A stretch of 64,000 nt of DNA from an uncultured bacterium (GCA_963826535.1 CAWGXL010000010.1:42814-106813), one strand, 5' to 3'. Shown: positions 1 through 64,000, counted from the stretch's first letter. Notes: generated from the sequence alone by a model not told the origin. Numbers and translations are program-made.

Positions 1-380
1 TTAAATAAATCTGCTTTAAAAGCATAAAATAATGTTGTCAGAATAATACCCACCCCAATAAGTACAGGGGCAATACCGATCATTAGTCTTCTGAAAGGAT
101 CTGTTTTCTCTACAGATACGCTTCCCAATCTTAAACTGTTTCCATTTAGCTTAGGCAAGAGCGATATTTGACCTGTAGAAACAAAAAGAAGTCTGGCTAC
201 TAGCCAATGGGCAAATTCATGAAGAAAAGTCCCGGGCAAAAAAATAAAAGCCAATAGATATGCCGTGAAGTTCTTATTTCTTGTCAGTCGATAGAAAAAA
301 CTAGAAAAAAGTACGGTAATATTTTGCGAAAGTAAATAAAGTAAAAACAGTTCAAAAACGAATAATCCTGCAAATTGCAT
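1..380 (-). CDS. Membrane metalloprotease, M50/S2P-like (HExxH); partial, C-terminus runs off the window start
   Basis: Hand translation of the minus strand from ATG 380..378 gives an open frame to position 1: MQFAGLFVFELFLLYLLSQN...LHEFAHWLVARLL... The LHEFAHW motif matches the HExxH site of RseP/SpoIVFB-type site-2 proteases, and the protein is hydrophobic. Not in the supplied ORF track because it lacks an in-window stop. Confidence 0.4.
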   Translation of the reverse strand, partial: MQFAGLFVFELFLLYLLSQNITVLFSSFFYRLTRNKNFTAYLLAFIFLPGTFLHEFAHWLVARLLFVSTGQISLLPKLNGNSLRLGSVSVEKTDPFRRLMIGIAPVLIGVGIILTTLFYAFKADLF

Positions 381-436
381 ATACTTTAAGAGAATTATGT
401 CAAATCTGAAGTAGTCGTGCAAATGACAAAAAACCC

Positions 437-466
437 GCCTGCCCTGCGGGTTTTTTGTCTGTTGTC
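437..466. terminator. GC-rich hairpin flanked by A-run and T-run (bidirectional terminator-like)
   Basis: aaaaacccgcctgccctgcgggttttttgt: stem ACCCGC/GCGGGT with A/T tracts on both sides; sits between the minus-strand gene start (380) and the plus-strand gene (630). Confidence 0.35.
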
Positions 467-535
467 GTTTACGTAAACTATTTATAGTATACAGATATTA
501 AAATGGGATAAAAAGACTGTAAGGGTTAAGTAACA

Positions 536-576
536 ATCTCCCAACCCCCTTTACTAAAGGGGGCGAAGGGGGATTT
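536..576. repeat. Short variant of the nested palindromic element (copy 1 of 3), intergenic
   Basis: atctcccaaccccctttactaaagggggcgaagggggattt shares the CCCCCTTTAyTAAAGGGGG core and the ...GGGGGATTT arm with the copies at 20565 and 24399. Confidence 0.6.
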
Positions 577-629
577 TTAAAATGCCCCTTGCAATTCTTT
601 AAAAACATGTTCTATACTAAATATTAGAT

Positions 630-1223
630 ATGCCAAGAAAGACTCTCGCCCTTATTTCTGGGCTTGTATTAATTACATTTATTCTATTCGTTATTGCGCT
701 TAAGAGCACCAAAACAGCACCGCCCCCTGCGTCCATGACACCACCTCTTGAGAATCAGGCAATATCTGTACCTACTGCGACACCCTTGGTTCCCGTTCAT
801 TCTGTCTTGAGTCTTTCTCCTAATCCAGTCAGCGTCGCACCTGGCCAATCTGGAAGTGTTGCAGTAAATATTGATACCTCAGATAATGAAGTTACAGCTG
901 TTCAGCTGGAAATAGCCTACGATCCCAATGTTGTTTCTAACGTGCAAGTTGTACCTGGGGCGTTATTCACTAATCCGGTTGTGCTCATTAATAAAAATTC
1001 TGTGAAGGAAGGAAGATTTACATATGCATTTGGTATTACGCCCAATCACACGCCGATCCAGGGGAACGGCACAGCTGCGACAATAACTTTTAAAGTACTT
1101 AATAAACCCGGGGAGGTTTCGCAAATGACGCTTCTTCCGACAACGCTCGTTACCGCCAGAGGTATTTCAAACTCAGTTCTTAAATCAGCCACAGGAACAC
1201 TTGTCCAGATTACAAATATTTAA
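630..1223 (+). CDS. N-terminally anchored, probably secreted protein with a cohesin-like beta-sandwich region
   Basis: N-terminal TM/signal segment (LALISGLVLITFILFVIAL), then a Pro-rich linker and a cohesin-like pattern (VAVNIDTSDNEVTAVQLEIAYDPNVV...TITFKVLNKPG). Confidence 0.4.
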   Translation: MPRKTLALISGLVLITFILFVIALKSTKTAPPPASMTPPLENQAISVPTATPLVPVHSVLSLSPNPVSVAPGQSGSVAVNIDTSDNEVTAVQLEIAYDPNVVSNVQVVPGALFTNPVVLINKNSVKEGRFTYAFGITPNHTPIQGNGTAATITFKVLNKPGEVSQMTLLPTTLVTARGISNSVLKSATGTLVQITNI

Positions 1224-1262
1224 GCAAGTGCCTCAGACAAAATAATATAGTATAATATCCCT

Positions 1263-2789
1263 ATGATCCTCATCATTGATTTCGGCTCACAAACTACACA
1301 TCTCATCGGCAGACGCCTCAAAGAATTCGGCGTACAAGTATCCATAGTCCAACCGCAACAAGCTTTTTCTGAACTCAAAAAAACCAAACCTGCCGGAATC
1401 ATTCTCTCAGGAGGTCCTTCCTCAGTCTACGAAAAAGGGGCACCTACGATCAATGCAAAGATTTTTAGCCAGAATATTCCTATCCTCGGTATTTGTTATG
1501 GAATGATGCTCATACCTAAACTATTGGGTGGCAAAGTAATTCCCGGCCGCAAAGAATACGGTCCCGCATTGCTCAATTTGAAAAATGGCAAAAGTAAAAT
1601 ATCTTTGAATTTACCCAAATCGTGTACTGTCTGGATGAGCCATGGAGATGAAGTCACTGCAATCCCGCAAGGATTTGAAACTATTGGTTCTACAGATTAT
1701 GTTCCGTTCGCTTTTGTCCAAAATGCCAATAAACAAATCTATGGTGTACAATTCCATCCGGAAGTAGAACATACCCAAGGGGGAGATTTGATTCTGAAAA
1801 ACTTCGTTAACATTTGCAAAATCAAATCTCAAATACAGGAAATTAATATTAAAACTCTCATAAAAGAAATACAGGAGAAAGTTGGAAATAACTATGTAAT
1901 AGGTGCCGTCTCCGGTGGAGTAGACTCAACTGTCGCCGGAGTTTTGACAGCAAAAGCTATTGGTAAGCGTTTTATTCCGGTTTTTGTTGAAAATGGACTA
2001 ATGCGGCCCGGTACCGCAATCGACGTAAAAAAAATATTCCAAGCTCAAGGCATTAAACCAATTATTGTAGATGTTGAGGGCGAAATGATCACCAAACTTA
2101 AAGGCATTTCTGAACCTGAGAAAAAACGCAAACTGATCGGTGGTTTTTATATTCAAATGTTTGAAGCTGAAATGGAAAAATTAAGTGCCAAAAATATACC
2201 GGTCAAATTCCTCATGCAGGGAACGATTTACTCAGATGTTATAGAAAGCAAAGGTACCAAAAATGCAGCCAAAATAAAAAGCCATCATAATGTTGGCGGC
2301 TTACCCAAGGATATGAAACTTGAACTACTTGAACCACTCCGCTATTTCTACAAAGATGAAGTGCGTAAAATCGGTAAATTATTAGATCTCCCGGATGAAT
2401 TTATCCACAAACAAGTTTTCCCCGGTCCTGGGTATGCAGTCAGGATCCGTGGAGAAGTCACGCCAGTTCGTCTGGCAAAAGAAAAACAGGCAGATACAAT
2501 AGTTCTTGAAGAAATGAAAAAAGCCGGCTGGCTTACCAAAGTGTATATGTCATTTCCAATAATGTCCGGCGCTTCCTCCACAGCAGTGAAAGGTGACGGC
2601 CGGTTTTTCGGTGAAGTCATTGCCCTCCGTATAATTGAATCCCGCGATGTCATGACCAGCACCTGGTCCCATCTCCCTTATGATCTACTTCAAAGAATTT
2701 CCTCCCGCATCGTCAACGAAGTTCCAGCCATTTCCCGCGTAGTTTATGACATCACTACCAAACCCCCGGCCACTATGGAATGGGAGTAA
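1263..2789 (+). CDS. guaA: GMP synthase (glutamine-hydrolysing)
   Basis: N-terminal class-I glutamine amidotransferase (ILIIDFGSQTTHLIGRRLKEFGV, GICYGMM), a central ATP-PPase SGGVDS motif, and a C-terminal GMP synthase dimerisation domain; full length 508 aa. Confidence 0.9.
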   Translation: MILIIDFGSQTTHLIGRRLKEFGVQVSIVQPQQAFSELKKTKPAGIILSGGPSSVYEKGAPTINAKIFSQNIPILGICYGMMLIPKLLGGKVIPGRKEYGPALLNLKNGKSKISLNLPKSCTVWMSHGDEVTAIPQGFETIGSTDYVPFAFVQNANKQIYGVQFHPEVEHTQGGDLILKNFVNICKIKSQIQEINIKTLIKEIQEKVGNNYVIGAVSGGVDSTVAGVLTAKAIGKRFIPVFVENGLMRPGTAIDVKKIFQAQGIKPIIVDVEGEMITKLKGISEPEKKRKLIGGFYIQMFEAEMEKLSAKNIPVKFLMQGTIYSDVIESKGTKNAAKIKSHHNVGGLPKDMKLELLEPLRYFYKDEVRKIGKLLDLPDEFIHKQVFPGPGYAVRIRGEVTPVRLAKEKQADTIVLEEMKKAGWLTKVYMSFPIMSGASSTAVKGDGRFFGEVIALRIIESRDVMTSTWSHLPYDLLQRISSRIVNEVPAISRVVYDITTKPPATMEWE

Positions 2790-2937
2790 TTTATACCACT
2801 CTGCTTTTATACTACAAATTTATGATACCTAACGAGCCTCTCATAGCGGGGCAAAGTGTTATAAATATTCATTTTCTTATTATTTTCTTACTTGATTTTA
2901 TCGGTATTATCTCTTTTTATGAATAAACTAACTTACT

Positions 2938-3510
2938 ATGCCAAGATTAAAACCTAGGGAAGCCACAATTTATAATAAAGAGATTACCGGCATTCCGCCT
3001 GCTTTGGGAAATGCCAGAATAACTCGTAAACAAACATTTGAGCATGATGTTACACAGAATGGAAATGTGGAAAATATATCGGCAAAACAGGTAGAAAATC
3101 AGCGGCACGAATCCCATTTAAAAATGAGCGAAATTTCAAAGAGTCGAACTGATGTTCTTTTTCAAGCCAGAACTGTTTTCCCATTCGATCTTTTTCCAAA
3201 AGTACTGACAATCAGCTCTACAAAAATAGAAGCAAAGTTAAATTCATTTTTTTACACTTATAGTACAGTCACTATCCCATTGCAGGACATAGCAAACGTA
3301 GAGCTTAATTCTTCTCTCTTTTTTTCTACTTTAAACGTTATTAATATAAGATCCAAGGACCCGCTTGTTATGCGTTTTTTGTGGAATAGGGATGCGATCA
3401 AAGGTAAAAAACTTATAAATGGATTGTTGATCGCCCAGGAATCAGGTGTAGACGTATCAGTTATAGAACCAAAAAAGCTTCTACCGCAATTAGAAGGATT
3501 GGGAGCCTAA
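2938..3510 (+). CDS. Hypothetical protein
   Basis: 190-aa ORF with no recognisable motifs; start codon uncertain. Confidence 0.35.
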   Translation: MPRLKPREATIYNKEITGIPPALGNARITRKQTFEHDVTQNGNVENISAKQVENQRHESHLKMSEISKSRTDVLFQARTVFPFDLFPKVLTISSTKIEAKLNSFFYTYSTVTIPLQDIANVELNSSLFFSTLNVINIRSKDPLVMRFLWNRDAIKGKKLINGLLIAQESGVDVSVIEPKKLLPQLEGLGA

Positions 3511-3566
3511 TTTATAGTGGAGAAACATCTTCAAAGATGGTATAATATACGTGGCATAAATATAGT

Positions 3567-5870
3567 ATGGAGAAAAATTTAGCTGTTATAAAAAAGACAG
3601 CATTAATGGTTAAAGTTCCAAAAGAAGTTGAGAATTCGTATGAGAAATTTACCTCTTTTTTCAATGATCTACATAAATTCATTAAAGATAGAAAGGAATT
3701 AAGCCACAGTCAAAAGACAATAAGTATCGAACTGGTTCTTAGGGAGAATTATCTTCATTATTTTATTATTCTTGAACCGATTTTGGCGCATGTGGTAAAA
3801 AGCCTACTTTTCACACGATTTCCCGACACGGAAATTATGGATTTGGCACCTCCTGAGTTACCCAAAACAAATACTGCTAGAAGGTATAAAGAGTATAAAT
3901 TAAAACATTCAAATTATTTACCTTTAAGAATGGGATTCACTTATCAAAACGACCCCTATTTAACACTTTCTGCAGTCCTTTCCAAATTGGAGCATTTTAA
4001 TGAAGGCATAATAATTCAAATACTTATTTCTCCAGGTGATGAATCGTGGAACACAGAATTTGTACGACAGAATTTATCTCACCTCGTGGGTAGAATGGAA
4101 AGCATCAAATTATTTTTAGAGAAACCATTTATATCACGCGAGACGATTGATTATGAAACAGAAATGCAAAAGAAATTCGCTCACGGTGAAGATTTTTTCT
4201 ATACAAATATCCGAATTGCATACTATGGCCAAGACGAACTGGAGCTCCATCAAAATGTAATGCTTCTAGAAAAAGCTTTTGAAAAATTCAGAACTGGGGA
4301 AGACGGCAATATTAATGAGCTAGTGCCCCTTAAAATGCCGGAGGCAAAGATTCAAAATAATTTTACCAATCGAACTTTTTCCCCTCACAAAATGCTTCTA
4401 AACGTTAAAGAAATAGCTACACTTTACCATTTTCCAAATACTGCTACAGGTATTGAAGCAGTTGAAGAGGTAAAATCAAAAAAAATTGAGCCGCCGAAAG
4501 AGCTACCTGTCGCGAAATTCCTTACAAATCCCGAAATTTCGACTTTTGCCAGAACATGGTCAAGAGGAAACAGCCTGGAATTTGGAGTAAAAAGACTTGA
4601 TAGAGGCAAGCATCTTTACATAGTTGGTAAAACCGGAATGGGAAAAAGCGGCCTTATTGAACTTCTGACGATCTCGGATATATATCAGGATCAAGGCTTT
4701 TGCGTAATTGATCCGCACGGCGATTTGGTAAATGAGATATTGCGTTATATACCTGAGAGGAGGGTTAAGGATGTTATTTATTTTAATCCGGCGGATAGCG
4801 AGTTTCCGATTGGATTTAATCCGCTTGAATGTTTTTCGCCAGAGGATAAACATCAGGTTGTTACAGGATTTGTGTCAATATTTAAAAAGCTCTTCGCGGC
4901 AACCTGGACAAACCGACTGGAACATGTATTGCGCTTTACTGTTCTCGCACTTATTGAAGCAGGCGACGCAACTATTGTAGATATTGTAAAACTCCTGACA
5001 GATATTAATTTTCGCCAACAAGTTGTTAAAAAAATTCAGGATCCGATGGTCAAAAATTTCTGGACGCATGAATTTTCTTCCTGGAATGAGCGCTTCGATA
5101 ATGAAGCGGTTATACCGATTATCAATCAGGTCGGACAATTCTTGTCCAATGATTATATAAGAAATGTTGTAGGACAAAGAAAATCCCGCATTGACTTTTT
5201 TAAGTCAATGAATGAGGGCAAAATTATTATCATTAATCTTGCCAAGGGAAAATTGGGAGAAGAGAATGCTTCGCTTTTGGGATCAATGATGATCACCAAG
5301 ATACAGGAAGCAGCCATGGCGCGGATCGCCTTGCCGAAGAATCAAAGACGACCGTTTTATCTGTATGTTGATGAGTTTCAAAATTTTGCCACAGAATCAT
5401 TCGATGAAATTCTCTCAGAGGCGAGAAAATTTAATTTATTTTTGACTATTGCGCATCAATATATTGATCAGCTGACTGAAGCCATTCGTAAAACAGCATT
5501 TGGTAATATAGGATCAATTATTTGTTTTCGTGTCGGCTCTGAAGATGCTCATTTTTTGGGTCGTGAATTTGCTCCTTATTTCACACCGGACGATATTATA
5601 AGTCTTGACTTTAGAGAAGCCTGTGTTAAACTTTCAATTGATGGTAAAACTTCGGATCCTTTTTCAAGTTTCACAATTGAAATACCAACACCGAAAGAGA
5701 ACCATGTTGAAGAGATTATTGCTTACTCAAGACAGCAATACTCATTAACGAAAAAAGAAGTTGAAAAAGAGATGTATAAAGATTCAGACGCAATGACGCA
5801 CATTGCAGGAGAACAAAAGGTTGATTCCAGCGAAGCTGACGATACATTTGATGAACCATTAATAAACTAG
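3567..5870 (+). CDS. P-loop NTPase of the VirD4/TraG/HerA-FtsK class (coupling-protein-like ATPase, no TM segments)
   Basis: Walker A GKTGMGKSG, Walker B hhhhDEF (FYLYVDEFQNF), then RKFNLFLTIAHQYIDQL resembling the TraG/VirD4 C-terminal motif; 767 aa; its stop abuts the next ORF. Confidence 0.55.
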   Translation: MEKNLAVIKKTALMVKVPKEVENSYEKFTSFFNDLHKFIKDRKELSHSQKTISIELVLRENYLHYFIILEPILAHVVKSLLFTRFPDTEIMDLAPPELPKTNTARRYKEYKLKHSNYLPLRMGFTYQNDPYLTLSAVLSKLEHFNEGIIIQILISPGDESWNTEFVRQNLSHLVGRMESIKLFLEKPFISRETIDYETEMQKKFAHGEDFFYTNIRIAYYGQDELELHQNVMLLEKAFEKFRTGEDGNINELVPLKMPEAKIQNNFTNRTFSPHKMLLNVKEIATLYHFPNTATGIEAVEEVKSKKIEPPKELPVAKFLTNPEISTFARTWSRGNSLEFGVKRLDRGKHLYIVGKTGMGKSGLIELLTISDIYQDQGFCVIDPHGDLVNEILRYIPERRVKDVIYFNPADSEFPIGFNPLECFSPEDKHQVVTGFVSIFKKLFAATWTNRLEHVLRFTVLALIEAGDATIVDIVKLLTDINFRQQVVKKIQDPMVKNFWTHEFSSWNERFDNEAVIPIINQVGQFLSNDYIRNVVGQRKSRIDFFKSMNEGKIIIINLAKGKLGEENASLLGSMMITKIQEAAMARIALPKNQRRPFYLYVDEFQNFATESFDEILSEARKFNLFLTIAHQYIDQLTEAIRKTAFGNIGSIICFRVGSEDAHFLGREFAPYFTPDDIISLDFREACVKLSIDGKTSDPFSSFTIEIPTPKENHVEEIIAYSRQQYSLTKKEVEKEMYKDSDAMTHIAGEQKVDSSEADDTFDEPLIN

Positions 5871-5872
5871 TT

Positions 5873-6151
5873 ATGGAAAGAACATGTAAACGCTGCGGAG
5901 CCAAATTTAAGATGATCAAGCAGGAGCTTGAATTCTATAAGGAAATGGGACTCCCTCATCCTGATAATTGCCCGACATGTAGACAGGAACTCCGCGAAGC
6001 AATGCGTAATGAAAGAAAATTCTATAAATATCCCTGTGCCAAATGCGGCAAAGACATGGTAACAACCCATAACCCCGATAAAAAGTTAATCGTTTATTGC
6101 ATCCCCTGTTATACGGAGTTTCGCAACACCGTAGACCTGACAAAAGAGTAA
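5873..6151 (+). CDS. Double zinc-ribbon protein (4 x CxxC)
   Basis: CKRC...CPTC and CAKC...CIPC pairs in 92 aa; starts 3 nt after the ATPase stop and ends immediately before the first Cys-rich paralog. Confidence 0.6.
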   Translation: MERTCKRCGAKFKMIKQELEFYKEMGLPHPDNCPTCRQELREAMRNERKFYKYPCAKCGKDMVTTHNPDKKLIVYCIPCYTEFRNTVDLTKE

Positions 6152-7042
6152 ATGACCTTTCTCCAAAAATACGAGCTTCTGAAGAAATCCATTCCAGTCC
6201 CTGCTATGGCAAATGACACACAATCTATCGGTTGTGAATACTCAGATGGGATGGTTGCAAGTAAAAACTGTTTCTTCTGTGAGGGAGGCTGGCAGGAGGA
6301 TTGTATTTATGCTCATTTCTCTCCTTTTAATAATAAAGTTGTAGATAGTCTACATACGTCTAATTCGGAAAAATGTTTTATGTGTGTTAATTGCGACAAG
6401 TGTCATAGCTCTACATATTTAATTGATTGTGTTAGCTGTACTGATTGCCATTTCTCTGCCTTATTAAGCTCATGTACCGATTGCTTCGGCTGCGTTGACC
6501 TAACCCGCAAAAAATATTGTATTTTTAATAAACAATTTACTAAGGAAGAATATTTTAAAAAAGTTGAGGAATTAAAAAAAGAAAAACCGGAAAGTATTCT
6601 TAAGCAAATGTTTGAGATAAAAAAGAAAGTGCCACATCCGGCAAGTCAACAATTCAATAATGAAAATTGTCTATATGGCAATCATATGTATAATTCAAAG
6701 AATTGTTTTTGGGCTTTCAATAGTTGGACTAGCGAAGATTCTGGATACATTTTTAATTGCCCTTCAGTCGTAAATTGTTGGGATCAACATAGGGTTTCTC
6801 ATAGTGAGCGCTGCTATGAGATGGTCCAATCGCCCTATAATTATGAGTGCGCATTTCTATTTGATTGCGAAAGGTCTAAAAACTGCTTTTATAGTACAAG
6901 GCTTATAAACTGTACCGATTGTTTCGGCTGTGTGGCTTTAAAAAATAAAAAATATTGCATTTTAAATAATCAACTATCCAAAGAGCAATACGAAAAAGCA
7001 GTAATAGTGATTAAAAAAGAATTAGGCTGGCAAATATCGTGA
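6152..7042 (+). CDS. Cys-rich repeat protein, paralog 1 of 4 (unassigned family)
   Basis: About 12% Cys; N-terminus MTFLQKYELLKKSIP; repeated C-x2-C-x2-S-x2-L units; each half ends CFGCV(D/G)L..KKYCI(F/L)N.Q(F/L/Y)(T/S)KE(E/Q)Y; C-terminal IKKELGWQIS. Confidence 0.7.
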   Translation: MTFLQKYELLKKSIPVPAMANDTQSIGCEYSDGMVASKNCFFCEGGWQEDCIYAHFSPFNNKVVDSLHTSNSEKCFMCVNCDKCHSSTYLIDCVSCTDCHFSALLSSCTDCFGCVDLTRKKYCIFNKQFTKEEYFKKVEELKKEKPESILKQMFEIKKKVPHPASQQFNNENCLYGNHMYNSKNCFWAFNSWTSEDSGYIFNCPSVVNCWDQHRVSHSERCYEMVQSPYNYECAFLFDCERSKNCFYSTRLINCTDCFGCVALKNKKYCILNNQLSKEQYEKAVIVIKKELGWQIS

Positions 7043-7073
7043 TAACCCATGTTACCTGCTATAATATTGAACA

Positions 7074-7982
7074 ATGACTTTTCTTGAGAAATTCGAACTC
7101 CTGAAAAAATCAATCCCTATCCCGTCTGTAATTGCCAGCTCCTCTGTTGACTGCGATTATACTGATTTTGTCGATCGATGCAAGAATTGCTACTATTCCT
7201 TCGATGCGTATTATCTTGAAAATAATATATATACATATTATGGAGCATATAACAAAATGTTATTAGATTGTCATGGAATGGGTGAATCGGAAAAATGTTA
7301 TGAAAGCGTAGATTGCACAAAGTGCCACAGCTGTACCTATTTAATAAACTGCAATGGAAGTAGTGACTGTCATTTTTCAGCCTACTTAAACTCATGCAGT
7401 GATTGCTTCGGGTGTGTTGATTTAACTCATAAAAAATATTGCATATTTAACCGTCAATATACAAAGGAGGAATACTTCAAAAAAATTGAAGAGCTAAAAA
7501 CAGAAAATCCAAAGAATTTACTAGAGCAAATGTCAGATCTCGAACGAAAGTTGCCGCATCCTGCAACTTACCAATCCAATAGCGAAAATTGTCCATACGG
7601 TAATAATATTTATAATTCAAAGAATTGTTTTTGGTCTTTCAATACATATTATTTTGAAAACTCGGGCTATTCTTATTATGTATCATACGCAAAGAATTGT
7701 TGGGATGTCTCTGAATTTGGAGGAAACCCGGGAGTAAAAACAATTTCGGAGAGATGTTATGAGAATTTAAATACAGAGACTTGTTACGATTGCGCGTTTC
7801 TTGTGTCAAGCAAAAACTGCACAAACTGCCACTACAGTGACCAGCTAATAAACTGTTCCGACTGTTTCGGTTGCGTAGGGTTAAAAAGTAAAAAATACTG
7901 TATATTAAACAATCAACTTACAAAAGAACAATATTCACAAGCCCTAAAAGAAATCAAAAAAGAACTTGGGTGGAAGACTTAG
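7074..7982 (+). CDS. Cys-rich repeat protein, paralog 2 of 4
   Basis: Aligns along its full length with paralog 1 (MTFLEKFELLKKSIP..., CFGCVDLTHKKYCIFNRQYTKEEYFKK, ...IKKELGWKT). Confidence 0.7.
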   Translation: MTFLEKFELLKKSIPIPSVIASSSVDCDYTDFVDRCKNCYYSFDAYYLENNIYTYYGAYNKMLLDCHGMGESEKCYESVDCTKCHSCTYLINCNGSSDCHFSAYLNSCSDCFGCVDLTHKKYCIFNRQYTKEEYFKKIEELKTENPKNLLEQMSDLERKLPHPATYQSNSENCPYGNNIYNSKNCFWSFNTYYFENSGYSYYVSYAKNCWDVSEFGGNPGVKTISERCYENLNTETCYDCAFLVSSKNCTNCHYSDQLINCSDCFGCVGLKSKKYCILNNQLTKEQYSQALKEIKKELGWKT

Positions 7983-8011
7983 CAATTATTAATTTTTCTC
8001 TAAATTTAAAT

Positions 8012-8917
8012 ATGAACTTTCTTGAAAAATATGCACTCCTCAAAAAATCCATTCCAGTTCAGGCTGTTTCGGTGCGTTCATCTGTAGATTGTGAATATGC
8101 AGATATCGCCGTAAGTTGTAAGAATTGCTACTACTGCTTCGATTGTTACAAGTTAGAAGGTGGAATGTATACAAATTTCGGCTGGGGGAATAAGTTGGTG
8201 GACTGTCGTTCAGTGATAGAATCAGAAAAATGCTATCAATCTGCGGATTGCAACAAATGCCATAGCTCTACTTACCTTTTTGATTGTAATAGCAGCACAG
8301 ATTGTCATTTCTCCGCTTTTTTGAACTCTTGTGCCAATTGTTTTGGTTGTGTAGGTTTAACACATAAAAAATTTTGTATTTTGAACACTCAATATACCAA
8401 AGAAAAATATCAGGAAAAGTTGGAAGAATTAAAGAAGGAAAACCCTGATAAGCTAATTAAGCAAATGTTAGATTTGAAACAAAAGATCCCGCATCCCGCT
8501 AGTCAGCAGTTCAATTCCGAAAATTGCCCTTATGGTGACTATATGTATGATTCAAAAAATTGCTACTGGGGTTTTTTGATAAATTATTCTGAAAACTCCG
8601 GCTATATTTATGAGAGTGGTACTATGAAGAACTGCTGGGATGTCTTTTTCTCAGGTGGTAACTACAGCCAAAAAACTTTCTCAGAGCGCTGTTATGAGAA
8701 TGTTAATACTGATACTTGCTACGACTCAGTATTTCTAAAAGATAGTGAAAATTGCACGAACTGCTATTATAGTGAAAATATCTTAAACTGTTCCGACTGC
8801 TTCGGTTGTGTAGGACTAAAAAATAAAAAATACTGTGTGCTAAATAACCAACTAACCAAAGACCAATTTACCCAAGCTCAAAAAGAAATCAAGAAAGAGC
8901 TTGGATGGAGGATTTAA
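8012..8917 (+). CDS. Cys-rich repeat protein, paralog 3 of 4
   Basis: The track ORF starts at 7970, but the conserved N-terminus MNFLEKYALLKKSIP begins at ATG 8012; ends ...IKKELGWRI; overlaps/abuts neighbours. Confidence 0.65.
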   Translation: MNFLEKYALLKKSIPVQAVSVRSSVDCEYADIAVSCKNCYYCFDCYKLEGGMYTNFGWGNKLVDCRSVIESEKCYQSADCNKCHSSTYLFDCNSSTDCHFSAFLNSCANCFGCVGLTHKKFCILNTQYTKEKYQEKLEELKKENPDKLIKQMLDLKQKIPHPASQQFNSENCPYGDYMYDSKNCYWGFLINYSENSGYIYESGTMKNCWDVFFSGGNYSQKTFSERCYENVNTDTCYDSVFLKDSENCTNCYYSENILNCSDCFGCVGLKNKKYCVLNNQLTKDQFTQAQKEIKKELGWRI

Positions 8918-8921
8918 TACT

Positions 8922-9827
8922 ATGACATTTCTTGAAAAATACGAACTATTGAAAAAATCTATTCCTGTTGCCGCAGTATCAAATGATTTAAATACAGTTA
9001 ACTGTGAATACATAGACTATGTTTATCAAAGTAAAAATTGTTATTACTGCTTCGATTCAGTAGAGATTGAAGATTGTATTTATACAATAATGGCTAGGGG
9101 AAATAAACTTATAGACTGCACCTCTGTATTCGAATCAGAAAAGAGTTATATTTGTATAGATTGCACGAAGTGTTATAACTCTACATATTTATTAAAAAGT
9201 AATAATTCTACTGATTGCCACTTCTCTGCTTTTTTAAATTCATGCACCGAATGTTTCTGCTGCGTCGGACTAACTCATAAGAAATATTGCATTTTTAACC
9301 GTCAATACTCCAGGGATGAATATATAAAAAAAGTAGAAGAATTAAAAAACGAGAACCCGGAAAAGATTCTCGCCCAAATGATCGAATTAAAACAAAAAGT
9401 TCCTCATCCTGCTAGCCAACAACTTAATAGCGTTGGGTGTCCGTATGGTGATGGTATAGATAACTCAAGAAGCAGTTATTGCTCTTTTAACGTTACCAAT
9501 ATTGAAAACTCCGGCTATATTTATTTAAGTAGTAATATCAAGAATAGTTGGGATATTTATTTTACCGGTGGTACAGGTACAAAAACTTTTACAGAACGAT
9601 GTTATGAACTTGTGGATTGTGGGTTTAGTTATAATAGCGCATTTCTCTACAATTGCATAGATTGTACAAATTGTTATTACGGTTTAAGTCTTACACACTG
9701 TTCTGATTGCTTCGGTTGCGTTGGGTTATCAAAAAAGAAATACTGCATATTAAATAACCAACTAACCAAAGACCAATACAATATAGCCATAAATGAGATT
9801 AAAAAAGAGCTCGGCTGGAAATCTTAA
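8922..9827 (+). CDS. Cys-rich repeat protein, paralog 4 of 4
   Basis: The track ORF starts at TTG 8901, but the conserved N-terminus MTFLEKYELLKKSIP begins at ATG 8922, 4 nt after paralog 3's stop; ends ...IKKELGWKS. This is the most divergent copy (CFCCVGL variant). Confidence 0.65.
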   Translation: MTFLEKYELLKKSIPVAAVSNDLNTVNCEYIDYVYQSKNCYYCFDSVEIEDCIYTIMARGNKLIDCTSVFESEKSYICIDCTKCYNSTYLLKSNNSTDCHFSAFLNSCTECFCCVGLTHKKYCIFNRQYSRDEYIKKVEELKNENPEKILAQMIELKQKVPHPASQQLNSVGCPYGDGIDNSRSSYCSFNVTNIENSGYIYLSSNIKNSWDIYFTGGTGTKTFTERCYELVDCGFSYNSAFLYNCIDCTNCYYGLSLTHCSDCFGCVGLSKKKYCILNNQLTKDQYNIAINEIKKELGWKS

Positions 9828-9865
9828 CTTGCATTTTCGGGTAAAAAGGTGTAAATTCAGGCCGT

Positions 9866-10561
9866 ATGCCAAGCCATGAAGGATTAAGTATAGGTGAACA
9901 AGCAGCAAGATTTAGCGTTGGTAAACACTACCTGCCTGATAACGGACAGATTAGAATTGAAAGAAAAAAAGTGGAACAATTCCTACCACTCCCTCCAGTA
10001 GGTCATACTGCGAAAGCTGAAGCTAGTCATGCAGTTCTTGCTTTAGAGACCGGTACAGATGTGGAAGAGGTCTCGGTAATTCCTGGACCAGGTTATAATG
10101 GTATAACAAAATTAGCTCACTATAATGGAATTGCAGCAGCAGCACACATAGATGAAGGCGGAGGAGCGTTTGATGCTTTTGTGATTGAATCACAGGGAGA
10201 TAGTGTATCAGCAATGAAAAGTATTGCTAACGGTATAAAAGCGCGTAAAAGTGAAGAAATACATATTGTTGCTCATCATTTGGAGAAGAAAAAGCCGACA
10301 CTAAGTGGTGGTGAGGTAGTAAATGTAATAGAAGTCTTTCATGCGAAAAAGAAAAAGGCTGAAGAAGCTAAGAATAAAGCTACGGCACACATTAAAGACC
10401 GAGATGGATTTGAACACGTAATAAAAAATCTACCAATTGAGAATGGTAATGTTGAACTGCCTGCTAAAGTGATTGATATTTTTTCAAGAAGAGAATATAA
10501 CATTTCCCGAAAAACCTTGCCACCGCCGGCAAATTCTGATATATTTGACGTCGCTGCATGA
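9866..10561 (+). CDS. Hypothetical protein (Ala/Gly/Lys-rich)
   Basis: 231-aa ORF 39 nt downstream of the Cys-rich array; no recognised motif. Confidence 0.4.
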   Translation: MPSHEGLSIGEQAARFSVGKHYLPDNGQIRIERKKVEQFLPLPPVGHTAKAEASHAVLALETGTDVEEVSVIPGPGYNGITKLAHYNGIAAAAHIDEGGGAFDAFVIESQGDSVSAMKSIANGIKARKSEEIHIVAHHLEKKKPTLSGGEVVNVIEVFHAKKKKAEEAKNKATAHIKDRDGFEHVIKNLPIENGNVELPAKVIDIFSRREYNISRKTLPPPANSDIFDVAA

Positions 10562-10689
10562 AAACTCTAAGGAATATAAAAAATACAATAACCGTCATTG
10601 GTTTTACTATTTTGATTATCACACTGATAATCAAAAAACTAGCCCCGAAAAAAAAGAAAAATTCTTCAGCTCGCTGAGAAATCTTTTAT

Positions 10690-10732
10690 ACCTTTATACT
10701 TAATACGTAATACTTTATACTTAATACTTACC
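10690..10732. repeat. Short AT-rich tandem repeat (ATACTTAATAC-like units) upstream of the nucleotidyltransferase gene
   Basis: ctttatacttaatacgtaatactttatacttaatacttacc. Confidence 0.4.
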
Positions 10733-10734
10733 TT

Positions 10735-11757
10735 ATGAAATATAAATATCAATCCGGTGTTTTAGGTGGAACATTTGATCATCTCCACTTAGGTCACAAA
10801 GACCTGCTTGATACAGCTTTTAGCCAGTCAGAAAAAGTAACAATTGGTCTGGCTACAAAAAAAATATATCAGCAAAAATTTCTTTCTCATATTATTGAGT
10901 CATATAAAATTCGTGAACTTGAACTTAAAAAATATTTAAAGGAAAAAAAATACCTGCTTGCCTCGCCGCCAGGCGGGTCTCGCGTCGAAATAATTCCTTT
11001 AAATGATATTTTTGGAACGACGTTAGAAATTAAAAACTTCAGCGCGATTTTTGTCACTAAGACAACACTTCCCAATGCTCTCATTATCAATGACAAGCGT
11101 AATATAAAAGGCTTAACACCTTTGGAAATTATTAAAGTTCCGCTTAGAAAAGATGAGTCAGGTCATGCGATTACTTCAGAAAGAATCCGTTTAGGTGAAA
11201 TTGATCGCGCCGGTCATGTCTATATGAATATTTTCAAAGGAAAAACCGAATTAAAACTCCCGGCACATCTGCGGCAAGCAATGCGTGATCCAATAGGCAA
11301 AACAATAAAAGATGTAATAAAAATAAAAACAAGTAAACCCGAAAAATCATTATTAATCACAGTAGGAGATATAGTTACAAAATCCCTGAAAGAAATTCAT
11401 GTATTTCCCGATATTGAATTCATAGATTTTAAAACTCGAAGACTCCCAATGGACATAAAATCATTTGAAGACTATAAATTAAAGAAAAAAAAGATGTACA
11501 ACAACCCCGCCGGATCAATTCAGACTGAAGCGGTAAATATCTATAGTGAGGCGATAGCAGCTTGCATATCGGATCAAGTTAAACAAAGAATAGTAATAGA
11601 CGGAGAAGAAGATTTACTTACCTTACCGGCGATTCTCCTCGCTCCATTGGGTTCCTATGTTTGTTACGGTCAATTTGACTTAAACGCCGTTATACTTGTC
11701 GAGGTCACGGAAGAAAATAAAAAACATATTTTCGACCTTCTTCAACAATTCGAATAA
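10735..11757 (+). CDS. Fusion of a cytidylyltransferase-like nucleotidyltransferase (archaeal-type PPAT-like, HxGH) and a DUF359-like (archaeal GTP-dependent dephospho-CoA kinase-like) domain
   Basis: N-terminal GGTFDHLHLGH (HxGH nucleotidyltransferase signature); C-terminal half carries ITVGDIVT and IDGEEDLLTLPAILLAP, which resemble DUF359/COG1909 motifs as I recall them. Confidence 0.5.
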   Translation: MKYKYQSGVLGGTFDHLHLGHKDLLDTAFSQSEKVTIGLATKKIYQQKFLSHIIESYKIRELELKKYLKEKKYLLASPPGGSRVEIIPLNDIFGTTLEIKNFSAIFVTKTTLPNALIINDKRNIKGLTPLEIIKVPLRKDESGHAITSERIRLGEIDRAGHVYMNIFKGKTELKLPAHLRQAMRDPIGKTIKDVIKIKTSKPEKSLLITVGDIVTKSLKEIHVFPDIEFIDFKTRRLPMDIKSFEDYKLKKKKMYNNPAGSIQTEAVNIYSEAIAACISDQVKQRIVIDGEEDLLTLPAILLAPLGSYVCYGQFDLNAVILVEVTEENKKHIFDLLQQFE

Positions 11758-11785
11758 GCTAACCCACAGCAATCTGATAGTGTAT

Positions 11786-11888
11786 TGTCATTCCGAGCGA
11801 CCAAAGGGAGTCGAGGAATCTCATACCACCTTAGCTACTAATTGGGGTGAGATCCCTCCACTACGCTATCGCTTCGGTCGGGATGACA
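11786..11888 (+). mobile_element. MITE-like repeat, type 1, copy A (TIR TGTCATTCCGAGCG / CGGTCGGGATGACA)
   Basis: Near-identical to the reverse complement of 13837..13938, including the internal GAGTCGAGGAATCTCATACCAC...GGTGAGATCCCTCCACTACGC; fills the spacer between convergent genes. Confidence 0.75.
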
Positions 11889-11933
11889 AGATTTTACAAT
11901 CCAAGCAAGGAGGAATTAAGGTTTAGAAAAAGA

Positions 11934-12938
11934 TTAAAGCATCCTTATTTCCTCTTCTATAAAAGAATTTAAATCGCCATCCAGCACAGCAGCCGTATTA
12001 GATGTTTCATAGTTGGTTCTCAAATCCTTCACCATATGATAGGGATGTAGCACATAGGAGCGAATCTGATTTCCCCATCCCGGGGTTTTGTAAACACCTT
12101 TTAACTTAGCTTCTTGTGCCCTTCTTTTCTCGTCTTCGAGCAGCCATAGTTTAGCGCGAAGTATTTTCATTGCATACTCACGATTTTGCGCTTGATAACG
12201 TTGGGTTTGGGCCGTGACGATAATTCCGCTTGGTTTGTGTTTCAGTCGGACAGCAGTTGATACCTTATTTACATTTTGTCCTCCATGACCGCCGCTGCGA
12301 AAAGCTTCAAATTCTATATCATCATCGCGGATTTTCATAACCGCGTTTTGTTCAACATCCGGCAGTACTTCGACTAGCGCGAATGAAGTCTGACGTAATT
12401 TGTCGGCGTTGAATGGAGACTGCCGTACAAGACGATGCACTCCGGCTTCATGCTTGAGGTATCCAAACGCATAATTGCCTGTAATTTCAATAGTAATACT
12501 CTTGAGACCTGCTTCTTCTCCGGGTGTTTGCTCAATAACATTATGTTTCCAACCTTTTGTTTCAAAGTAGCGGGTATACATACGGAAAAGCATTTCCGCC
12601 CAGTCCATTGCCTCCACCCCTCCTTGCCCCGCATGAATTGATAGGATCACGTTTGATTTGTCATTAGCTGAAGAAAAATACAGAAGAGTTTCCATACTTT
12701 TCAATAATTTTTCCGCTTCTTTATATTCACCATCCTCTAACCATAATTGAAGTAGTTCGATTTCCTCAACTTCTTTTTGCAGAGCAGCCAACTCTTTCAT
12801 CTTTTTGGCCGCCTTTTGGGAATCATTCCAGAAACCGGGGTGCATACTTTCAGCTTCAAGCTCGCGGATTTTTTTGCGCTTTTCTTCTACCTGTACTTTT
12901 TCGATAAGTTTTTGAGCTCTATATTTTAAATCATCCAT
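11934..12938 (-). CDS. prfB: Peptide chain release factor 2
   Basis: GGQ motif ([10 protein letters not shown]) and RF2-type SPF tripeptide (RQSPFNA); a complete N-terminus in one frame, so no programmed +1 frameshift. Confidence 0.9.
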
Positions 12939-12998
12939 CGTAGGTTATATTCTAACCTAACAACGCATAAAACTCAAAACTTTAACAATGAATATTTC

Positions 12999-13256
12999 TT
13001 ATTTACCTGGCGTCTGAGGCGATTCAAAAATAACTATTGGTGGTGGCTTACCGCAATTTATATCTATTCTTAATGGGCCATCTGACTCCATAACAGGTCC
13101 TCTTGATTTCGATTTATCTTCTATTTTTGCTTTTTGTCGTGCAGGAGGTTCAGACTGACTAAGGACATATGCCTCCATACTCATCAAAGCAATAAAACCG
13201 ACAGTAGCACTTGTAACCATTTGTGCCCTAGATAACTCTTTTGATTCAGGTCTCAT
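12999..13256 (-). CDS. Hypothetical small protein
   Basis: 85-aa ORF; weak support. Confidence 0.3.
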   Translation of the reverse strand: MRPESKELSRAQMVTSATVGFIALMSMEAYVLSQSEPPARQKAKIEDKSKSRGPVMESDGPLRIDINCGKPPPIVIFESPQTPGK

Positions 13257-13465
13257 ATTTTCACCACCTTATAAATCCTGATAAGCCTACAATATAAACG
13301 TATTTTACCATAAAAATCCACTAATCTCAACTATAGGCTAAAGGATAAGTATAATTGGATGAGTATTCTGTTTTTCTCAGCTGGAAACATTTTGCAACTC
13401 TATGCAACAAGTAGTCCACTAATTAGCAACTGGACTCAAAACATTAAATAAAATTTGCAGGAAAA

Positions 13466-13810
13466 CTATTTTTTACCAAAATTTTCTACCTGACCTTTTA
13501 CATTTTCCTGGAGAGAGCGGAAATCATTAGCTATTTTTTGATATCCGTGGTAAATATTCACAAGATCTCCTATTTTTAAATTTAGCGCTTGCTTTTGTGC
13601 AAGAATTATACCGTTATCAATATCGGTTTTTAATTGACCTGAAATACTCCCAACATTATTCGTACTCAAACCTTTGACATCCGGAAGAGCCGGTTTAACA
13701 CCTTGAACTGAGGAGATAATTTTATCTCTAATGTCCGGCCTATTGAAAGTAAATACACCTCCGCCAATGATGATGAAAACAATACACAGCTTTATGAATT
13801 TGAGCAGCAT
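13466..13810 (-). CDS. Hypothetical N-terminally anchored small protein
   Basis: N-terminal TM segment (LCIVFIIIGGGVF). Confidence 0.4.
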   Translation of the reverse strand: MLLKFIKLCIVFIIIGGGVFTFNRPDIRDKIISSVQGVKPALPDVKGLSTNNVGSISGQLKTDIDNGIILAQKQALNLKIGDLVNIYHGYQKIANDFRSLQENVKGQVENFGKK

Positions 13811-13836
13811 GACATTTATTTTATCCTTCTCACAAA

Positions 13837-13938
13837 TGTCATCCCGACCGAAGCGAAGCGTAGTGGAGGGATCTCACACCAATGAGTTGCTTAAGTGGTA
13901 TGAGATTCCTCGACTTCCGTTGGTCGCTCGGAATGACA
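13837..13938 (-). mobile_element. MITE-like repeat, type 1, copy B (inverted relative to copy A)
   Basis: tgtcatcccgaccgaagcg...ggtatgagattcctcgact...gctcggaatgaca; the reverse complement matches copy A. Confidence 0.75.
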
Positions 13939-13955
13939 AAATTGCGTAACATTAG

Positions 13956-15821
13956 TTATTCTATCAGCTTTTTCACTTTCGCAACAATTTGTTTCGCGCT
14001 GATACCGGCGGCGTCTAAAAGTTCCTCAGATTTGCCCGATGAAGAAATTTTTGTCACAGCTATTTTTTCAACATGAGCGCCGGTGTTTGAAAGGCTAGAT
14101 AAAACGAAATCGCCCAAGCCTCCGTGCTCATAATGATCTTCAACGGTAATTACAGTTTTTTGTTTTGTTTCCCTCAGACTCTGCTTTAATGTTTTTGAAT
14201 CTATTGGTTTAATACAGTAGCAATCGATAACTCTGATATTTACCCCATCATTTTTAAGTGTGTCATAAGCCTTTAACGCTTCAAAAACGGTAATACCCGC
14301 AGCTACCACGGACAAAACGTCTTTTTGAGATTTTTTGAGAATTTTTGAACCCCCTATTGAAAAATTTTCATTTGTTTCATATAAAACAGGAGTCTTAGGA
14401 CGAAGAGTGCGTAGATAAGTAATTCCATCATAATTTGCGATCAGAGGTATAACTTTGGCCGTTGATACGGCATCTGACGGATGAAATATGATTGAGTCCG
14501 GAATCGCTCCAAAGATCGCAAAATCTTCAAGTGCCATTTGCGATGGCCCGTCTTCACCGATTGAGACACCAGCGTGAGAACCAATGAATTTTAAATTGGC
14601 GCGACCAATTGAGGCCATTCTGACTTGATCAACTGCGCGTGTTAGAAACGCGGCAAATGTAGAAACAAAAGGAATTTTCCCAAGGCGTTGTAAACCAACC
14701 GCGAGCCCAACCATATTCTGCTCGGCAATAAAACACTCAATAAAGCGGTCTGGTAGAACTTTCAAGAATTCCTGACTATAAGTGGAATTTTTTACTTCCG
14801 CATCAAGCGCGTATATATTCTTGTTTAATTCGCCTAATTTAGCTAACGCCTGTCCATAAACCTCCCGTGTCGCATGTTGCTGATCTTTTGAAAAATTAAT
14901 TTTTAAATTTTCGGGTGACTTTATTTTTTTTGTAAACTCCAATTTTTTGGGCTTTTTTAAACTGAACTTCAAATTATCATTAACTTTACCCAGCTCCATT
15001 AGCGCTTTGTCTAGCTCTTCTTTTTTTAGAGGCTTACCGTGCCAGCTATCTTTATTTTCTATAAAAGAAATGCCGCGGCCTTTGAAAGTCCTGGCAATTA
15101 TCACGAATGGCTTGCCTGTACCTGCCCGTCCGGCAGGCGGGTTATTTTTTACAGCCTGCGAGAACGCGCGGTCGACTTCGAATAAATTATTTCCGTCAAT
15201 AGCAATTGCTTCAAATCCAAAAGCTTTGAACCGGCTGATATATTCTTCCAAGTGGTGACCGAACATGGTCTCCTGGCTTTGACCGAGACGGTTAATATCT
15301 GCGATAGCAATGAGATTATCCAATTTATTCAAACTCGCAAAATTAGCGGATTCCCAAACCTGTCCTTCAGCTAATTCTCCATCACCTAAGAGTACGTATG
15401 TTTTATATGGTAAATTTTCCCGCTTAGCAAGTAAGCTTAAACCTGCTCCGATAGATAGGCCTTGTCCCAGTGAGCCGGTAGCAGCTTCCGCATATGGATA
15501 TTTCGCCGGAGTTGGATGCCCTTCAAGTCGGCTGCCAAATTTTCGGAGAGTTTTTAGTTCTTCAAGCGGATACGCCCCAGCCATAGCAAAAAGTGTATAT
15601 AAAAGTGGAGATGCATGGCCTTTTGAAAGTATAAACCTGTCGTTATAAAGATTAAGTGGATTTTTCAAGTCATAAGTAAAATATTTATCAAAAAGAACTG
15701 TACACAAATCTGCAGCAGATAAACAAGAAGTTGGATGACCTGAACCAGCCTCAGTAGTTGAAACCAAACACCATTTACGGACTAATTTAGCTTTTTCGAG
15801 TAATTCTTTTTGATTAAACAT
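13956..15821 (-). CDS. tkt: Transketolase
   Basis: N-terminal TPP-binding region (GSGHPTSCLSAADL, GHASP), 621 aa, with typical pyrimidine-binding and C-terminal domains. Confidence 0.9.
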   Translation of the reverse strand: MFNQKELLEKAKLVRKWCLVSTTEAGSGHPTSCLSAADLCTVLFDKYFTYDLKNPLNLYNDRFILSKGHASPLLYTLFAMAGAYPLEELKTLRKFGSRLEGHPTPAKYPYAEAATGSLGQGLSIGAGLSLLAKRENLPYKTYVLLGDGELAEGQVWESANFASLNKLDNLIAIADINRLGQSQETMFGHHLEEYISRFKAFGFEAIAIDGNNLFEVDRAFSQAVKNNPPAGRAGTGKPFVIIARTFKGRGISFIENKDSWHGKPLKKEELDKALMELGKVNDNLKFSLKKPKKLEFTKKIKSPENLKINFSKDQQHATREVYGQALAKLGELNKNIYALDAEVKNSTYSQEFLKVLPDRFIECFIAEQNMVGLAVGLQRLGKIPFVSTFAAFLTRAVDQVRMASIGRANLKFIGSHAGVSIGEDGPSQMALEDFAIFGAIPDSIIFHPSDAVSTAKVIPLIANYDGITYLRTLRPKTPVLYETNENFSIGGSKILKKSQKDVLSVVAAGITVFEALKAYDTLKNDGVNIRVIDCYCIKPIDSKTLKQSLRETKQKTVITVEDHYEHGGLGDFVLSSLSNTGAHVEKIAVTKISSSGKSEELLDAAGISAKQIVAKVKKLIE

Positions 15822-15873
15822 GAAGTATTGCCTGAACTTTACTATATTATCGAGAGTTAAGTCAAGTAGACCA

Positions 15874-16479
15874 TTATTTTAATTTATAAACTAACGCGGC
15901 CACAGCGGCACCCAGAAATGGACCTACCAGATAAATTATTAGGTTTGTAAGATTCGCATTTATTTGATTTGCATCCAGTAGAATTGGACCTATCGCAACA
16001 GCCGGATTAAATACACCGCCTGAGATAGGTCCGCCGGCAAAAGCTCCAACCATAAGAGCGAGCCCTATTGCCAGTCCAAAATAACTATTACCTTTAGTTT
16101 TTTCAGTCACGGCAACATGAAGTACTACGCTACACAAAAGAAAAGTAAATAATGCTTCAACAAGCATAGCCTGGGTCGGAGTTACATTTTGTGCAACCGC
16201 AGGGACGAAATAAATTCCTTTCAAAAATATAAAAACAATAGCCGCGACCAGCCCGCCTAGTAACTGAGCTACCATATACACAACTGCAGGTTTAGGTTTA
16301 ATATTTTTCGTGAGTAAGACCGCAAGCGTTACAGCCGGATTATAATGCCCGCCGGATATATAACCTCCCATATAAACCAGCGCAGCCAGCACAAAACCAA
16401 TTGCAATAGGATCGCCGGTAATAGCAATAGTCAATACCAAAAAGAACGCCCCTATAAATTCAATCAAATATTTTTTCAT
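15874..16479 (-). CDS. MIP-family channel (aquaporin/glycerol facilitator)
   Basis: Two NPA boxes (GGHYNPAVT, GGVFNPAVA) and six TM segments; the start is probably MKKYLIEF (16479) rather than the track start at 16515. Confidence 0.85.
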   Translation of the reverse strand: MKKYLIEFIGAFFLVLTIAITGDPIAIGFVLAALVYMGGYISGGHYNPAVTLAVLLTKNIKPKPAVVYMVAQLLGGLVAAIVFIFLKGIYFVPAVAQNVTPTQAMLVEALFTFLLCSVVLHVAVTEKTKGNSYFGLAIGLALMVGAFAGGPISGGVFNPAVAIGPILLDANQINANLTNLIIYLVGPFLGAAVAALVYKLK

Positions 16480-16570
16480 TAATTTATTATTACATGAAAT
16501 CAATAAAAAATACAACAGCCGAGTTTGGTTGACACTTTTTGAATTGGTATGTTAGCATGAAGTCTAGCTT

Positions 16571-16972
16571 ATGAAAACTATTGTGCGAGCAATTGCAATC
16601 TATACTCTTGCTTTATTTCTTCTGCCTCAACTTATTCCGGGAGTTCAAATTACAGGTGGATTTTTAACTCTCATAATAGGCGGCGCAGCTCTAGCACTCT
16701 TGTTTTTGATTTTAAAACCAATACTAAATATTATCAGTTTTCCCGTTAACTTGATCACTCTGGGGCTGTTCTCTATGTTTACGAATGTAATTATTCTTTA
16801 TCTTTTGACCGTGTTTGTAATTGGAATTTCCATCCACTCTTTTACTTATCCTAGTGTAGGAATTTTTGGGTTTATTATCCCACAGATCTCTTTTCCACTG
16901 TTATTTGCTTACATTTACACATCGTTTGTGCTATCATTCATTGATTCATTTTTCTCGTGGCTGGTGAAATAA
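16571..16972 (+). CDS. Hypothetical polytopic membrane protein
   Basis: About four hydrophobic segments in 133 aa. Confidence 0.45.
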   Translation: MKTIVRAIAIYTLALFLLPQLIPGVQITGGFLTLIIGGAALALLFLILKPILNIISFPVNLITLGLFSMFTNVIILYLLTVFVIGISIHSFTYPSVGIFGFIIPQISFPLLFAYIYTSFVLSFIDSFFSWLVK

Positions 16973-16978
16973 GTATTT

Positions 16979-17090
16979 TGTCATTCCCCTGGACAGGGGA
17001 ATCCAGAAGATATAAATAATTCTTCCTTATTAAGCAATAAGAGGAATAGACTTTTTTTACCTACTGGATTCCCGCGTTCGCGGGAATGAC
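16979..17090 (+). mobile_element. MITE-like repeat, type 3 (TGTCATTCCCCTGGACAGGGGAATCC ... GGATTCCCGCGTTCGCGGGAATGAC)
   Basis: Terminal hairpins share the TGTCATTCC/GGAATGAC ends with types 1 and 2; the track ORF 16981..17223(-) across it is spurious. Confidence 0.6.
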
Positions 17091-17128
17091 GATTATCAGT
17101 GTAACAGGAGTTAAGAAGAAATTTAAAT

Positions 17129-18121
17129 ATGATTGATAATTTATTGATAAAAGATAAGAGAATAGTTTGCCTGGGCGGTGGAATAGGTACATGTAATCTT
17201 ATAAGGGGTTTAAAAAAATACAATCCAAAATTGACTGTAGTAACTTCTATGGCAGACGACGGCGGATCATCAGGTAGGTTGAGAAAAGCTTACAATATCA
17301 TGCCGCCCGGAGATTTAATATCATGTATTGCAGCATTAATTGCTGATGAAAATCAAGAACTGGCTTCATTACTAACTTATCGTATTCCCGGAATAAACCG
17401 CGAAAATAAAGCAATTGACGGACAAAAATTTGGCAACCTGCTCATGCTCACTGAGATATTGAGAACAAAAGACATTTATAAAGCACTTAAGGTTACAAAA
17501 AGAATGTTTGGTGTGACCGCTGACATACTTCCCGCAACAGACATAAGAGTGCGTCAAAGCGCTATAACGAAAGACGGCAGGATAGTGCATAGCGAGACAG
17601 CGCTTGATTTAGGCAAATATGCAGAGCCGCACGGTTTGAAAAAAACTTATCTCACACCCAAAAACCCTATTGTAAACATTAAAGTCATAAAAAATTTACA
17701 AAATGCGGACGTCATCATCAGCGGACCGGGCGATTTATATACAAACCAATTACCGGTACTTATTGTCCCTAAAATAAAAGAACAATTGCAGGCTGCTAAG
17801 TGCAGGAAAATATTTATTTTGAATATTGCCAATAAACCATGTGAAACAGAAAATTATAGTTTGAAAAGTTTTATTAACGCAATAAAGGAACATCTTGGTC
17901 TTTTTCCCTTCGATACAATTATCGTAAATAATAACGCGTCTCATCTTATTCCAAAAAAATATAACAAATATAAATATATAAAAATTGATGAAGAGTTTAG
18001 ACGCGAAAAACAAGAGTTTAAACTTATAGAAGCAGACTTAGTAAAAGAGGACTTCCCAATTTATCATAATTCCGAAAAACTTGCAGAAATAGTTATAAAA
18101 AATATAGACACCTCATCTTAA
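17129..18121 (+). CDS. YvcK/CofD-family (UPF0052) protein
   Basis: CLGGGIGTCNLIRGL ... SMADDGGSSGRLR signature of 2-phospho-L-lactate transferase / gluconeogenesis factor family. Confidence 0.75.
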   Translation: MIDNLLIKDKRIVCLGGGIGTCNLIRGLKKYNPKLTVVTSMADDGGSSGRLRKAYNIMPPGDLISCIAALIADENQELASLLTYRIPGINRENKAIDGQKFGNLLMLTEILRTKDIYKALKVTKRMFGVTADILPATDIRVRQSAITKDGRIVHSETALDLGKYAEPHGLKKTYLTPKNPIVNIKVIKNLQNADVIISGPGDLYTNQLPVLIVPKIKEQLQAAKCRKIFILNIANKPCETENYSLKSFINAIKEHLGLFPFDTIIVNNNASHLIPKKYNKYKYIKIDEEFRREKQEFKLIEADLVKEDFPIYHNSEKLAEIVIKNIDTSS

Positions 18122-18194
18122 AAACTTGAAGAGTATAATACCTGAGCGTTGCAATCATCTTGTAACAATTCACAGTTATGACACAATTTTGTTA

Positions 18195-18259
18195 TCGTGA
18201 TCCCGATTTAATCGGGAGTGGAGATCAATAAAGATTGTTTCCCCCGCTGAGCGGGGTCG
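18195..18259. repeat. Partial MITE-like copy (right end ...GTCGCAATGACAT, CCCCGCTGAGCGGGG hairpin)
   Basis: Right TIR resembles type 2 (ctcgcaatgaca); the ccgctgagcgg hairpin also occurs at 39172 and 45468. Confidence 0.4.
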
Positions 18260-18350
18260 CAATGACATGTTTATGTTAGAAGTGAGAACAGTTACTCATT
18301 TGATAATTTTTGCAAAATGAGTGTGTAGTGGTATATAATATAGTCCTGTT

Positions 18351-18578
18351 ATGCTGGAAAGTGTTTTAAATATTTCACAGATTATTATTTCGGTTCTGCT
18401 CATTGTAGTTATATTACTTCAAACTCCTGAAGGGGGATTATCGCCAGTTTTCGGTGGTGGAGGAGAAATGTTCCGGAGCAGAAGAAGTGTGGAAAAATTA
18501 TTGGTTGCTGCAACGATATTTTTGTCTGTTGTTCTCGCTTTATTATCAATAATTCTTCTTTTTCCGCAATTTAAATAA
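18351..18578 (+). CDS. secG: Preprotein translocase subunit SecG
   Basis: 75 aa with two TM segments and the glycine-rich loop LQTPEGGLSPVFGGGG typical of SecG. Confidence 0.7.
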   Translation: MLESVLNISQIIISVLLIVVILLQTPEGGLSPVFGGGGEMFRSRRSVEKLLVAATIFLSVVLALLSIILLFPQFK

Positions 18579-18581
18579 AAT

Positions 18582-19949
18582 ATGGCTGTTCGACGAAGAC
18601 TTATATTCTGGCTGTTCCGGGCTTATATAGAAAAGAGGGGCAAGACGATCCTTTTTTCTTTTTTGGCCGGACTTATAGTTTTTTTTATTTTCCTTTTTAC
18701 CTCCCGCTTTTATGTAAACCTAATTCCGATTTATAAACACACTATAGTCGGAGTTACTGGTGCGTATACCGGGGACAACCTACCGCTTTTTATTGTTGAA
18801 AAGATATCTAGAGGATTGACTTCTGTAAATAAAGACGGAGCGGTAAAACCGGCAATTGCCTCGTCATGGGACATCCTTGATAATGGAAAAACCTATGTTT
18901 TTCATTTAAAAAAAGATTTATATCTTTCTAATGGGAAGAATATTACTTCCGATCTAATAAATTACAATTTTTCCGATGTTACAGTAGAAAGACCAGACAA
19001 ATATACTATTATATTTAAATTGAAAGAAACATACGCGCCATTCTTGATCACAGTATCACGTCCTATTTTTCAACCGGGTTTGGTCGGAGCAGGTGATTAT
19101 AAAATTGATGATATTAAATTGAATGGTGATTTTGTACAATCTTTGACCATAATAGGTGTAAAAGATAGGTTTGACGTCAAAACATATGAGTTTTATCCGA
19201 GTACGGAAGCATTAAAATATGCCTATGTATTGGGTGAGGTTAATCAAGCGGTCGAGCTTATAAATGATGGATTTCATGACACAACTTTTGATAAGTTCAG
19301 TAATACTAAAGTTAACAAAAAAATAAATTATAGTAAATTAGTTACTCTGTTTTATAATAATAACGATAATATTCTTTCTGATAAAAAGGTCAGGCTGGCT
19401 CTTTCATACGCTTTACCGAATGATTATTCTGATGGAGAGAATGCGTTCCTTCCTTACCCGCCGGATTCTATTTATTACAATAAAGATCTTGAAGAAAAAA
19501 AGCAAAATTTTGAACACGCAAAATTGCTTTTAACAGCTGCAAACACTGCAAGTGAATCCGCGAAAACCTCTGACCAGCTAAATTTAACTATCAAGACTTT
19601 ACATAAGTATAGACTGTTAGCAAATGATATAGCCAAAAATTTTGTTGAAATTGGTGTAAAAACAAATATTGAAGAAGTCGATGAAGTCCCTGCTGACTTC
19701 CAATTGTATTTAGGAGATATTATACTTTCAGATGACCCTGATCAGTATTCATTATGGCATTCGGCACAAATAAAAAATATTACAAAATACAAAAATTTAC
19801 GTATTGATAAATTGCTTGAAGATGGAAGAAAGACTATAAATATAAATTCCCGTAAAAAAATTTATGCCGATTTCCAGAGGTTTTTAACAGAAGACGTTCC
19901 CGCTTCATTTCTCTATTTTCCCACTGAGTATGAGCTGGCGAGAAAGTAA
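18582..19949 (+). CDS. ABC transporter substrate-binding protein, family 5-like (peptide/nickel), N-terminal TM anchor
   Basis: PAIASSWDILDNGKTYVFHLKKDL matches the SBP_bac_5 N-terminal signature (ESWe.sdDGKTYTFhLRk). Confidence 0.55.
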   Translation: MAVRRRLIFWLFRAYIEKRGKTILFSFLAGLIVFFIFLFTSRFYVNLIPIYKHTIVGVTGAYTGDNLPLFIVEKISRGLTSVNKDGAVKPAIASSWDILDNGKTYVFHLKKDLYLSNGKNITSDLINYNFSDVTVERPDKYTIIFKLKETYAPFLITVSRPIFQPGLVGAGDYKIDDIKLNGDFVQSLTIIGVKDRFDVKTYEFYPSTEALKYAYVLGEVNQAVELINDGFHDTTFDKFSNTKVNKKINYSKLVTLFYNNNDNILSDKKVRLALSYALPNDYSDGENAFLPYPPDSIYYNKDLEEKKQNFEHAKLLLTAANTASESAKTSDQLNLTIKTLHKYRLLANDIAKNFVEIGVKTNIEEVDEVPADFQLYLGDIILSDDPDQYSLWHSAQIKNITKYKNLRIDKLLEDGRKTININSRKKIYADFQRFLTEDVPASFLYFPTEYELARK

Positions 19950-19956
19950 GTAGGTA

Positions 19957-21486
19957 TTAGAGAATACTGGATAGGGCGGATTTACTGCGGAGTTTCTTGT
20001 GGTAGGTTATGGCGAAGCGATGTGCTTCGTCCCGGATGCGCATAATTAAATGGAGAGAAGGGGAGCTTTTGGGAAGTGAAATTTCTTGATAATGCTCTCC
20101 CTCTTTTGTCATTGCGAGCGAACGAAGTGAGCGCGGCAATCCTGCCCGATTATTTGTCAATTTTTCTTTTAATAGAGATTGCTTCGTCTCCTCCATCCGG
20201 CGGATCCTCGCAATGACAGGAACTATTATTGTCTCTTCTCTCTTGGCCAATCCAATCAGGGGTATATTCATATTATTTTCTTGTAAAACTTTAAGCGCTG
20301 CTGATACCTGCCCCTTGCCCCCGTCAACGATTATTAAATCAGGCAAGTCCCATTCAGTATGTTTTAGTCTCCGCGTTATCACTTCTTGCATCATTGCAAA
20401 ATCATTTGGTTTGCCCGATATTCGAATTTTAAATTTACGATATTGCGAACCCTCTTTTTCACCGTTTATAAATACCACCATTGACCCCGTCGCATTTGTG
20501 CCTTGTGTATTGGAGATATCATAACACTCAATTCTGTTTAGTTTTTTCATATCCCCCCAACTCCAATCCCCCAAGCCCCCTTTATTAAAGGGGGTGTCCG
20601 AAGGACGGGGGATTTTTGCAGCATCCGGAAGCAAAGTTGATTCTTGAATATTCTGGGCAGTGGGAATTTTGTGAGTTTGATTCAATGCTTCCATCAACCC
20701 ATTTAATTCCTGTTGTCTTAGGTCCGCGCGGAGATTAGGATTTGTATCATATTCAAAAGGCGTGTGGATTGGTGTTGTTATTAAACCAAGTGCATCTATT
20801 TTTTTCTGGATTTTAAGCGCTTCTTCAAAGTTCTCGTACTTACTTAATTTATCACGCTCTTTTTCCAGCTCACCCATTATTTTTCGGGACTGACCTTCTA
20901 ATATACGAATAATATTGCGGATAGTCTTTTTATAATCTTTAGCCGCCTCCACCGAATCAAAAACCTGTGGACATGGACATAAACCCAGGTGATTATATAG
21001 GCAAATTCGCTTAGAGTGATTTAGAGCTGAAACATAAGGAAAAACACGTCGGATTGTTTTGAGCACCAACCGTACAGAAGAAGTACTTGGATATGGGCCA
21101 AAATAGATTGCCTTGCTATCTTGCTCTAGTCTAGCCAAAGTAATACTTGGATATTTATCTTTTATAGTAATCTTAATTCGGATATATGATTTGTTATCTC
21201 TTAAAGTTATATTATATTTTGGCTGGTATTTTTTAATATAATAGGCTTCGAGAAGTAAAGCTTCCAGCTCTGATTCAACGACGGTTATTTTTATCTTTTT
21301 TATTTGCGAAACAAGCACCCGGGTTTTGTCACCTAAATCTTTGTTAATATAATACGAAGAAACTCGCGCTTTCAGATCGTTGGCTTTTCCAACATAAAGT
21401 ACAATATTACCTGCGTCTAAAAATCTGTAGACGCCCGCTTTTGAGGGCAATGATGAGTATGATAATACAGAGTATACCAATTCCAA
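19957..21486 (-). CDS. uvrC: Excinuclease ABC subunit C, carrying two in-frame repeat insertions and lacking the C-terminal HhH region
   Basis: GIY-YIG domain (GVYRFLDAGNIVLYVGKANDLKARVSSY), UvrC core, EAHRFAI motif; the ORF ends about 20 aa after EAHRFAI; the start is probably downstream of the track TTG at 21486. Confidence 0.8.
   Translation of the reverse strand: MELVYSVLSYSSLPSKAGVYRFLDAGNIVLYVGKANDLKARVSSYYINKDLGDKTRVLVSQIKKIKITVVESELEALLLEAYYIKKYQPKYNITLRDNKSYIRIKITIKDKYPSITLARLEQDSKAIYFGPYPSTSSVRLVLKTIRRVFPYVSALNHSKRICLYNHLGLCPCPQVFDSVEAAKDYKKTIRNIIRILEGQSRKIMGELEKERDKLSKYENFEEALKIQKKIDALGLITTPIHTPFEYDTNPNLRADLRQQELNGLMEALNQTHKIPTAQNIQESTLLPDAAKIPRPSDTPFNKGGLGDWSWGDMKKLNRIECYDISNTQGTNATGSMVVFINGEKEGSQYRKFKIRISGKPNDFAMMQEVITRRLKHTEWDLPDLIIVDGGKGQVSAALKVLQENNMNIPLIGLAKREETIIVPVIARIRRMEETKQSLLKEKLTNNRAGLPRSLRSLAMTKEGEHYQEISLPKSSPSLHLIMRIRDEAHRFAITYHKKLRSKSALSSIL
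20107..20218 (+). mobile_element. MITE-like repeat, type 2 (TIR TGTCATTGCGAGCG.../...CTCGCAATGACA), inserted in-frame in uvrC
   Basis: The reverse complement translates without stops to PVIARIRRMEETKQSLLKEKLTNNRAGLPRSLRSLAMT, which is residues ~420-459 of the UvrC ORF, between the conserved GLAKREE and RDEAHRFA segments. Confidence 0.7.
20565..20615. repeat. Nested palindromic element, copy 2, in-frame in uvrC
   Basis: aatcccccaagCCCCCTTTATTAAAGGGGGtgtccgaaggacGGGGGATTT; read on the minus strand it encodes ...DTPFNKGGLGDWSWGD within UvrC. Confidence 0.7.
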
Positions 21487-23257
21487 TTCCTCCTCCGACC
21501 GTCCACCATTTTTTAATAAGTAATGGGGAAATATCGATTGTTTGCGTTAATGTCTGATTGCTTACACGTATTGTAAAACTCTTTATTTTATTTGTCAAAA
21601 AAGGTTCTTTCTTAAATGAAACGTTTAGACTTGCTGACCCAAAAGGAGGAATTAGGGGTACATTGAGTATTTGTTCACTAGGAGAAAGTTTGGATGATGA
21701 AATTGTTAATACCTGTGGAGATAATAGGCTTTGGCTGGCATTCTTTATTGTGATTTTACCTTTAATCGGTAAAGCAGCCATCGCATGTTTTGGCAGAGAC
21801 GAAATAATATCAAAATTAGCATCAATCGGGGGCGTGTTTTGACTGAAGTCAACCGAGACATCTTTGGTATATTTATCTGAAATAAATTTGTATCCTCCGG
21901 CAGGAATTGGGTAATTGCTATCCATTCCTTTTATAACAAAAGCAAAGTGATCAAAATCAAGTGTTGAGAAATAATCAATTCCACCTGTTGTACTTCCCCA
22001 CGTCGGATCAACCATAATCCATGTTTTTTTCTGATCATCATAATATTCCGGCCAGGCATGCAGAATATCCTTGACTAAAGAAAGAGGCCGTTGTTTGGTA
22101 TTTTGAGTGTAGGCGAATCCGTCAACTTCACGGGCTGGGATCCCGGCTGCACGGGCTAAAGCTATGAATAGATCGGTATACTCCAGGCAAACTGCGGAAT
22201 CGGGATTTTTCAACGCATTTAGAGCTCCTAAGCGGGGCTTGTCCTCCGTTACTCTTGTAAAGTCATATTTTAGTGCTTTAATTACAAATTTGTAAATTGC
22301 GTCCGGAGTTTTTAGCTCCTGTGCTAGTTGTTTTAATTCATTTGAATCTGCCTGCCAATATGGTTTTTCTTCCAGATATTTAATTCTGGACTCCTGCGAT
22401 AATTCTTCCGGCATGGGATTAAGCAGTATTTCTGCTTTACCATCAACAGTTACATCCATTTTTTGCGATGGCCCAAGATTAAAACTGGCAAGCCAATTTT
22501 TATCTTTATCAAGTACAACATTCTCGGGCAAAGGGCGAATGTCTTGAATAAAGACATTTTGATAGTTTGTCGTTGGGGGTATAGCAATTTCTGTTTTTAC
22601 AGGATAGAGATTATCATTTTTTATATGATAGGTAAGATGAAAAGAATAAATTTGCTTGTCGCCAAAGGAAATCGAAATACCGGATTTTCCAAGTTGTTTT
22701 TTATCAAAGACAAGACTTTCAAAAGAATTGACCTGCCTGCCGGCAGGCAGGTAGGGTTTAGTGTATGCCGGCTTACCAAAAGACGGCGGGACTTTAATTT
22801 CAACAGCAAATGTATCAAATTCGTCAGGATTTGATATTCCCGGTACATTAATTTCCCAGATTTTCCCGTATTGTTTGGCTACATCAGGGGTATCAAAAGT
22901 AATAGTAAAGTCTAATTTCTTACCTTGCCCTGGGGCTTTTTTGTTGAATGTTAAATTTATAATATATCCATCATCATTTTTTTCTATAACCGGATTTATT
23001 TTTCCGTCAGGATCAACGGCCGAAATATTGGTAATATTATCAAAACCCACCTGAATTTTATAAGAAGACGCGTAATACTCTGAAGTCTTATTAGTCAAGC
23101 TCACTTTTAAAGTGGCATGAGTTATTCCACTGGTCGCAGTTGAGTAAGTAACATTATAATCAGTGATAAAGTTGGAGGCAGCGGAAACAGGATACCGAGC
23201 AGATATTAAGAAAAAAGATACTATTATTGCAATTAAAAATGTAATTTTACTAAACAT
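21407..23257 (-). CDS. Transglutaminase-like cysteine protease domain protein, secreted, C-terminal TM anchor
   Basis: N-terminal signal peptide, transglutaminase core (CLEYTDLFIALARAAGIPAREVDGF), C-terminal hydrophobic anchor plus RRR tail; the 3' end overlaps the annotated uvrC start by ~80 nt. Confidence 0.65.
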   Translation of the reverse strand: MFSKITFLIAIIVSFFLISARYPVSAASNFITDYNVTYSTATSGITHATLKVSLTNKTSEYYASSYKIQVGFDNITNISAVDPDGKINPVIEKNDDGYIINLTFNKKAPGQGKKLDFTITFDTPDVAKQYGKIWEINVPGISNPDEFDTFAVEIKVPPSFGKPAYTKPYLPAGRQVNSFESLVFDKKQLGKSGISISFGDKQIYSFHLTYHIKNDNLYPVKTEIAIPPTTNYQNVFIQDIRPLPENVVLDKDKNWLASFNLGPSQKMDVTVDGKAEILLNPMPEELSQESRIKYLEEKPYWQADSNELKQLAQELKTPDAIYKFVIKALKYDFTRVTEDKPRLGALNALKNPDSAVCLEYTDLFIALARAAGIPAREVDGFAYTQNTKQRPLSLVKDILHAWPEYYDDQKKTWIMVDPTWGSTTGGIDYFSTLDFDHFAFVIKGMDSNYPIPAGGYKFISDKYTKDVSVDFSQNTPPIDANFDIISSLPKHAMAALPIKGKITIKNASQSLLSPQVLTISSSKLSPSEQILNVPLIPPFGSASLNVSFKKEPFLTNKIKSFTIRVSNQTLTQTIDISPLLIKKWWTVGGGIGIGILCIIILIIALKSGRLQIFRRR

Positions 23258-23261
23258 GAAT

Positions 23262-23400
23262 TAAAATCAAAAATCCAAAATTACAAATTCCAAATAAATT
23301 CAAATATTTAAATTCAAATATCAAAACATGTTTTGGATTTAATTATTTGAATTTTGATATTATTTGTAATTTGGTGCTTTGAATTTGTAATTTATAGATC
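23262..23400. promoter_or_regulatory. ~130 bp AT-rich imperfect palindrome centred on a perfect CAAAACATGTTTTG, between uvrA (3' end) and the transglutaminase-like gene (5' end)
   Basis: aaatccaaaattacaaattccaaata...tcaaaacatgttttggatttaat...ttgtaatttggtgctttgaatttgtaattt; the arms share AAATCCAAAA/TTTTGGATTT and ATTACAAATTC motifs. Confidence 0.4.
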
Positions 23401-23405
23401 CTAAT

Positions 23406-26339
23406 CTATTTTAATACATTCTTGAGGAATTTGCCTGTCCAAGAGTTGGGGTTAGCAGCAATTTCTTCGGGTGTGCCGGTTGCTACAACTTGTCCTCCTT
23501 TTTCTCCTCCTTCAGGACCTAAGTCAATAATGTAATCGGCATTTTTTATTACATCTAAATTATGTTCAATAACAATGACCGAATTACCAAGACTTACTAA
23601 TCTTTGTAATACATATAATAATTTTTCCAGATCAGCAAAGTGCAAGCCTGTAGTTGGCTCATCCAATATATAAAGGGCATCCCCGCCTTTTTTCGAAAGT
23701 TCAGCAGCAAGTTTGACTCTCTGGGCTTCTCCCCCTGAAAGTGTTGGAGCGGCCTGACCCAACTTGATGTAGGATAGGCCCACATCATTAAGCGTTGCCA
23801 GCCTATGCGTTAGTCCGGGAATATGCGCGAAGAAATTTAAGGCTTGTGTTACGCTCATATCCAGTACATCGGCAATATTTTTATTATTAAATAATATCTC
23901 TAACGCTTCATTGTTATATCGTTTCCCCCGGCAAACTTCGCATGTTACATAAACGTCAGCAAGAAACTGCATTTCAATTTTTATTTGACCCTCTCCTTGG
24001 CATCCCTCACAACGGCCGCCTTTTACATTAAAGGAAAATCTACCCGGACCATAGCCACGCAGTTTTGCCTCTTTTGTAGCAGCAAAGAGACTACGGATAT
24101 AGGAAAAGGCACCGGTATATGTAACACAATTACTCCTTGGTGTCCGACCAATAGGCGATTGGTCGATAGCAAAGACATGCCTCACATTCTCATGTCCCTG
24201 AAGTCCAATAAATTTACCCGCCTTTTGCGGGTGGAACGAGTTTTTTAATTGCATTAAGGCATGGAAAAGAATATCGTTTACCAGAGTTGATTTTCCGCTG
24301 CCTGAGACGCCCGTTACTACGACTAATTTATTTAAAGGGAAATCAACAGTAATCTTTTTAAGATTATGCTCTGAAGCTCCAATTAGTTTTAGGAATTTAA
24401 ATCCCCCGTCCTGCGGGACACCCCCTTTATTAAAGGGGGTAAGGGGGATTTCTTTTGCTTCTGATTTATTTATTTGTATTTTCTTTCTTCCCGACAAATA
24501 AGCACCGGTAATAGAATTTTTATTTTTCTTAATTTCCGCAATAGTTCCCTGCGCAACGATTTTTCCTCCATCTTCACCCGCTCCGGGTCCGAAGTCAAAA
24601 ATATAATCTGATTCTTCCATGGTTTCCTGGTCATGTTCAACGACCAATATTGTGTTTCCCAGATCCCGAAGCTTTTTAAGCGTCAGAATTAATTTAGAAT
24701 TGTCCCGTTGATGCAATCCAATAGACGGCTCATCCAGAACATACAAAACTCCGGTTAATCCGCTACCTATTTGTGATGCAAGGCGAATTCTTTGTGCTTC
24801 ACCTCCGGCCAAAGAAGCGGCTCCGCGGGCTAAAGTCAAGTATTCAAGCCCGACATCTATTAGAAAGCTTAAACGCTGTCGTATCTCACGCAAAATCATT
24901 TTGCCTATATCCTGTTCTCTTTTTGAAAGCACTGCGTTTTCTAGGCTGTCGATAAATTTGAGCGCCTGATCAATAGGAAAATTTGCAACATCTACTATAG
25001 ATTTATCATATATAGTAACCGCCAGTGCCTCTTTTTTAAGTCGTGCCCCATTGCAGCGCGGACAAATATCAAAACGCATAAATTTATCGATTTGGGTTCT
25101 GATAAATTGCGAGTCGGATTCATTATAGCGATTCTTGAGCTCATGATTAATGCCGCGAAACGGCTCATAAATTTCAGTTGTGCGCCCCCAGCGGTTTTCT
25201 CCTTCAACCCGGTATTCTTTTTTTCCTGTTCCGTAAATCAACAAATCTTTTTTTTCTTTGGGTACATCACTTAATTTTGTACTAAGCGGGACATCGTTCT
25301 CCTTACAGAAAGTTTTAAAAGTACGCGAAAACCAAGTGTCGCTCTCTGTCAAATTAAAAAATGGCAAGACCCCACCTTCGTTAATTGTCATTTTGTTATT
25401 GAATACCAAATCCCTGTCAACATTTAGTACCCGGCCCAAGCCGGCGCAATCCGGACATGCTCCATGAGGTGTGTTAAACGAGAAAATTCTAGGTTCAATT
25501 TCCGGAAGGGAAATGTTGCAAACAGGACAGGCAAACTTTTCGGAGAATAGTTGGTCTTCCATTTCCTTAGGCTTTTCCGGTAAATTGAACGAAGAATCTT
25601 GTATTATAGAGACAATCATTTCACCATCGCCATACTGTAATGCCTGCTCAACATCGGTGACAATACGGATCCGGTCTGTATCTTTTGTAAGCACTAAGGA
25701 ATCAATAATTACTTCGATCGTGTGCTTGTTTGTTTTAATAAGCACAAGCTTTTCATCAAGAGTAAAGACCTCTCCATCTATTCTTACCTTGCGGTATCCG
25801 CGCTTTTTCAAACTATTAAATAATTCCGTATACTCACCTTTCCTGTCTTTGACCACTGCTGCCATAAGCATAATACGCAGGTCTGCCCGTCCGGGCATTT
25901 TATGTTTTTTTAACATGTCAAATATAGTATTGGCGATTTGTTCTTTAGACTGACGGGCTATCTCACGCCCGCAATTTGGACAATGCGGATGGCCAATGCG
26001 CGCGAAAAGCAAACGAAGATAGTCATAAATTTCCGTCACCGTACCGACAGTTGAACGGGGATTATGACTTGTTGATTTCTGATCAATGGATATAGCAGGA
26101 GACAAGCCTTCAATAAGATCAATATCCGGCTTTTTCATCGTCCCCAAAAATTGGCGCGCATAAGATGAAAGACTCTCCACATAACGGCGCTGCCCCTCCG
26201 CGTATATTGTGTCAAAAGCAAGTGAAGATTTCCCGCTCCCGGAAAGCCCGGTCAAAATAACCAGCTTATTTTTAGGAATCTCCATGTCAATATTTTTGAG
26301 ATTATGTTCCCGAGCGCCTTTGATAACGAGTTTATCCAT
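23406..26339 (-). CDS. uvrA: Excinuclease ABC subunit A, with an in-frame palindromic-element insertion
   Basis: Two ABC ATPase modules ([23 protein letters not shown]; [13 protein letters not shown]) and zinc-finger CxxC pairs; 977 aa. Confidence 0.9.
24399..24452. repeat. Nested palindromic element, copy 3, in-frame in uvrA
   Basis: AAATCCCCCgtcctgcgggacaCCCCCTTTATTAAAGGGGGtaaGGGGGATTTc; encodes [16 protein letters not shown] in UvrA, in the linker before the second ABC module. Confidence 0.7.
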
Positions 26340-26509
26340 AAATTTTTTTGGGGAAAAAGATTATATATTATACCTCGAATTGCAACACAAGGCAATTGCC
26401 TCACTCTTGCAAAATGGGAAATCTTGGTTTCACTTAATAAATAGAGTATAATTCTGGAATTGTACACAGCAGCACTAAAAACACAAGCGGTTCTTTTTGC
26501 TTAATCTAT

Positions 26510-27058
26510 ATGACAGAAGTCTTGAGTGGAGAGTGGATACCTAAACGAGAATTCACAACTAAGCGAAAAAGTTTCTTACAAAAGCTAGAAGAAGTCGACA
26601 AGGAATTAGCCAACAATCCTCTTGTTGCCCTCATGGAAGGGGAGGAGAGTAGGTATGATATACCTCATGAGAAACTTGTAGGTTTTATCAAAGGTGTTTT
26701 AACGCAGGCGCGTGCTGACTATGAGAATGAGGGGTTGGAATTTGACCCTGTAGTGTGGATAGGAAAACGTTTAACATCAAGAACTATTCGTAGTGAGAGA
26801 GGTTTTATTCATAAACGCCCGAAATTAGGCGTATCGCTCAGCTATGCATGGGATGCGATCTCTGAACCTTATATTAAGAGTCAAGATTATAGAAGAATTA
26901 TAAAATACATTCTGAGATCAGAGACAGCAAGCGCAGGAAGTAATCTAGTTACCTTAGAGCCTGGGGCGGTCAAGTTTTTAGACGCAATGGCTGAAGCTGT
27001 TGATATTCCCTATACTCGCGGGGTGGCAACTTTTGACTTGCTGAAAAACATTCGGTAG
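26510..27058 (+). CDS. Hypothetical protein
   Basis: 182-aa ORF, no motif recognised. Confidence 0.35.
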   Translation: MTEVLSGEWIPKREFTTKRKSFLQKLEEVDKELANNPLVALMEGEESRYDIPHEKLVGFIKGVLTQARADYENEGLEFDPVVWIGKRLTSRTIRSERGFIHKRPKLGVSLSYAWDAISEPYIKSQDYRRIIKYILRSETASAGSNLVTLEPGAVKFLDAMAEAVDIPYTRGVATFDLLKNIR

Positions 27059-27090
27059 AATGCTAACGACTTATTTCGACACTAAAGCAA

Positions 27091-27312
27091 TTATATAAAA
27101 TCTTTTAGCTCTTCATACTCCATTGCCGCCTGTTTCAAAATACTTTTCAGCGTTCCTAATGCTACCTCTTTGTGTTTTGGAACAATTACTGTTTGCATTT
27201 TTCCAAATCGAAGTCCTCTTAATTTAACATGACTTCCTTTTGTAGAATATATATAAAATCCCATTCGCACTAAAGCTTTTATAATTTTTTCTCCGGAGTA
27301 TAATTTGGACAT
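27091..27312 (-). CDS. hicA: HicA-family toxin (mRNA interferase)
   Basis: MSKLYSGEKIIKALVRMGFYIYSTKGSHVKL: YcfA/HicA fold signature (KGSHxxL); 73 aa; the stop overlaps the partner gene's start. Confidence 0.7.
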   Translation of the reverse strand: MSKLYSGEKIIKALVRMGFYIYSTKGSHVKLRGLRFGKMQTVIVPKHKEVALGTLKSILKQAAMEYEELKDFI

Positions 27313-27530
27313 TAATTCAAAGCGAAGATCTGTGTTGTAACCTCCTCAATCATAGGGAACTGAAGATTATTTATATTTTCATCTTCCCTATACAAGTCAA
27401 ATGCCTCTTTTAAATTTTGTGTCGCTTCTTTTTTAGTATGTCCCTGGCTTGCCAGTTCAAGTTCCAGAAATTTAGCTATGAATAGCTTATCTTCTTTCCA
27501 AGTTATAATATGCAAAATTTGCTTTTTCAT
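27312..27530 (-). CDS. hicB: HicB-family antitoxin
   Basis: 72 aa, upstream of and overlapping hicA; HicB/UPF0150-like (IAKFLELELASQGHTKKEATQNLKEA). Confidence 0.6.
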   Translation of the reverse strand: MKKQILHIITWKEDKLFIAKFLELELASQGHTKKEATQNLKEAFDLYREDENINNLQFPMIEEVTTQIFALN

Positions 27531-27610
27531 AATTATTAGAATTTTAGCATTTTAATTGCCGCTTTACAAATATGTTCCTTTCATTATAATAGTTAAGGGA
27601 TAATGACTTA

Positions 27611-28669
27611 ATGTCAAAGGTTTTTTATAAATATCTAGGTAAAACTGAGACTTGGCCGCATCTTACAAACGTTTATCCGAGTTCTTTGACGTACGATGAC
27701 GTGTATCTTGTTCCACAAACTTCACCCATTGCTTCAAGAACTATAGTTGATACATCTGTAAAACTCGGGCCGTATACTTTATCTAAACCAATTATTTCAG
27801 CGCCAATGGATACCATAACTGGCGAACGGATGATCAGAGAGCTTGCACGGCTTGGTGCCATTGGCACACTTCCCCGTGGTGATTTGGAAGAAAGAAAAGC
27901 TATTTGCAAGCGACTGACGGTCGAAAATATTCCTTGTATGTACGCGATTAGTTTGAAGAACGGATATGAAGAAGCAGTAGAATTGAAAAAAAAAGGCGCA
28001 CAGTTAGTTGTCGTTGACGTTGCGCACGGAGGTTCTATCCCCGCACAAGAACTGGCGCAGAAAATAAAGAAGAAATTAAAACTATTTGTAGTAGTTGGGA
28101 ATGTAGTGACATATACCGAGGTGCTTTCTTATAAAAAGTATGATATTGATATTGCCAAGGTTGGCGTTGGGCCGGGAGGGTTATGCACTACGCGTATTGT
28201 TGCCGGGACCGGCTTCCCCCAATTATCTGCGATTTTTGAGACCATAGAGTCAGGACTACCTGTTATTGCCGATGGAGGAATTAAACAAGCAGGTGATTTC
28301 GCCAAAGCAATTGCTGCCGGGGCAACTGTGGGCATGATCGGAAGCTTGTTTGCCGGTACCGATGAAACTCCCGGAGAATATACTATGAATGGCAAAAAAC
28401 TCGCCCGCGGTCAAGCGTCTTTGGCATATATGAATGATAATGGAATTATGACCAGTGAATTTCGCGCTGCTGAGGGTATAAGTGTTGAAATAGAACCGCG
28501 CGGGCCAGTCGTGAGAATTGTTGAACAATTAATGGGCGGTCTTAGAAGTGCTATGACATATGCGGGAGCAAAGAGTATTAAGGAGTTTCAGGAAAAAGCA
28601 CAGTTTATCGTAATAACAAATTCCAGCCAAGGAGAAGGAACTCCCTGGATAAAAAACCTCCTTCCCTAG
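27611..28669 (+). CDS. IMP dehydrogenase/GMP reductase family protein (no CBS subdomain)
   Basis: Catalytic loop [24 protein letters not shown] (Cys loop of IMPDH/GMPR) and a TIM barrel; 352 aa. Confidence 0.7.
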
Positions 28670-28680
28670 TAAATATTATT

Positions 28681-29139
28681 TTAAACTGTATTGTCAACTT
28701 TCTGTTCTACTTCTTTTTGCGTTACAGGTTTGATAATTTGCATTATATGTACTAAGCCATATGCTACAAGCGCATAGACTATCGCAGCAATAAGAGTTGA
28801 CCATTCAAGTACTGAAGCGCCGGAAATAGTATTGGCCAATATACCTCTGAATGGTATAGCGAGCGGATCACTAACTGCATAGATTAGACTGGTAAACTCG
28901 CTCGTTGGATTTGCACCAAGTGCCAATAGCGTCATACGAAATCCAAGCAATATTTCAACAACACCTAAAATATACCAAATTATTTGATAAGTTCTAAAAA
29001 TTGTCTTTTTCTTGTTAAATACTTGCTGAGCAGGTTCGGTTTTAACAGGAGGAGGAGTAGTCGTTATTGTCTTTACTACTTGTTTAGGATTCGAAACAGT
29101 TGTAGTTTCCTTAATCTCAGTCCCTGCATCATCTACCAT
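28681..29139 (-). CDS. YggT-family membrane protein
   Basis: YGGT-like repeat (ILLGFRMTLLALGANP...FTSLIYAVSDPLAIPFRGIL) and 3-4 TM segments. Confidence 0.5.
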   Translation of the reverse strand: MVDDAGTEIKETTTVSNPKQVVKTITTTPPPVKTEPAQQVFNKKKTIFRTYQIIWYILGVVEILLGFRMTLLALGANPTSEFTSLIYAVSDPLAIPFRGILANTISGASVLEWSTLIAAIVYALVAYGLVHIMQIIKPVTQKEVEQKVDNTV

Positions 29140-29278
29140 AAAACTATCATGACAAGTTATTATAAATTTGTCAACTTTAGTTATTTTCTTATCGATAATA
29201 ATTTTACAAAAAATGGATTTTAAGTAAGGGTTAAACAGCCTTGTTGGAAATTATTGTTATTTTTGATAAAATCCACCT

Positions 29279-29737
29279 ATGCTTAACCCCGAGATGGAAG
29301 GTGGCCTTGATTCACCATTGCGAAGAGTTGAGTTGCATAGACTTTCGTCTACTCATGAAGACAACAGGAGAGTTCTGACGGAATTATTTTGCTCACCTGA
29401 TATTATAATTAGTGATGCAAAGATTATGAATATAAAAGCACCACCGCCTGGTAAGAGAACTGTTGTTGGCGGCCATGCAGAGAAAGGTCTTGAAATCCAG
29501 GTAGTTTTATCTGGAGAGATTACGCTTTTAGAATTAAAAGATGTTGTGACTGGAGAAGAAATAGAACACAAACATTTACAAGCGTGTACTAAAATAGTTC
29601 TCCCAGCAGGTGTAGTTCACAGATTAACCTTTTATAATGCTGCAACATTGTTAGTTTGCAATGAGATTCCTTTTAAACCTGATAAGCTTGTTAAGCACCC
29701 TTTTATAAAAGACCAATTAACAGCAGTGGCTAAGTAA
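29279..29737 (+). CDS. Hypothetical protein (possibly cupin-like)
   Basis: 152-aa ORF; start codon uncertain. Confidence 0.3.
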   Translation: MLNPEMEGGLDSPLRRVELHRLSSTHEDNRRVLTELFCSPDIIISDAKIMNIKAPPPGKRTVVGGHAEKGLEIQVVLSGEITLLELKDVVTGEEIEHKHLQACTKIVLPAGVVHRLTFYNAATLLVCNEIPFKPDKLVKHPFIKDQLTAVAK

Positions 29738-29742
29738 CTATG

Positions 29743-30420
29743 TTACCGCAAAAACTTGAAACTCACGAGGAATTTGTAGAAATCATCTAATTCTTGTTGT
29801 GATTTAAAATAATTACCAATTATATAAGTAAATCCGGATTTTTTAACCACTATTCGCCTATTAACCAATCCGTTACCCTGGAGTACATTATTGTTTTGAA
29901 TTAGGACTCCATCTATACCTGAGACAGGAATAGAAGCAAGTTTCTTAAATGTCCAGAATTCCGCATCCGGCCCAATTTGCAGATTAGCATTGTCATTGAT
30001 GGAATAAAGCTTATCAACTATTTCCTCAGACATGAAATGATAAACCTCCTTATCATTATTAAATCCATCAGGTATTACAGAAATATAAAATGTGGGAAAT
30101 CCCGTGGAACCGGACTGATTTTGTTTCATCACAAATGCTGTGCTATATGGAGTTTCAGAAAATTTTAAATAATCAGGGTAATTTACTGCAAAATTATATT
30201 TTTTATTTGTATACGTTTTCCAATTTGCAGATTGTATAATCTTAGAATCTTTTGTTTGGTCAGTAGGGTAGACATGTTGCAAAGTAACTTTCAAAACCCC
30301 GAATAAACAAACTACTCCAAAAATCGCAATAATTATTTTTATAAATAACGACATACCTTTACGCGGTGCCGGTGTAACCGTCTGCGGTGGTACTGTATTC
30401 TGAGGTGAGTTTTCCTCCAT
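29743..30420 (-). CDS. Hypothetical N-terminally anchored extracytoplasmic protein
   Basis: N-terminal TM segment (LFIKIIIAIFGVVCLFGVL). Confidence 0.4.
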   Translation of the reverse strand: MEENSPQNTVPPQTVTPAPRKGMSLFIKIIIAIFGVVCLFGVLKVTLQHVYPTDQTKDSKIIQSANWKTYTNKKYNFAVNYPDYLKFSETPYSTAFVMKQNQSGSTGFPTFYISVIPDGFNNDKEVYHFMSEEIVDKLYSINDNANLQIGPDAEFWTFKKLASIPVSGIDGVLIQNNNVLQGNGLVNRRIVVKKSGFTYIIGNYFKSQQELDDFYKFLVSFKFLR

Positions 30421-30646
30421 TAAATTAAGTATGTCAACTTAGACACGAATATGTCAAGATCACAAGCCGATGCTCATTCGCGCAGTTGAATTTCAAAGTT
30501 TCCCACTCAATATAGAAGCGGTTTACCTGTGAGTATTTCTTGTTGCATAAACATTGAAAATATCTCTAGAAAAAATACACTATAAAAGTTGACCTCTTAA
30601 CACAGAGTGTCTATAATTTACCTCATCTATTCAATGAGAATATAAT

Positions 30647-32524
30647 ATGAGTAAGTCAGAACGATCTAATAGAGTCGACGTCAGAGAGCCCAGAAGTGCT
30701 GCAGAAGCAAAAATTAAACGCGAAGTGCGCAAAGTCGATAGCATGCGTCTTTACGGAGAACCGAAAATTATTGTTCTTGATGGACCAACCCTTACAACCG
30801 GTAGCAAAACAGCACAAGAATCTCTGTTGGGTAAATTAAAATCGCAAGTGAGTTACGGTAAAAAACTTGTCATTATCGATGAGGGTGGTCAAGTACAAAA
30901 TAGATTGACAGGCATTCCTGAAACGAGTTTGTCAGTCGTATCATCAATGTCAGAAGTCCCGACATCTAAACCGGCAATTGCAACCCTCAGTTATCCCTAC
31001 CTACTCCCTGATAATATTTTGGCTGGGTTCTATGTCGGAGAGGGAGAACCACCTCAAGGTATGTATCAGACTCGCAAAACAGGGGCAGATGGAGCTGATG
31101 AAGTTTATGATCTCCTAGCTGCAGCTGCAGGGCAAGATAAAGCCGGTGCAGCTTTTCGCGCCGCCGGAAAGAAGCAGCCTATTCCTACAAGTTATCCCTA
31201 TGATAGAAATGTTCTTAGCGGGATTAGCATCACCCTTGCACCAATGACTCCTGAGAGAGTAACCCAAGTTGTGAGACAACATGAAGATCAAGTGAGAGAT
31301 TTTGAAGCTGGAAGAAGTAATGAATTACTGAAAAGAGCTATTGGTCCTATTCTTAAAGCATTTGCTGAGAACGGTGCAATTGCCGCAGCGCCTGAATATG
31401 CACATAATAGAGGATACTGGTTTCGATGGCTAAGAGATGAAGGCCAAATAGCAATCGCTGCAAAGAATTATGCAGAGGCAACAGACGATCCAGAATCGAA
31501 AAGCTTCCTTAATGAAAACTTAGGAAGAAATATGGAGTTTATTCGGGATTTCGCCAAACGGGAAGATATTCAAAAGAAGAAATTACTCGGTGTTAGTCGT
31601 TGCGAAATGGATGGGACTCCGATTGAATCATATGGTAATCCCCAAAACGACGGCCCCGCACATTCAGCATTGAATGTAATGCATAATCTTAAGGAGAATC
31701 ATGAAGCTGCATATGAAATAACAAAACCATATATTGACTTCTTCACTACAGAGGAAGGCACAGGTTTGACGTTTGATCCGTGGGAGTATGCAGTAGGGGA
31801 TATCTTTAACCCACTCAACCTTGGACGACGTGTACTGAAAAGAGGATCAGACTTGGCTCGAAAAAATGGAGATACACACACTGAGAGCTTCTATAAGATT
31901 AAAGCAGCTGCATTAGAAATACAACTGGAAAAGTTTTACGATAAGAAAAAAGGCTATATTGTCGCTGGAAAAGATTTTGTTAATCCATGGATAAGTGAAA
32001 CAAAAAATTTAGATATTAGCATTATTGGGAGTATTTTAACAGCGTATGATGTCACGGATAATTTTATGAATGTTGAGGATGAACGGGTAATGAAAACAAT
32101 GCTAGCTCTGGAGAACGAGTTTGCAGATAGGTGGCCAGTCAATATTGCCTGGAAACAAGCTGGTAATGAAGGAATGGGTATGGGACGGCGGCCTGAGGAT
32201 ACCAATGATGGTATTGGTTCAACCGGAGGCAATCCATGGACGTTTGCGACCCTTTGGGCTTCCCAATACTATTTGCGATTGATCCAACGATATGAATACC
32301 TTGCAACTAAGGGAGATGTCAGAGAATATGATAGAGAAGCATTAATGAAAAAAGCAGAAGGGTATCTTAAATTCACTCTTGCGCACTTACCGGTTGATAA
32401 TCTTACCGAGCAAATCGACGGACAGACAGGTAAGCCCAGGGGGGCAGATGAACTGGCTTGGGCACACGCGGAATTGATAAATACTTTGCTTATGTTAAAT
32501 GATACAAAAACTGCCCAACTTTAA
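30647..32524 (+). CDS. Glycoside hydrolase family 15-like (glucoamylase/glucodextranase six-hairpin) protein
   Basis: GYWFRWLRDEG and GGNPWTFATLWASQYY resemble GH15 catalytic-domain motifs (xRDxA...; GNPWFLcT.A.AeqlY). Confidence 0.45.
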   Translation: MSKSERSNRVDVREPRSAAEAKIKREVRKVDSMRLYGEPKIIVLDGPTLTTGSKTAQESLLGKLKSQVSYGKKLVIIDEGGQVQNRLTGIPETSLSVVSSMSEVPTSKPAIATLSYPYLLPDNILAGFYVGEGEPPQGMYQTRKTGADGADEVYDLLAAAAGQDKAGAAFRAAGKKQPIPTSYPYDRNVLSGISITLAPMTPERVTQVVRQHEDQVRDFEAGRSNELLKRAIGPILKAFAENGAIAAAPEYAHNRGYWFRWLRDEGQIAIAAKNYAEATDDPESKSFLNENLGRNMEFIRDFAKREDIQKKKLLGVSRCEMDGTPIESYGNPQNDGPAHSALNVMHNLKENHEAAYEITKPYIDFFTTEEGTGLTFDPWEYAVGDIFNPLNLGRRVLKRGSDLARKNGDTHTESFYKIKAAALEIQLEKFYDKKKGYIVAGKDFVNPWISETKNLDISIIGSILTAYDVTDNFMNVEDERVMKTMLALENEFADRWPVNIAWKQAGNEGMGMGRRPEDTNDGIGSTGGNPWTFATLWASQYYLRLIQRYEYLATKGDVREYDREALMKKAEGYLKFTLAHLPVDNLTEQIDGQTGKPRGADELAWAHAELINTLLMLNDTKTAQL

Positions 32525-32593
32525 TTTCCAAAGGGTGTAAATAACTTCAGCAACGGGATAATCAGCAGGTGCTAAGCAACTTTGTCGGACTTA

Positions 32594-33451
32594 TTATTGT
32601 ATTGGGACTCCATGCTTGTGGGATTCATATATAATCTCGAAAAAAAGTTTTTTTGTCTCCTTACTATTAAGCTTAAGTGATTCGTCAGTATTAATCGTGT
32701 GCGGACCCGATGTCCACGGCTCAAAGCAAATATAGTCTGGATTATCAGTCCAAATAACTAGCTTTCTAAATTCGTCGCTGTATTTTAGCCGAAAGGCACC
32801 TTTATTCGTAACAGAAAAGATAGTTTGTTCGGCAGGCGCACCTACTATGATAGATTTTTTTAATATTTCCGGATTATTTTCAAATCCTGGGATTGGAGTC
32901 GTAATATCTGTTGAATCTTTTTGGTCACGTGAAAAATAAGGATGAAAACCCAAGACATATGGCATTGCCTCTCCACGACTTCCTATATTTTTAACCTGAA
33001 CATCAAAACGCAACGATCTATCTGTTAAAGTAATCTTGTTTAGTAATTCAAAATCAAATGGAAAAATCGCCCTCGAATTGTTATTAGATACTAATCGAAA
33101 AGTGATACTATTTTTATTCTCACTATTTTGGTCAACCTCGGTAATTTCCCATAATAAGTCTCTAGCGAAACCGTGCAGCATTAACCGGCCTGAAATTTCA
33201 TCGCTACCTGCTGCACCGGCGATCGGAAAAAGGATAGGAATTCCACCTCTGTAAATATCCATTGGTAGGCTAGGGTGGTCATCATGAACTTTAGGATAAG
33301 TTATTAAATTATTCTCGCCGATCCGCCATGATGTGACAGTTGCACCTACCGGAGAAATTGTAACTTCAGCTCTTCCGACATTTAATCTAGTCTCATGAAT
33401 ATTTTGGGGTATTTTCCCTACACATAATCCTGCATATCCCAATTGTTCTAT
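32594..33451 (-). CDS. Aldose 1-epimerase-family (hexose mutarotase-like) protein
   Basis: HGFAR...W signature and beta-sandwich-like composition; the start is probably at MIEQLGY. Confidence 0.5.
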   Translation of the reverse strand: MEQLGYAGLCVGKIPQNIHETRLNVGRAEVTISPVGATVTSWRIGENNLITYPKVHDDHPSLPMDIYRGGIPILFPIAGAAGSDEISGRLMLHGFARDLLWEITEVDQNSENKNSITFRLVSNNNSRAIFPFDFELLNKITLTDRSLRFDVQVKNIGSRGEAMPYVLGFHPYFSRDQKDSTDITTPIPGFENNPEILKKSIIVGAPAEQTIFSVTNKGAFRLKYSDEFRKLVIWTDNPDYICFEPWTSGPHTINTDESLKLNSKETKKLFFEIIYESHKHGVPIQ

Positions 33452-33524
33452 CATGAATAAATTATAGCTAAGATTTAACAAACAAACTATGAAATTATTT
33501 TGTTTGTATATATTTTATTATATA

Positions 33525-34001
33525 TCACTTTTCTATAAGCGAGCGTTCTAGTTTTATATTAAAAGGTTGAAAGCCTTCACGTTCATAAAATTGAATTGCC
33601 TTTTTGTTTGGAGTATAAGCTGTTACAGACACTTTTTGTGCACCGATTTTCTTTCCCCAGTCAATAAATACATCTACTAATTTTTTGCCAATGCCTTGAT
33701 TCCTAAAATCCTCTTTTACATAAAGATTAACAACAAAAACGACTTTAATAGTCCGGTATGAATTATCTTCTATTTCACCCATGATAAAGCCAAGAGGTTC
33801 ATTTTCTATTTCAGCTATAAAGCATATGCCTTTTGTAGCATCTATTTTTTCAGTGTAATACTTTTTACCTTCATCAGTTTCTCCCCATTTGACATCAACC
33901 TGCTCATTAAAGGGTAAATCTGAGATATTCAATTCTTCAACTAATGCCATTATTTTAGGTATATCTTCAGCTGTTGTTTTTCTGATAGAAAGTGTATTCA
34001 T
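33525..34001 (-). CDS. GNAT-family N-acetyltransferase
   Basis: Motif A RNQGIGKKLV; 158 aa. Confidence 0.75.
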   Translation of the reverse strand: MNTLSIRKTTAEDIPKIMALVEELNISDLPFNEQVDVKWGETDEGKKYYTEKIDATKGICFIAEIENEPLGFIMGEIEDNSYRTIKVVFVVNLYVKEDFRNQGIGKKLVDVFIDWGKKIGAQKVSVTAYTPNKKAIQFYEREGFQPFNIKLERSLIEK

Positions 34002-34159
34002 ACAGTAATTATACCAAAATTCGAATCCTTGTCAGTGTAAAGGATTTTTTGAAGCTAAAATCGTTGCAGGCACAGGTTGACGATTTCCGAACTACAAAAT
34101 GGAGGGAATCCATTTCATATCCGGAGCTTACTTATCTTAAGTCAAATCAGTATGTGAAA

Positions 34160-34804
34160 TTAATCGTTGTATAAATCTGTTTTGTTCAAAATATTTTTGA
34201 TTTTTTCCCTTCGCTTTTTCCCAAAATTGTTTCTGTATTCTATATAATATTTTGCATTATCAAAATTGTTGACGTAGTCCATAATGTTTTTCGGAAATCG
34301 ATAGGTCTGATAAGTAAGTTTTTCATCAACCTTTTCACCACCTGAAAGATTGAATGCTCTACCATGTCTTTCTACCCATGCCTTTGTTACATTTTCGCTT
34401 TCCTTTTCCCATTCTGTATGTTCAGTAACAGGCTGTATTTTTATAATTCGCCGTTTTGTAAAAAAACGCCAAACAGTTTTCTCCGGTATTGAAATTAGTA
34501 AAACAGGCTTATCAATAGAACCGGAACCGCCCCTTTCATTCCGTACGGTAATCTCAAGTTCAAACTCCAACACGCTGTTTTTGAGTTCTTCCAATATGCG
34601 TCCATTCCAATCTCTTGCTACCCAATCAGGAATTATAAGGTGCGTTTCTTCGACCGTGATTTTCGGAGTGTTATATTTGAAGCTAAACCAGCTTACGATT
34701 AAGCCAACAATACCAGTTATTGAACCAAGAATACCCCAAAAATTTGCCTGCCAAAAAGTGTTCCCTTGCTGAGTAAATATGCCAATAAGCGCCTGTATGT
34801 CCAT
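34160..34804 (-). CDS. Hypothetical single-TM protein (third gene of a LexA-box-controlled operon)
   Basis: N-terminal TM segment (ILGSITGIVGLIVSWFSF); abuts the stop of the upstream DUF2188 gene. Confidence 0.4.
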   Translation of the reverse strand: MDIQALIGIFTQQGNTFWQANFWGILGSITGIVGLIVSWFSFKYNTPKITVEETHLIIPDWVARDWNGRILEELKNSVLEFELEITVRNERGGSGSIDKPVLLISIPEKTVWRFFTKRRIIKIQPVTEHTEWEKESENVTKAWVERHGRAFNLSGGEKVDEKLTYQTYRFPKNIMDYVNNFDNAKYYIEYRNNFGKKRREKIKNILNKTDLYND

Positions 34805-34806
34805 TT

Positions 34807-35046
34807 TTAATGTTCCGTATCCCTTGGAGGATTTGGGTTGTTACTGTTTATGGTATCTTTGCTACGGATAGGTCCGTGTTGGCTTTGAGTTATTAGTTCT
34901 CCGCCACTATTATTTTGAAGCACGTTGCGTGCATAATCTTCTGCTTCTCTTTGTGTATCGAAAACTCGTGATGCTCGTTCAGCTCCTTCTCGTTGTGCCT
35001 TCCAGCCGTTAGTATCGGGTGAAACCCAATAATTACTTTTTTTCAT
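34807..35046 (-). CDS. DUF2188-like small protein
   Basis: WVSPDTNGWKAQREGAERASRVFDTQREAEDYARNV matches the DUF2188 pattern (W.V..eGgWkvkreGaerassvhdTk.eA...Are.A). Confidence 0.55.
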   Translation of the reverse strand: MKKSNYWVSPDTNGWKAQREGAERASRVFDTQREAEDYARNVLQNNSGGELITQSQHGPIRSKDTINSNNPNPPRDTEH

Positions 35047-35972
35047 GTCCGGTCACCTCCTTTGTCAATAATCTCTTTTACTTTTTCTTCCCAATATTCT
35101 CGATGAACGACCCGTGCTTTTTGAAGGCTCTCGTTTAGTATCTGAGCCTTTGTCATTTGCGAAAGTTTCTCCCAATCTTCATCGAAGAGGTAAGTGGCAT
35201 TGCCGTAATACATACTTTCCAGCACATAAATCTTTTTTTTGGTGAAGCCATGCACTATGTACCCATGAAACCCTCCGGTTCCAATCGCTCTGAAGTCCGG
35301 TTTGAGTGAATTGACGGTCTCTAGCCGGTAATAAAGTACTTTTCTGTTGCCTTCCGGTGCATTTTTTACAATAGGGTCTATCTCTTCTTTGAATTGTGCC
35401 CAAGGCATTTCTCCTTGAGGCAAGACTGTCCAATTCAGTCTTCGCAAGGGAGTTTTTATGATTGCCTCCAAGTCTTTTGTAAAAAATTGGCATTCTCCAA
35501 ATAATTCCAAGAAAAGATTTACAGTATGCGTTAGTAGCTCAATATCACTTTCTCCTTTTTCAAACACAGGTGATGTAAGAAGCAAACGTCCTTCAGGTGA
35601 TTTGACAATAGAGAGCTCTACTGCCGGTGGTTCAACAAAAGTTCGTGGATATCTTTGGTAAGGGACATCGACTATTTTGGAGTGTCTCGTTCCGTCCCAT
35701 TCTTCCCACTCCCAGTCAGTTTGACGGTAGGCTGTTTCCATCGGCTGGTCTTTGTGAACAATATTTTTTCCTTCAGCATTGTATCGACTTACAGGTCCGA
35801 TGTCTGCCGGAAGTATGGATTGTCCGCTTTCATAAGGCTCAGAGAAGCCAATACTTTTTAGTATCGTAGAAAATTTTTGTAGGTCAGTAATTCCGAGGAT
35901 AATTTTTGAACCGTTCTGAATATGACGGGTATAGGGGATGATGTTTCGGATACGTTTTTTCTGTATAATCAT
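35043..35972 (-). CDS. Hypothetical protein (first gene of the divergent LexA-box-controlled operon)
   Basis: 309 aa with no motif recognised; overlaps the next gene by 4 nt. Confidence 0.4.
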   Translation of the reverse strand: MIIQKKRIRNIIPYTRHIQNGSKIILGITDLQKFSTILKSIGFSEPYESGQSILPADIGPVSRYNAEGKNIVHKDQPMETAYRQTDWEWEEWDGTRHSKIVDVPYQRYPRTFVEPPAVELSIVKSPEGRLLLTSPVFEKGESDIELLTHTVNLFLELFGECQFFTKDLEAIIKTPLRRLNWTVLPQGEMPWAQFKEEIDPIVKNAPEGNRKVLYYRLETVNSLKPDFRAIGTGGFHGYIVHGFTKKKIYVLESMYYGNATYLFDEDWEKLSQMTKAQILNESLQKARVVHREYWEEKVKEIIDKGGDRT

Positions 35973-36035
35973 GATCGTAATAATTGCAGTCTTTCATAGT
36001 GAAAGGCTGAGGCAAGTATAAGGCACATTTCGTGA

Positions 36036-36082
36036 TTTGTCAAGAACAAAACAGTAGAACAAGAAATTCTGTTCTTGACAAA
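36036..36082. promoter_or_regulatory. Palindromic operator overlapping divergent sigma70-type promoters (TTGACA-17-TATAAT toward lexA-like; TTGACA-17-TATACT toward the minus-strand operon)
   Basis: TTTGTCAAGAACA-aaacagtagaacaagaaat-TGTTCTTGACAAA; the right arm contains TTGACA (36075-36080), 17 bp before TATAAT (36098-36103) and ATG 36116; the left arm (rc) gives TTGACA, with TATACT (rc of 36015-36020) 17 bp away toward the gene at 35972. Confidence 0.6.
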
Positions 36083-36115
36083 CATCAAGTCCTGCCCTAT
36101 AATATAACTTATAGT

Positions 36116-36736
36116 ATGCAACCCTTACATCCTGTCCAAAAAAAGCTTTTGGAAGTTCTAAAAGCAAACATGGACGACCCTCTTACAATAAGACAACTTA
36201 TGAAATTGGCAAGTGCTTCCTCTCCGAGCGTAATTCATCACCATATTACCCAATTAGAAAAAAAAGGACTTTTAAGGAGAAATCCCTCTAACCCATCTGA
36301 CTATCAGGTTCTTATGGGAGAGCCAGAAAAAGAGATTGCTTTTTTAAACCTTTATGGTCTTGCTCAATGCGGTCCAAAAGGGTCAATTTTAGACGGTAAC
36401 CCAGTAGACAGAATAAGAATATCGTCTAAATTCCTAGGCTTTTCTGCTCTTGATGCGTTTGCTGTAAAAGCAAAAGGCACATCAATGTTACCTAAAATAA
36501 AGCCTGGCGACTTGGTAATCGCTAAAAGGTCAAACACATTTAATAATGGAGATGTTGTTATTTGTGTAAATAATGGTGAGGCATTGATAAAAAAAGTACA
36601 GATAATCACTAAAGATGATGAACATATTGCTTATAACCTTATTTCGGTTAATTCACAAAATTACCCTCCTTTTTTAGCAGGTGAAGATTTTAGAGTAGAA
36701 GGTATTGTGCGAGGAGTTTTGACTTATTCGGTATAA
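36116..36736 (+). CDS. lexA: LexA-like repressor (winged-helix DNA-binding domain + S24 peptidase)
   Basis: N-terminal LexA DNA-binding-like region (LTIRQLMKLASASSPSVIHHHITQLEKKGLLRR); C-terminal S24 Ser/Lys dyad context (AKGTSMLPKIKPGDLV...ALIKKV); true start MQPLHPV at 36116 (the track start 36032 lies in the operator). Confidence 0.75.
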   Translation: MQPLHPVQKKLLEVLKANMDDPLTIRQLMKLASASSPSVIHHHITQLEKKGLLRRNPSNPSDYQVLMGEPEKEIAFLNLYGLAQCGPKGSILDGNPVDRIRISSKFLGFSALDAFAVKAKGTSMLPKIKPGDLVIAKRSNTFNNGDVVICVNNGEALIKKVQIITKDDEHIAYNLISVNSQNYPPFLAGEDFRVEGIVRGVLTYSV

Positions 36737-36835
36737 ATAATTTATGGTAATGCCCCCCTCAGGGTGGATTAGCTTGACACATATTCTTTTAAAGTATTCT
36801 CTAATATTTTGTGATCCTTTTTAAACATTTGATAA

Positions 36836-37114
36836 TTATTCTCTATTTTTTTCTCCATTAAAATATTCTCTAAGCATTAATCTTAGAGTTGTTTTGCCTT
36901 TGGTTGTTTTAAAATAATCCTCTCTCCGTTTAGCATCCTTTATTTTCCTGTATGCCTCATAATGGATTAACTCAAGTGGAAGATAGGCTTTTGTAGATGT
37001 GACTGCACCATTATTGTGAGATATCACTCGTGCTTTTAAATCTTCAGAGTAGCCGGCATACACGAATTTTTTCAACGAATTATGGAGAATATAGACGTAA
37101 TAAAACTTCATGGT
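36836..37114 (-). CDS. GIY-YIG nuclease-family protein (UPF0213/YhbQ-like)
   Basis: FYYVYILHNSLKKFVYAGYSEDLKARVISHN: GIY-YIG motif; start at MKFYYVYIL. Confidence 0.65.
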   Translation of the reverse strand, partial: TMKFYYVYILHNSLKKFVYAGYSEDLKARVISHNNGAVTSTKAYLPLELIHYEAYRKIKDAKRREDYFKTTKGKTTLRLMLREYFNGEKNRE

Positions 37115-37249
37115 TGTAGACGTACTAGTCACTATCGTTCCAGTACATCTCTGCCTCACCACTCATTTGCTTTATAGTTAAACTCTAATCCTTTGCCTAA
37201 TTAATTTAAGGGCGAAGCGATGAACCCAAACGAAGTGAGTGGTTCGTTG

Positions 37250-37321
37250 CAGGGACGCACGGATTCGAACCGTGAAAAGCAGTTTTGGAGACTGCTGTGA
37301 TAACCGTTTCACCACGTCCCT
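37250..37321 (-). tRNA. tRNA-Trp (CCA)
   Basis: Cloverleaf on the reverse complement: acceptor AGGGACG/CGTCCCT, D-stem GTGA/TCAC, anticodon stem GCAGT/ACTGC with loop CTCCAAA, T-stem CACGG/CCGTG; no encoded 3'-CCA. Confidence 0.8.
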
Positions 37322-37393
37322 AAGTTAGCAAATAGTAAATAGCATATAGAATATGGTTTTATTTACCATTCGCCATAAGCTATTCGCCATTTA

Positions 37394-37573
37394 CTATTTA
37401 AGCTTGTCCGTCTCTTTATGGTCTGTTTTTTTACGGCAGTGCCTGCAATATTTTTTTAATAATAACTTTTCCGGTGTTTCCAGTTTATTTTTTTGAGTTA
37501 TATAATTCCTATTTTTACAAACAGAACAGACAAGACCTATTTTTATTCTATGTTCACCTTTTTTTGGCATACT
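37394..37573 (-). CDS. rpmG: 50S ribosomal protein L33
   Basis: MPKKGEHRIKIGLVCSVCKNRNYITQKNKLETPEKLLLKKYCRHCRKKTDHKETDKLK: L33 CxxC...CxxC zinc ribbon; the track ORF is over-extended upstream into the tRNA; RBS AGGAGG before the ATG. Confidence 0.85.
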   Translation of the reverse strand, partial: SMPKKGEHRIKIGLVCSVCKNRNYITQKNKLETPEKLLLKKYCRHCRKKTDHKETDKLK

Positions 37574-37609
37574 CCTCCTTTCAATATATATTATCTTTTT
37601 ACATATTTG

Positions 37610-37681
37610 AGCCGAAGGCGGGAATCGGACCCGCGACCTAGTTCTTACCAAGAACTCGCTCTACCACTGAGCCACTTCGGC
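37610..37681 (-). tRNA. tRNA-Thr (GGT)
   Basis: Acceptor GCCGAAG/CTTCGGC, D-arm GCTC-AGTGGTA-GAGC, anticodon loop TTGGTAA, T-arm GCGGG-TCCGATT-CCCGC. Confidence 0.8.
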
Positions 37682-37702
37682 TTTTGCCGCAAAGCGGCTT
37701 TG

Positions 37703-37786
37703 TGCTGAGGGAGGGAATTGCACCCCCGGAGTCCGAACGGACGCGTGGTCTACAGCCACGTGCAATTGCTACTCTGCCACCTCAGC
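37703..37786 (-). tRNA. tRNA-Tyr (GTA) with long variable arm
   Basis: Acceptor GCTGAGG/CCTCAGC, anticodon stem CGTGG/CCACG with loop CTGTAGA, 16-nt variable arm, T-arm GGGGG-TGCAATT-CCCTC (unusual T-loop). Confidence 0.7.
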
Positions 37787-37861
37787 GCATTTAGCTAGTT
37801 GCTATTAGCTGTCAGCTCTCTGACAACAAAAAATCTGAAAGCAGAAAGTTAACAGCAGATA

Positions 37862-37933
37862 GCAAATATTGAGCCGACAGAGGGATTTGAACCCCCGACC
37901 CATGCTTTACAAAAGCATTGCTCTACCACTGAG
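37862..37933 (-). tRNA. tRNA-Thr (TGT)
   Basis: Acceptor GCCGACA/TGTCGGC, anticodon stem ATGCT/AGCAT with loop TTTGTAA, T-arm GGGGG-TTCAAAT-CCCTC. Confidence 0.8.
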
Positions 37934-38025
37934 CTATGTCGGCGATTTTGCAATGCAAAACCTAGAACCTGACGATTCAGAAAATACAAGCATAATTTTA
38001 GCAGACATAGGGGGGCTTCAGCAAC

Positions 38026-38971
38026 CTGTCGGATTATTCTCCGTAGAAATCCGACAGTAAGCGGCAGAGAAAAGATATACTATGAATATGCAACAAATAA
38101 CGAAAGTTTCTCTCGCCTGGGAATTGTTTGAACAAGGGATGCCAAAGACTCATATTGCCAAGCAGCTTGGCATTCATCGGGAAACTGTTCATTTATGGAT
38201 CTGTGGTATTCTCAATAATCCACAAGGGCTTATGGGATTCCTAGACTACTATCTTGTGGCTAAGAAAGGAGACCGTCCTAAACGGCAAGTGAATGCAATT
38301 CTAAAAAGGTGGGTCTGGCAGATTAGAGAGCGTGAGATGGATTGTTGCGGAGATAAAATACAATACTTTCTCAAAAAAGAACACGCCGTTTCTATCTCAA
38401 TTCCTAAGATTTATGAGATATTAAAAGAGAAGTACGTTCTTCGGAAGAGACGAGGCAATAACATAAAACGTGGGCCGGTACCAAAAGCGGTAAAACCTCG
38501 GGAAGTAATTCAAATGGATACAATTGACTTTGGAGAACTCTTTGCCTTTACAGCAGTTGATATCTTTTCCAGAGAAGCAGATGTTGTCCTTCGCCCATCC
38601 CTAACCAGTAATGATGGTGTTATTTTCCTGGATACCTGTATGAGAAGACGCTTCAATGGGCATAGCGATTTAATACAGGCAGATGGCGGGCCGGAGTTTA
38701 AAGACAAATTTGCAGAAAAAGTCTATACTTACACAGATAGATTTCGTATTTCAAGACCTTACAAGAAAAATGAACAATCTTTCATTGAAAGCTTTAACAA
38801 AACAGTAAGAAAAGAATGCCTGGGGTGGAACAAGTATAGAAAATCAGAACTTTTAGAAGCAAAAAGCCTTATTGAAGCATTTCTTCAAAGATATCATTAT
38901 CATAGACCGCATATTAGTTTAGGAATGAAACCGCCGCTTACCAGCTAAACTAAAGTGTCGGATATTTACGG
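38026..38971 (+). mobile_element. IS481-like insertion sequence (single transposase ORF; imperfect terminal inverted repeats CCGTAGAAATCCGACAG / GTGTCGGATATTTACGG)
   Basis: Left-end hairpin ctgtcggatt-attctccgtagaa-aatccgacag (38026-38057); right end gtgtcggatatttacgg (38955-38971) is the imperfect reverse complement of the left inner arm; inserted ~90 bp from tRNA-Thr. Confidence 0.55.
38082..38948 (+). CDS. Transposase, DDE integrase core (rve), IS481-like
   Basis: N-terminal HTH (THIAKQLGIHRETVHLWI); rve core with QMDT...D...ESFNKTVRKE catalytic pattern; 288 aa. Confidence 0.75.
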   Translation: MNMQQITKVSLAWELFEQGMPKTHIAKQLGIHRETVHLWICGILNNPQGLMGFLDYYLVAKKGDRPKRQVNAILKRWVWQIREREMDCCGDKIQYFLKKEHAVSISIPKIYEILKEKYVLRKRRGNNIKRGPVPKAVKPREVIQMDTIDFGELFAFTAVDIFSREADVVLRPSLTSNDGVIFLDTCMRRRFNGHSDLIQADGGPEFKDKFAEKVYTYTDRFRISRPYKKNEQSFIESFNKTVRKECLGWNKYRKSELLEAKSLIEAFLQRYHYHRPHISLGMKPPLTS

Positions 38972-39369
38972 AAACATTCCGCCTGTTAGAGGTGGATGAT
39001 ATAGATATAGTATTAATAACTATATTAGTTACTTAAAATCATCCGTTGCGCATGGCTTTTATATAGCAGATAAATTCTTCTCTTTGATATGGGCTTGGTT
39101 GGTATTTTCCCCGAGATACACTTAGGAAGGTTATTTGTACCGCCACGGCGATGCAAAAATTACCTCGTTGCCCGCTGAGCGGGCTACCTCAGGATTTTTG
39201 AATTTGTAGAGAAAAATACTACAACCAAACTTCCAATATCAAAGAGCAGAAATAGTATAAATATCTATACTTGAAAAGTCAAGAATAATTAAACTCCATT
39301 GACAAAATATTCACACTTCTGTAATATCTTAACTACATTCAGACCCATGAACGTAGTCAAATATAGTTT

Positions 39370-40284
39370 ATGACAAAAGCACGAATAAAAGTAATTCCAA
39401 ATAAGTCCTTCGCCATCGCTAAGGATAAAAATCGTATTGAGCAGACAAAAGCATATAATTTTGTGGAATTTTCCCAAATTGCCGAATACAGAAAAGTTAA
39501 CCGAGAACTAATATTGACAGCCCTCCAATTTTTACCAAAAAATATTAAAAAGCTAACGCATGTTGATAATGGGACAGGGACTGGGCTTGTGCCACAACTT
39601 GCTGCGGAATTGTATCATGATCGTGGAATAGCAGCGACTATTATTGGTATAGATCCTGATCTTTATGCTTTAAAAAATTCCGGAGAATCTATGCGAAATT
39701 TTGAACATATAAATATTCTCATGATCCAGGGTTATGGACAGCATTTGGAAGAATTATTAAAAGAACATATTCCAAGTATTGGCGTAGATGTGGTCAGCAT
39801 ACATGACGCTATTCATGAAATACCCGGCCGCGATATTAAGCGCGCAATATTCGCGTCCCAAGCTAAAATACTCAAGCCGGGTGGAGTACAAACATATAAT
39901 AGTTCATTTACGACAATAGGAAATGCCGATGCGGCTTTCAAATGGGGAAGATGGAAGATGGACGCATTTGCTTATTTTAAAGAGAATAGAAATAGGAATA
40001 TTACAGCAATGGAAGTTTTTAGTCCCGAGGAGTATACTAAAATGATTACCGATAGCGGTTTGAAAATTGTTCACGAGGATGTAAAAACTGTTGTTCTTTC
40101 ACTTGATGCCCTGAAGGCGATTTCAAGATATCCTGAATACGTAAATGGCATATTTAGAGATATGGAAAATACTGAAAAATACACACTGCTCGAAAAAAGT
40201 AAAGTACTTATTGCAGTCTTGGAAAAAGAAGGCGTTACAGCCTTACCAAGACAGTGGCATGAAATAGTCGCGCAAAAACCCTGA
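39370..40284 (+). CDS. Class I SAM-dependent methyltransferase-like protein
   Basis: HVDNGTGTGLVP (GxGxG SAM-binding motif I) and Rossmann-like alternation. Confidence 0.45.
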   Translation: MTKARIKVIPNKSFAIAKDKNRIEQTKAYNFVEFSQIAEYRKVNRELILTALQFLPKNIKKLTHVDNGTGTGLVPQLAAELYHDRGIAATIIGIDPDLYALKNSGESMRNFEHINILMIQGYGQHLEELLKEHIPSIGVDVVSIHDAIHEIPGRDIKRAIFASQAKILKPGGVQTYNSSFTTIGNADAAFKWGRWKMDAFAYFKENRNRNITAMEVFSPEEYTKMITDSGLKIVHEDVKTVVLSLDALKAISRYPEYVNGIFRDMENTEKYTLLEKSKVLIAVLEKEGVTALPRQWHEIVAQKP

Positions 40285-40305
40285 AGTTCTTCTCAGAAAG
40301 TCTTT

Positions 40306-41196
40306 ATGTTAAATTCCAAACAAATGACTGCCAATGACCCTCTGATACATTTAAGAAATATACTTGAAAAAGATCCGGAGCTTTATTTTGGAAGAATTAA
40401 ACAACTTTTTCAATTATCTAAAGATTTTAATAAATATATTAAAAAATTTTCTGAATTGATTAATAATGGCTATGTACCTGTTATTTATTCCAACCACCAG
40501 AGTCATACAGATGGAGTAATTCTCTCTATTTTAATTGAAGAGATAAGAAAGCATCTGGCACCGGATCGGCTGAATGGATTTTTGTGTCCGGTAGCGGCTT
40601 CCATGGCGAGCGGTGATCAAAATGATAGAGTACAAGGAGGCACTTTTATATTCCAACCTATTTTTAACAGAATAGGTTTTATCCATGTTCCCATTATCCG
40701 CGAAGATGACAGGCGTAAATATGGTATGGAAGGTTCAAATAGGGAAGCTATAGAGAGATTAATCTACGCGCCTCGGGACAATTACGGCCTAGTAGTTTTC
40801 CCGGAAGGAACTGTTCAGGGAGGAAGAGCAGGTAAAGATGGGCGAATCAATGGTATGCAGCAAGTTGAAGGTGGAGGAATTTTATTGCGTTGTATCAGTT
40901 TCTGGAGGGATCAGGGCAAAAAGAGTGTTTTGCTCCCTGTCGGTATTGTAAATAGTTACCAGATTTTTAACCCTGACAGGTACGATTTGCCGAAGGCTTT
41001 AATGGAAATGATAGGAGGTGAAAGTAAAGTTTCACAACTTGTCAATGTAGTTGTAGGTGAGCCTATTACAAGTGATGAAATAAATCAAAACTTAGGAAAA
41101 ATGCTCGATCCAAAGAAACAGGAACACATAGATTATCTAATGAAAAAAATTGCCCTCCTTCTCCCCGTAGAAGCTCGTGGATATTATGGCGGCTAG
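40306..41196 (+). CDS. Lysophospholipid (1-acyl-glycerol-3-phosphate) acyltransferase, PlsC-like
   Basis: HX4D motif NHQSHTDG and the FPEGT box (VVFPEGTVQGG). Confidence 0.6.
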   Translation: MLNSKQMTANDPLIHLRNILEKDPELYFGRIKQLFQLSKDFNKYIKKFSELINNGYVPVIYSNHQSHTDGVILSILIEEIRKHLAPDRLNGFLCPVAASMASGDQNDRVQGGTFIFQPIFNRIGFIHVPIIREDDRRKYGMEGSNREAIERLIYAPRDNYGLVVFPEGTVQGGRAGKDGRINGMQQVEGGGILLRCISFWRDQGKKSVLLPVGIVNSYQIFNPDRYDLPKALMEMIGGESKVSQLVNVVVGEPITSDEINQNLGKMLDPKKQEHIDYLMKKIALLLPVEARGYYGG

Positions 41197-41963
41197 AGGT
41201 ACTCTTTGGCGACTACTTTTGCCATCTCATTTCGCACGAAAGCGTCTACATCTGAAAGCTTACCCTTAACCTCCGGTCTGTCGAGTAGCTCAGAGAGAGA
41301 AAAATAATTCCCAATATTAATTATATAAGTTTTACCAAAATTCATACCTCCTACTTCTTTTTTCTTGTAACTATTGGCGTTTTTTATAGCAAAACCGACA
41401 AGTAGAAATCCAAATTCCTTAACTCCTAAAGCTTGCAATGAAGCTATAAAATATCCAATAGGTTTTTGTTTGTCCTCCAGATCCAGCTTTTCTTTTCTGG
41501 AAGCGTTAATGGCCAGAGTAACTGATCCTCCCCGGCTGAGTACTTTACTGCTGGCGATTATAAATTCCCGTAGACCCTTGCCTTTTGTTAGATGTTCGTA
41601 CCCTTTCTTGGTAATCGTACTATTATTAACAATAGGAGAGAATGTTCCGTGGTAGAATTTTGCCATAAATTCCATGAATTTATTGAATTGATGATATGAA
41701 AGAGGATTGACAGCTTCTCTATTTCTAAGAACCGGAGCTCTAAAAATTATTGACCTGTTTACCTCCATAGCGTCGCGCAGGCTAAAGTGAGTAAAGATAA
41801 CAACGAGTCCTGCACCTGTTTTAGCGGCTAGACTTGCTTTTTTGAGCGCTTTTGTTTTATCGATAAAAATTCTTGGAAAGAATATACGAAGAAAAAAATC
41901 TGAAATTAATCTACCATATAACGACCAAAGAGGAATTTGTGCAATATTGGCACTGGGCTTCAT
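41193..41963 (-). CDS. Acyltransferase-like protein (HX4D)
   Basis: THFSLRD fits HX4D; convergent with and overlapping the PlsC-like gene by 4 nt; weaker support. Confidence 0.35.
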   Translation of the reverse strand: MKPSANIAQIPLWSLYGRLISDFFLRIFFPRIFIDKTKALKKASLAAKTGAGLVVIFTHFSLRDAMEVNRSIIFRAPVLRNREAVNPLSYHQFNKFMEFMAKFYHGTFSPIVNNSTITKKGYEHLTKGKGLREFIIASSKVLSRGGSVTLAINASRKEKLDLEDKQKPIGYFIASLQALGVKEFGFLLVGFAIKNANSYKKKEVGGMNFGKTYIINIGNYFSLSELLDRPEVKGKLSDVDAFVRNEMAKVVAKEYL

Positions 41964-42772
41964 TGTCTTTTTTTGTAGCCGGAACGCACTAATCCGGCAA
42001 TTCCTATTATCCCGCCATCCAACCCGCCGTCAATCGCAATAGCTTGTCCGGTAATATACGCAGCTTTGGAGCTTGCCAGGAATACAATCGCATTGGCAAT
42101 ATCTTCCGGCGTACCAAGTCTTCCCGCCGGTGTCGCGTCTATAAGCACTTCTTTCATTTCCTCACTGAGATCACTTGTCATATCGGTCTCAACAAAACCC
42201 GGTAGCACTGCATTCACGCGTATATTGCGTCTACCCAAATCAATCGCCGCTGAATGGGTGAGTCCTATGATACCAGCTTTGGCCGCAGCATAATTTGCCT
42301 GCCCGGTATTACCATAAACACCCACAATGCTGCTTATGTTAACAATTGCTCCTCCATCACTCCGGGAAAAGGAGCCGACTGATTCACGAATCATCAAATA
42401 AGCCGCTCTCAGGTTTGTATTCAGAACTTTATCCCAATCAAAAGCCGAGATTGCATTTATCGGCTTATCAACTTTCGCTCCTGCATTATTCACAACAATA
42501 TCAACTTTACCAAACGTACTGCGTGTTTTCTGAATAATTTTCTGTGGCGTTTCAGGATCTGTAATATCTCCTCCTATCCATATAGCCTGTGCCCCTAACT
42601 TTTTTATTTGAGAAACTACAGATTGAGCCGATGACTCGCTTTGCTCACGAGAGGTTATGACTATCCCCCTAGCTCCTTCTTGGGCAAATTTCCTGGCTGC
42701 TTCCGCGCCAATCCCCTTAGGACTGCTCGCTCCCGTGATGACTACAACTTTTCCACTAAATTCTTTTGTCAT
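41960..42772 (-). CDS. fabG: SDR-family 3-oxoacyl-ACP reductase-like
   Basis: TGASSPKGIGAEAARKFA (Rossmann), NNAG, and the YAAAKAG catalytic Y-x3-K. Confidence 0.7.
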   Translation of the reverse strand: MTKEFSGKVVVITGASSPKGIGAEAARKFAQEGARGIVITSREQSESSAQSVVSQIKKLGAQAIWIGGDITDPETPQKIIQKTRSTFGKVDIVVNNAGAKVDKPINAISAFDWDKVLNTNLRAAYLMIRESVGSFSRSDGGAIVNISSIVGVYGNTGQANYAAAKAGIIGLTHSAAIDLGRRNIRVNAVLPGFVETDMTSDLSEEMKEVLIDATPAGRLGTPEDIANAIVFLASSKAAYITGQAIAIDGGLDGGIIGIAGLVRSGYKKRQ

Positions 42773-42858
42773 TTTTGTTCCGCCAGCTGGCGGATTGATA
42801 TTTATTGTTGTGATGAGACTATAGCAATTAACAGTATTACTGTCAATATTTTAGAGGT

Positions 42859-43326
42859 TCACAATTTTGTATTTTCAAAATTCTGTCCCAAGTTAATAGC
42901 AGTAGTTGAATTATATTGTACTTTGTAATCCCTTGAAGTATAAGACCTAGGTAAGCTATTAACACGAATAGCTTCAGCTTTAGCTTCACGTTCTTCCATT
43001 TTAAATCCTATTGCAAATGCTATTCCACCAGCAATTAGTAAGGCCAGTTCAAGCTTTCTTCTATAAGAAAATAAATGATATGTCTGATCATTTCTACTTT
43101 CAACTCTTGTCCAGAATTCACTCTCTCGATTTTCTACCTCGGTGGGGGGAGGAAATACTTGTTGTATACCCCCTGCTGCTGTCGCTCTTCTATTTATTAA
43201 GTCAACCCCAGCATCTACAACAGCTCCAGTAACTAATATGCAGCCTGCAAAAATAGGTGCTAAATAACCTTTCTGTTCTCTTGCGCTAAGCTTATCTACC
43301 CTATATGGTCTTTCCTCTTTTGACAT
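42859..43326 (-). CDS. Hypothetical membrane protein (paralog of 43494..43931)
   Basis: Shares IFAGCILVTGAVVDAG / QQVFPPPTE segments with the paralog, and a near-identical promoter region. Confidence 0.45.
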   Translation of the reverse strand: MSKEERPYRVDKLSAREQKGYLAPIFAGCILVTGAVVDAGVDLINRRATAAGGIQQVFPPPTEVENRESEFWTRVESRNDQTYHLFSYRRKLELALLIAGGIAFAIGFKMEEREAKAEAIRVNSLPRSYTSRDYKVQYNSTTAINLGQNFENTKL

Positions 43327-43493
43327 AGACGCAATTATACTATGTTTTATAAGTTTATCAACAACCCATAGTAATTATTTAAGATAAAACTCTCTTTTTT
43401 TGCAAGTTTTAATACTTTTGAGAGGAAAGTCAGAAAAACAATTGGCCGGCTTTTGATGTATTATGAAATCAATGGAGCTTTAGAATTTTATAG

Positions 43494-43931
43494 CTATTCA
43501 TCATTTCTATGTCTTCTTTCTGACTCATCATCAAGCCATTTCAAAGCTGTTATCATCATTGCAAAACCAGAAACCTTAAGGATGCCATCAATCCATTCTC
43601 CATTAGGATGCTCCATCTTATATCTTTCATCAACTTTAGCTTGGAAATTTTTTTCCTGCACGCTTATCTCTAAAGCCTCCCGTACTTTTTCTAGGTCATT
43701 TAGTTTACTCTCCGGCTCCATAACATGCACATCATTGGCAAATGCTCGTGCGTTCTCAGAGGGTCGAGGAACTACTTGTTGTAGTCTTGTTGATATTAAA
43801 TTTCTGTCACGCCAGCTATCTAGTGGGCCAGCAACAGCTACTACAACGCCTGCGACAAAAGTTTTTAAAATTCTCCTCCTACCTGGAGATGGAAGTTCAT
43901 CTGGTCTAGGTAAATTTGCTTCTGGAGTCAT
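43494..43931 (-). CDS. Hypothetical membrane protein (paralog of 42859..43326)
   Basis: TFVAGVVVAVAGPLD / QQVVPRPSEN; upstream acgcaattatactat...tatcaacaacc.atagtaa is duplicated at 43320-43380 and 43928-43990. Confidence 0.45.
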   Translation of the reverse strand: MTPEANLPRPDELPSPGRRRILKTFVAGVVVAVAGPLDSWRDRNLISTRLQQVVPRPSENARAFANDVHVMEPESKLNDLEKVREALEISVQEKNFQAKVDERYKMEHPNGEWIDGILKVSGFAMMITALKWLDDESERRHRNDE

Positions 43932-44034
43932 AAACGCAATTATACTATATTTAACAAATATATCAACAACCTATAGTAAAATAAAGTATTTATTACTATA
44001 GGTTTGCAGTTGCTTATGTCACTATGGTATAATT

Positions 44035-44877
44035 GTGACCATGACAAGGGTAAGTGAAGCGCGGAGTGGTCCTTTTGATGTAAACTTGTTAAAGAAGGTA
44101 TTAAGTGAATTGGGATATAAGTTTTATTACTATCCCAAAACAGACAGCACTATGAAAACAATAGAAGAACGTACTTTAGCAGGGGCAAGCGGAGCCATAG
44201 TTGCCTTAACCGATCACCAAACAGTAGGGGTTGGACGGGAAGGTCGCAAATGGCTGGACAGTCCGAATTGTTCGCTTTTGTTTAGCGTTTTATATCAGAT
44301 CCCGCAATCGGCTGTAGCCGCTTTTGCCGACTTAGTCGCTCTGACAATATGCCAAGCTCTAAGAAGTGAGACAGGCACCCCAATACAAATTAAATATCCC
44401 AATGATTTAGTAGTTGAAGACAAAAAATTTGGGGGAATTCTGGTTAAAAATATTTACAATGAAAAACTTCATTACTTAGGCACCAATGTGGGTATAGGCT
44501 TAAACGTTCACTATACACTAGAAGAATTAGACAACTTCCCGACTGATTATCCGGCAACATCACTGGATGTTTTTACGAAATCTTTTGTCTCAAGACAGGA
44601 TCTGTTAATTGAGATATTGCGGTCATTACGTTTTTTAAGCACAGAAGTTAAAGTTTTTGAGGCAAATTCCAATGCATTAGAATCTTTTGAGAAAATATGG
44701 AAGGAAGCATCAAGTATTTTAGGAAGAAAGGTTTCTATTTCAAAGCATGATCAGAAAGTCGCGGAAGGGTTAGTCGTAAATACAGGTATAGGTAAAGGAA
44801 TTGAGTTGCAAACAAAGAAAGAGAAAGTTTGGTTCTCATTATATGGGACAGATATGAAAGCGAGGATCATAAATTAA
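44035..44877 (+). CDS. birA: Biotin--protein ligase (BirA-family, BPL_LplA_LipB)
   Basis: GVGREGRKWLDSPNCSLLFSVL matches the BirA GRGRRGRKW.SP.G.L..S signature; no N-terminal HTH. Confidence 0.75.
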   Translation: MTMTRVSEARSGPFDVNLLKKVLSELGYKFYYYPKTDSTMKTIEERTLAGASGAIVALTDHQTVGVGREGRKWLDSPNCSLLFSVLYQIPQSAVAAFADLVALTICQALRSETGTPIQIKYPNDLVVEDKKFGGILVKNIYNEKLHYLGTNVGIGLNVHYTLEELDNFPTDYPATSLDVFTKSFVSRQDLLIEILRSLRFLSTEVKVFEANSNALESFEKIWKEASSILGRKVSISKHDQKVAEGLVVNTGIGKGIELQTKKEKVWFSLYGTDMKARIIN

Positions 44878-44878
44878 T

Positions 44879-45442
44879 ATGTCAACAAAAAAGACACAAG
44901 AAAAGTTTATACCAAGAGTCAGCCCGTCTGATGTATATCCGCAAGTTGGAGAGGCGGCTGAAAAGCTAAAAGCGGTCATTCCTGTTTTTGGTGAGGAATT
45001 AATAAATGCCGTGATAAGCGCTATTACTACAGGACAAGTGCGTCATGGAGAATTGGAGCTAACAAGTCTCACAGAGCCCAAGCAAAAAGTGAAAGTTGCT
45101 TTCGACAATCCTATTGGTACGAAGGATATAAAAGTTGCTCTGAGAGGAGATTGGCGCCAAGTTACGGATATTTCGCTAGACAACCCTTTATACAGCCCAG
45201 TAAAGGGCATAGTTTATCGTAAGCGGGCTCCGGCTGATGAACAGCCTATCGCAGAAGAGGGACAAGTTATTGAGCCGGATGGTGCAATATGCGCTATTTC
45301 TCAAACAAAAAGTAATATTTGGTATTTACAGTTACCCGTGGATAAATTCCCCAAAGGTGGAATACTTACAAAATTCGTCATCTCCGATGGTAAGGAAGTA
45401 GAAAAGGGCGGAACGATTTGTTATGTCAAAAAGATTGAATAG
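44879..45442 (+). CDS. Biotinyl/lipoyl-domain protein (BCCP-like, atypical ...SQTKS... instead of EAMKM)
   Basis: C-terminal EGQVIEPDGAICAISQTKSNIWYLQ...KGGTICYVKKIE fits the hammerhead biotinyl-domain pattern; starts 2 nt after birA. Confidence 0.45.
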   Translation: MSTKKTQEKFIPRVSPSDVYPQVGEAAEKLKAVIPVFGEELINAVISAITTGQVRHGELELTSLTEPKQKVKVAFDNPIGTKDIKVALRGDWRQVTDISLDNPLYSPVKGIVYRKRAPADEQPIAEEGQVIEPDGAICAISQTKSNIWYLQLPVDKFPKGGILTKFVISDGKEVEKGGTICYVKKIE

Positions 45443-45449
45443 TATTTCT

Positions 45450-45559
45450 TGTCATTCCGAGCGGACCCCGCTCAGCGGGGGGAGTCGAGGAATCTCATGT
45501 CACTGATTTACAAGAGAAATAAAGTGGTATGGGATCCCTCCACTTCGGTCGGGATGACA
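45450..45559 (+). mobile_element. MITE-like repeat, type 1, copy C
   Basis: tgtcattccgagcggaccccgctcagcggggggagtcgaggaatctcat...gggatccctccacttcggtcgggatgaca. Confidence 0.7.
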
Positions 45560-45581
45560 GAGAAAGTTTAGTAAGTAAATT

Positions 45582-48500
45582 ATGACCATCAAAAAACTAT
45601 TCATTGCCAATCGCGGAGAAATCGCTGTTCGCGCCGCACGTGCTTGTGAAAAAAGAAAAATACAAGCTGTTATCCCTTACTCCTTTTCCGATAGTCAATC
45701 GCTGGCTACAAGAATTGCAGACCGCAATAGTGATAAAGGTTGGGAGCTGGCAGTACTTGGCGGCGTGAGTTCCGAAGAAACTTATGCTAATCCGAAAAAG
45801 ATGCTCCAAACAGCCCTATTACATCGTTGTGATGCAATCTTTCTAGGTTATGGATTCCTTTCCGAAAACGCGGAATTTGTACGCGCATGTGAAACAGCAG
45901 GACTGAAGGTGCTTTCGACTTCACCTACTAGCATGGAAATGGTAGGGAATAAGATTTCGGCGCGTGAAATCGCCAAAAAAATTAAAATCGGCGCTTTTGC
46001 TACGATCCCTATTCTGCAAGGTTCAGGAAATCTACAGACTTTTGAAGAAACAGTAAAAGCCGCACAGGATTTGGGATTCCCTGTGATGATGAAAGACCCG
46101 GATAAAGGCGGGGGAATGGGAAATATTGTTGCCAACAATGAAGCTGAATTGCAGCAAGCATACACAACTCTTAGAATGAACAGAAGTAATACCGGACTTT
46201 TTTTGGAGCGGTATATCCGGCGCGCTGTACATGTTGAAGTTCAAATTTTGGCAGATACTCATGGCAATGTAGTCCATTTAGGTGAGCGCGATTGTACCAT
46301 GCAGAGATTGAGTCAAAAACTTGTCGAAGAATCGCCGAGTCCGCACATTTCAAAGCATATCCGTGAGATTATCCAGTCCACGTCAGTGGATTTCGCCAAA
46401 CATGTGGGCTATCGTGGCGCGGGCACGTGGGAATTTATTGTTGATTTAGATAAAAAGGGAAGACACGGCCCCGCCTGGTATTTTATGGAAGTAAATCCAA
46501 GAATTCAGGTTGAACATGGAGTGACAGAGCAGCAAACAGGAATTGATATAGTGAACACCATGATTGATATTGCCGAAGGAAAAAAATTACCCTTCACTCA
46601 AGACCAAATAAAACCGGAGGGGCATACAATTGAAGTCAGGGTTTATGCGGAAAAACCCGAGGAGGGATTTAAACAAAGCTTTGGACGCCTTGAAGTTCTC
46701 AAATACCCCACCCTAAAAGGCGTACGTATAGACAAAGGTTGTGAGCAAGGCGATGAGATCTCTCCTTGGTTTGATCCCACAATCTGTAAACTTATTGCCC
46801 ACGGCACGACAAGAGAAGAAGCCAGACACCGCCTGTCTCTGGCGCTTTTAAATCTTGATATTGTCGGTGTACAAAATAACCGCGATTTTCTTATGGAACT
46901 TTTGAACACTGAAGAATTTAGGGGCGCGTCAGCAACAACTTCATTTGTGGAAATCTGGTGGCAAAAACAATTACAAGTGAAAATCTATGCGCTAGGTGGA
47001 CTTGTCAAAAGAGGTACATTTACCCCTCAACCAAGTAGGCGTACCTTTAAACCGATGCTTCTTCCTCAACAAGTTAGTGTTCCCTCCCGCAAGTCTTCGG
47101 ATCTTGTTTCGTATAGTCAATATTATGAATTGCAGCAAACAAAATCAGGTCAGAACTCCGCCGCGGAATTTGGTATTGCTGAACGTGACGGTATACAATT
47201 TGTTCTATATGAGTTGGATGATAGATTCGCAGCAGGGACACTTGGAGTCGCTGAAGGAATTGCCTTTGTTGACGCATGCCGCCTTGCCAATACAAATAAT
47301 CTTCCTTTAGTAACTATTTCGCGTTCAGGCGGAGCACGGCAACATGAGAATACTATGTCTCTATTCCAAATGGGCGCGACTATCAATGCTCTAAATAAAT
47401 ACCCGCCCCTTTTCCATATAAATATTTATTCGGGCGGCGTCTATGGCGGTGTACCTGCAAGTTTTGCCGGAGTCGCGGATATTCAAATTGCCGTGAATGT
47501 CAAAGAAACGAAAATCGGCTTCACCGGTCCTTATATTACGGCAAAAACTCTGGGAAAACAGCCAAAAAGTTTTTCTGCCTCTGATTCATATCAGGAATTG
47601 CCCGAGGGAACTCATACTCCTCTTCACGCGTTTCAAACAAGAAACATAGATATTTTAGCTGCAAGTCTTGAAGAAGCATCTGACAAAATAACTCATCTTT
47701 TACATATTTTGAAAATACCTTCAACTGTCACTGATCCGAATAAAGTCTTTGCCGTTTACGAGCATATTGGATTCCAGCAAATGCCTGGTACAGGGCAACG
47801 ATTTGACCGTCCGGGTATTGGTGTATTTGTTTGGCTTCGTAATAAAATTGGCAGTCTATTGTGGAAACAGCATAAGCCTGTTGCCAATGGTAATAAGAAT
47901 TCAAATTCTTATCCTCCATTATCAATTACCAACAGGAGAAAAGTTCTTATGCATGTTAATCGGCCAACAGCCGCAGATCTGATTGATAAAAATGCTGGGA
48001 TTTTCGATGACACTATTGCGCTTACTTCTGTATTACATATAGATGGCGCCGAACAATACCCTCCTATAATTGCCGCCGTTGCGAAACTCGGCGATAGGAC
48101 AGTATTTATTCTAGGGCAACAAACCCAAAGGGTTATTGATGAAAAATCTGGAAAAAAAGTTAAAGTTTATGATCCCCAAAAACCCGCTGATTGGGAATAT
48201 ACAGAGCGTATGATCGCTATTGCAGACAGGCTACATCTTCCTATTATTCTCATCGGTGATACGCTTGGAGCTGATTGTTTGCCTGATTCGGAAGACCGCA
48301 ATCAATCGCATAAGATTGCGCACGTTATTAAAGCCCTTGATAGTTACCCTTATCCTGTAATTAGTGTTAATATTGGTTTCAAAGGTAGCGGCGGAGGAGA
48401 AACATTTATCCGCCCCTTTGATGCTGCTGCTGATTTTGAAAACAGTTTAAGTTTTGTTTCTGATCCTATGGTCCAATATTGGATTTTGACCGGTAGATGG

Positions 48501-48797
48501 ATTGACAAGTCGTCAACGCCAGAATCTCAACAGGAACTATCACGTTTTATTGAACAACTAAAAGATTCAACAGCCCAAACCCGCTTACATACACATCAAA
48601 TTGATGCTATTATTCGGGAAGGGAAAGGCGGCGCTCATGTTGACCCGACAATTATTATAGCTAATTTAAGACCATGGATTAAGAAACAATTATCTCAACT
48701 TGAGAAATATTCATCCGTTGATCTTCTTAATCGCCGTCATGAACGAATAGAGCGCACGAATAACACAGTCACTGTTGAAGCATCAAATTTGTTATGA
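45582..48797 (+). CDS. Fused biotin carboxylase - carboxyltransferase (AccC-like N-terminus + AccD/AccA-like C-terminus), 1071 aa
   Basis: N-terminal ATP-grasp biotin carboxylase (KLFIANRGEIAVRAARACEK, ...FMEVNPRIQVEHGVTE); C-terminal crotonase-fold CT motifs (SGGARQHENTMSLFQMGAT; GDTLGADCLPDSEDRNQSHKIAHVIKAL). Confidence 0.75.
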   Translation: MTIKKLFIANRGEIAVRAARACEKRKIQAVIPYSFSDSQSLATRIADRNSDKGWELAVLGGVSSEETYANPKKMLQTALLHRCDAIFLGYGFLSENAEFVRACETAGLKVLSTSPTSMEMVGNKISAREIAKKIKIGAFATIPILQGSGNLQTFEETVKAAQDLGFPVMMKDPDKGGGMGNIVANNEAELQQAYTTLRMNRSNTGLFLERYIRRAVHVEVQILADTHGNVVHLGERDCTMQRLSQKLVEESPSPHISKHIREIIQSTSVDFAKHVGYRGAGTWEFIVDLDKKGRHGPAWYFMEVNPRIQVEHGVTEQQTGIDIVNTMIDIAEGKKLPFTQDQIKPEGHTIEVRVYAEKPEEGFKQSFGRLEVLKYPTLKGVRIDKGCEQGDEISPWFDPTICKLIAHGTTREEARHRLSLALLNLDIVGVQNNRDFLMELLNTEEFRGASATTSFVEIWWQKQLQVKIYALGGLVKRGTFTPQPSRRTFKPMLLPQQVSVPSRKSSDLVSYSQYYELQQTKSGQNSAAEFGIAERDGIQFVLYELDDRFAAGTLGVAEGIAFVDACRLANTNNLPLVTISRSGGARQHENTMSLFQMGATINALNKYPPLFHINIYSGGVYGGVPASFAGVADIQIAVNVKETKIGFTGPYITAKTLGKQPKSFSASDSYQELPEGTHTPLHAFQTRNIDILAASLEEASDKITHLLHILKIPSTVTDPNKVFAVYEHIGFQQMPGTGQRFDRPGIGVFVWLRNKIGSLLWKQHKPVANGNKNSNSYPPLSITNRRKVLMHVNRPTAADLIDKNAGIFDDTIALTSVLHIDGAEQYPPIIAAVAKLGDRTVFILGQQTQRVIDEKSGKKVKVYDPQKPADWEYTERMIAIADRLHLPIILIGDTLGADCLPDSEDRNQSHKIAHVIKALDSYPYPVISVNIGFKGSGGGETFIRPFDAAADFENSLSFVSDPMVQYWILTGRWIDKSSTPESQQELSRFIEQLKDSTAQTRLHTHQIDAIIREGKGGAHVDPTIIIANLRPWIKKQLSQLEKYSSVDLLNRRHERIERTNNTVTVEASNLL

Positions 48798-49852
48798 ATC
48801 AGGCCGTTAAACCAATAAATTTTGGAACAGGCATATATTTACCGGAACTAGTTCTCGATAATGCGGAGCTTGAGCGTAGAAAGATAATTCTCCGCAGCGG
48901 AAACCAACTGCGCGCCACACAAATCCTCGCAAAAATAGGTGTTGAGAGACGCCATATTGCACCCGACAATCAAACAGTAGCCGATATGGGCTACTTAGCC
49001 GCCAATGAAGCATTGTCAGATAATAAAAAAATAGATCTGGTTATGGCCTCTTCAAGTCATCCTACTTCCTATCATGTGGCAGGTAGTATCGCGAAGCGCT
49101 TAAATTTAAACAAACCAGCGGTTTTGGATATTCATGCAGCTTGTTCCGGTTCCGCGCTTATGTTCGCCTATATTTTAGAAAAGCAAAAAGAGTTACAAGG
49201 TAAAAGGGTCATATTAGTGGCAACTGAAAAATTTAGTACGTCTGTTGTTAATTTATCACATCCCAATGCCTTGAGCCTTGATTCATCTCTTGGCCAAACT
49301 ATTTTCGGTGACGGCGCCGCGGCAGTACAATTCATAGTAGGAAAGGATATAATAATTCATCATGCAATTAACAAAGCCCTTCCTGATTTGAGCGGTATAA
49401 CAGACTTGATTTTAATGGCAATGGGTGAAAATAAATTTATCGAACCATGCTTAGTCTATCCAGTAGCTGTTTCCCCCTTAAACGAAGACTTTAAACTTGG
49501 CTATTTTACTCAGAACGGTCCCCGGGTTTTTGAGGATGTCCAAAACTCTATTCCCGTATTTATACGCGAAGCAGTGCAAGAAGCAGGATTTAAACCCAAA
49601 GACATTGATTTAGTCGTTCTGCACCCGGGCAGCAAGCGATTAGTCGAAGCTTTGAGAGAGCGTCTCGCGCCCGAATTCCAAGTATATTCCGATTACGCAG
49701 ACGCAAACATGTCCTCAGTTTCCTTATTATATTCTTTTATCAAGGCCTTGCGTGATAACCGTATCGGACGAGGAAGCAAAATAGTCCTAGCCGGCTTCGG
49801 CGCCGGCAGCCCGGATCTATATTCCTCTACTGTGGTAATTGAATTAAAGTAA
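48794..49852 (+). CDS. 3-oxoacyl-ACP synthase III-like (FabH/CHS-like condensing enzyme)
   Basis: Thiolase-fold KAS III pattern with active Cys in HAACSGSALMFAYI; overlaps the upstream gene by 4 nt. Confidence 0.6.
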   Translation: MNQAVKPINFGTGIYLPELVLDNAELERRKIILRSGNQLRATQILAKIGVERRHIAPDNQTVADMGYLAANEALSDNKKIDLVMASSSHPTSYHVAGSIAKRLNLNKPAVLDIHAACSGSALMFAYILEKQKELQGKRVILVATEKFSTSVVNLSHPNALSLDSSLGQTIFGDGAAAVQFIVGKDIIIHHAINKALPDLSGITDLILMAMGENKFIEPCLVYPVAVSPLNEDFKLGYFTQNGPRVFEDVQNSIPVFIREAVQEAGFKPKDIDLVVLHPGSKRLVEALRERLAPEFQVYSDYADANMSSVSLLYSFIKALRDNRIGRGSKIVLAGFGAGSPDLYSSTVVIELK

Positions 49853-49866
49853 TATTTTGCTATTAT

Positions 49867-50328
49867 CTAATTGGTTTGTTTCTCGAGTTTTTTTAAACGC
49901 TTCTCGTGATTGTCTATTCGCGTTTCTATTTCTTTTTTCTCATGTTTCTCAAACAATCTATCCTCGCGTAGCTGAGCTAACTCTCCAACAACTTGATCCA
50001 TTTTAGTAAGTATTTCATCACGGTACCCTCGTGCCTTATCATCAATATCCATTTTTGTTTTTTCCAGCATCATCTCCACTTTTATAGTAGTTGGATAATT
50101 GCTTAGCTCCTTTTTAAGGTCATCCTTTGTTGGATAATTGCTCAACTCTTTCTTAAGGTCATCTTTAGTTGGGTAATTACTTAGTGTCTTCTTAAGATCG
50201 TCTTTAGTAGCATATTTGGCTAATTCTTTCTTAAGTTCTTCACGAAGAATGCTTTTTGTAACAACAGGATCGTTAGTTGTAATTTGTTTCATAACAAAAA
50301 GTATAATAAGTTGAGAGAGAAAAAACAA
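49867..50328 (-). CDS. Coiled-coil protein with tandem 13-aa repeats (YPTKDDLKKELSN x3-4)
   Basis: Encoded by four 39-bp tandem DNA repeats at ~50089-50244. Confidence 0.5.
   Translation of the reverse strand: MFFLSQLIILFVMKQITTNDPVVTKSILREELKKELAKYATKDDLKKTLSNYPTKDDLKKELSNYPTKDDLKKELSNYPTTIKVEMMLEKTKMDIDDKARGYRDEILTKMDQVVGELAQLREDRLFEKHEKKEIETRIDNHEKRLKKLEKQTN
50089..50244. repeat. 4 x 39-bp tandem repeat within CDS
   Basis: gttggataattgcttagctcctttttaaggtcatccttt / gttggataattgctcaactctttcttaaggtcatcttta / gttgggtaattacttagtgtcttcttaagatcgtcttta / gtagcatatttggctaattctttcttaagttcttcacga. Confidence 0.7.
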
Positions 50329-50469
50329 TAGAACAAACTATAACAATACTAGCTTCACTCCGCCCGTCACTGTTTACGGTATTGTCACACATTGTCTGAC
50401 TAAGCATTGAAAACGATTTACTCTGATTTGAAATTATAATATTTATTTGCTTTATGTTAAAATAATGCA

Positions 50470-52122
50470 GTGATAAAACCACTTTCAAAGAGTACTGTTG
50501 TTGTCACCGGCGGCAGCCGTGATATTGGCGGAGGGATTGTACTTGAACTTGCAAAAGCAGGTGCTAAAGTAGAGGCAGTTTTCCGCTCACATGAACAACG
50601 GGCGCAAAAAATTGCGGGTGTTGCTAAAAAATCCGGGCAGGAAATCATTTTAGTTCAGGCAGATTTGACTACGGATTCCGGACGCGAAACTGTATTTAAT
50701 AGTTGGAATGAGAAATTCGGAAACAATATTGATATTTTGGTTCTCTGTGCATCTGGTGCGACAATGGAAATCAATGTTGATGCGAATATGGCGCTCATAG
50801 ATAAATTTCTCGCCCTAAGAAAAGAGCGAATAAAAAATGGTGAAACTTTATCAACTGGCACAATTATTTTCCTTCAAAGCGAACCCGGGCATTATCACCG
50901 TGTCATTGACGGTGTTTTTGATTTTCTTGAATATTATCGCACAAAAGTAGGACCTGCCAAACGGGCAGGAGAAGACGCGTTTAAGCAGAGGCACGCGGCT
51001 ATGGACGAGGTAAATGTGCGCGGGATTGTCGTCTGTCCACCTGAAGTAACAGACACATTTAATATGAAATTATTTGAGCTCCAAAATAAAGAAGCAAGAG
51101 AAAAAAGCCGCGAATTGTCAGCTATGCTCGGAACCCAATCTTTCGTTACCATTGCGACTGTTGCAATGACTGTAAAAGAAATTATACAAGACGCGGGTAT
51201 GCAAAACGGAAGTATTAAATTGTTTGGAAATGTCACAGACGGTCTTACAGCTCTTAGCTCAATTTATGGTGATGAAGCAATTTATGTGCACACATTTGAG
51301 AAAGTGGGTGAGCATAAAGGAGAAGGTCGTGTAATTGTCAATCCAAAACTTTGGAAACGGGATAAAGAACCCTCGTTCGCCGGAGAAATTAAAAGCAAGA
51401 CAAGTGACCAAATTATTTCATCTCTTACATTATCAAAAGATCATATGAAGGGACATTTCCGTTCAGATATTGTCTCTCTTTTTCCAGGACACAAATCAAT
51501 TCGCACAGCAGCTATCACGCTTGGCCGGTTTTTAACAACAGACGCAGAGTTTGATCCAAAGCAAATATATTTAACCCAATATAAATCAGTAAAATTCCGT
51601 AGCCCCGTACTGCCGGGACAAACACTCACCTCCAAAGTTACTTTAGCGGAGAAGTCAGACGTTGAGGTAACAGGAGACGCTGTTCAGGAAAATATTGATA
51701 AAGAAAGTATGGATATCCGTGGAATGGTTGTTAAGCGCGTATTAAATAAGGAGGATGAAAGCGTTCTACTATTAGATCAATTGGTTGAATCAGCAGCACA
51801 AACCGTTGGCATGTATTTATTAGTGAGCTTGCAAAATGAACAAGTTCTCCCTCTTTTTCATAGCACAGGCAATGCTGAGCTTATTAAGAATGTGCAGCCC
51901 GGAGATAATCTACTTATAAAAGCTAATAATGTAAAAATATCAAAAATGGGTTCAATGAACGTATTCTCAACAGATTTGGAAATAACCAGAGCAATTATTG
52001 GTGTTGTTTCTGAAAAAAATGAGAAAGTTCAGAAAGTCGTTAGGGAAGAACTGATAGCTACAATTAAGAGCCTTCAGGGATTACTACTGCCAAAAGAAGA
52101 AGCGCTTAAAAAATTGACTTAA
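50470..52122 (+). CDS. SDR-like Rossmann domain fused to a C-terminal hotdog-like domain (putative reductase/dehydratase of the fatty-acyl locus)
   Basis: N-terminal VVVTGGSRDIGGGIVLELAKAGAKV; the ~250-aa C-terminus has a hotdog-like composition; the domain assignment of the C-terminus is tentative. Confidence 0.4.
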   Translation: MIKPLSKSTVVVTGGSRDIGGGIVLELAKAGAKVEAVFRSHEQRAQKIAGVAKKSGQEIILVQADLTTDSGRETVFNSWNEKFGNNIDILVLCASGATMEINVDANMALIDKFLALRKERIKNGETLSTGTIIFLQSEPGHYHRVIDGVFDFLEYYRTKVGPAKRAGEDAFKQRHAAMDEVNVRGIVVCPPEVTDTFNMKLFELQNKEAREKSRELSAMLGTQSFVTIATVAMTVKEIIQDAGMQNGSIKLFGNVTDGLTALSSIYGDEAIYVHTFEKVGEHKGEGRVIVNPKLWKRDKEPSFAGEIKSKTSDQIISSLTLSKDHMKGHFRSDIVSLFPGHKSIRTAAITLGRFLTTDAEFDPKQIYLTQYKSVKFRSPVLPGQTLTSKVTLAEKSDVEVTGDAVQENIDKESMDIRGMVVKRVLNKEDESVLLLDQLVESAAQTVGMYLLVSLQNEQVLPLFHSTGNAELIKNVQPGDNLLIKANNVKISKMGSMNVFSTDLEITRAIIGVVSEKNEKVQKVVREELIATIKSLQGLLLPKEEALKKLT

Positions 52123-52124
52123 AA

Positions 52125-53633
52125 ATGAAGAGAATAATACCCTCCACCATGGCATCTCAACACCCCGATCATGCGAACATTCCCTACTGGCACAACAAAG
52201 AATTCATCACCGCCCAACACGAACACAAAGAATGTTACCTCATGTATTCAGATTTGGGAATCCAGGAATACAAATGGGATTGGGAAGGAAAAATTGTAGA
52301 TGAATCCATTATGGAAAGATTACTAAGTCTTTATTATGATTATTTTAGAGCTAATCCGCTTGGAAAAGAAAAATTTCTCACTTTTAGATTGCCTAATCCT
52401 AAAGCTGAGACAGAATTCCGCCTGGCTCGGGCTTTCATGGGAATTCTAAGCGCTGCGTCCTTGACCAAGCAAGTCGGCTTGCACACTCCACCCCTATTTG
52501 AAGTAATTCTGCCCATGACCGAAAGCGCCGCTGAAATGATTGCGATCCAAGAGGCATTCCAGGAAATCACACAGCTAAAACACGAACTTTACCGCTTTGA
52601 AACCAATACATTAAAAAACATAGAAGTAATTCCACTCTTCGAACAAGTGTCAACCATAATTAACTCCGATCAAATACTTAAAGACTATGTAGCTATGCAT
52701 ATCCAAAAATTCAAAAAAGTACCTGCATATTTACGGCCATACGTTGCCCGTTCTGACCCGACATTAAATTCGAGCTTAGTTCCCACAGTCCTCGCGATAA
52801 AAATAGCATTATCGCGCTACAAACTATTTACCCAAGAGTCAGGAATCCCGCTATACCCAATCATTGGCTCAGCCTCACTTCCATTTCGCGGAGGACTGAC
52901 TCCGCATACTGTTAATCAATTTATTAAAGAATATCAAGGCATAAAAACCGCCTTAATTCAAAGCGCGTTCCGTTATGATTACGACAAATTAGATGTTAAG
53001 AAGGCAATAAAAACTCTAAATAATTCACTCCCGGCTGGCCTTGCTGCCGAGATAACAACGAAGGAAGAAAAAGACCTGATATCGATTATTTCTTTCTTTG
53101 AACTTCCATATAAAAAAGTTATTGAAGAAATAGCCCCCATAATCAATAAAATCGCATCATCGCTTCCCCCAAGGCGAGAAAGAGTCCAGCACACCGGCTT
53201 ATTTGGTTATTCCAGAGGCATGGGGAAAGTAACACTCCCGCGGGCGATCTCGTTTACAGGATCCCTATATTCAATCGGCATCCCTCCGGAGTTAATCGGT
53301 ACCGGACACGGAATTAAAAAAACTATAGAGGCAGGCAAAATAGATCTCTTGGAAAAATTCTATATTAATTTAAAACAAGATCTAATCACCTCAGGTAAGT
53401 TCCTCAACAAAAAATTACTAAAAACACTCGCTATTCAATATCCTATATTTAAAGATGTCATTGATGACATAAAATATATAGAAGAGTACCTCGGAACCGA
53501 ATTAGGCCCGGAAAGCCCCGAAGAAAAAGAACATTCCAAACTCACGGAAAAAATATATAAAGGCTTCACACAAGACAATATCCCCCAAGATATTCTAACC
53601 CGCGCAGCAGTTCTCCGAAAAAGCATGGGTTAG
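52125..53633 (+). CDS. ppcA: Archaeal-type phosphoenolpyruvate carboxylase (PpcA family)
   Basis: N-terminal IPSTMASQHPDHANIPYWH matches the archaeal-type PEPC start (IP..MSTQHPDN) and the ~500-aa length. Confidence 0.6.
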   Translation: MKRIIPSTMASQHPDHANIPYWHNKEFITAQHEHKECYLMYSDLGIQEYKWDWEGKIVDESIMERLLSLYYDYFRANPLGKEKFLTFRLPNPKAETEFRLARAFMGILSAASLTKQVGLHTPPLFEVILPMTESAAEMIAIQEAFQEITQLKHELYRFETNTLKNIEVIPLFEQVSTIINSDQILKDYVAMHIQKFKKVPAYLRPYVARSDPTLNSSLVPTVLAIKIALSRYKLFTQESGIPLYPIIGSASLPFRGGLTPHTVNQFIKEYQGIKTALIQSAFRYDYDKLDVKKAIKTLNNSLPAGLAAEITTKEEKDLISIISFFELPYKKVIEEIAPIINKIASSLPPRRERVQHTGLFGYSRGMGKVTLPRAISFTGSLYSIGIPPELIGTGHGIKKTIEAGKIDLLEKFYINLKQDLITSGKFLNKKLLKTLAIQYPIFKDVIDDIKYIEEYLGTELGPESPEEKEHSKLTEKIYKGFTQDNIPQDILTRAAVLRKSMG

Positions 53634-53692
53634 AAATATCCAGAAATTTCTTACCCTTATAGAGTCTCAATATTGCTTGCTAAGAGTAGGGT

Positions 53693-53959
53693 GTGTATAA
53701 TAACACTATGATTAAACGTAAGGTTCTGCAATATACAGTTTTTTATACACCTGAACCAGAGGGAGGATTTACAGTTACTGTTCCATTCCTCCCCGGGTGT
53801 GTTACTTATGGGAAAAACTTGCAGGATGCAAAAAAAATGGCTGAAGATGCAATTCAACTTTATGTTAAAAGTTTACAAAAACACAATGAGCCAATTCCCA
53901 CAGAAGAAAATTCCTTCATCAGCTCTGTGAATTTGGAGACCCCTGCAACGCATGCCTAA
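53693..53959 (+). CDS. hicB: HicB-family antitoxin (UPF0150)
   Basis: YTVFYTPEPEGGFTVTVPFLPGCVTYGKNLQDAKKMAEDAIQLY: classic HicB/UPF0150 N-terminal domain. Confidence 0.7.
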   Translation: MYNNTMIKRKVLQYTVFYTPEPEGGFTVTVPFLPGCVTYGKNLQDAKKMAEDAIQLYVKSLQKHNEPIPTEENSFISSVNLETPATHA

Positions 53960-54167
53960 AACATACAAACCAAAAGAAGTTTTGAGGAAGTATAAAAAGC
54001 TCGGGTTCGAGGAGGATAGACAAAGCGGAAGCCATAAAATTTTGTATCATCCAACTACTAAGAAAAGGGCGGTTATTCCACATCATCTAAAAGAAATTGC
54101 CAAAGGAACATTGTCTGCAATTCTACGTGAATCGCAGGTTTCAAGAGAAGAATTCGAAAATGCGTGA
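53952..54167 (+). CDS. hicA: HicA-family toxin
   Basis: LRKYKKLGFEEDRQSGSHKILYHP: HicA signature; overlaps hicB by 8 nt. Confidence 0.7.
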   Translation: MPKTYKPKEVLRKYKKLGFEEDRQSGSHKILYHPTTKKRAVIPHHLKEIAKGTLSAILRESQVSREEFENA

Positions 54168-54192
54168 GGTAATCTAATGTTCTTATAAATAA

Positions 54193-55491
54193 TTAGACAC
54201 TTGTTTTTGAACTAAAAGGCTTTTTTCCGGCAAAACTCGCTTTGTCTCCCAATAGTTCCTCTATCCGAAGCAGCTCATTGTATTTACAATTTCTCTCTGA
54301 TCGCGAAAGTGAACCTGTTTTAATTTGTCCTGACGACAATCCGACAGCTAAATGAGCAATAGTCGTATCCTCAGTTTCGCCGGAGCGGTGGGAAATTACA
54401 GTATTCCAGCCAAATCTTTGCGCCATTTCGCAAGCCTTCATAGTCTCCGTCAAAGTGCCAATTTGATTCGGCTTGATAAGAATTGCGTTTGCAGCTTTTA
54501 GCCCGATGGCTTTATCTAAAAATTTAATATTAGTCACCAACAAATCATCCCCGACAATCTGTTTTTCTTTTCCTAATTTTGCAGTCAACAATTCCCAACC
54601 CTTCCAGTCGTTCTGATCAAGAGGATCTTCAAGCGAAAGAATCGGAAATTTCTGTGTTAATTGAATTATCCAATCAACCATTTCTTCAGACGTAAGTTTT
54701 TTTCCGTCTTTTTTTAGAATATAATGTGTTCCGTCAAAAAATTCAGACGCAGCGGCATCAATCCCCAGAACAATATCTTTCCCCAATGAATATCCGGCTT
54801 TTTCAACTCCCTGCGCAATTAATTCAAATGCTTCTAAATTACCTCCTTTTACCTTTGGAGCAAACCCACCTTCATCTCCCACAGTTGTCTCATACCCTTT
54901 TTCATTAATAATTTTTCCTAGAAAATGAAAAACTTCCGCGCCCATTCGCACAGCATCAGAGAATGAGCTAGCACCTACCGGAAGTATCATATACTCCTGA
55001 ATATCTGTCGAAAAATTAGCATGTTTTCCCCCATTTATAATATTCATCATAGGAAGTGGAAGTATATAAGAAGATTTTTCATTTATCCCGGCTATATAGT
55101 CAAAAAGAGGTTTACCCATAACATTTGCACTTGCTTTAGCGACTGCAAGCGACACAGACAGGATAGCATTCGCGCCCAATTTTCCCTTATTTTCCGTACC
55201 ATCCAAATCAATCATTGCCTGATCTATCTTCTCTTGATCCTGTGCATCCAAACCAACCACTGCTTTGGTAATCGGGGCATTAACATTATCAACTGCCTTC
55301 ATAACACCCTGGCCGAGATATTTTTTCGGATCACCATCTCGCAGCTCAACTGCCTCATTTACTCCTGTAGATGCTCCTGATGGGACAGCAGCTCGCCCAA
55401 TAACACCATTCTCAAGCTCCACATCGCATTCAACCGTAGGATTCCCCCGTGAATCCAGTATCTGTCTCGCATGTATTTTTTTTATTATCAT
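54193..55491 (-). CDS. eno: Enolase
   Basis: [21 protein letters not shown]...; 432 aa; catalytic-loop motifs SHRSGETED and KxNQIGT. Confidence 0.9.
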
Positions 55492-55778
55492 AAAAAGGAA
55501 AAGATAATTACAATTATTAATATAAAAATAAGTATATTAGAAATGCCTGCAAATAACCCAAAGTTGGACAATAGCCATATAACAAGGAGGATGATCGCCA
55601 AAGTACGAAAAATTCCGGGAAGAAAACCAATTACCCACACAATAAGTATTAAGATAAGGAGATTATATAAAGTAAACGGATGATTTAATATTGAAAAAAG
55701 CGAATAATTCAAAAACGGAATTTGAATAAAACCCAATAACCAAAAAATTATAAAGAGTACCAGGATCAACTGAACCAT
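55488..55778 (-). CDS. Hypothetical small membrane protein
   Basis: 96 aa, three hydrophobic segments; overlaps eno by 4 nt. Confidence 0.35.
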
Positions 55779-55854
55779 ATTATATATTTATTGTGGCAAC
55801 TTTTCATAAAAAAATCAAATCGCTCTGATAAAATAATACATGTTACGAAATACT

Positions 55855-55988
55855 TGTCATTCCGAGCGGAGCGATAGCGGAGTCGAGGCGACTCCACGAA
55901 GTGGATAGTGCCCTTGTGGTGAATCTCATACCACTGATATTTAAACATAAGATCCCTCCACTCGTCTGCGGACTCGGTCGGGATGACA
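55855..55988 (+). mobile_element. MITE-like repeat, type 1, copy D (longer variant)
   Basis: tgtcattccgagcggagcgatagcggagtcgaggcgactccacgaagtgg...gaatctcataccactg...gatccctccactcgtctgcggactcggtcgggatgaca. Confidence 0.7.
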
Positions 55989-56018
55989 GTGAGTAATATG
56001 AGATAATAAAAATCTATT

Positions 56019-56819
56019 ATGAGAAATAGACCAATTGGCATATTAGATTCCGGAATCGGAGGATTAACTGTTTTAAAAGAAATAGCCAAAGAATTACCAC
56101 AAGAATCTCTTATCTATATAGGCGATTCCCTAAATACACCATACGGAAACCGCTCCTCAGTAGAAATTTACAATCTCTCCAAAAAACTAGTTAATTTTTT
56201 GTTACAAAAAAAAGTAAAATTGATTGTTGTTGCCTGTAATACAATTACAGTAAATAGTATTAATGCCTTGAGAGCTGACTTTCCGGACATCCCATTTGTC
56301 GGCACTGTTCCGGTAGTTAAAACTGCCGCAGCCGTGACTAAAAATAAGAAGATTGGCATACTCTCTACCACACAAACAGCAACAAGCGAATATCAAAAAA
56401 AATTGATAAAAACATTTACAAATGGACATAAAGTCATAAATCTCGGAACTGACAAGCTAGTTCCACTTATCGAACAAGGAGAATTAACAGGCAAGAATAT
56501 TGAGGTAGAATTACTCAAAATATTATCAATATTTAAACAAGAAGATATTGATACTATCGCGCTTGGCTGCACGCATTTTGCATTTTTAAGAACACGGATA
56601 AAGCGAATATTAGGACCCAAGGTGCAAATACTTGACTCAGGTCCCGCAATAGCCAGACAAGTAAGACGAATTCTTCAAAATAACGAGGCTCTCAGCGCAA
56701 CAAAAAGTCCTGTCCATTCATTCTATATCACCAGTAATCCTGAATCTGCTCAAAAAACAGCTGCTCGATTCTTTGAAAATAAATTCCCCGGCAAACTCAA
56801 AAAAATAAAGCTAAGCTGA
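56019..56819 (+). CDS. murI: Glutamate racemase
   Basis: IGILDSGIGGLTVL and the second catalytic Cys in ALGCTHF; 266 aa. Confidence 0.8.
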   Translation: MRNRPIGILDSGIGGLTVLKEIAKELPQESLIYIGDSLNTPYGNRSSVEIYNLSKKLVNFLLQKKVKLIVVACNTITVNSINALRADFPDIPFVGTVPVVKTAAAVTKNKKIGILSTTQTATSEYQKKLIKTFTNGHKVINLGTDKLVPLIEQGELTGKNIEVELLKILSIFKQEDIDTIALGCTHFAFLRTRIKRILGPKVQILDSGPAIARQVRRILQNNEALSATKSPVHSFYITSNPESAQKTAARFFENKFPGKLKKIKLS

Positions 56820-56879
56820 AGCATAAATAAAGACCTATAGGTTATTGATATAGCCAATAATTATGGTATAATACCGTAT

Positions 56880-57368
56880 ATGCGCAGAGCTGAACAAGGC
56901 GGTACTCCTACTAGCCAAGACATATTTCAAAGTCCTTTGCGAAGGCGTATTCGACGCACACTTGCGGTAGTAGGTACCTTATCGGTATTAGGAGGGTGGG
57001 GGAGTGGAGCTTATACTGATTATATGAGTGGTGAAAAACAAGACGATATAAATCTAAAATACCCTAAACAAAGTGAGAAAATACTGATTTCTGCTCAAGT
57101 TACACTAGCCACGCACGTTAAGAAGGAATGTAAGGAGACAGTTGAGCCGAAATATAAAACAATAGTAGAAAACGCTCGAAACGTAATAGAACAAGAAAAA
57201 ACCAATAGGGACCAAAGAAACCATGAACTCGCCAAACTTTACGAAAGTAAGCCTGCTAGCCCTCTTGTAATTACTATATTTGGCATAGCAATGCTAGGAT
57301 TAGCAGGAATAGTTAGCAGGAAGGAGAATAACCTTACACATCTAAATCAACTAAGGCCACCCAAGTAG
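56880..57368 (+). CDS. Hypothetical membrane protein
   Basis: Two TM segments; start uncertain. Confidence 0.35.
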   Translation: MRRAEQGGTPTSQDIFQSPLRRRIRRTLAVVGTLSVLGGWGSGAYTDYMSGEKQDDINLKYPKQSEKILISAQVTLATHVKKECKETVEPKYKTIVENARNVIEQEKTNRDQRNHELAKLYESKPASPLVITIFGIAMLGLAGIVSRKENNLTHLNQLRPPK

Positions 57369-57447
57369 CCCTCTCTTTTAGCTTATTCGCTCAGTATTGA
57401 CAACAAGTTGAACCGCATGTAATACTGAACCATTACAAAACAAATCT

Positions 57448-58392
57448 ATGCCTCAGCAAATAAATAAATCAGCATTTCTTTTTCCCGGACAGGGATTATT
57501 GCCACATGATGTAATCGAATATTATTCCTTTCTTAAAACCAAAGACAAACTTAAAACCGAAAAATTTATTTCTACCCTCCAAACCAGTCTCGATGAAATT
57601 AACCTACAAGCCATGTTTAATGTAATTAAAATTTTAGAAAAAGAAACGGCATTGCAATGGAACCGGACCGATTTTGTACAGCCATTAACTTATACACTTA
57701 GTATTCTCACATACGAGTTGATGCGAGATAAGGGACAAAGCGACCCAAGTTACATGCTCGGACACAGCCTGGGCGCATTTTCAGCCCTTACAGCTGCAGG
57801 TTCGCTTCCATTTGAACGGGGATGCCGGATCGTTGCCGCCCGGGGCAAATTTATGCAAGAAGAAAGTGAGATGACCAATGAGGGTATGATCGCTGTTATC
57901 GGATTGACAGAAGATAAAATCAAAAATTTAAGTGAAAAAACCAAATCCGCAATAGCATTGATAAACGGCCCAACAGCCTTTGTCTTAGGCGCCCCAAGAG
58001 ATAGTTTCTCCCAAATTGAACAAGAAGCGGTACTTTTGGGAGCAAGTAAAACAATCCGTCTGGCTACATCCGGAGCTTTTCATACAGATGCAATGCTAGG
58101 AGCCTATAAAAAATTCAAAGGGTTTTTAGAACAAGACAAACTCCAAAAACCCCGTGTACCCGTTGTGGTCAATATGAAAGGCACTGCCTCTCTAGATCCC
58201 GACGAACTGAAGAACGACATTATTGAAAGCATAATAAATCCTATCAACTGGACGCGCATGATGGACTTTTTGAAAAGCAACTCTGTGGATTCATATATTG
58301 AAGTAGGTCCGGGAACCTCTTTAACCTCTTTGAGCCGGATAAACGGTGTCGAACGGGATAGAATATCACATGCGAGAACTATACTTGAATAA
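57448..58392 (+). CDS. fabD: Malonyl-CoA:ACP transacylase
   Basis: FLFPGQG N-terminus and GHSLGAFSALTAAG (GHSLGE-type nucleophile elbow). Confidence 0.8.
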   Translation: MPQQINKSAFLFPGQGLLPHDVIEYYSFLKTKDKLKTEKFISTLQTSLDEINLQAMFNVIKILEKETALQWNRTDFVQPLTYTLSILTYELMRDKGQSDPSYMLGHSLGAFSALTAAGSLPFERGCRIVAARGKFMQEESEMTNEGMIAVIGLTEDKIKNLSEKTKSAIALINGPTAFVLGAPRDSFSQIEQEAVLLGASKTIRLATSGAFHTDAMLGAYKKFKGFLEQDKLQKPRVPVVVNMKGTASLDPDELKNDIIESIINPINWTRMMDFLKSNSVDSYIEVGPGTSLTSLSRINGVERDRISHARTILE

Positions 58393-58425
58393 GATATTCT
58401 AGTATGTTAGCATGAGTCACACAAT

Positions 58426-59805
58426 ATGGATTGGACAAAGAACGGGGTCGATTTAACGGATAAAATTAAAGAGCTAAACATACAGTCAGGTGATAAACCA
58501 TCTGATACTGTTGTAATCACCGGATATGCCCAACTTACACCTTTGGGTAATACAACTGAAACCGAAAAAGCAGAATTCGCGGGTATTTCGGGAACGAAAA
58601 AATACGATGTCAAGAATTTTAGAAGCAATATCGCAGGCCCGATAAATTTCCGTCCGGAAGATCATTTTTCAGAAAAAGAATTAAGAGGTTTATCACGTAT
58701 AGGAGCTTTAGGAATTGTACTGGCCAAGGAGGCAGGCAAGATGGCTCTGGTATTAGATGATACAGGCAAATTAAAGAATGACTTTGACCCCCTCAAAGCA
58801 GGTTGTACTGTTAGTACCGGCATTGGCGCGCACTCGAAAATGGTTGACGTTTATGTAAAAATCCATTGGAAAACTGATCCAAATACCGGAAAAATGCAAC
58901 CTGCAGATCCGGTGGAAGGATCACGATTACTTTCTCCGTTTATTGGCCTTCAATTATTTCCTGAAGAACTGGGAGGTGACATTGAAGCGTCCCTCGGACT
59001 ACAGGGATGGGGCATAAATTCCGCTGAGGCTTGTGCCACCGGGCTGTCAAGTATAACAGACGCGTATCACCTAATAAAAACTGGGAAAAATGATATTGTA
59101 TTTGCGGGAGGTATAGAAGACGTTATATCTGAACGCCCGGATCTTTCTATAGGCGTCTTTGCTGCAATGAGAGGACCTCTATCCAGTAGGAATGATGAGC
59201 CGGAAAAAGCCAGCCGCCCGTTTGACCGCGACCGCGACGGTTTTGTTTTATCTGCCGGCGGTGGAGTCATTGTACTCGAAAGACTTGACTCGGCGCTCGC
59301 CAGAAAAGCTCCGATTTATGCCGTTGTGTTAAGTGCTGAAAAAGGAAGCGACGGATATAGTCCAACCAATCTCGAAACAAATCGTGTTGCGAAACTTATT
59401 CTTAAAACATTGAAATTACCGGAAGAAAAAAACCTGACATATCCGATTGATGCGATCTTCGCACACGCTACTGCAACCAAAGCAGGAGACCTGGCTGAAA
59501 TTACTACGCTCAGGACAGCTTTGGGTGATGATTATTTAAACAAAATTCCAATTACCGCCATCAAATCAATGCACGGACATTTGGCTGGAGGAGCAGGAGC
59601 AGTAAATGCGATCTCCGCTATCCGGGCGATTGAAAAAGGCTTTATTCCCCCGATTGTAAATCTGGACAACATTGACGAGCCCTTTAAAGATTTAAATTTA
59701 GTAAAAGGAAAAGCGCTAAAAGGAAATTTCAATACCGCACTAGTCCTAGCCTACGGCTTCCATGGGAAAGACGCGATAGTACTGCTTGGCAAATACCAAC
59801 CCTAG
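58426..59805 (+). CDS. fabF: Beta-ketoacyl-ACP synthase I/II-like condensing enzyme with ~100-aa N-terminal extension
   Basis: Active-site Cys region AEACATGLSSI and His motifs in MHGHLAGGAGAVNAISAI. Confidence 0.65.
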   Translation: MDWTKNGVDLTDKIKELNIQSGDKPSDTVVITGYAQLTPLGNTTETEKAEFAGISGTKKYDVKNFRSNIAGPINFRPEDHFSEKELRGLSRIGALGIVLAKEAGKMALVLDDTGKLKNDFDPLKAGCTVSTGIGAHSKMVDVYVKIHWKTDPNTGKMQPADPVEGSRLLSPFIGLQLFPEELGGDIEASLGLQGWGINSAEACATGLSSITDAYHLIKTGKNDIVFAGGIEDVISERPDLSIGVFAAMRGPLSSRNDEPEKASRPFDRDRDGFVLSAGGGVIVLERLDSALARKAPIYAVVLSAEKGSDGYSPTNLETNRVAKLILKTLKLPEEKNLTYPIDAIFAHATATKAGDLAEITTLRTALGDDYLNKIPITAIKSMHGHLAGGAGAVNAISAIRAIEKGFIPPIVNLDNIDEPFKDLNLVKGKALKGNFNTALVLAYGFHGKDAIVLLGKYQP

Positions 59806-60470
59806 TGAAGTGCAGAAATTGCTTCTTTTAAATTTTTAAATACTCCGTCTGCCTTAGAAAAATCCTGTTTTTGAGTAAATTCATTAGGTACAGCAAAACA
59901 AAATAAACCCGCTGATTTAGCTGCACTTACTCCGTATTGAGTATCTTCAAAAGCAATACATTTTTCAGGATTTAAACCAAGAGATTCAACTGTGGATAAA
60001 TATATATCGGGAAAGGGCTTACCTCGTTTAACATCACTTCCGGAAACAACAGTTTGAAATAAAGTTAATATTCCTGTTTTCTCCAATTTTAATCGAGTTT
60101 CATCTTTAGGACTGCCGCTCGCGCAGGCAACTTTGATTTTCTTTTTCAGAAAAAATTTTATTGCGTCTTTTGCATTAGGCATAAGCTGTATTTGTTTTGT
60201 ATTTATCCAATCAAACAATAGCTCTTCCTTTTTTAAATATAAAGTTTTCTCATCGATTTTTAAATTGAGGTCATGAATAAGTTCAGCTTCAATAATATCT
60301 CCACGTTTACCTGCATATAAAAAATATTGTTGTTTCGTTAGTGACTTACCATAGGGCTTTAATACCTCACGCCATCCCTGCCATTGGAAATATTCAGTAT
60401 CAACCAAAACCCCATCAACATCAAATACTGCCCCTTGCAGATTGCCTAGTTTTAATTCAGGATTTTTCAT
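59802..60470 (-). CDS. HAD-superfamily hydrolase (beta-phosphoglucomutase-like)
   Basis: Motif I AVFDVDGVLVDTE (DxDGxLxDT). Confidence 0.7.
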   Translation of the reverse strand: MKNPELKLGNLQGAVFDVDGVLVDTEYFQWQGWREVLKPYGKSLTKQQYFLYAGKRGDIIEAELIHDLNLKIDEKTLYLKKEELLFDWINTKQIQLMPNAKDAIKFFLKKKIKVACASGSPKDETRLKLEKTGILTLFQTVVSGSDVKRGKPFPDIYLSTVESLGLNPEKCIAFEDTQYGVSAAKSAGLFCFAVPNEFTQKQDFSKADGVFKNLKEAISALH

Positions 60471-60553
60471 AAATTTAATTATACAATATGTATGATAACT
60501 TTCATTAATTGCTTGTTGTTATTATCTAATTGTATCTATACAATAAGCAATAA

Positions 60554-61594
60554 ATGATAAAGGTAAGACAAGAGCATATTATCTATAGATACAAAAAGCA
60601 CAAAACCAAAAAAATTAAATCCAAAAATATTTATACGAGCCCTATACCACACTTCATATTTTTAGCAATTTTATTCTTCCTCATAATTTTTTCAGGAATT
60701 TATCCGTTCCATTCCGACAATATTGAAACCTCTGCAGAATTGTCTGAAATCACAACTTTACAGCCCCTTAATTCAATTATTTATAACAATAAAAAATCAA
60801 CCACTAAATTACCTTTATTCGCCAATATATTGTCAACCATGAGCGCATCTTTAAGTCCAAGACCGAAAATAAAACATGACTCTTTGCATATACCGGTTGC
60901 CCAAGCGCAAGCTAATACTTCAGATGATTATTGCTTAAATGTGCCCGTTTTACTTTATCATCATATTCAACCCTTATCGCTTGCCAGGGAATTAGGCCAC
61001 GCGCAATTTACCGTAGGTGACAATTATTTTGATATGCAGATGTCTTACCTTGCAGAAAACAATTATCACGCAATTTCAGCTGATGAGTTGGCATATGCCC
61101 TTATTCATCATACTTCGCTTCCACCAAAAAGCATAGTAATAACCATAGATGATGCTTATGATGATAACTATAAATACGCTTATCAGATTTTAAAAAAATA
61201 TTATTTAGCCGGAAATTTCATGATACCTACGGGTCTAATTGAAAATAAGGGCTATATGACTTGGGTTGAGCTAAAAGAGATGTCGGAAAATCCTCTTATA
61301 ACTATTTATAATCATACTTTATCCCATGCATATTTAGGAGGAGAAACAAGAGAAAAAATTGAATTTGAGATAACTTCAGCAAATAACCAACTTGAAAGCA
61401 ATTTGGGAAAATCCAGTAATATTTTTACCTATCCATATGGCTCATATAGTCCTCTGGCTATAGATGTATTAAAAAAGTTAGGCTTTGTAGCGGCATTTTC
61501 AACCCTCGACGGGACTATACAATGCGAATCATATATTTTTGCGCTTAAACGCCTTCACATCGGCAACGCCCCATTAAATTCATACGGGTTATAA
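60554..61594 (+). CDS. Polysaccharide deacetylase (NodB-homology) with N-terminal TM anchor
   Basis: NodB motifs ITIDDAYDD (TFDDG-like) and YNHTLSHAYL (H-x4-H metal site). Confidence 0.55.
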   Translation: MIKVRQEHIIYRYKKHKTKKIKSKNIYTSPIPHFIFLAILFFLIIFSGIYPFHSDNIETSAELSEITTLQPLNSIIYNNKKSTTKLPLFANILSTMSASLSPRPKIKHDSLHIPVAQAQANTSDDYCLNVPVLLYHHIQPLSLARELGHAQFTVGDNYFDMQMSYLAENNYHAISADELAYALIHHTSLPPKSIVITIDDAYDDNYKYAYQILKKYYLAGNFMIPTGLIENKGYMTWVELKEMSENPLITIYNHTLSHAYLGGETREKIEFEITSANNQLESNLGKSSNIFTYPYGSYSPLAIDVLKKLGFVAAFSTLDGTIQCESYIFALKRLHIGNAPLNSYGL

Positions 61595-61599
61595 TTTTT

Positions 61600-62412
61600 T
61601 TATTCCCTTTGACAAATGAAGGATATTTCGGTAAGCGTTTTTTCTTTTTCTTCCCTAGAAAGTGGAAGCAGGTCAAGTAAATTCGGATTCTCATGAATAT
61701 CTTTACATATAACGATGTGATTATTCAGCAAAGTTATTTTGTGTGTTTGCGCGAGCGTAGTGAGCATGGTTATGGGATGGAGGCGTGACTTTTCTATTAA
61801 ATCCCTAAGACTTCCTTCTTCAGGAAAGCTCCAGCTAATAATTTTAAGACCTGAGCATAGAGCATATGTATTGGCATCTATGGTAGTTTTGGTATTGGTG
61901 ACAAGCCAGGCCTCATCTAACAAATTTTTTTCCTTTACATCTTGAAACCTCGCATGTGTATATAAGGCCACGTGAACCTCGGAGCGTGTGCCAATGTTAT
62001 TATGAAATTTAGCTTCAATCATACTGGTTTTATTCTCTTTTTTAGCAATTACATCAATCTCGTGACTAATGCACTTTCCCATCAATATTTGTCTCACTTT
62101 TGTCTCGTAACCCAATGCTTGTAGAATTTTGGCAATAAAGTCCTCAAACGGATATCCTGTGGGACCAAGCATCATAATTGCTTCTTTAAGGCTATACCTC
62201 GTGCGATTATATGGATGTTCGGATTTTCCTAAGAATTCCAGTATATGTTGATAAATTTCTCTCGTCGGAATCCCGTCGTACAATTTACTTCTTACATGAA
62301 TTAATACCTCTGTTGACAAGCCTTGCGGAATCCTAGCTCTTTTAATCGAGCTCATAACTTTTACTTCATCGTATGGCTCCCTCTCGCCGTTGGCTTTGAG
62401 AACTTGCAGCAT
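61600..62412 (-). CDS. ATP-cone domain protein with C-terminal PD-(D/E)xK restriction-endonuclease-like domain
   Basis: N-terminal ATP-cone (VLKANGEREPYDEVKVMSSIKRA); C-terminal HEIDVIAKKENKTSMIEAKF fits a D...(E)xK nuclease core. Confidence 0.4.
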   Translation of the reverse strand: MLQVLKANGEREPYDEVKVMSSIKRARIPQGLSTEVLIHVRSKLYDGIPTREIYQHILEFLGKSEHPYNRTRYSLKEAIMMLGPTGYPFEDFIAKILQALGYETKVRQILMGKCISHEIDVIAKKENKTSMIEAKFHNNIGTRSEVHVALYTHARFQDVKEKNLLDEAWLVTNTKTTIDANTYALCSGLKIISWSFPEEGSLRDLIEKSRLHPITMLTTLAQTHKITLLNNHIVICKDIHENPNLLDLLPLSREEKEKTLTEISFICQRE

Positions 62413-62421
62413 TATATTATT

Positions 62422-63987
62422 TTATACCCCTTTTTTTCTAAAAACAATGAACTTATCCTTTTCTAAATCTATGTAATACTCATTATTTAGTTTAAGTTTT
62501 TCAACCATTTCTTTTTCCGCCTTTTCTGAGCCGGAGTTAGTCAATAAAAATATTACCATATCTGCTTCATTCATGCCTTGCGGAACAGTATATATTTGCG
62601 CGCGTTGCGCAAGGTGTGAGCCGACATTATTTGTCCCGGAGACACTGAAACTGTCTGGTATACCGGACAAATAATTATCAATTAAACTTTTATCATTTAC
62701 CGGCCTGGTAAACATATCCAAATTCGCAGCTTTTGCGCCGGGTAATGGCCCAAATAGATATGCACCAATTAATGAAAACGTCAAAAGATATATAACTAAG
62801 AACGCGTTAGTTAATCTCAGTTTTTTTCTCAATAAATTCAAGCCAAAAATTGCGGTTATGAAAATAAATGGGCTGATGGCCGATGTATATTGGTAATAAA
62901 TTTGGTGTAGTTGTTCATTATTGCTAAGAAGATTTATCAGTAAATCCGGCAGAGCAAAAAGTAGATTCAATGGCGCGAATATTGATAAAAAGCCAACCGG
63001 AAGAAAAAGTTGGTTGAGGTAAGACAAACGGCTTTGCTGGAATATTATTTCAACTATCTTTTGCGGTGAAAAAATAATAGTTTTTAATATATTCCCCGGC
63101 GAGTCGCCAAATTCGCTGTAATAATCCAGGGCAAAATGTTGCGACCCAAGAGCATTTGGAATCGCGTGCCAAATTAGAAAATAAAACATTAAAGAAGAAA
63201 CTGCAAAAATAGTCAATCCAAATATTTTTTTGCGCTGAAAGAAAAAAATGAATATGCCAAAAAGAGCTATGACCGCCCATATCTGTTCTTTTGTAATGGC
63301 TGCAAGTATTGCGAATAACAGGAAGAATAAATATTTTTTCCTGCGGTAAAAATAGTAGGTTCCCAACAAAAAAAATGTCGCCAATGTTACAGGATGGAAA
63401 TCGTATAGATTTGCCCGCTCAATACTCGGATTTATTAAGTACATAAATGAAAATATCAAAGCCAAATTTTTATTTTTTAATATATCGCGTGCTAATAGAA
63501 AAACAAAAAAAGCCCCTCCGGCAACTACAATAGTTTGTATAAGCAGTAATATTTTTGGATTTTCCCAAATATAATAAAACGGAGCCAACAAGATAAGAAT
63601 GAAGTCAGAGTGAAATGCGAGTCTTGATATTGTTTCAGTTGCATTAGGATTTGTAAATTCAAAGATTCTTCCCTGGCTTGTATTCCAGACCGTCTGAGCC
63701 ATATTTCCCAAGTCGAATCTGCCGGTATAAAAATTGTCATAACGAAGGAAACTGGTTATCGTGAAGTATATGCAATATAGTAGAAATAAACAGAAAAGGA
63801 TAGTTTCCTGTTTATGACCCGATATCCATTTTTCTAATTCTACAAATTTTTTGGAGGTGATTTTTGACCAGATAATTGTTATTGCTATAAATATTAACTC
63901 GGCCAAAATCAAGATAATTCTCCCGAAAAGCGACACGAAAGCTGCCGGACTGGAAGACAAAATTTTTGCCAGCCCAATTGTTACCAC
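62422..63987 (-). CDS. Large polytopic membrane protein (DUF2079-like / possible glycosyltransferase-like)
   Basis: More than 10 hydrophobic segments; 521 aa; family assignment tentative. Confidence 0.35.
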   Translation of the reverse strand: MVTIGLAKILSSSPAAFVSLFGRIILILAELIFIAITIIWSKITSKKFVELEKWISGHKQETILFCLFLLYCIYFTITSFLRYDNFYTGRFDLGNMAQTVWNTSQGRIFEFTNPNATETISRLAFHSDFILILLAPFYYIWENPKILLLIQTIVVAGGAFFVFLLARDILKNKNLALIFSFMYLINPSIERANLYDFHPVTLATFFLLGTYYFYRRKKYLFFLLFAILAAITKEQIWAVIALFGIFIFFFQRKKIFGLTIFAVSSLMFYFLIWHAIPNALGSQHFALDYYSEFGDSPGNILKTIIFSPQKIVEIIFQQSRLSYLNQLFLPVGFLSIFAPLNLLFALPDLLINLLSNNEQLHQIYYQYTSAISPFIFITAIFGLNLLRKKLRLTNAFLVIYLLTFSLIGAYLFGPLPGAKAANLDMFTRPVNDKSLIDNYLSGIPDSFSVSGTNNVGSHLAQRAQIYTVPQGMNEADMVIFLLTNSGSEKAEKEMVEKLKLNNEYYIDLEKDKFIVFRKKGV

Positions 63988-64000
63988 TCCCTCTCGTACT

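Follow-up and report, generated by a model that had tools for sequence, protein, structure and literature searches.

Organisation of the locus

The locus analysed here lies in a 64-kb stretch of DNA from an uncultured bacterium, the whole of which is referred to as the window. It encodes a LexA-like repressor and, on the opposite strand, a divergent operon of three genes, whose products are referred to as A309 (309 residues), the DUF2188 protein and TM214 (214 residues). Domain and hydrophobicity results agree with the gene assignments made in a sequence-only reading of the region, namely a LexA-like protein, a 309-residue protein, a DUF2188 protein and a protein with a single membrane segment. 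The features are as follows.

34160-34804, minus strand: TM214, 214 aa, membrane helix at the N-terminus, then an Ig-like beta-sandwich domain
34807-35046, minus strand: DUF2188 protein, 79 aa (PF09954, E 9e-19, 67.8 bits, cut-off 22)
35043-35972, minus strand: A309, 309 aa, member of a large uncharacterised family
36015-36043, minus strand: promoter of the cargo operon, TTGACA (36043-36038), 17 bp, TATACT (36020-36015), 11 of 12 consensus matches
36036-36082, unstranded: 13-bp perfect inverted repeat, each arm made up of a -35 hexamer and an abutting half-site
36043-36075, unstranded: predicted operator of three hexamer half-sites, AGAACA-N7-AGAACA-N8-TGTTCT (AGAACA at 36043-36048, AGAACA at 36056-36061, TGTTCT at 36070-36075)
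36075-36103, plus strand: promoter of the LexA-like gene, TTGACA (36075-36080), 17 bp, TATAAT (36098-36103), 12 of 12 consensus matches
36116-36736, plus strand: LexA-like repressor, 206 aa (PF01726 and PF00717)
36836-37111, minus strand: small GIY-YIG protein (PF01541, E 8e-12), convergent with the LexA-like gene

The genes of the operon had been described as joined by 4-nt overlaps. This holds for A309 and the DUF2188 gene, which overlap in ATGA, but the third gene starts only after a 2-nt gap that follows the stop codon of the DUF2188 gene (TAAAAATG).

The LexA-like repressor

The repressor has an N-terminal winged-helix DNA-binding domain of the LexA type (PF01726, E 8.1e-10, residues 1-60) and a C-terminal S24 autoprotease domain (PF00717, E 1.3e-16). 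Its start codon, the ATG at 36116, is backed by homologues that begin with MQxLHP. An AQCGP motif aligns with the QCG cleavage site of UmuD and gives Cys85-Gly86 as the predicted cleavage site. The GTSM and IKK motifs correspond in the alignment to the catalytic motifs of LexA as well as UmuD and give Ser123 and Lys159 as the predicted catalytic residues. G86, S123 and K159 are invariant in an alignment of 13 cassette repressors. Judged by these motifs, the protein is a LexA-type S24 self-cleaving repressor whose apparatus is predicted to be intact.

More than 1000 homologues of this subfamily have been detected, many of them labelled 'repressor LexA' by JGI. The named members belong to Patescibacteria, and most of the subfamily comes from uncultured Patescibacteria-type metagenome contigs; a metagenome scan with the repressor itself returned one weak relative only. 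The score against the NCBIfam LexA equivalog TIGR00498 is 78.8 bits, under the cut-off of 110.95, and the promoter region of uvrA and uvrC in the window is devoid of the operator box. For these reasons the protein looks like a dedicated local regulator rather than a demonstrated master regulator of the SOS response, and membership in a cellular SOS regulon does not find support, the operator having no second copy in the 64 kb. A recA gene was not found among the ORFs scanned in the window.

Divergent promoters and the predicted operator

In the inverted repeat, TGTTCTTGACAAA (36070-36082) is the exact reverse complement of TTTGTCAAGAACA (36036-36048), with 21 nt between the two arms. Perfect inverted repeats of at least 13 bp with a spacer of at most 40 nt occur at two loci of the window, against 0.145 per 64 kb expected from first-order Markov simulations, and the repeat is confirmed as far beyond chance; the second locus, at 425-459, is a hairpin. 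The two divergent promoters proposed along with it are likewise borne out, being the best promoter-like sites in a promoter scan of 33900-37300. Their -35 boxes are 32 bp apart, and the three half-sites common to both occupy the space between them with a 1-nt overlap at either end. The leader of the LexA-like gene measures only about 6 nt up to its ATG and that of the cargo operon about 36 nt up to the ATG at 35972. A small hairpin in the latter is not significant (z = -1.3), and an Rfam search for regulatory RNA in the leader matched nothing but tRNAs.

A palindrome of the form 13-N21-13 had been proposed as the operator shared by both promoters. A common repressor-binding region is retained, but the palindrome as its conserved unit has been given up in favour of the three hexamers, because the 13-mer arms show no conservation across related loci whereas the hexamers are conserved. 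The arrangement AGAACA-N6/7-AGAACA-N8/9-TGTTCT-TGAC recurs 5' of orthologous LexA-like genes or of the cargo operon at the loci L011, L012 and L100/L101. Four unrelated contigs share the three-half-site layout with the window, and the operator assignment is based on five loci. The sequence TGTTCTTGAC is kept at the position of the LexA-like promoter in L011, L012, L092 and L100.

The recognition helix, SPSVIHHHIT, is identical in the repressors of the window and L011. The repressors of L092 and L099, which are 59-63% identical, have intergenic motifs that differ from that of the window; together with L083 these loci have an altered recognition helix, and the full three-half-site motif is absent from all three. 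The search for other copies of the half-site suggested in the sequence-only reading was made within the 64-kb window, where no AGAACA-N(4-24)-TGTTCT or AGAACA-N(5-8)-AGAACA was found beyond the operator, and an operator scan across viral contigs gave no match. A box of the Cheo type, GAAC-N4-GTTC, was also considered; its two matches in the window are at chance level and, by their coordinates, both fall inside listed ORFs. From the geometry and the conservation we infer that one common repressor-binding region serves the two divergent promoters, and that a repressor occupying the predicted half-sites would shut both.

A309 and the other products of the operon

The first search for A309 revealed 781 homologues. 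At 50% identity the family divides into 1949 clusters, almost all of stand-alone proteins of 300-315 residues. An alignment of 52 sequences has 42 invariant columns, and the family is labelled 'hypothetical protein' in every source. A309 has no match in Pfam, NCBIfam or PADLOC and no sequence match in the PDB; the one match among PHROGs is marginal (E 0.012) and of unassigned function. When the A309 proteins of the window and of four other loci were compared with the PADLOC models at E-values of 0.1 to 1, none matched. The AF2 model (pLDDT 89.7) has no Foldseek match in the PDB or BFVD.

A309 spans numerous bacterial phyla and reaches into the archaea with at least one MAG. It is encoded in 100 of 5426 E. 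coli genomes (1.8%), the single E. coli locus inspected being situated inside a tRNA-Leu island, and also in Enterobacter and Klebsiella. It has further been identified on 21 plasmids, including small and lactococcal ones, and matches one of 50,697 phage records.

The DUF2188 protein shares similarity with the PADLOC candidate PDC-S16 (E 1.1e-19, residues 1-75 of a 75-position profile) and with phrog_3220. Of 81 genome loci, 10 have its gene beside A309, as do L090, L092 and L099. TM214 has a single hydrophobic segment at residues 24-42, and its AF2 model (pLDDT 91.4) consists of a helix at 3-45 followed by beta-strands, for which the fold search gave weak matches to generic beta-sandwiches only (ApaG, Spo0M and the cytoplasmic domain of KirBac). 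Neither LysM nor any other Pfam domain was detected in it. The lysines directly after the membrane helix suggest that the C-terminal domain is probably cytoplasmic. TM214 has 34 homologues, few of which have a named source, in each case Patescibacteria or uncultured bacteria; it recurs in one other cassette with a LexA-like gene, A309 and DUF2188, at L099, and elsewhere in different contexts. Of the three genes earlier taken together as one cargo, A309 alone is the conserved cargo of the cassette; DUF2188 often accompanies it, and TM214 does so sporadically.

None of the models of known toxins or effectors fits A309, nor is a catalytic fold recognisable in it, and it is by elimination the presumed effector, probably a conditional growth-arrest or anti-phage protein. 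More than half of the A309 loci have no adjacent repressor or DUF2188 gene, so that A309 cannot be a toxin that is always lethal and depends on this repressor.

Regulators and genomic neighbourhood of A309

The neighbourhood of A309 has been surveyed in 81 species-representative loci. In about a third of them A309 is paired with a protease-gated repressor, which may be of the LexA-like S24, the CapH/CapP-like or the RmrA-like kind: the gene lies beside a LexA-like gene in 9 loci and, in about 18, beside one whose product falls into a cluster with confirmed Peptidase_M78 (IrrE-type) proteins. PADLOC assigned 6 RmrA and 5 capP among 77 upstream neighbours. All 12 loci with an A309 at least 55% identical to that of the window have a cleavable-repressor module, ten of them LexA-like/S24 and one (L008) made up of HTH_3 and Peptidase_M78, while L012 is cut at the operator. 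The A309 of L090 is 85% identical to that of the window and its LexA-type repressor only 25%; the A309 of L008, 69% identical, is paired with a CapH/CapP-like pair. Regulators are swapped even between close relatives of A309.

The genes found next to A309 include R-M, GmrSD, Cas4-like, AAA_15/Gabija-like, NERD, FokI-like and SLATT genes, as well as CBASS with Cap15 and a CD-NTase. The conserved unit is a cassette of two to four genes, and the flanks differ in every locus. In the window the cassette adjoins a tRNA cluster, with an rve-type integrase-like ORF about 1 kb beyond; neither an att-like repeat, be it a direct repeat of tRNA-Trp or any other, nor a clear GC shift was found that would mark island boundaries. 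Orthologues of the LexA-like gene also adjoin unrelated defence genes in non-syntenic places, and one that is 60% identical and has the same operator precedes an R-M system with no A309. The A309 family is horizontally scattered and resides in defence islands. Among the roles proposed earlier for the tightly packed operon, defence is the likeliest, and there is no sign of a mutagenesis module or of a prophage remnant.

At L060 A309 follows a CD-NTase and was considered as a CBASS effector. That operon already has the effector Cap15, and A309 is therefore regarded there as an instance of island co-location only.

Proposed mechanism

These observations suggest, with fair confidence, that the locus is a mobile, self-contained cassette of a protease-gated repressor and an effector, switched by DNA damage, which forms an S24/LexA counterpart of the CapH/CapP and RosmerTA-type modules. 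The wiring of the cassette is a known design, and the main protein of its cargo belongs to a widespread but unannotated family. By guilt by association, its role is most likely in phage defence or cell suicide.

At rest, the LexA-like protein would sit as dimers on the three AGAACA half-sites between the back-to-back -35 boxes and silence both its own promoter and that of the A309-DUF2188-TM214 operon. Single-stranded DNA arising from DNA damage or phage replication would activate RecA, which is expected to trigger self-cleavage of the repressor at Cys85-Gly86 through the Ser123/Lys159 dyad; this trigger is suggested by the S24 family, the cleavage motifs themselves being present. Both promoters would then open and the operon be expressed, with A309 acting as the putative effector, DUF2188 as its frequent partner and TM214 as an occasional membrane-anchored accessory.

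Comparison with known systems

The window resembles the canonical LexA/SOS system in domain architecture, cleavage chemistry, a predicted operator that overlaps the repressor's own promoter and a half-site that contains GAAC. LexA boxes of Gram-positive bacteria contain GAAC/GTTC. The repressor could be the genuine LexA of its host, perhaps its only one, and the divergent operon part of a small cellular SOS regulon with a function in damage repair or tolerance. The size of the subfamily, its 'repressor LexA' labels and its named members in Patescibacteria fit such a view, as do the more canonical LexA N-termini of the repressors in the cassettes of L090 and L093; the SOS network of Patescibacteria was reportedly analysed by Sanchez-Osuna et al. 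in 2017. We nevertheless regard it as unlikely. The repressor scores under the equivalog cut-off, and uvrA and uvrC in the window, like the rest of the 64 kb, are without a second box. Canonical LexA binds one palindrome of 14-16 bp, whereas the window has three half-sites with long spacers, and the LexA-like genes of this type lie in non-syntenic, island-like locations beside R-M systems or A309. The rarity of A309 and its location on plasmids and islands are unlike a core repair function, and other lineages replace the regulator with CapH/CapP-like or RmrA-like modules.

A close parallel to the proposed damage-switched cassette is found in operons of 'DUF2188 + hypothetical protein' that are associated with CapH/CapP and divergent from their regulators, and in which cleavage of CapH is triggered by DNA damage (Lau et al. 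2022, bioRxiv 10.1101/2022.04.27.489752). In both cases the repressor gene lies upstream of a defence-type operon with DUF2188 and runs in the opposite direction, repressor binding in the window being predicted; the proteins that Lau et al. list as hypothetical (WP_144728457.1, WP_144728459.1) may or may not correspond to A309. Proteolysis of the repressor upon DNA damage (ssDNA) in these operons would have its counterpart in the window. CapH/CapP comprises two proteins, an HTH protein and a Zn-metallopeptidase, whereas the window encodes a single polypeptide in which a LexA-type winged helix is fused to S24, and no pair of HTH repressor and M78 Zn-metallopeptidase is present in its cassette, although close relatives of A309, such as that of L008, use one. 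The expected trigger is hence RecA-ssDNA and not the direct activation of CapP by ssDNA.

RosmerTA is defined by a Zn-peptidase antitoxin that is combined with diverse, functionally uncharacterised toxins (Millman et al. 2022; Ernits et al. 2023, PMC10440598). It shares with the cassette a protease-containing regulator or antitoxin and an interchangeable effector, but RmrA (HTH + ImmA/IrrE Zn-peptidase) is absent from the window and A309 matches no PADLOC model, RmrT included. Since RmrTs are heterogeneous by definition (PMC10440598), the missing match is compatible with an RmrT-like role. The similarity in architecture to the Xre/Zn-peptidase TA-like modules that define RosmerTA also raises the prospect of an addiction module that stabilises the island, with A309 as the toxin and the repressor as a transcriptional antitoxin, and with no part in phage defence. 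The occurrence on small plasmids and the fact that Millman et al. (2022) could not obtain an rmrA-deleted strain are in line with it. We hold this to be quite improbable, as many A309 genes lack any candidate antitoxin or repressor beside them, which is hard to fit with an unconditional toxin, and as characterised modules of like architecture did protect against phage (Millman et al. 2022; PMC10440598). The addiction module overlaps with the protease-gated defence cassette and differs from it only in the selective benefit.

AlpR and PrtR are S24-type repressors encoded divergently from their targets. In Pseudomonas aeruginosa these dedicated non-LexA repressors autocleave after DNA damage and thereby derepress a self-harming programme (PMC7969949). 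The AlpR-alpA-alpBCDE and PrtR-pyocin circuits thus depend on a dedicated autocleaving repressor of the sort proposed for the window. Their cargo consists of holin-like lysis genes or pyocins, whereas that of the window is A309 and DUF2188, and they act through an antiterminator or activator relay (AlpA, PrtN) of which the window has none.

Well-documented cases exist in which lexA is flanked by a divergent gene for a single-pass membrane inhibitor of division (PMC6851548), and TM214, with its one N-terminal membrane helix and a promoter divergent from a lexA-like gene, recalls YneA, SosA, ChiZ and DivS. In an SOS cell-division checkpoint it might serve as a functional counterpart of YneA, SosA or ChiZ, whose genes are divergent from lexA in Gram-positive bacteria; in L097 one homologue is found 98 bp downstream of ftsA-ftsZ, and others occur with LexA-type regulators in L099 and L095. 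This is very unlikely, as TM214, at 214 residues, is encoded by the third gene of the operon, is not the conserved member and occurs in only one of the related cassettes examined. Moreover, YneA, SosA and ChiZ have an extracellular C-terminal domain, often with LysM, whereas that of TM214 is a generic Ig-like beta-sandwich, probably cytoplasmic and without LysM.

An immunity remnant of a prophage or integrative element, with a CI-like repressor facing an early operon, is the least probable reading: an S24 repressor at divergent promoters is a typical feature of temperate phages, the repressor of the window matches phrog_4 and CI-like PHROGs, DUF2188 has phage homologues and a tRNA cluster and an integrase-like ORF are near, but the N-terminal domain is of the LexA and not the CI/Cro HTH type, the flanks are without phage structural, replication or lysis genes, no att-like tRNA repeat was found, A309 is almost absent from phage records and only the small cassette is conserved amid differing flanks.

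Wider implications

It is possible, though somewhat short of probable, that A309 founds a new and very widespread effector family of an unrecognised immune or programmed-death system, in which LexA-S24, CapH/CapP or RmrA gates are interchangeable; that the window represents its first S24-gated version and adds a new three-half-site operator of the LexA type; and that Patescibacteria use this operator on defence genes, R-M included, and not on DNA repair. If so, such modules would be unified by a repressor destroyed by a damage-activated protease and not by a protein family, with regulators of the LexA, CapH/CapP and RmrA types being exchanged before the same cargo. Immunity that heeds a DNA-damage signal would then extend to the very small genomes of Patescibacteria, and A309 would be a concrete, easily testable candidate for a new effector of defence or suicide whose fold has so far gone unrecognised. 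The half-sites also provide a candidate DNA-binding motif for the LexA-like subfamily, which could be used to map its targets in metagenomes.

The small GIY-YIG protein encoded beside the repressor gene possibly travels with the cassette. A homologue that is 47% identical occupies the same position beside the LexA-like gene in L001, and other small GIY-YIG-like ORFs have been identified inside related cassettes.

Organisation of the cassette

A gene for a LexA-like protein stands divergent from a three-gene operon encoding a protein of 309 residues (A309), a DUF2188 protein and a protein of 214 residues (TM214). The features are as follows.

36116-36736, + strand: LexA-like protein, 206 aa (ATG 36116)
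36075, + strand: repressor promoter, TTGACA, 17-bp spacer, TATAAT, towards ATG 36116
36043, - strand: cargo promoter, TTGACA, 17-bp spacer, TATACT, towards ATG 35972
35043-35972, - strand: A309, 309 aa (ATG 35972)
34807-35046, - strand: DUF2188 protein, 79 aa
34160-34804, - strand: TM214, 214 aa, with a single N-terminal membrane helix

The four genes are those named in the sequence-only reading, and the divergent promoters that it described are also present. They score 12/12 (+ strand) and 11/12 (- strand) in the consensus scan, the top promoter-like scores of the region, and point away from each other within 36015-36103. The 4-nt overlaps claimed for the operon were found between A309 and DUF2188 (ATGA) but not between DUF2188 and TM214, which are separated by 2 nt.

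The LexA-like repressor

The repressor is comprised of a LexA winged-helix domain (PF01726) and an S24 autoprotease domain (PF00717). When it is aligned with LexA of Thermotoga and UmuD of E. coli, the Cys85-Gly86 cleavage site coincides with the QCG motif of UmuD, and Ser123 and Lys159 fall on the catalytic dyad. With these residues so aligned, and invariant across 13 cassette repressors, the predicted self-cleavage machinery is intact; by analogy with the family, its trigger would be RecA-ssDNA. The protein differs from LexA proper in remaining under the threshold of the NCBIfam LexA equivalog (78.8 bits, cut-off 110.95). More than 1000 homologues have been detected, over 120 of them at least 58% identical, chiefly on metagenome contigs. 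Where a source is named, which is the case for few of them, the organism belongs to Patescibacteria, and the label is often 'repressor LexA' or 'S24 family peptidase'.

Predicted operator between the divergent promoters

The segment TTTGTCAAGAACA-N21-TGTTCTTGACAAA (36036-36082), initially proposed as a palindromic operator, is an exact inverted repeat. Simulated sequences give 0.145 perfect inverted repeats of at least 13 bp per window. The 64 kb contain two, the other being a hairpin at 425-459 made up of GACAAAAAACCCGC and its complement. The palindrome is thus real in the window, but its 13-mer arms vary among related cassettes: comparison of the intergenic regions reveals that the arms are not kept and that three hexamers recur instead.

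The operator candidate of the window is AGAACA(36043)-N7-AGAACA(36056)-N8-TGTTCT(36070), which adjoins the TTGAC of the repressor -35 box and occurs once in the 64 kb. The pattern AGAACA-N6/7-AGAACA-N8/9-TGTTCTTGAC has also been identified 5' of LexA-like genes in the fetched loci L011 and L100/L101, and at the cut end of L012, 5' of its A309 operon; it is absent from the remainder of the approximately 100 fetched loci. The repressors of the window and L011 have identical recognition helices. Those of L092, L099 and L083 have a differing helix, and other repeats are present in their intergenic regions.

The 33 bp that separate the -35 boxes of the window are taken up by the three half-sites, and the long palindrome arises there because each outer half-site chances to adjoin a -35 hexamer. 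The operator itself contains the cargo -35 box in L011 and L012. The repressor, once bound, should therefore occlude both promoters. The regulatory interpretation of the sequence-only reading is largely right, to be narrowed to three half-sites and to a local regulator, and we regard the predicted logic of repressor and operator as likely.

Local or global regulation

The window also encodes two genes of excision repair, uvrA and uvrC.

23406-26339, - strand: uvrA
21407-23257, - strand: transglutaminase-like gene, between uvrA and uvrC
19957-21486, - strand: uvrC

Lying head to tail (19957-26339, - strand), these three genes probably form one operon. The three-half-site box was not found in the uvrA/uvrC promoter region, no second copy exists in the 64-kb window, and no promoter of the window contains a Cheo-type box. 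In L100/L101 (3433-5442), a LexA-like gene 60% identical to that of the window and preceded by the same operator is situated 22 nt 5' of a cytosine DNA methylase gene, with an NgoBV-type restriction enzyme gene convergent to it; this S24 repressor may serve as controller of the R-M system. Other LexA-like orthologues stand 5' of A309. These positions, together with the missing box at uvrA/uvrC, favour a regulator devoted to mobile defence genes, as far as the 64-kb window searched for the box is concerned. The SOS network of Patescibacteria was reportedly analysed by Sanchez-Osuna et al. in 2017.

A separate 12-bp palindrome, AGGCAATTGCCT, is located upstream of uvrA, just 5' of a TATAAT, and may be bound by another regulator.

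The A309 family and its neighbours

A309 is the conserved gene of the cassette. A word-indexed search has identified 781 homologues and an exhaustive profile search 1949 clusters at 50% identity; nearly all members are stand-alone proteins of 300-315 aa. The protein is named 'hypothetical' in every source and is recognised by none of the profile libraries searched. Its AlphaFold model is confident (pLDDT 89.7) and has no Foldseek match in PDB or BFVD. Homologues of 40-85% identity are found in Patescibacteria, Omnitrophota, Proteobacteria, Firmicutes, Cyanobacteria, Chloroflexota and Bacteroidota, and in one archaeal genome bin (MAG). Such identity across distant phyla points to horizontal transfer. 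The gene is present in 100 of the 5426 complete E. coli genomes, and the one locus inspected places it in an island adjoining tRNA-Leu, next to recombinase genes as well as integrase and transposase pseudogenes. It is also carried by 21 plasmids, a lactococcal one included, and by a single phage record. That it so often occurs alone speaks for a putative effector that acts conditionally and against an unconditional toxin.

A protease-gated repressor module accompanies A309 in all 12 loci in which it is at least 55% identical to that of the window: it is a LexA-like/S24 gene in ten and a pair of XRE-HTH and Peptidase_M78 proteins in L008, and L012 is cut at the operator. Among 81 species-representative loci, a LexA-like gene is seen in 9, and in about 18 a neighbouring gene falls into a cluster with confirmed Peptidase_M78 proteins. 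PADLOC assigns upstream neighbours of A309 to RmrA, the Zn-peptidase antitoxin of RosmerTA (6), and capP (5). In L090, A309 is 85% identical to that of the window and the LexA-type repressor 25%. To judge from these comparisons, the regulators are shuffled independently of the A309 cargo. Otherwise A309 is surrounded by genes typical of defence islands (R-M, GmrSD, Cas4-like, AAA_15/Gabija-like, NERD, SLATT, FokI-like and a complete CBASS of Cap15 and CD-NTase). Defence, one of the options offered for the cargo, is the one backed by evidence, and we give a defence or abortive-infection role an even chance.

In Dechloromonas (L060, 2205-4957), A309 lies 50 bp 3' of a complete minimal CBASS (Cap15 effector and CD-NTase), with an rve integrase fragment just past it. 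Seven betaproteobacterial loci (L063, L067, L075, L076, L080, L085 and L086; ~2000-3900) share a conserved three-gene regulator block divergent from A309, comprising a Peptidase_M78 protein and two small proteins (~130 and ~200 aa) without Pfam match in L086, the one locus scanned. This block may represent a different protease-to-promoter relay. On plasmid 5 of Lactococcus cremoris SK11 (L088, 301-5912), a mobilisable dairy plasmid of 14 kb, a 1560-aa DEAD/DEAH-box helicase is followed after 18 nt by an A309 homologue, and the two may form a two-gene system in lactococci.

Accessory proteins

DUF2188 accompanies A309 in 10 of the 81 loci and in most close relatives; the protein of the window matches the PADLOC single-gene candidate PDC-S16. 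TM214, whose predicted model is a membrane helix with a generic beta-sandwich, has 34 homologues, the few source-named ones being from Patescibacteria or uncultured bacteria. Only L099 again combines it with the LexA-like gene, A309 and DUF2188. In other loci it comes after ftsA-ftsZ, or after a LexA-DNA-binding protein and a serine protease.

The latter arrangement is exemplified by L095 (2152-4642). One product there, 130 aa long, is a LexA DNA-binding domain and nothing else; after it come an SDH-type serine protease (PF01972), DUF6941 and a TM214 homologue (79% identical), and a serine recombinase is close by. Possibly the cleavable repressor is 'split' here, its protease being the product of a separate gene. 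In L097 (2766-4609) a gap of 98 bp separates ftsA-ftsZ from the homologue 3' of them, and a zeta toxin comes next; nothing else hints at a connection with cell division.

Small GIY-YIG proteins that stand alone are a recurrent feature within the cassette or next to it, in the window (36836-37111, - strand) and in L001, L012, L013, L014, L017 and L003. That of L001 (3711-3980) is 47% identical to the window's and adjoins the LexA-like gene. GIY-YIG-like ORFs of ~100 aa also adjoin A309 in several loci, either separating it from the LexA-like gene or immediately 3' of it.

Relation to known systems

In Pseudomonas, DNA damage leads the repressor AlpR to cleave itself, which sets off a lysis programme (PMC7969949). 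The HTH repressor CapH is cleaved after DNA damage by the ssDNA-activated M78 peptidase CapP, whereupon a divergent CBASS operon is switched on; CapH/CapP-like pairs were also listed before 'DUF2188 + hypothetical protein' operons (Lau et al. 2022, 10.1101/2022.04.27.489752). RosmerTA comprises a Zn-peptidase antitoxin and diverse toxins whose function is unknown, and protects against phage (Millman et al. 2022; Ernits et al. 2023, PMC10440598). The cassette, as read from its sequence, resembles these three systems in its mode of working; like its own repressor, AlpR is LexA-like. Since the cassette lacks the Zn-peptidase regulator that defines CapH/CapP and RosmerTA, it belongs to neither. 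The Gram-positive lexA-yneA/sosA arrangement (PMC6851548) is a weaker parallel, since the conserved element of the cassette is not the membrane protein. By analogy, the cassette is best filed as a putative S24-gated variant of the same design with an uncharacterised effector family, and this overall reading seems to us somewhat better than evenly probable.

Surroundings of the cassette

The cassette is bordered by a tRNA cluster (Trp, Thr, Tyr, Thr; 37249-37943, - strand) with an rpmG-like ORF among the tRNA genes; no att-like repeat was found there. Past the cluster lies an ORF for a putative rve/DDE integrase (38082-38948, + strand). Further on, biotin carboxylase and carboxyltransferase (ACCA/Carboxyl_trans) domains are joined in a single ORF of 1071 aa (45582-48797, + strand), a fused acyl-CoA carboxylase that is unusual for a small genome.
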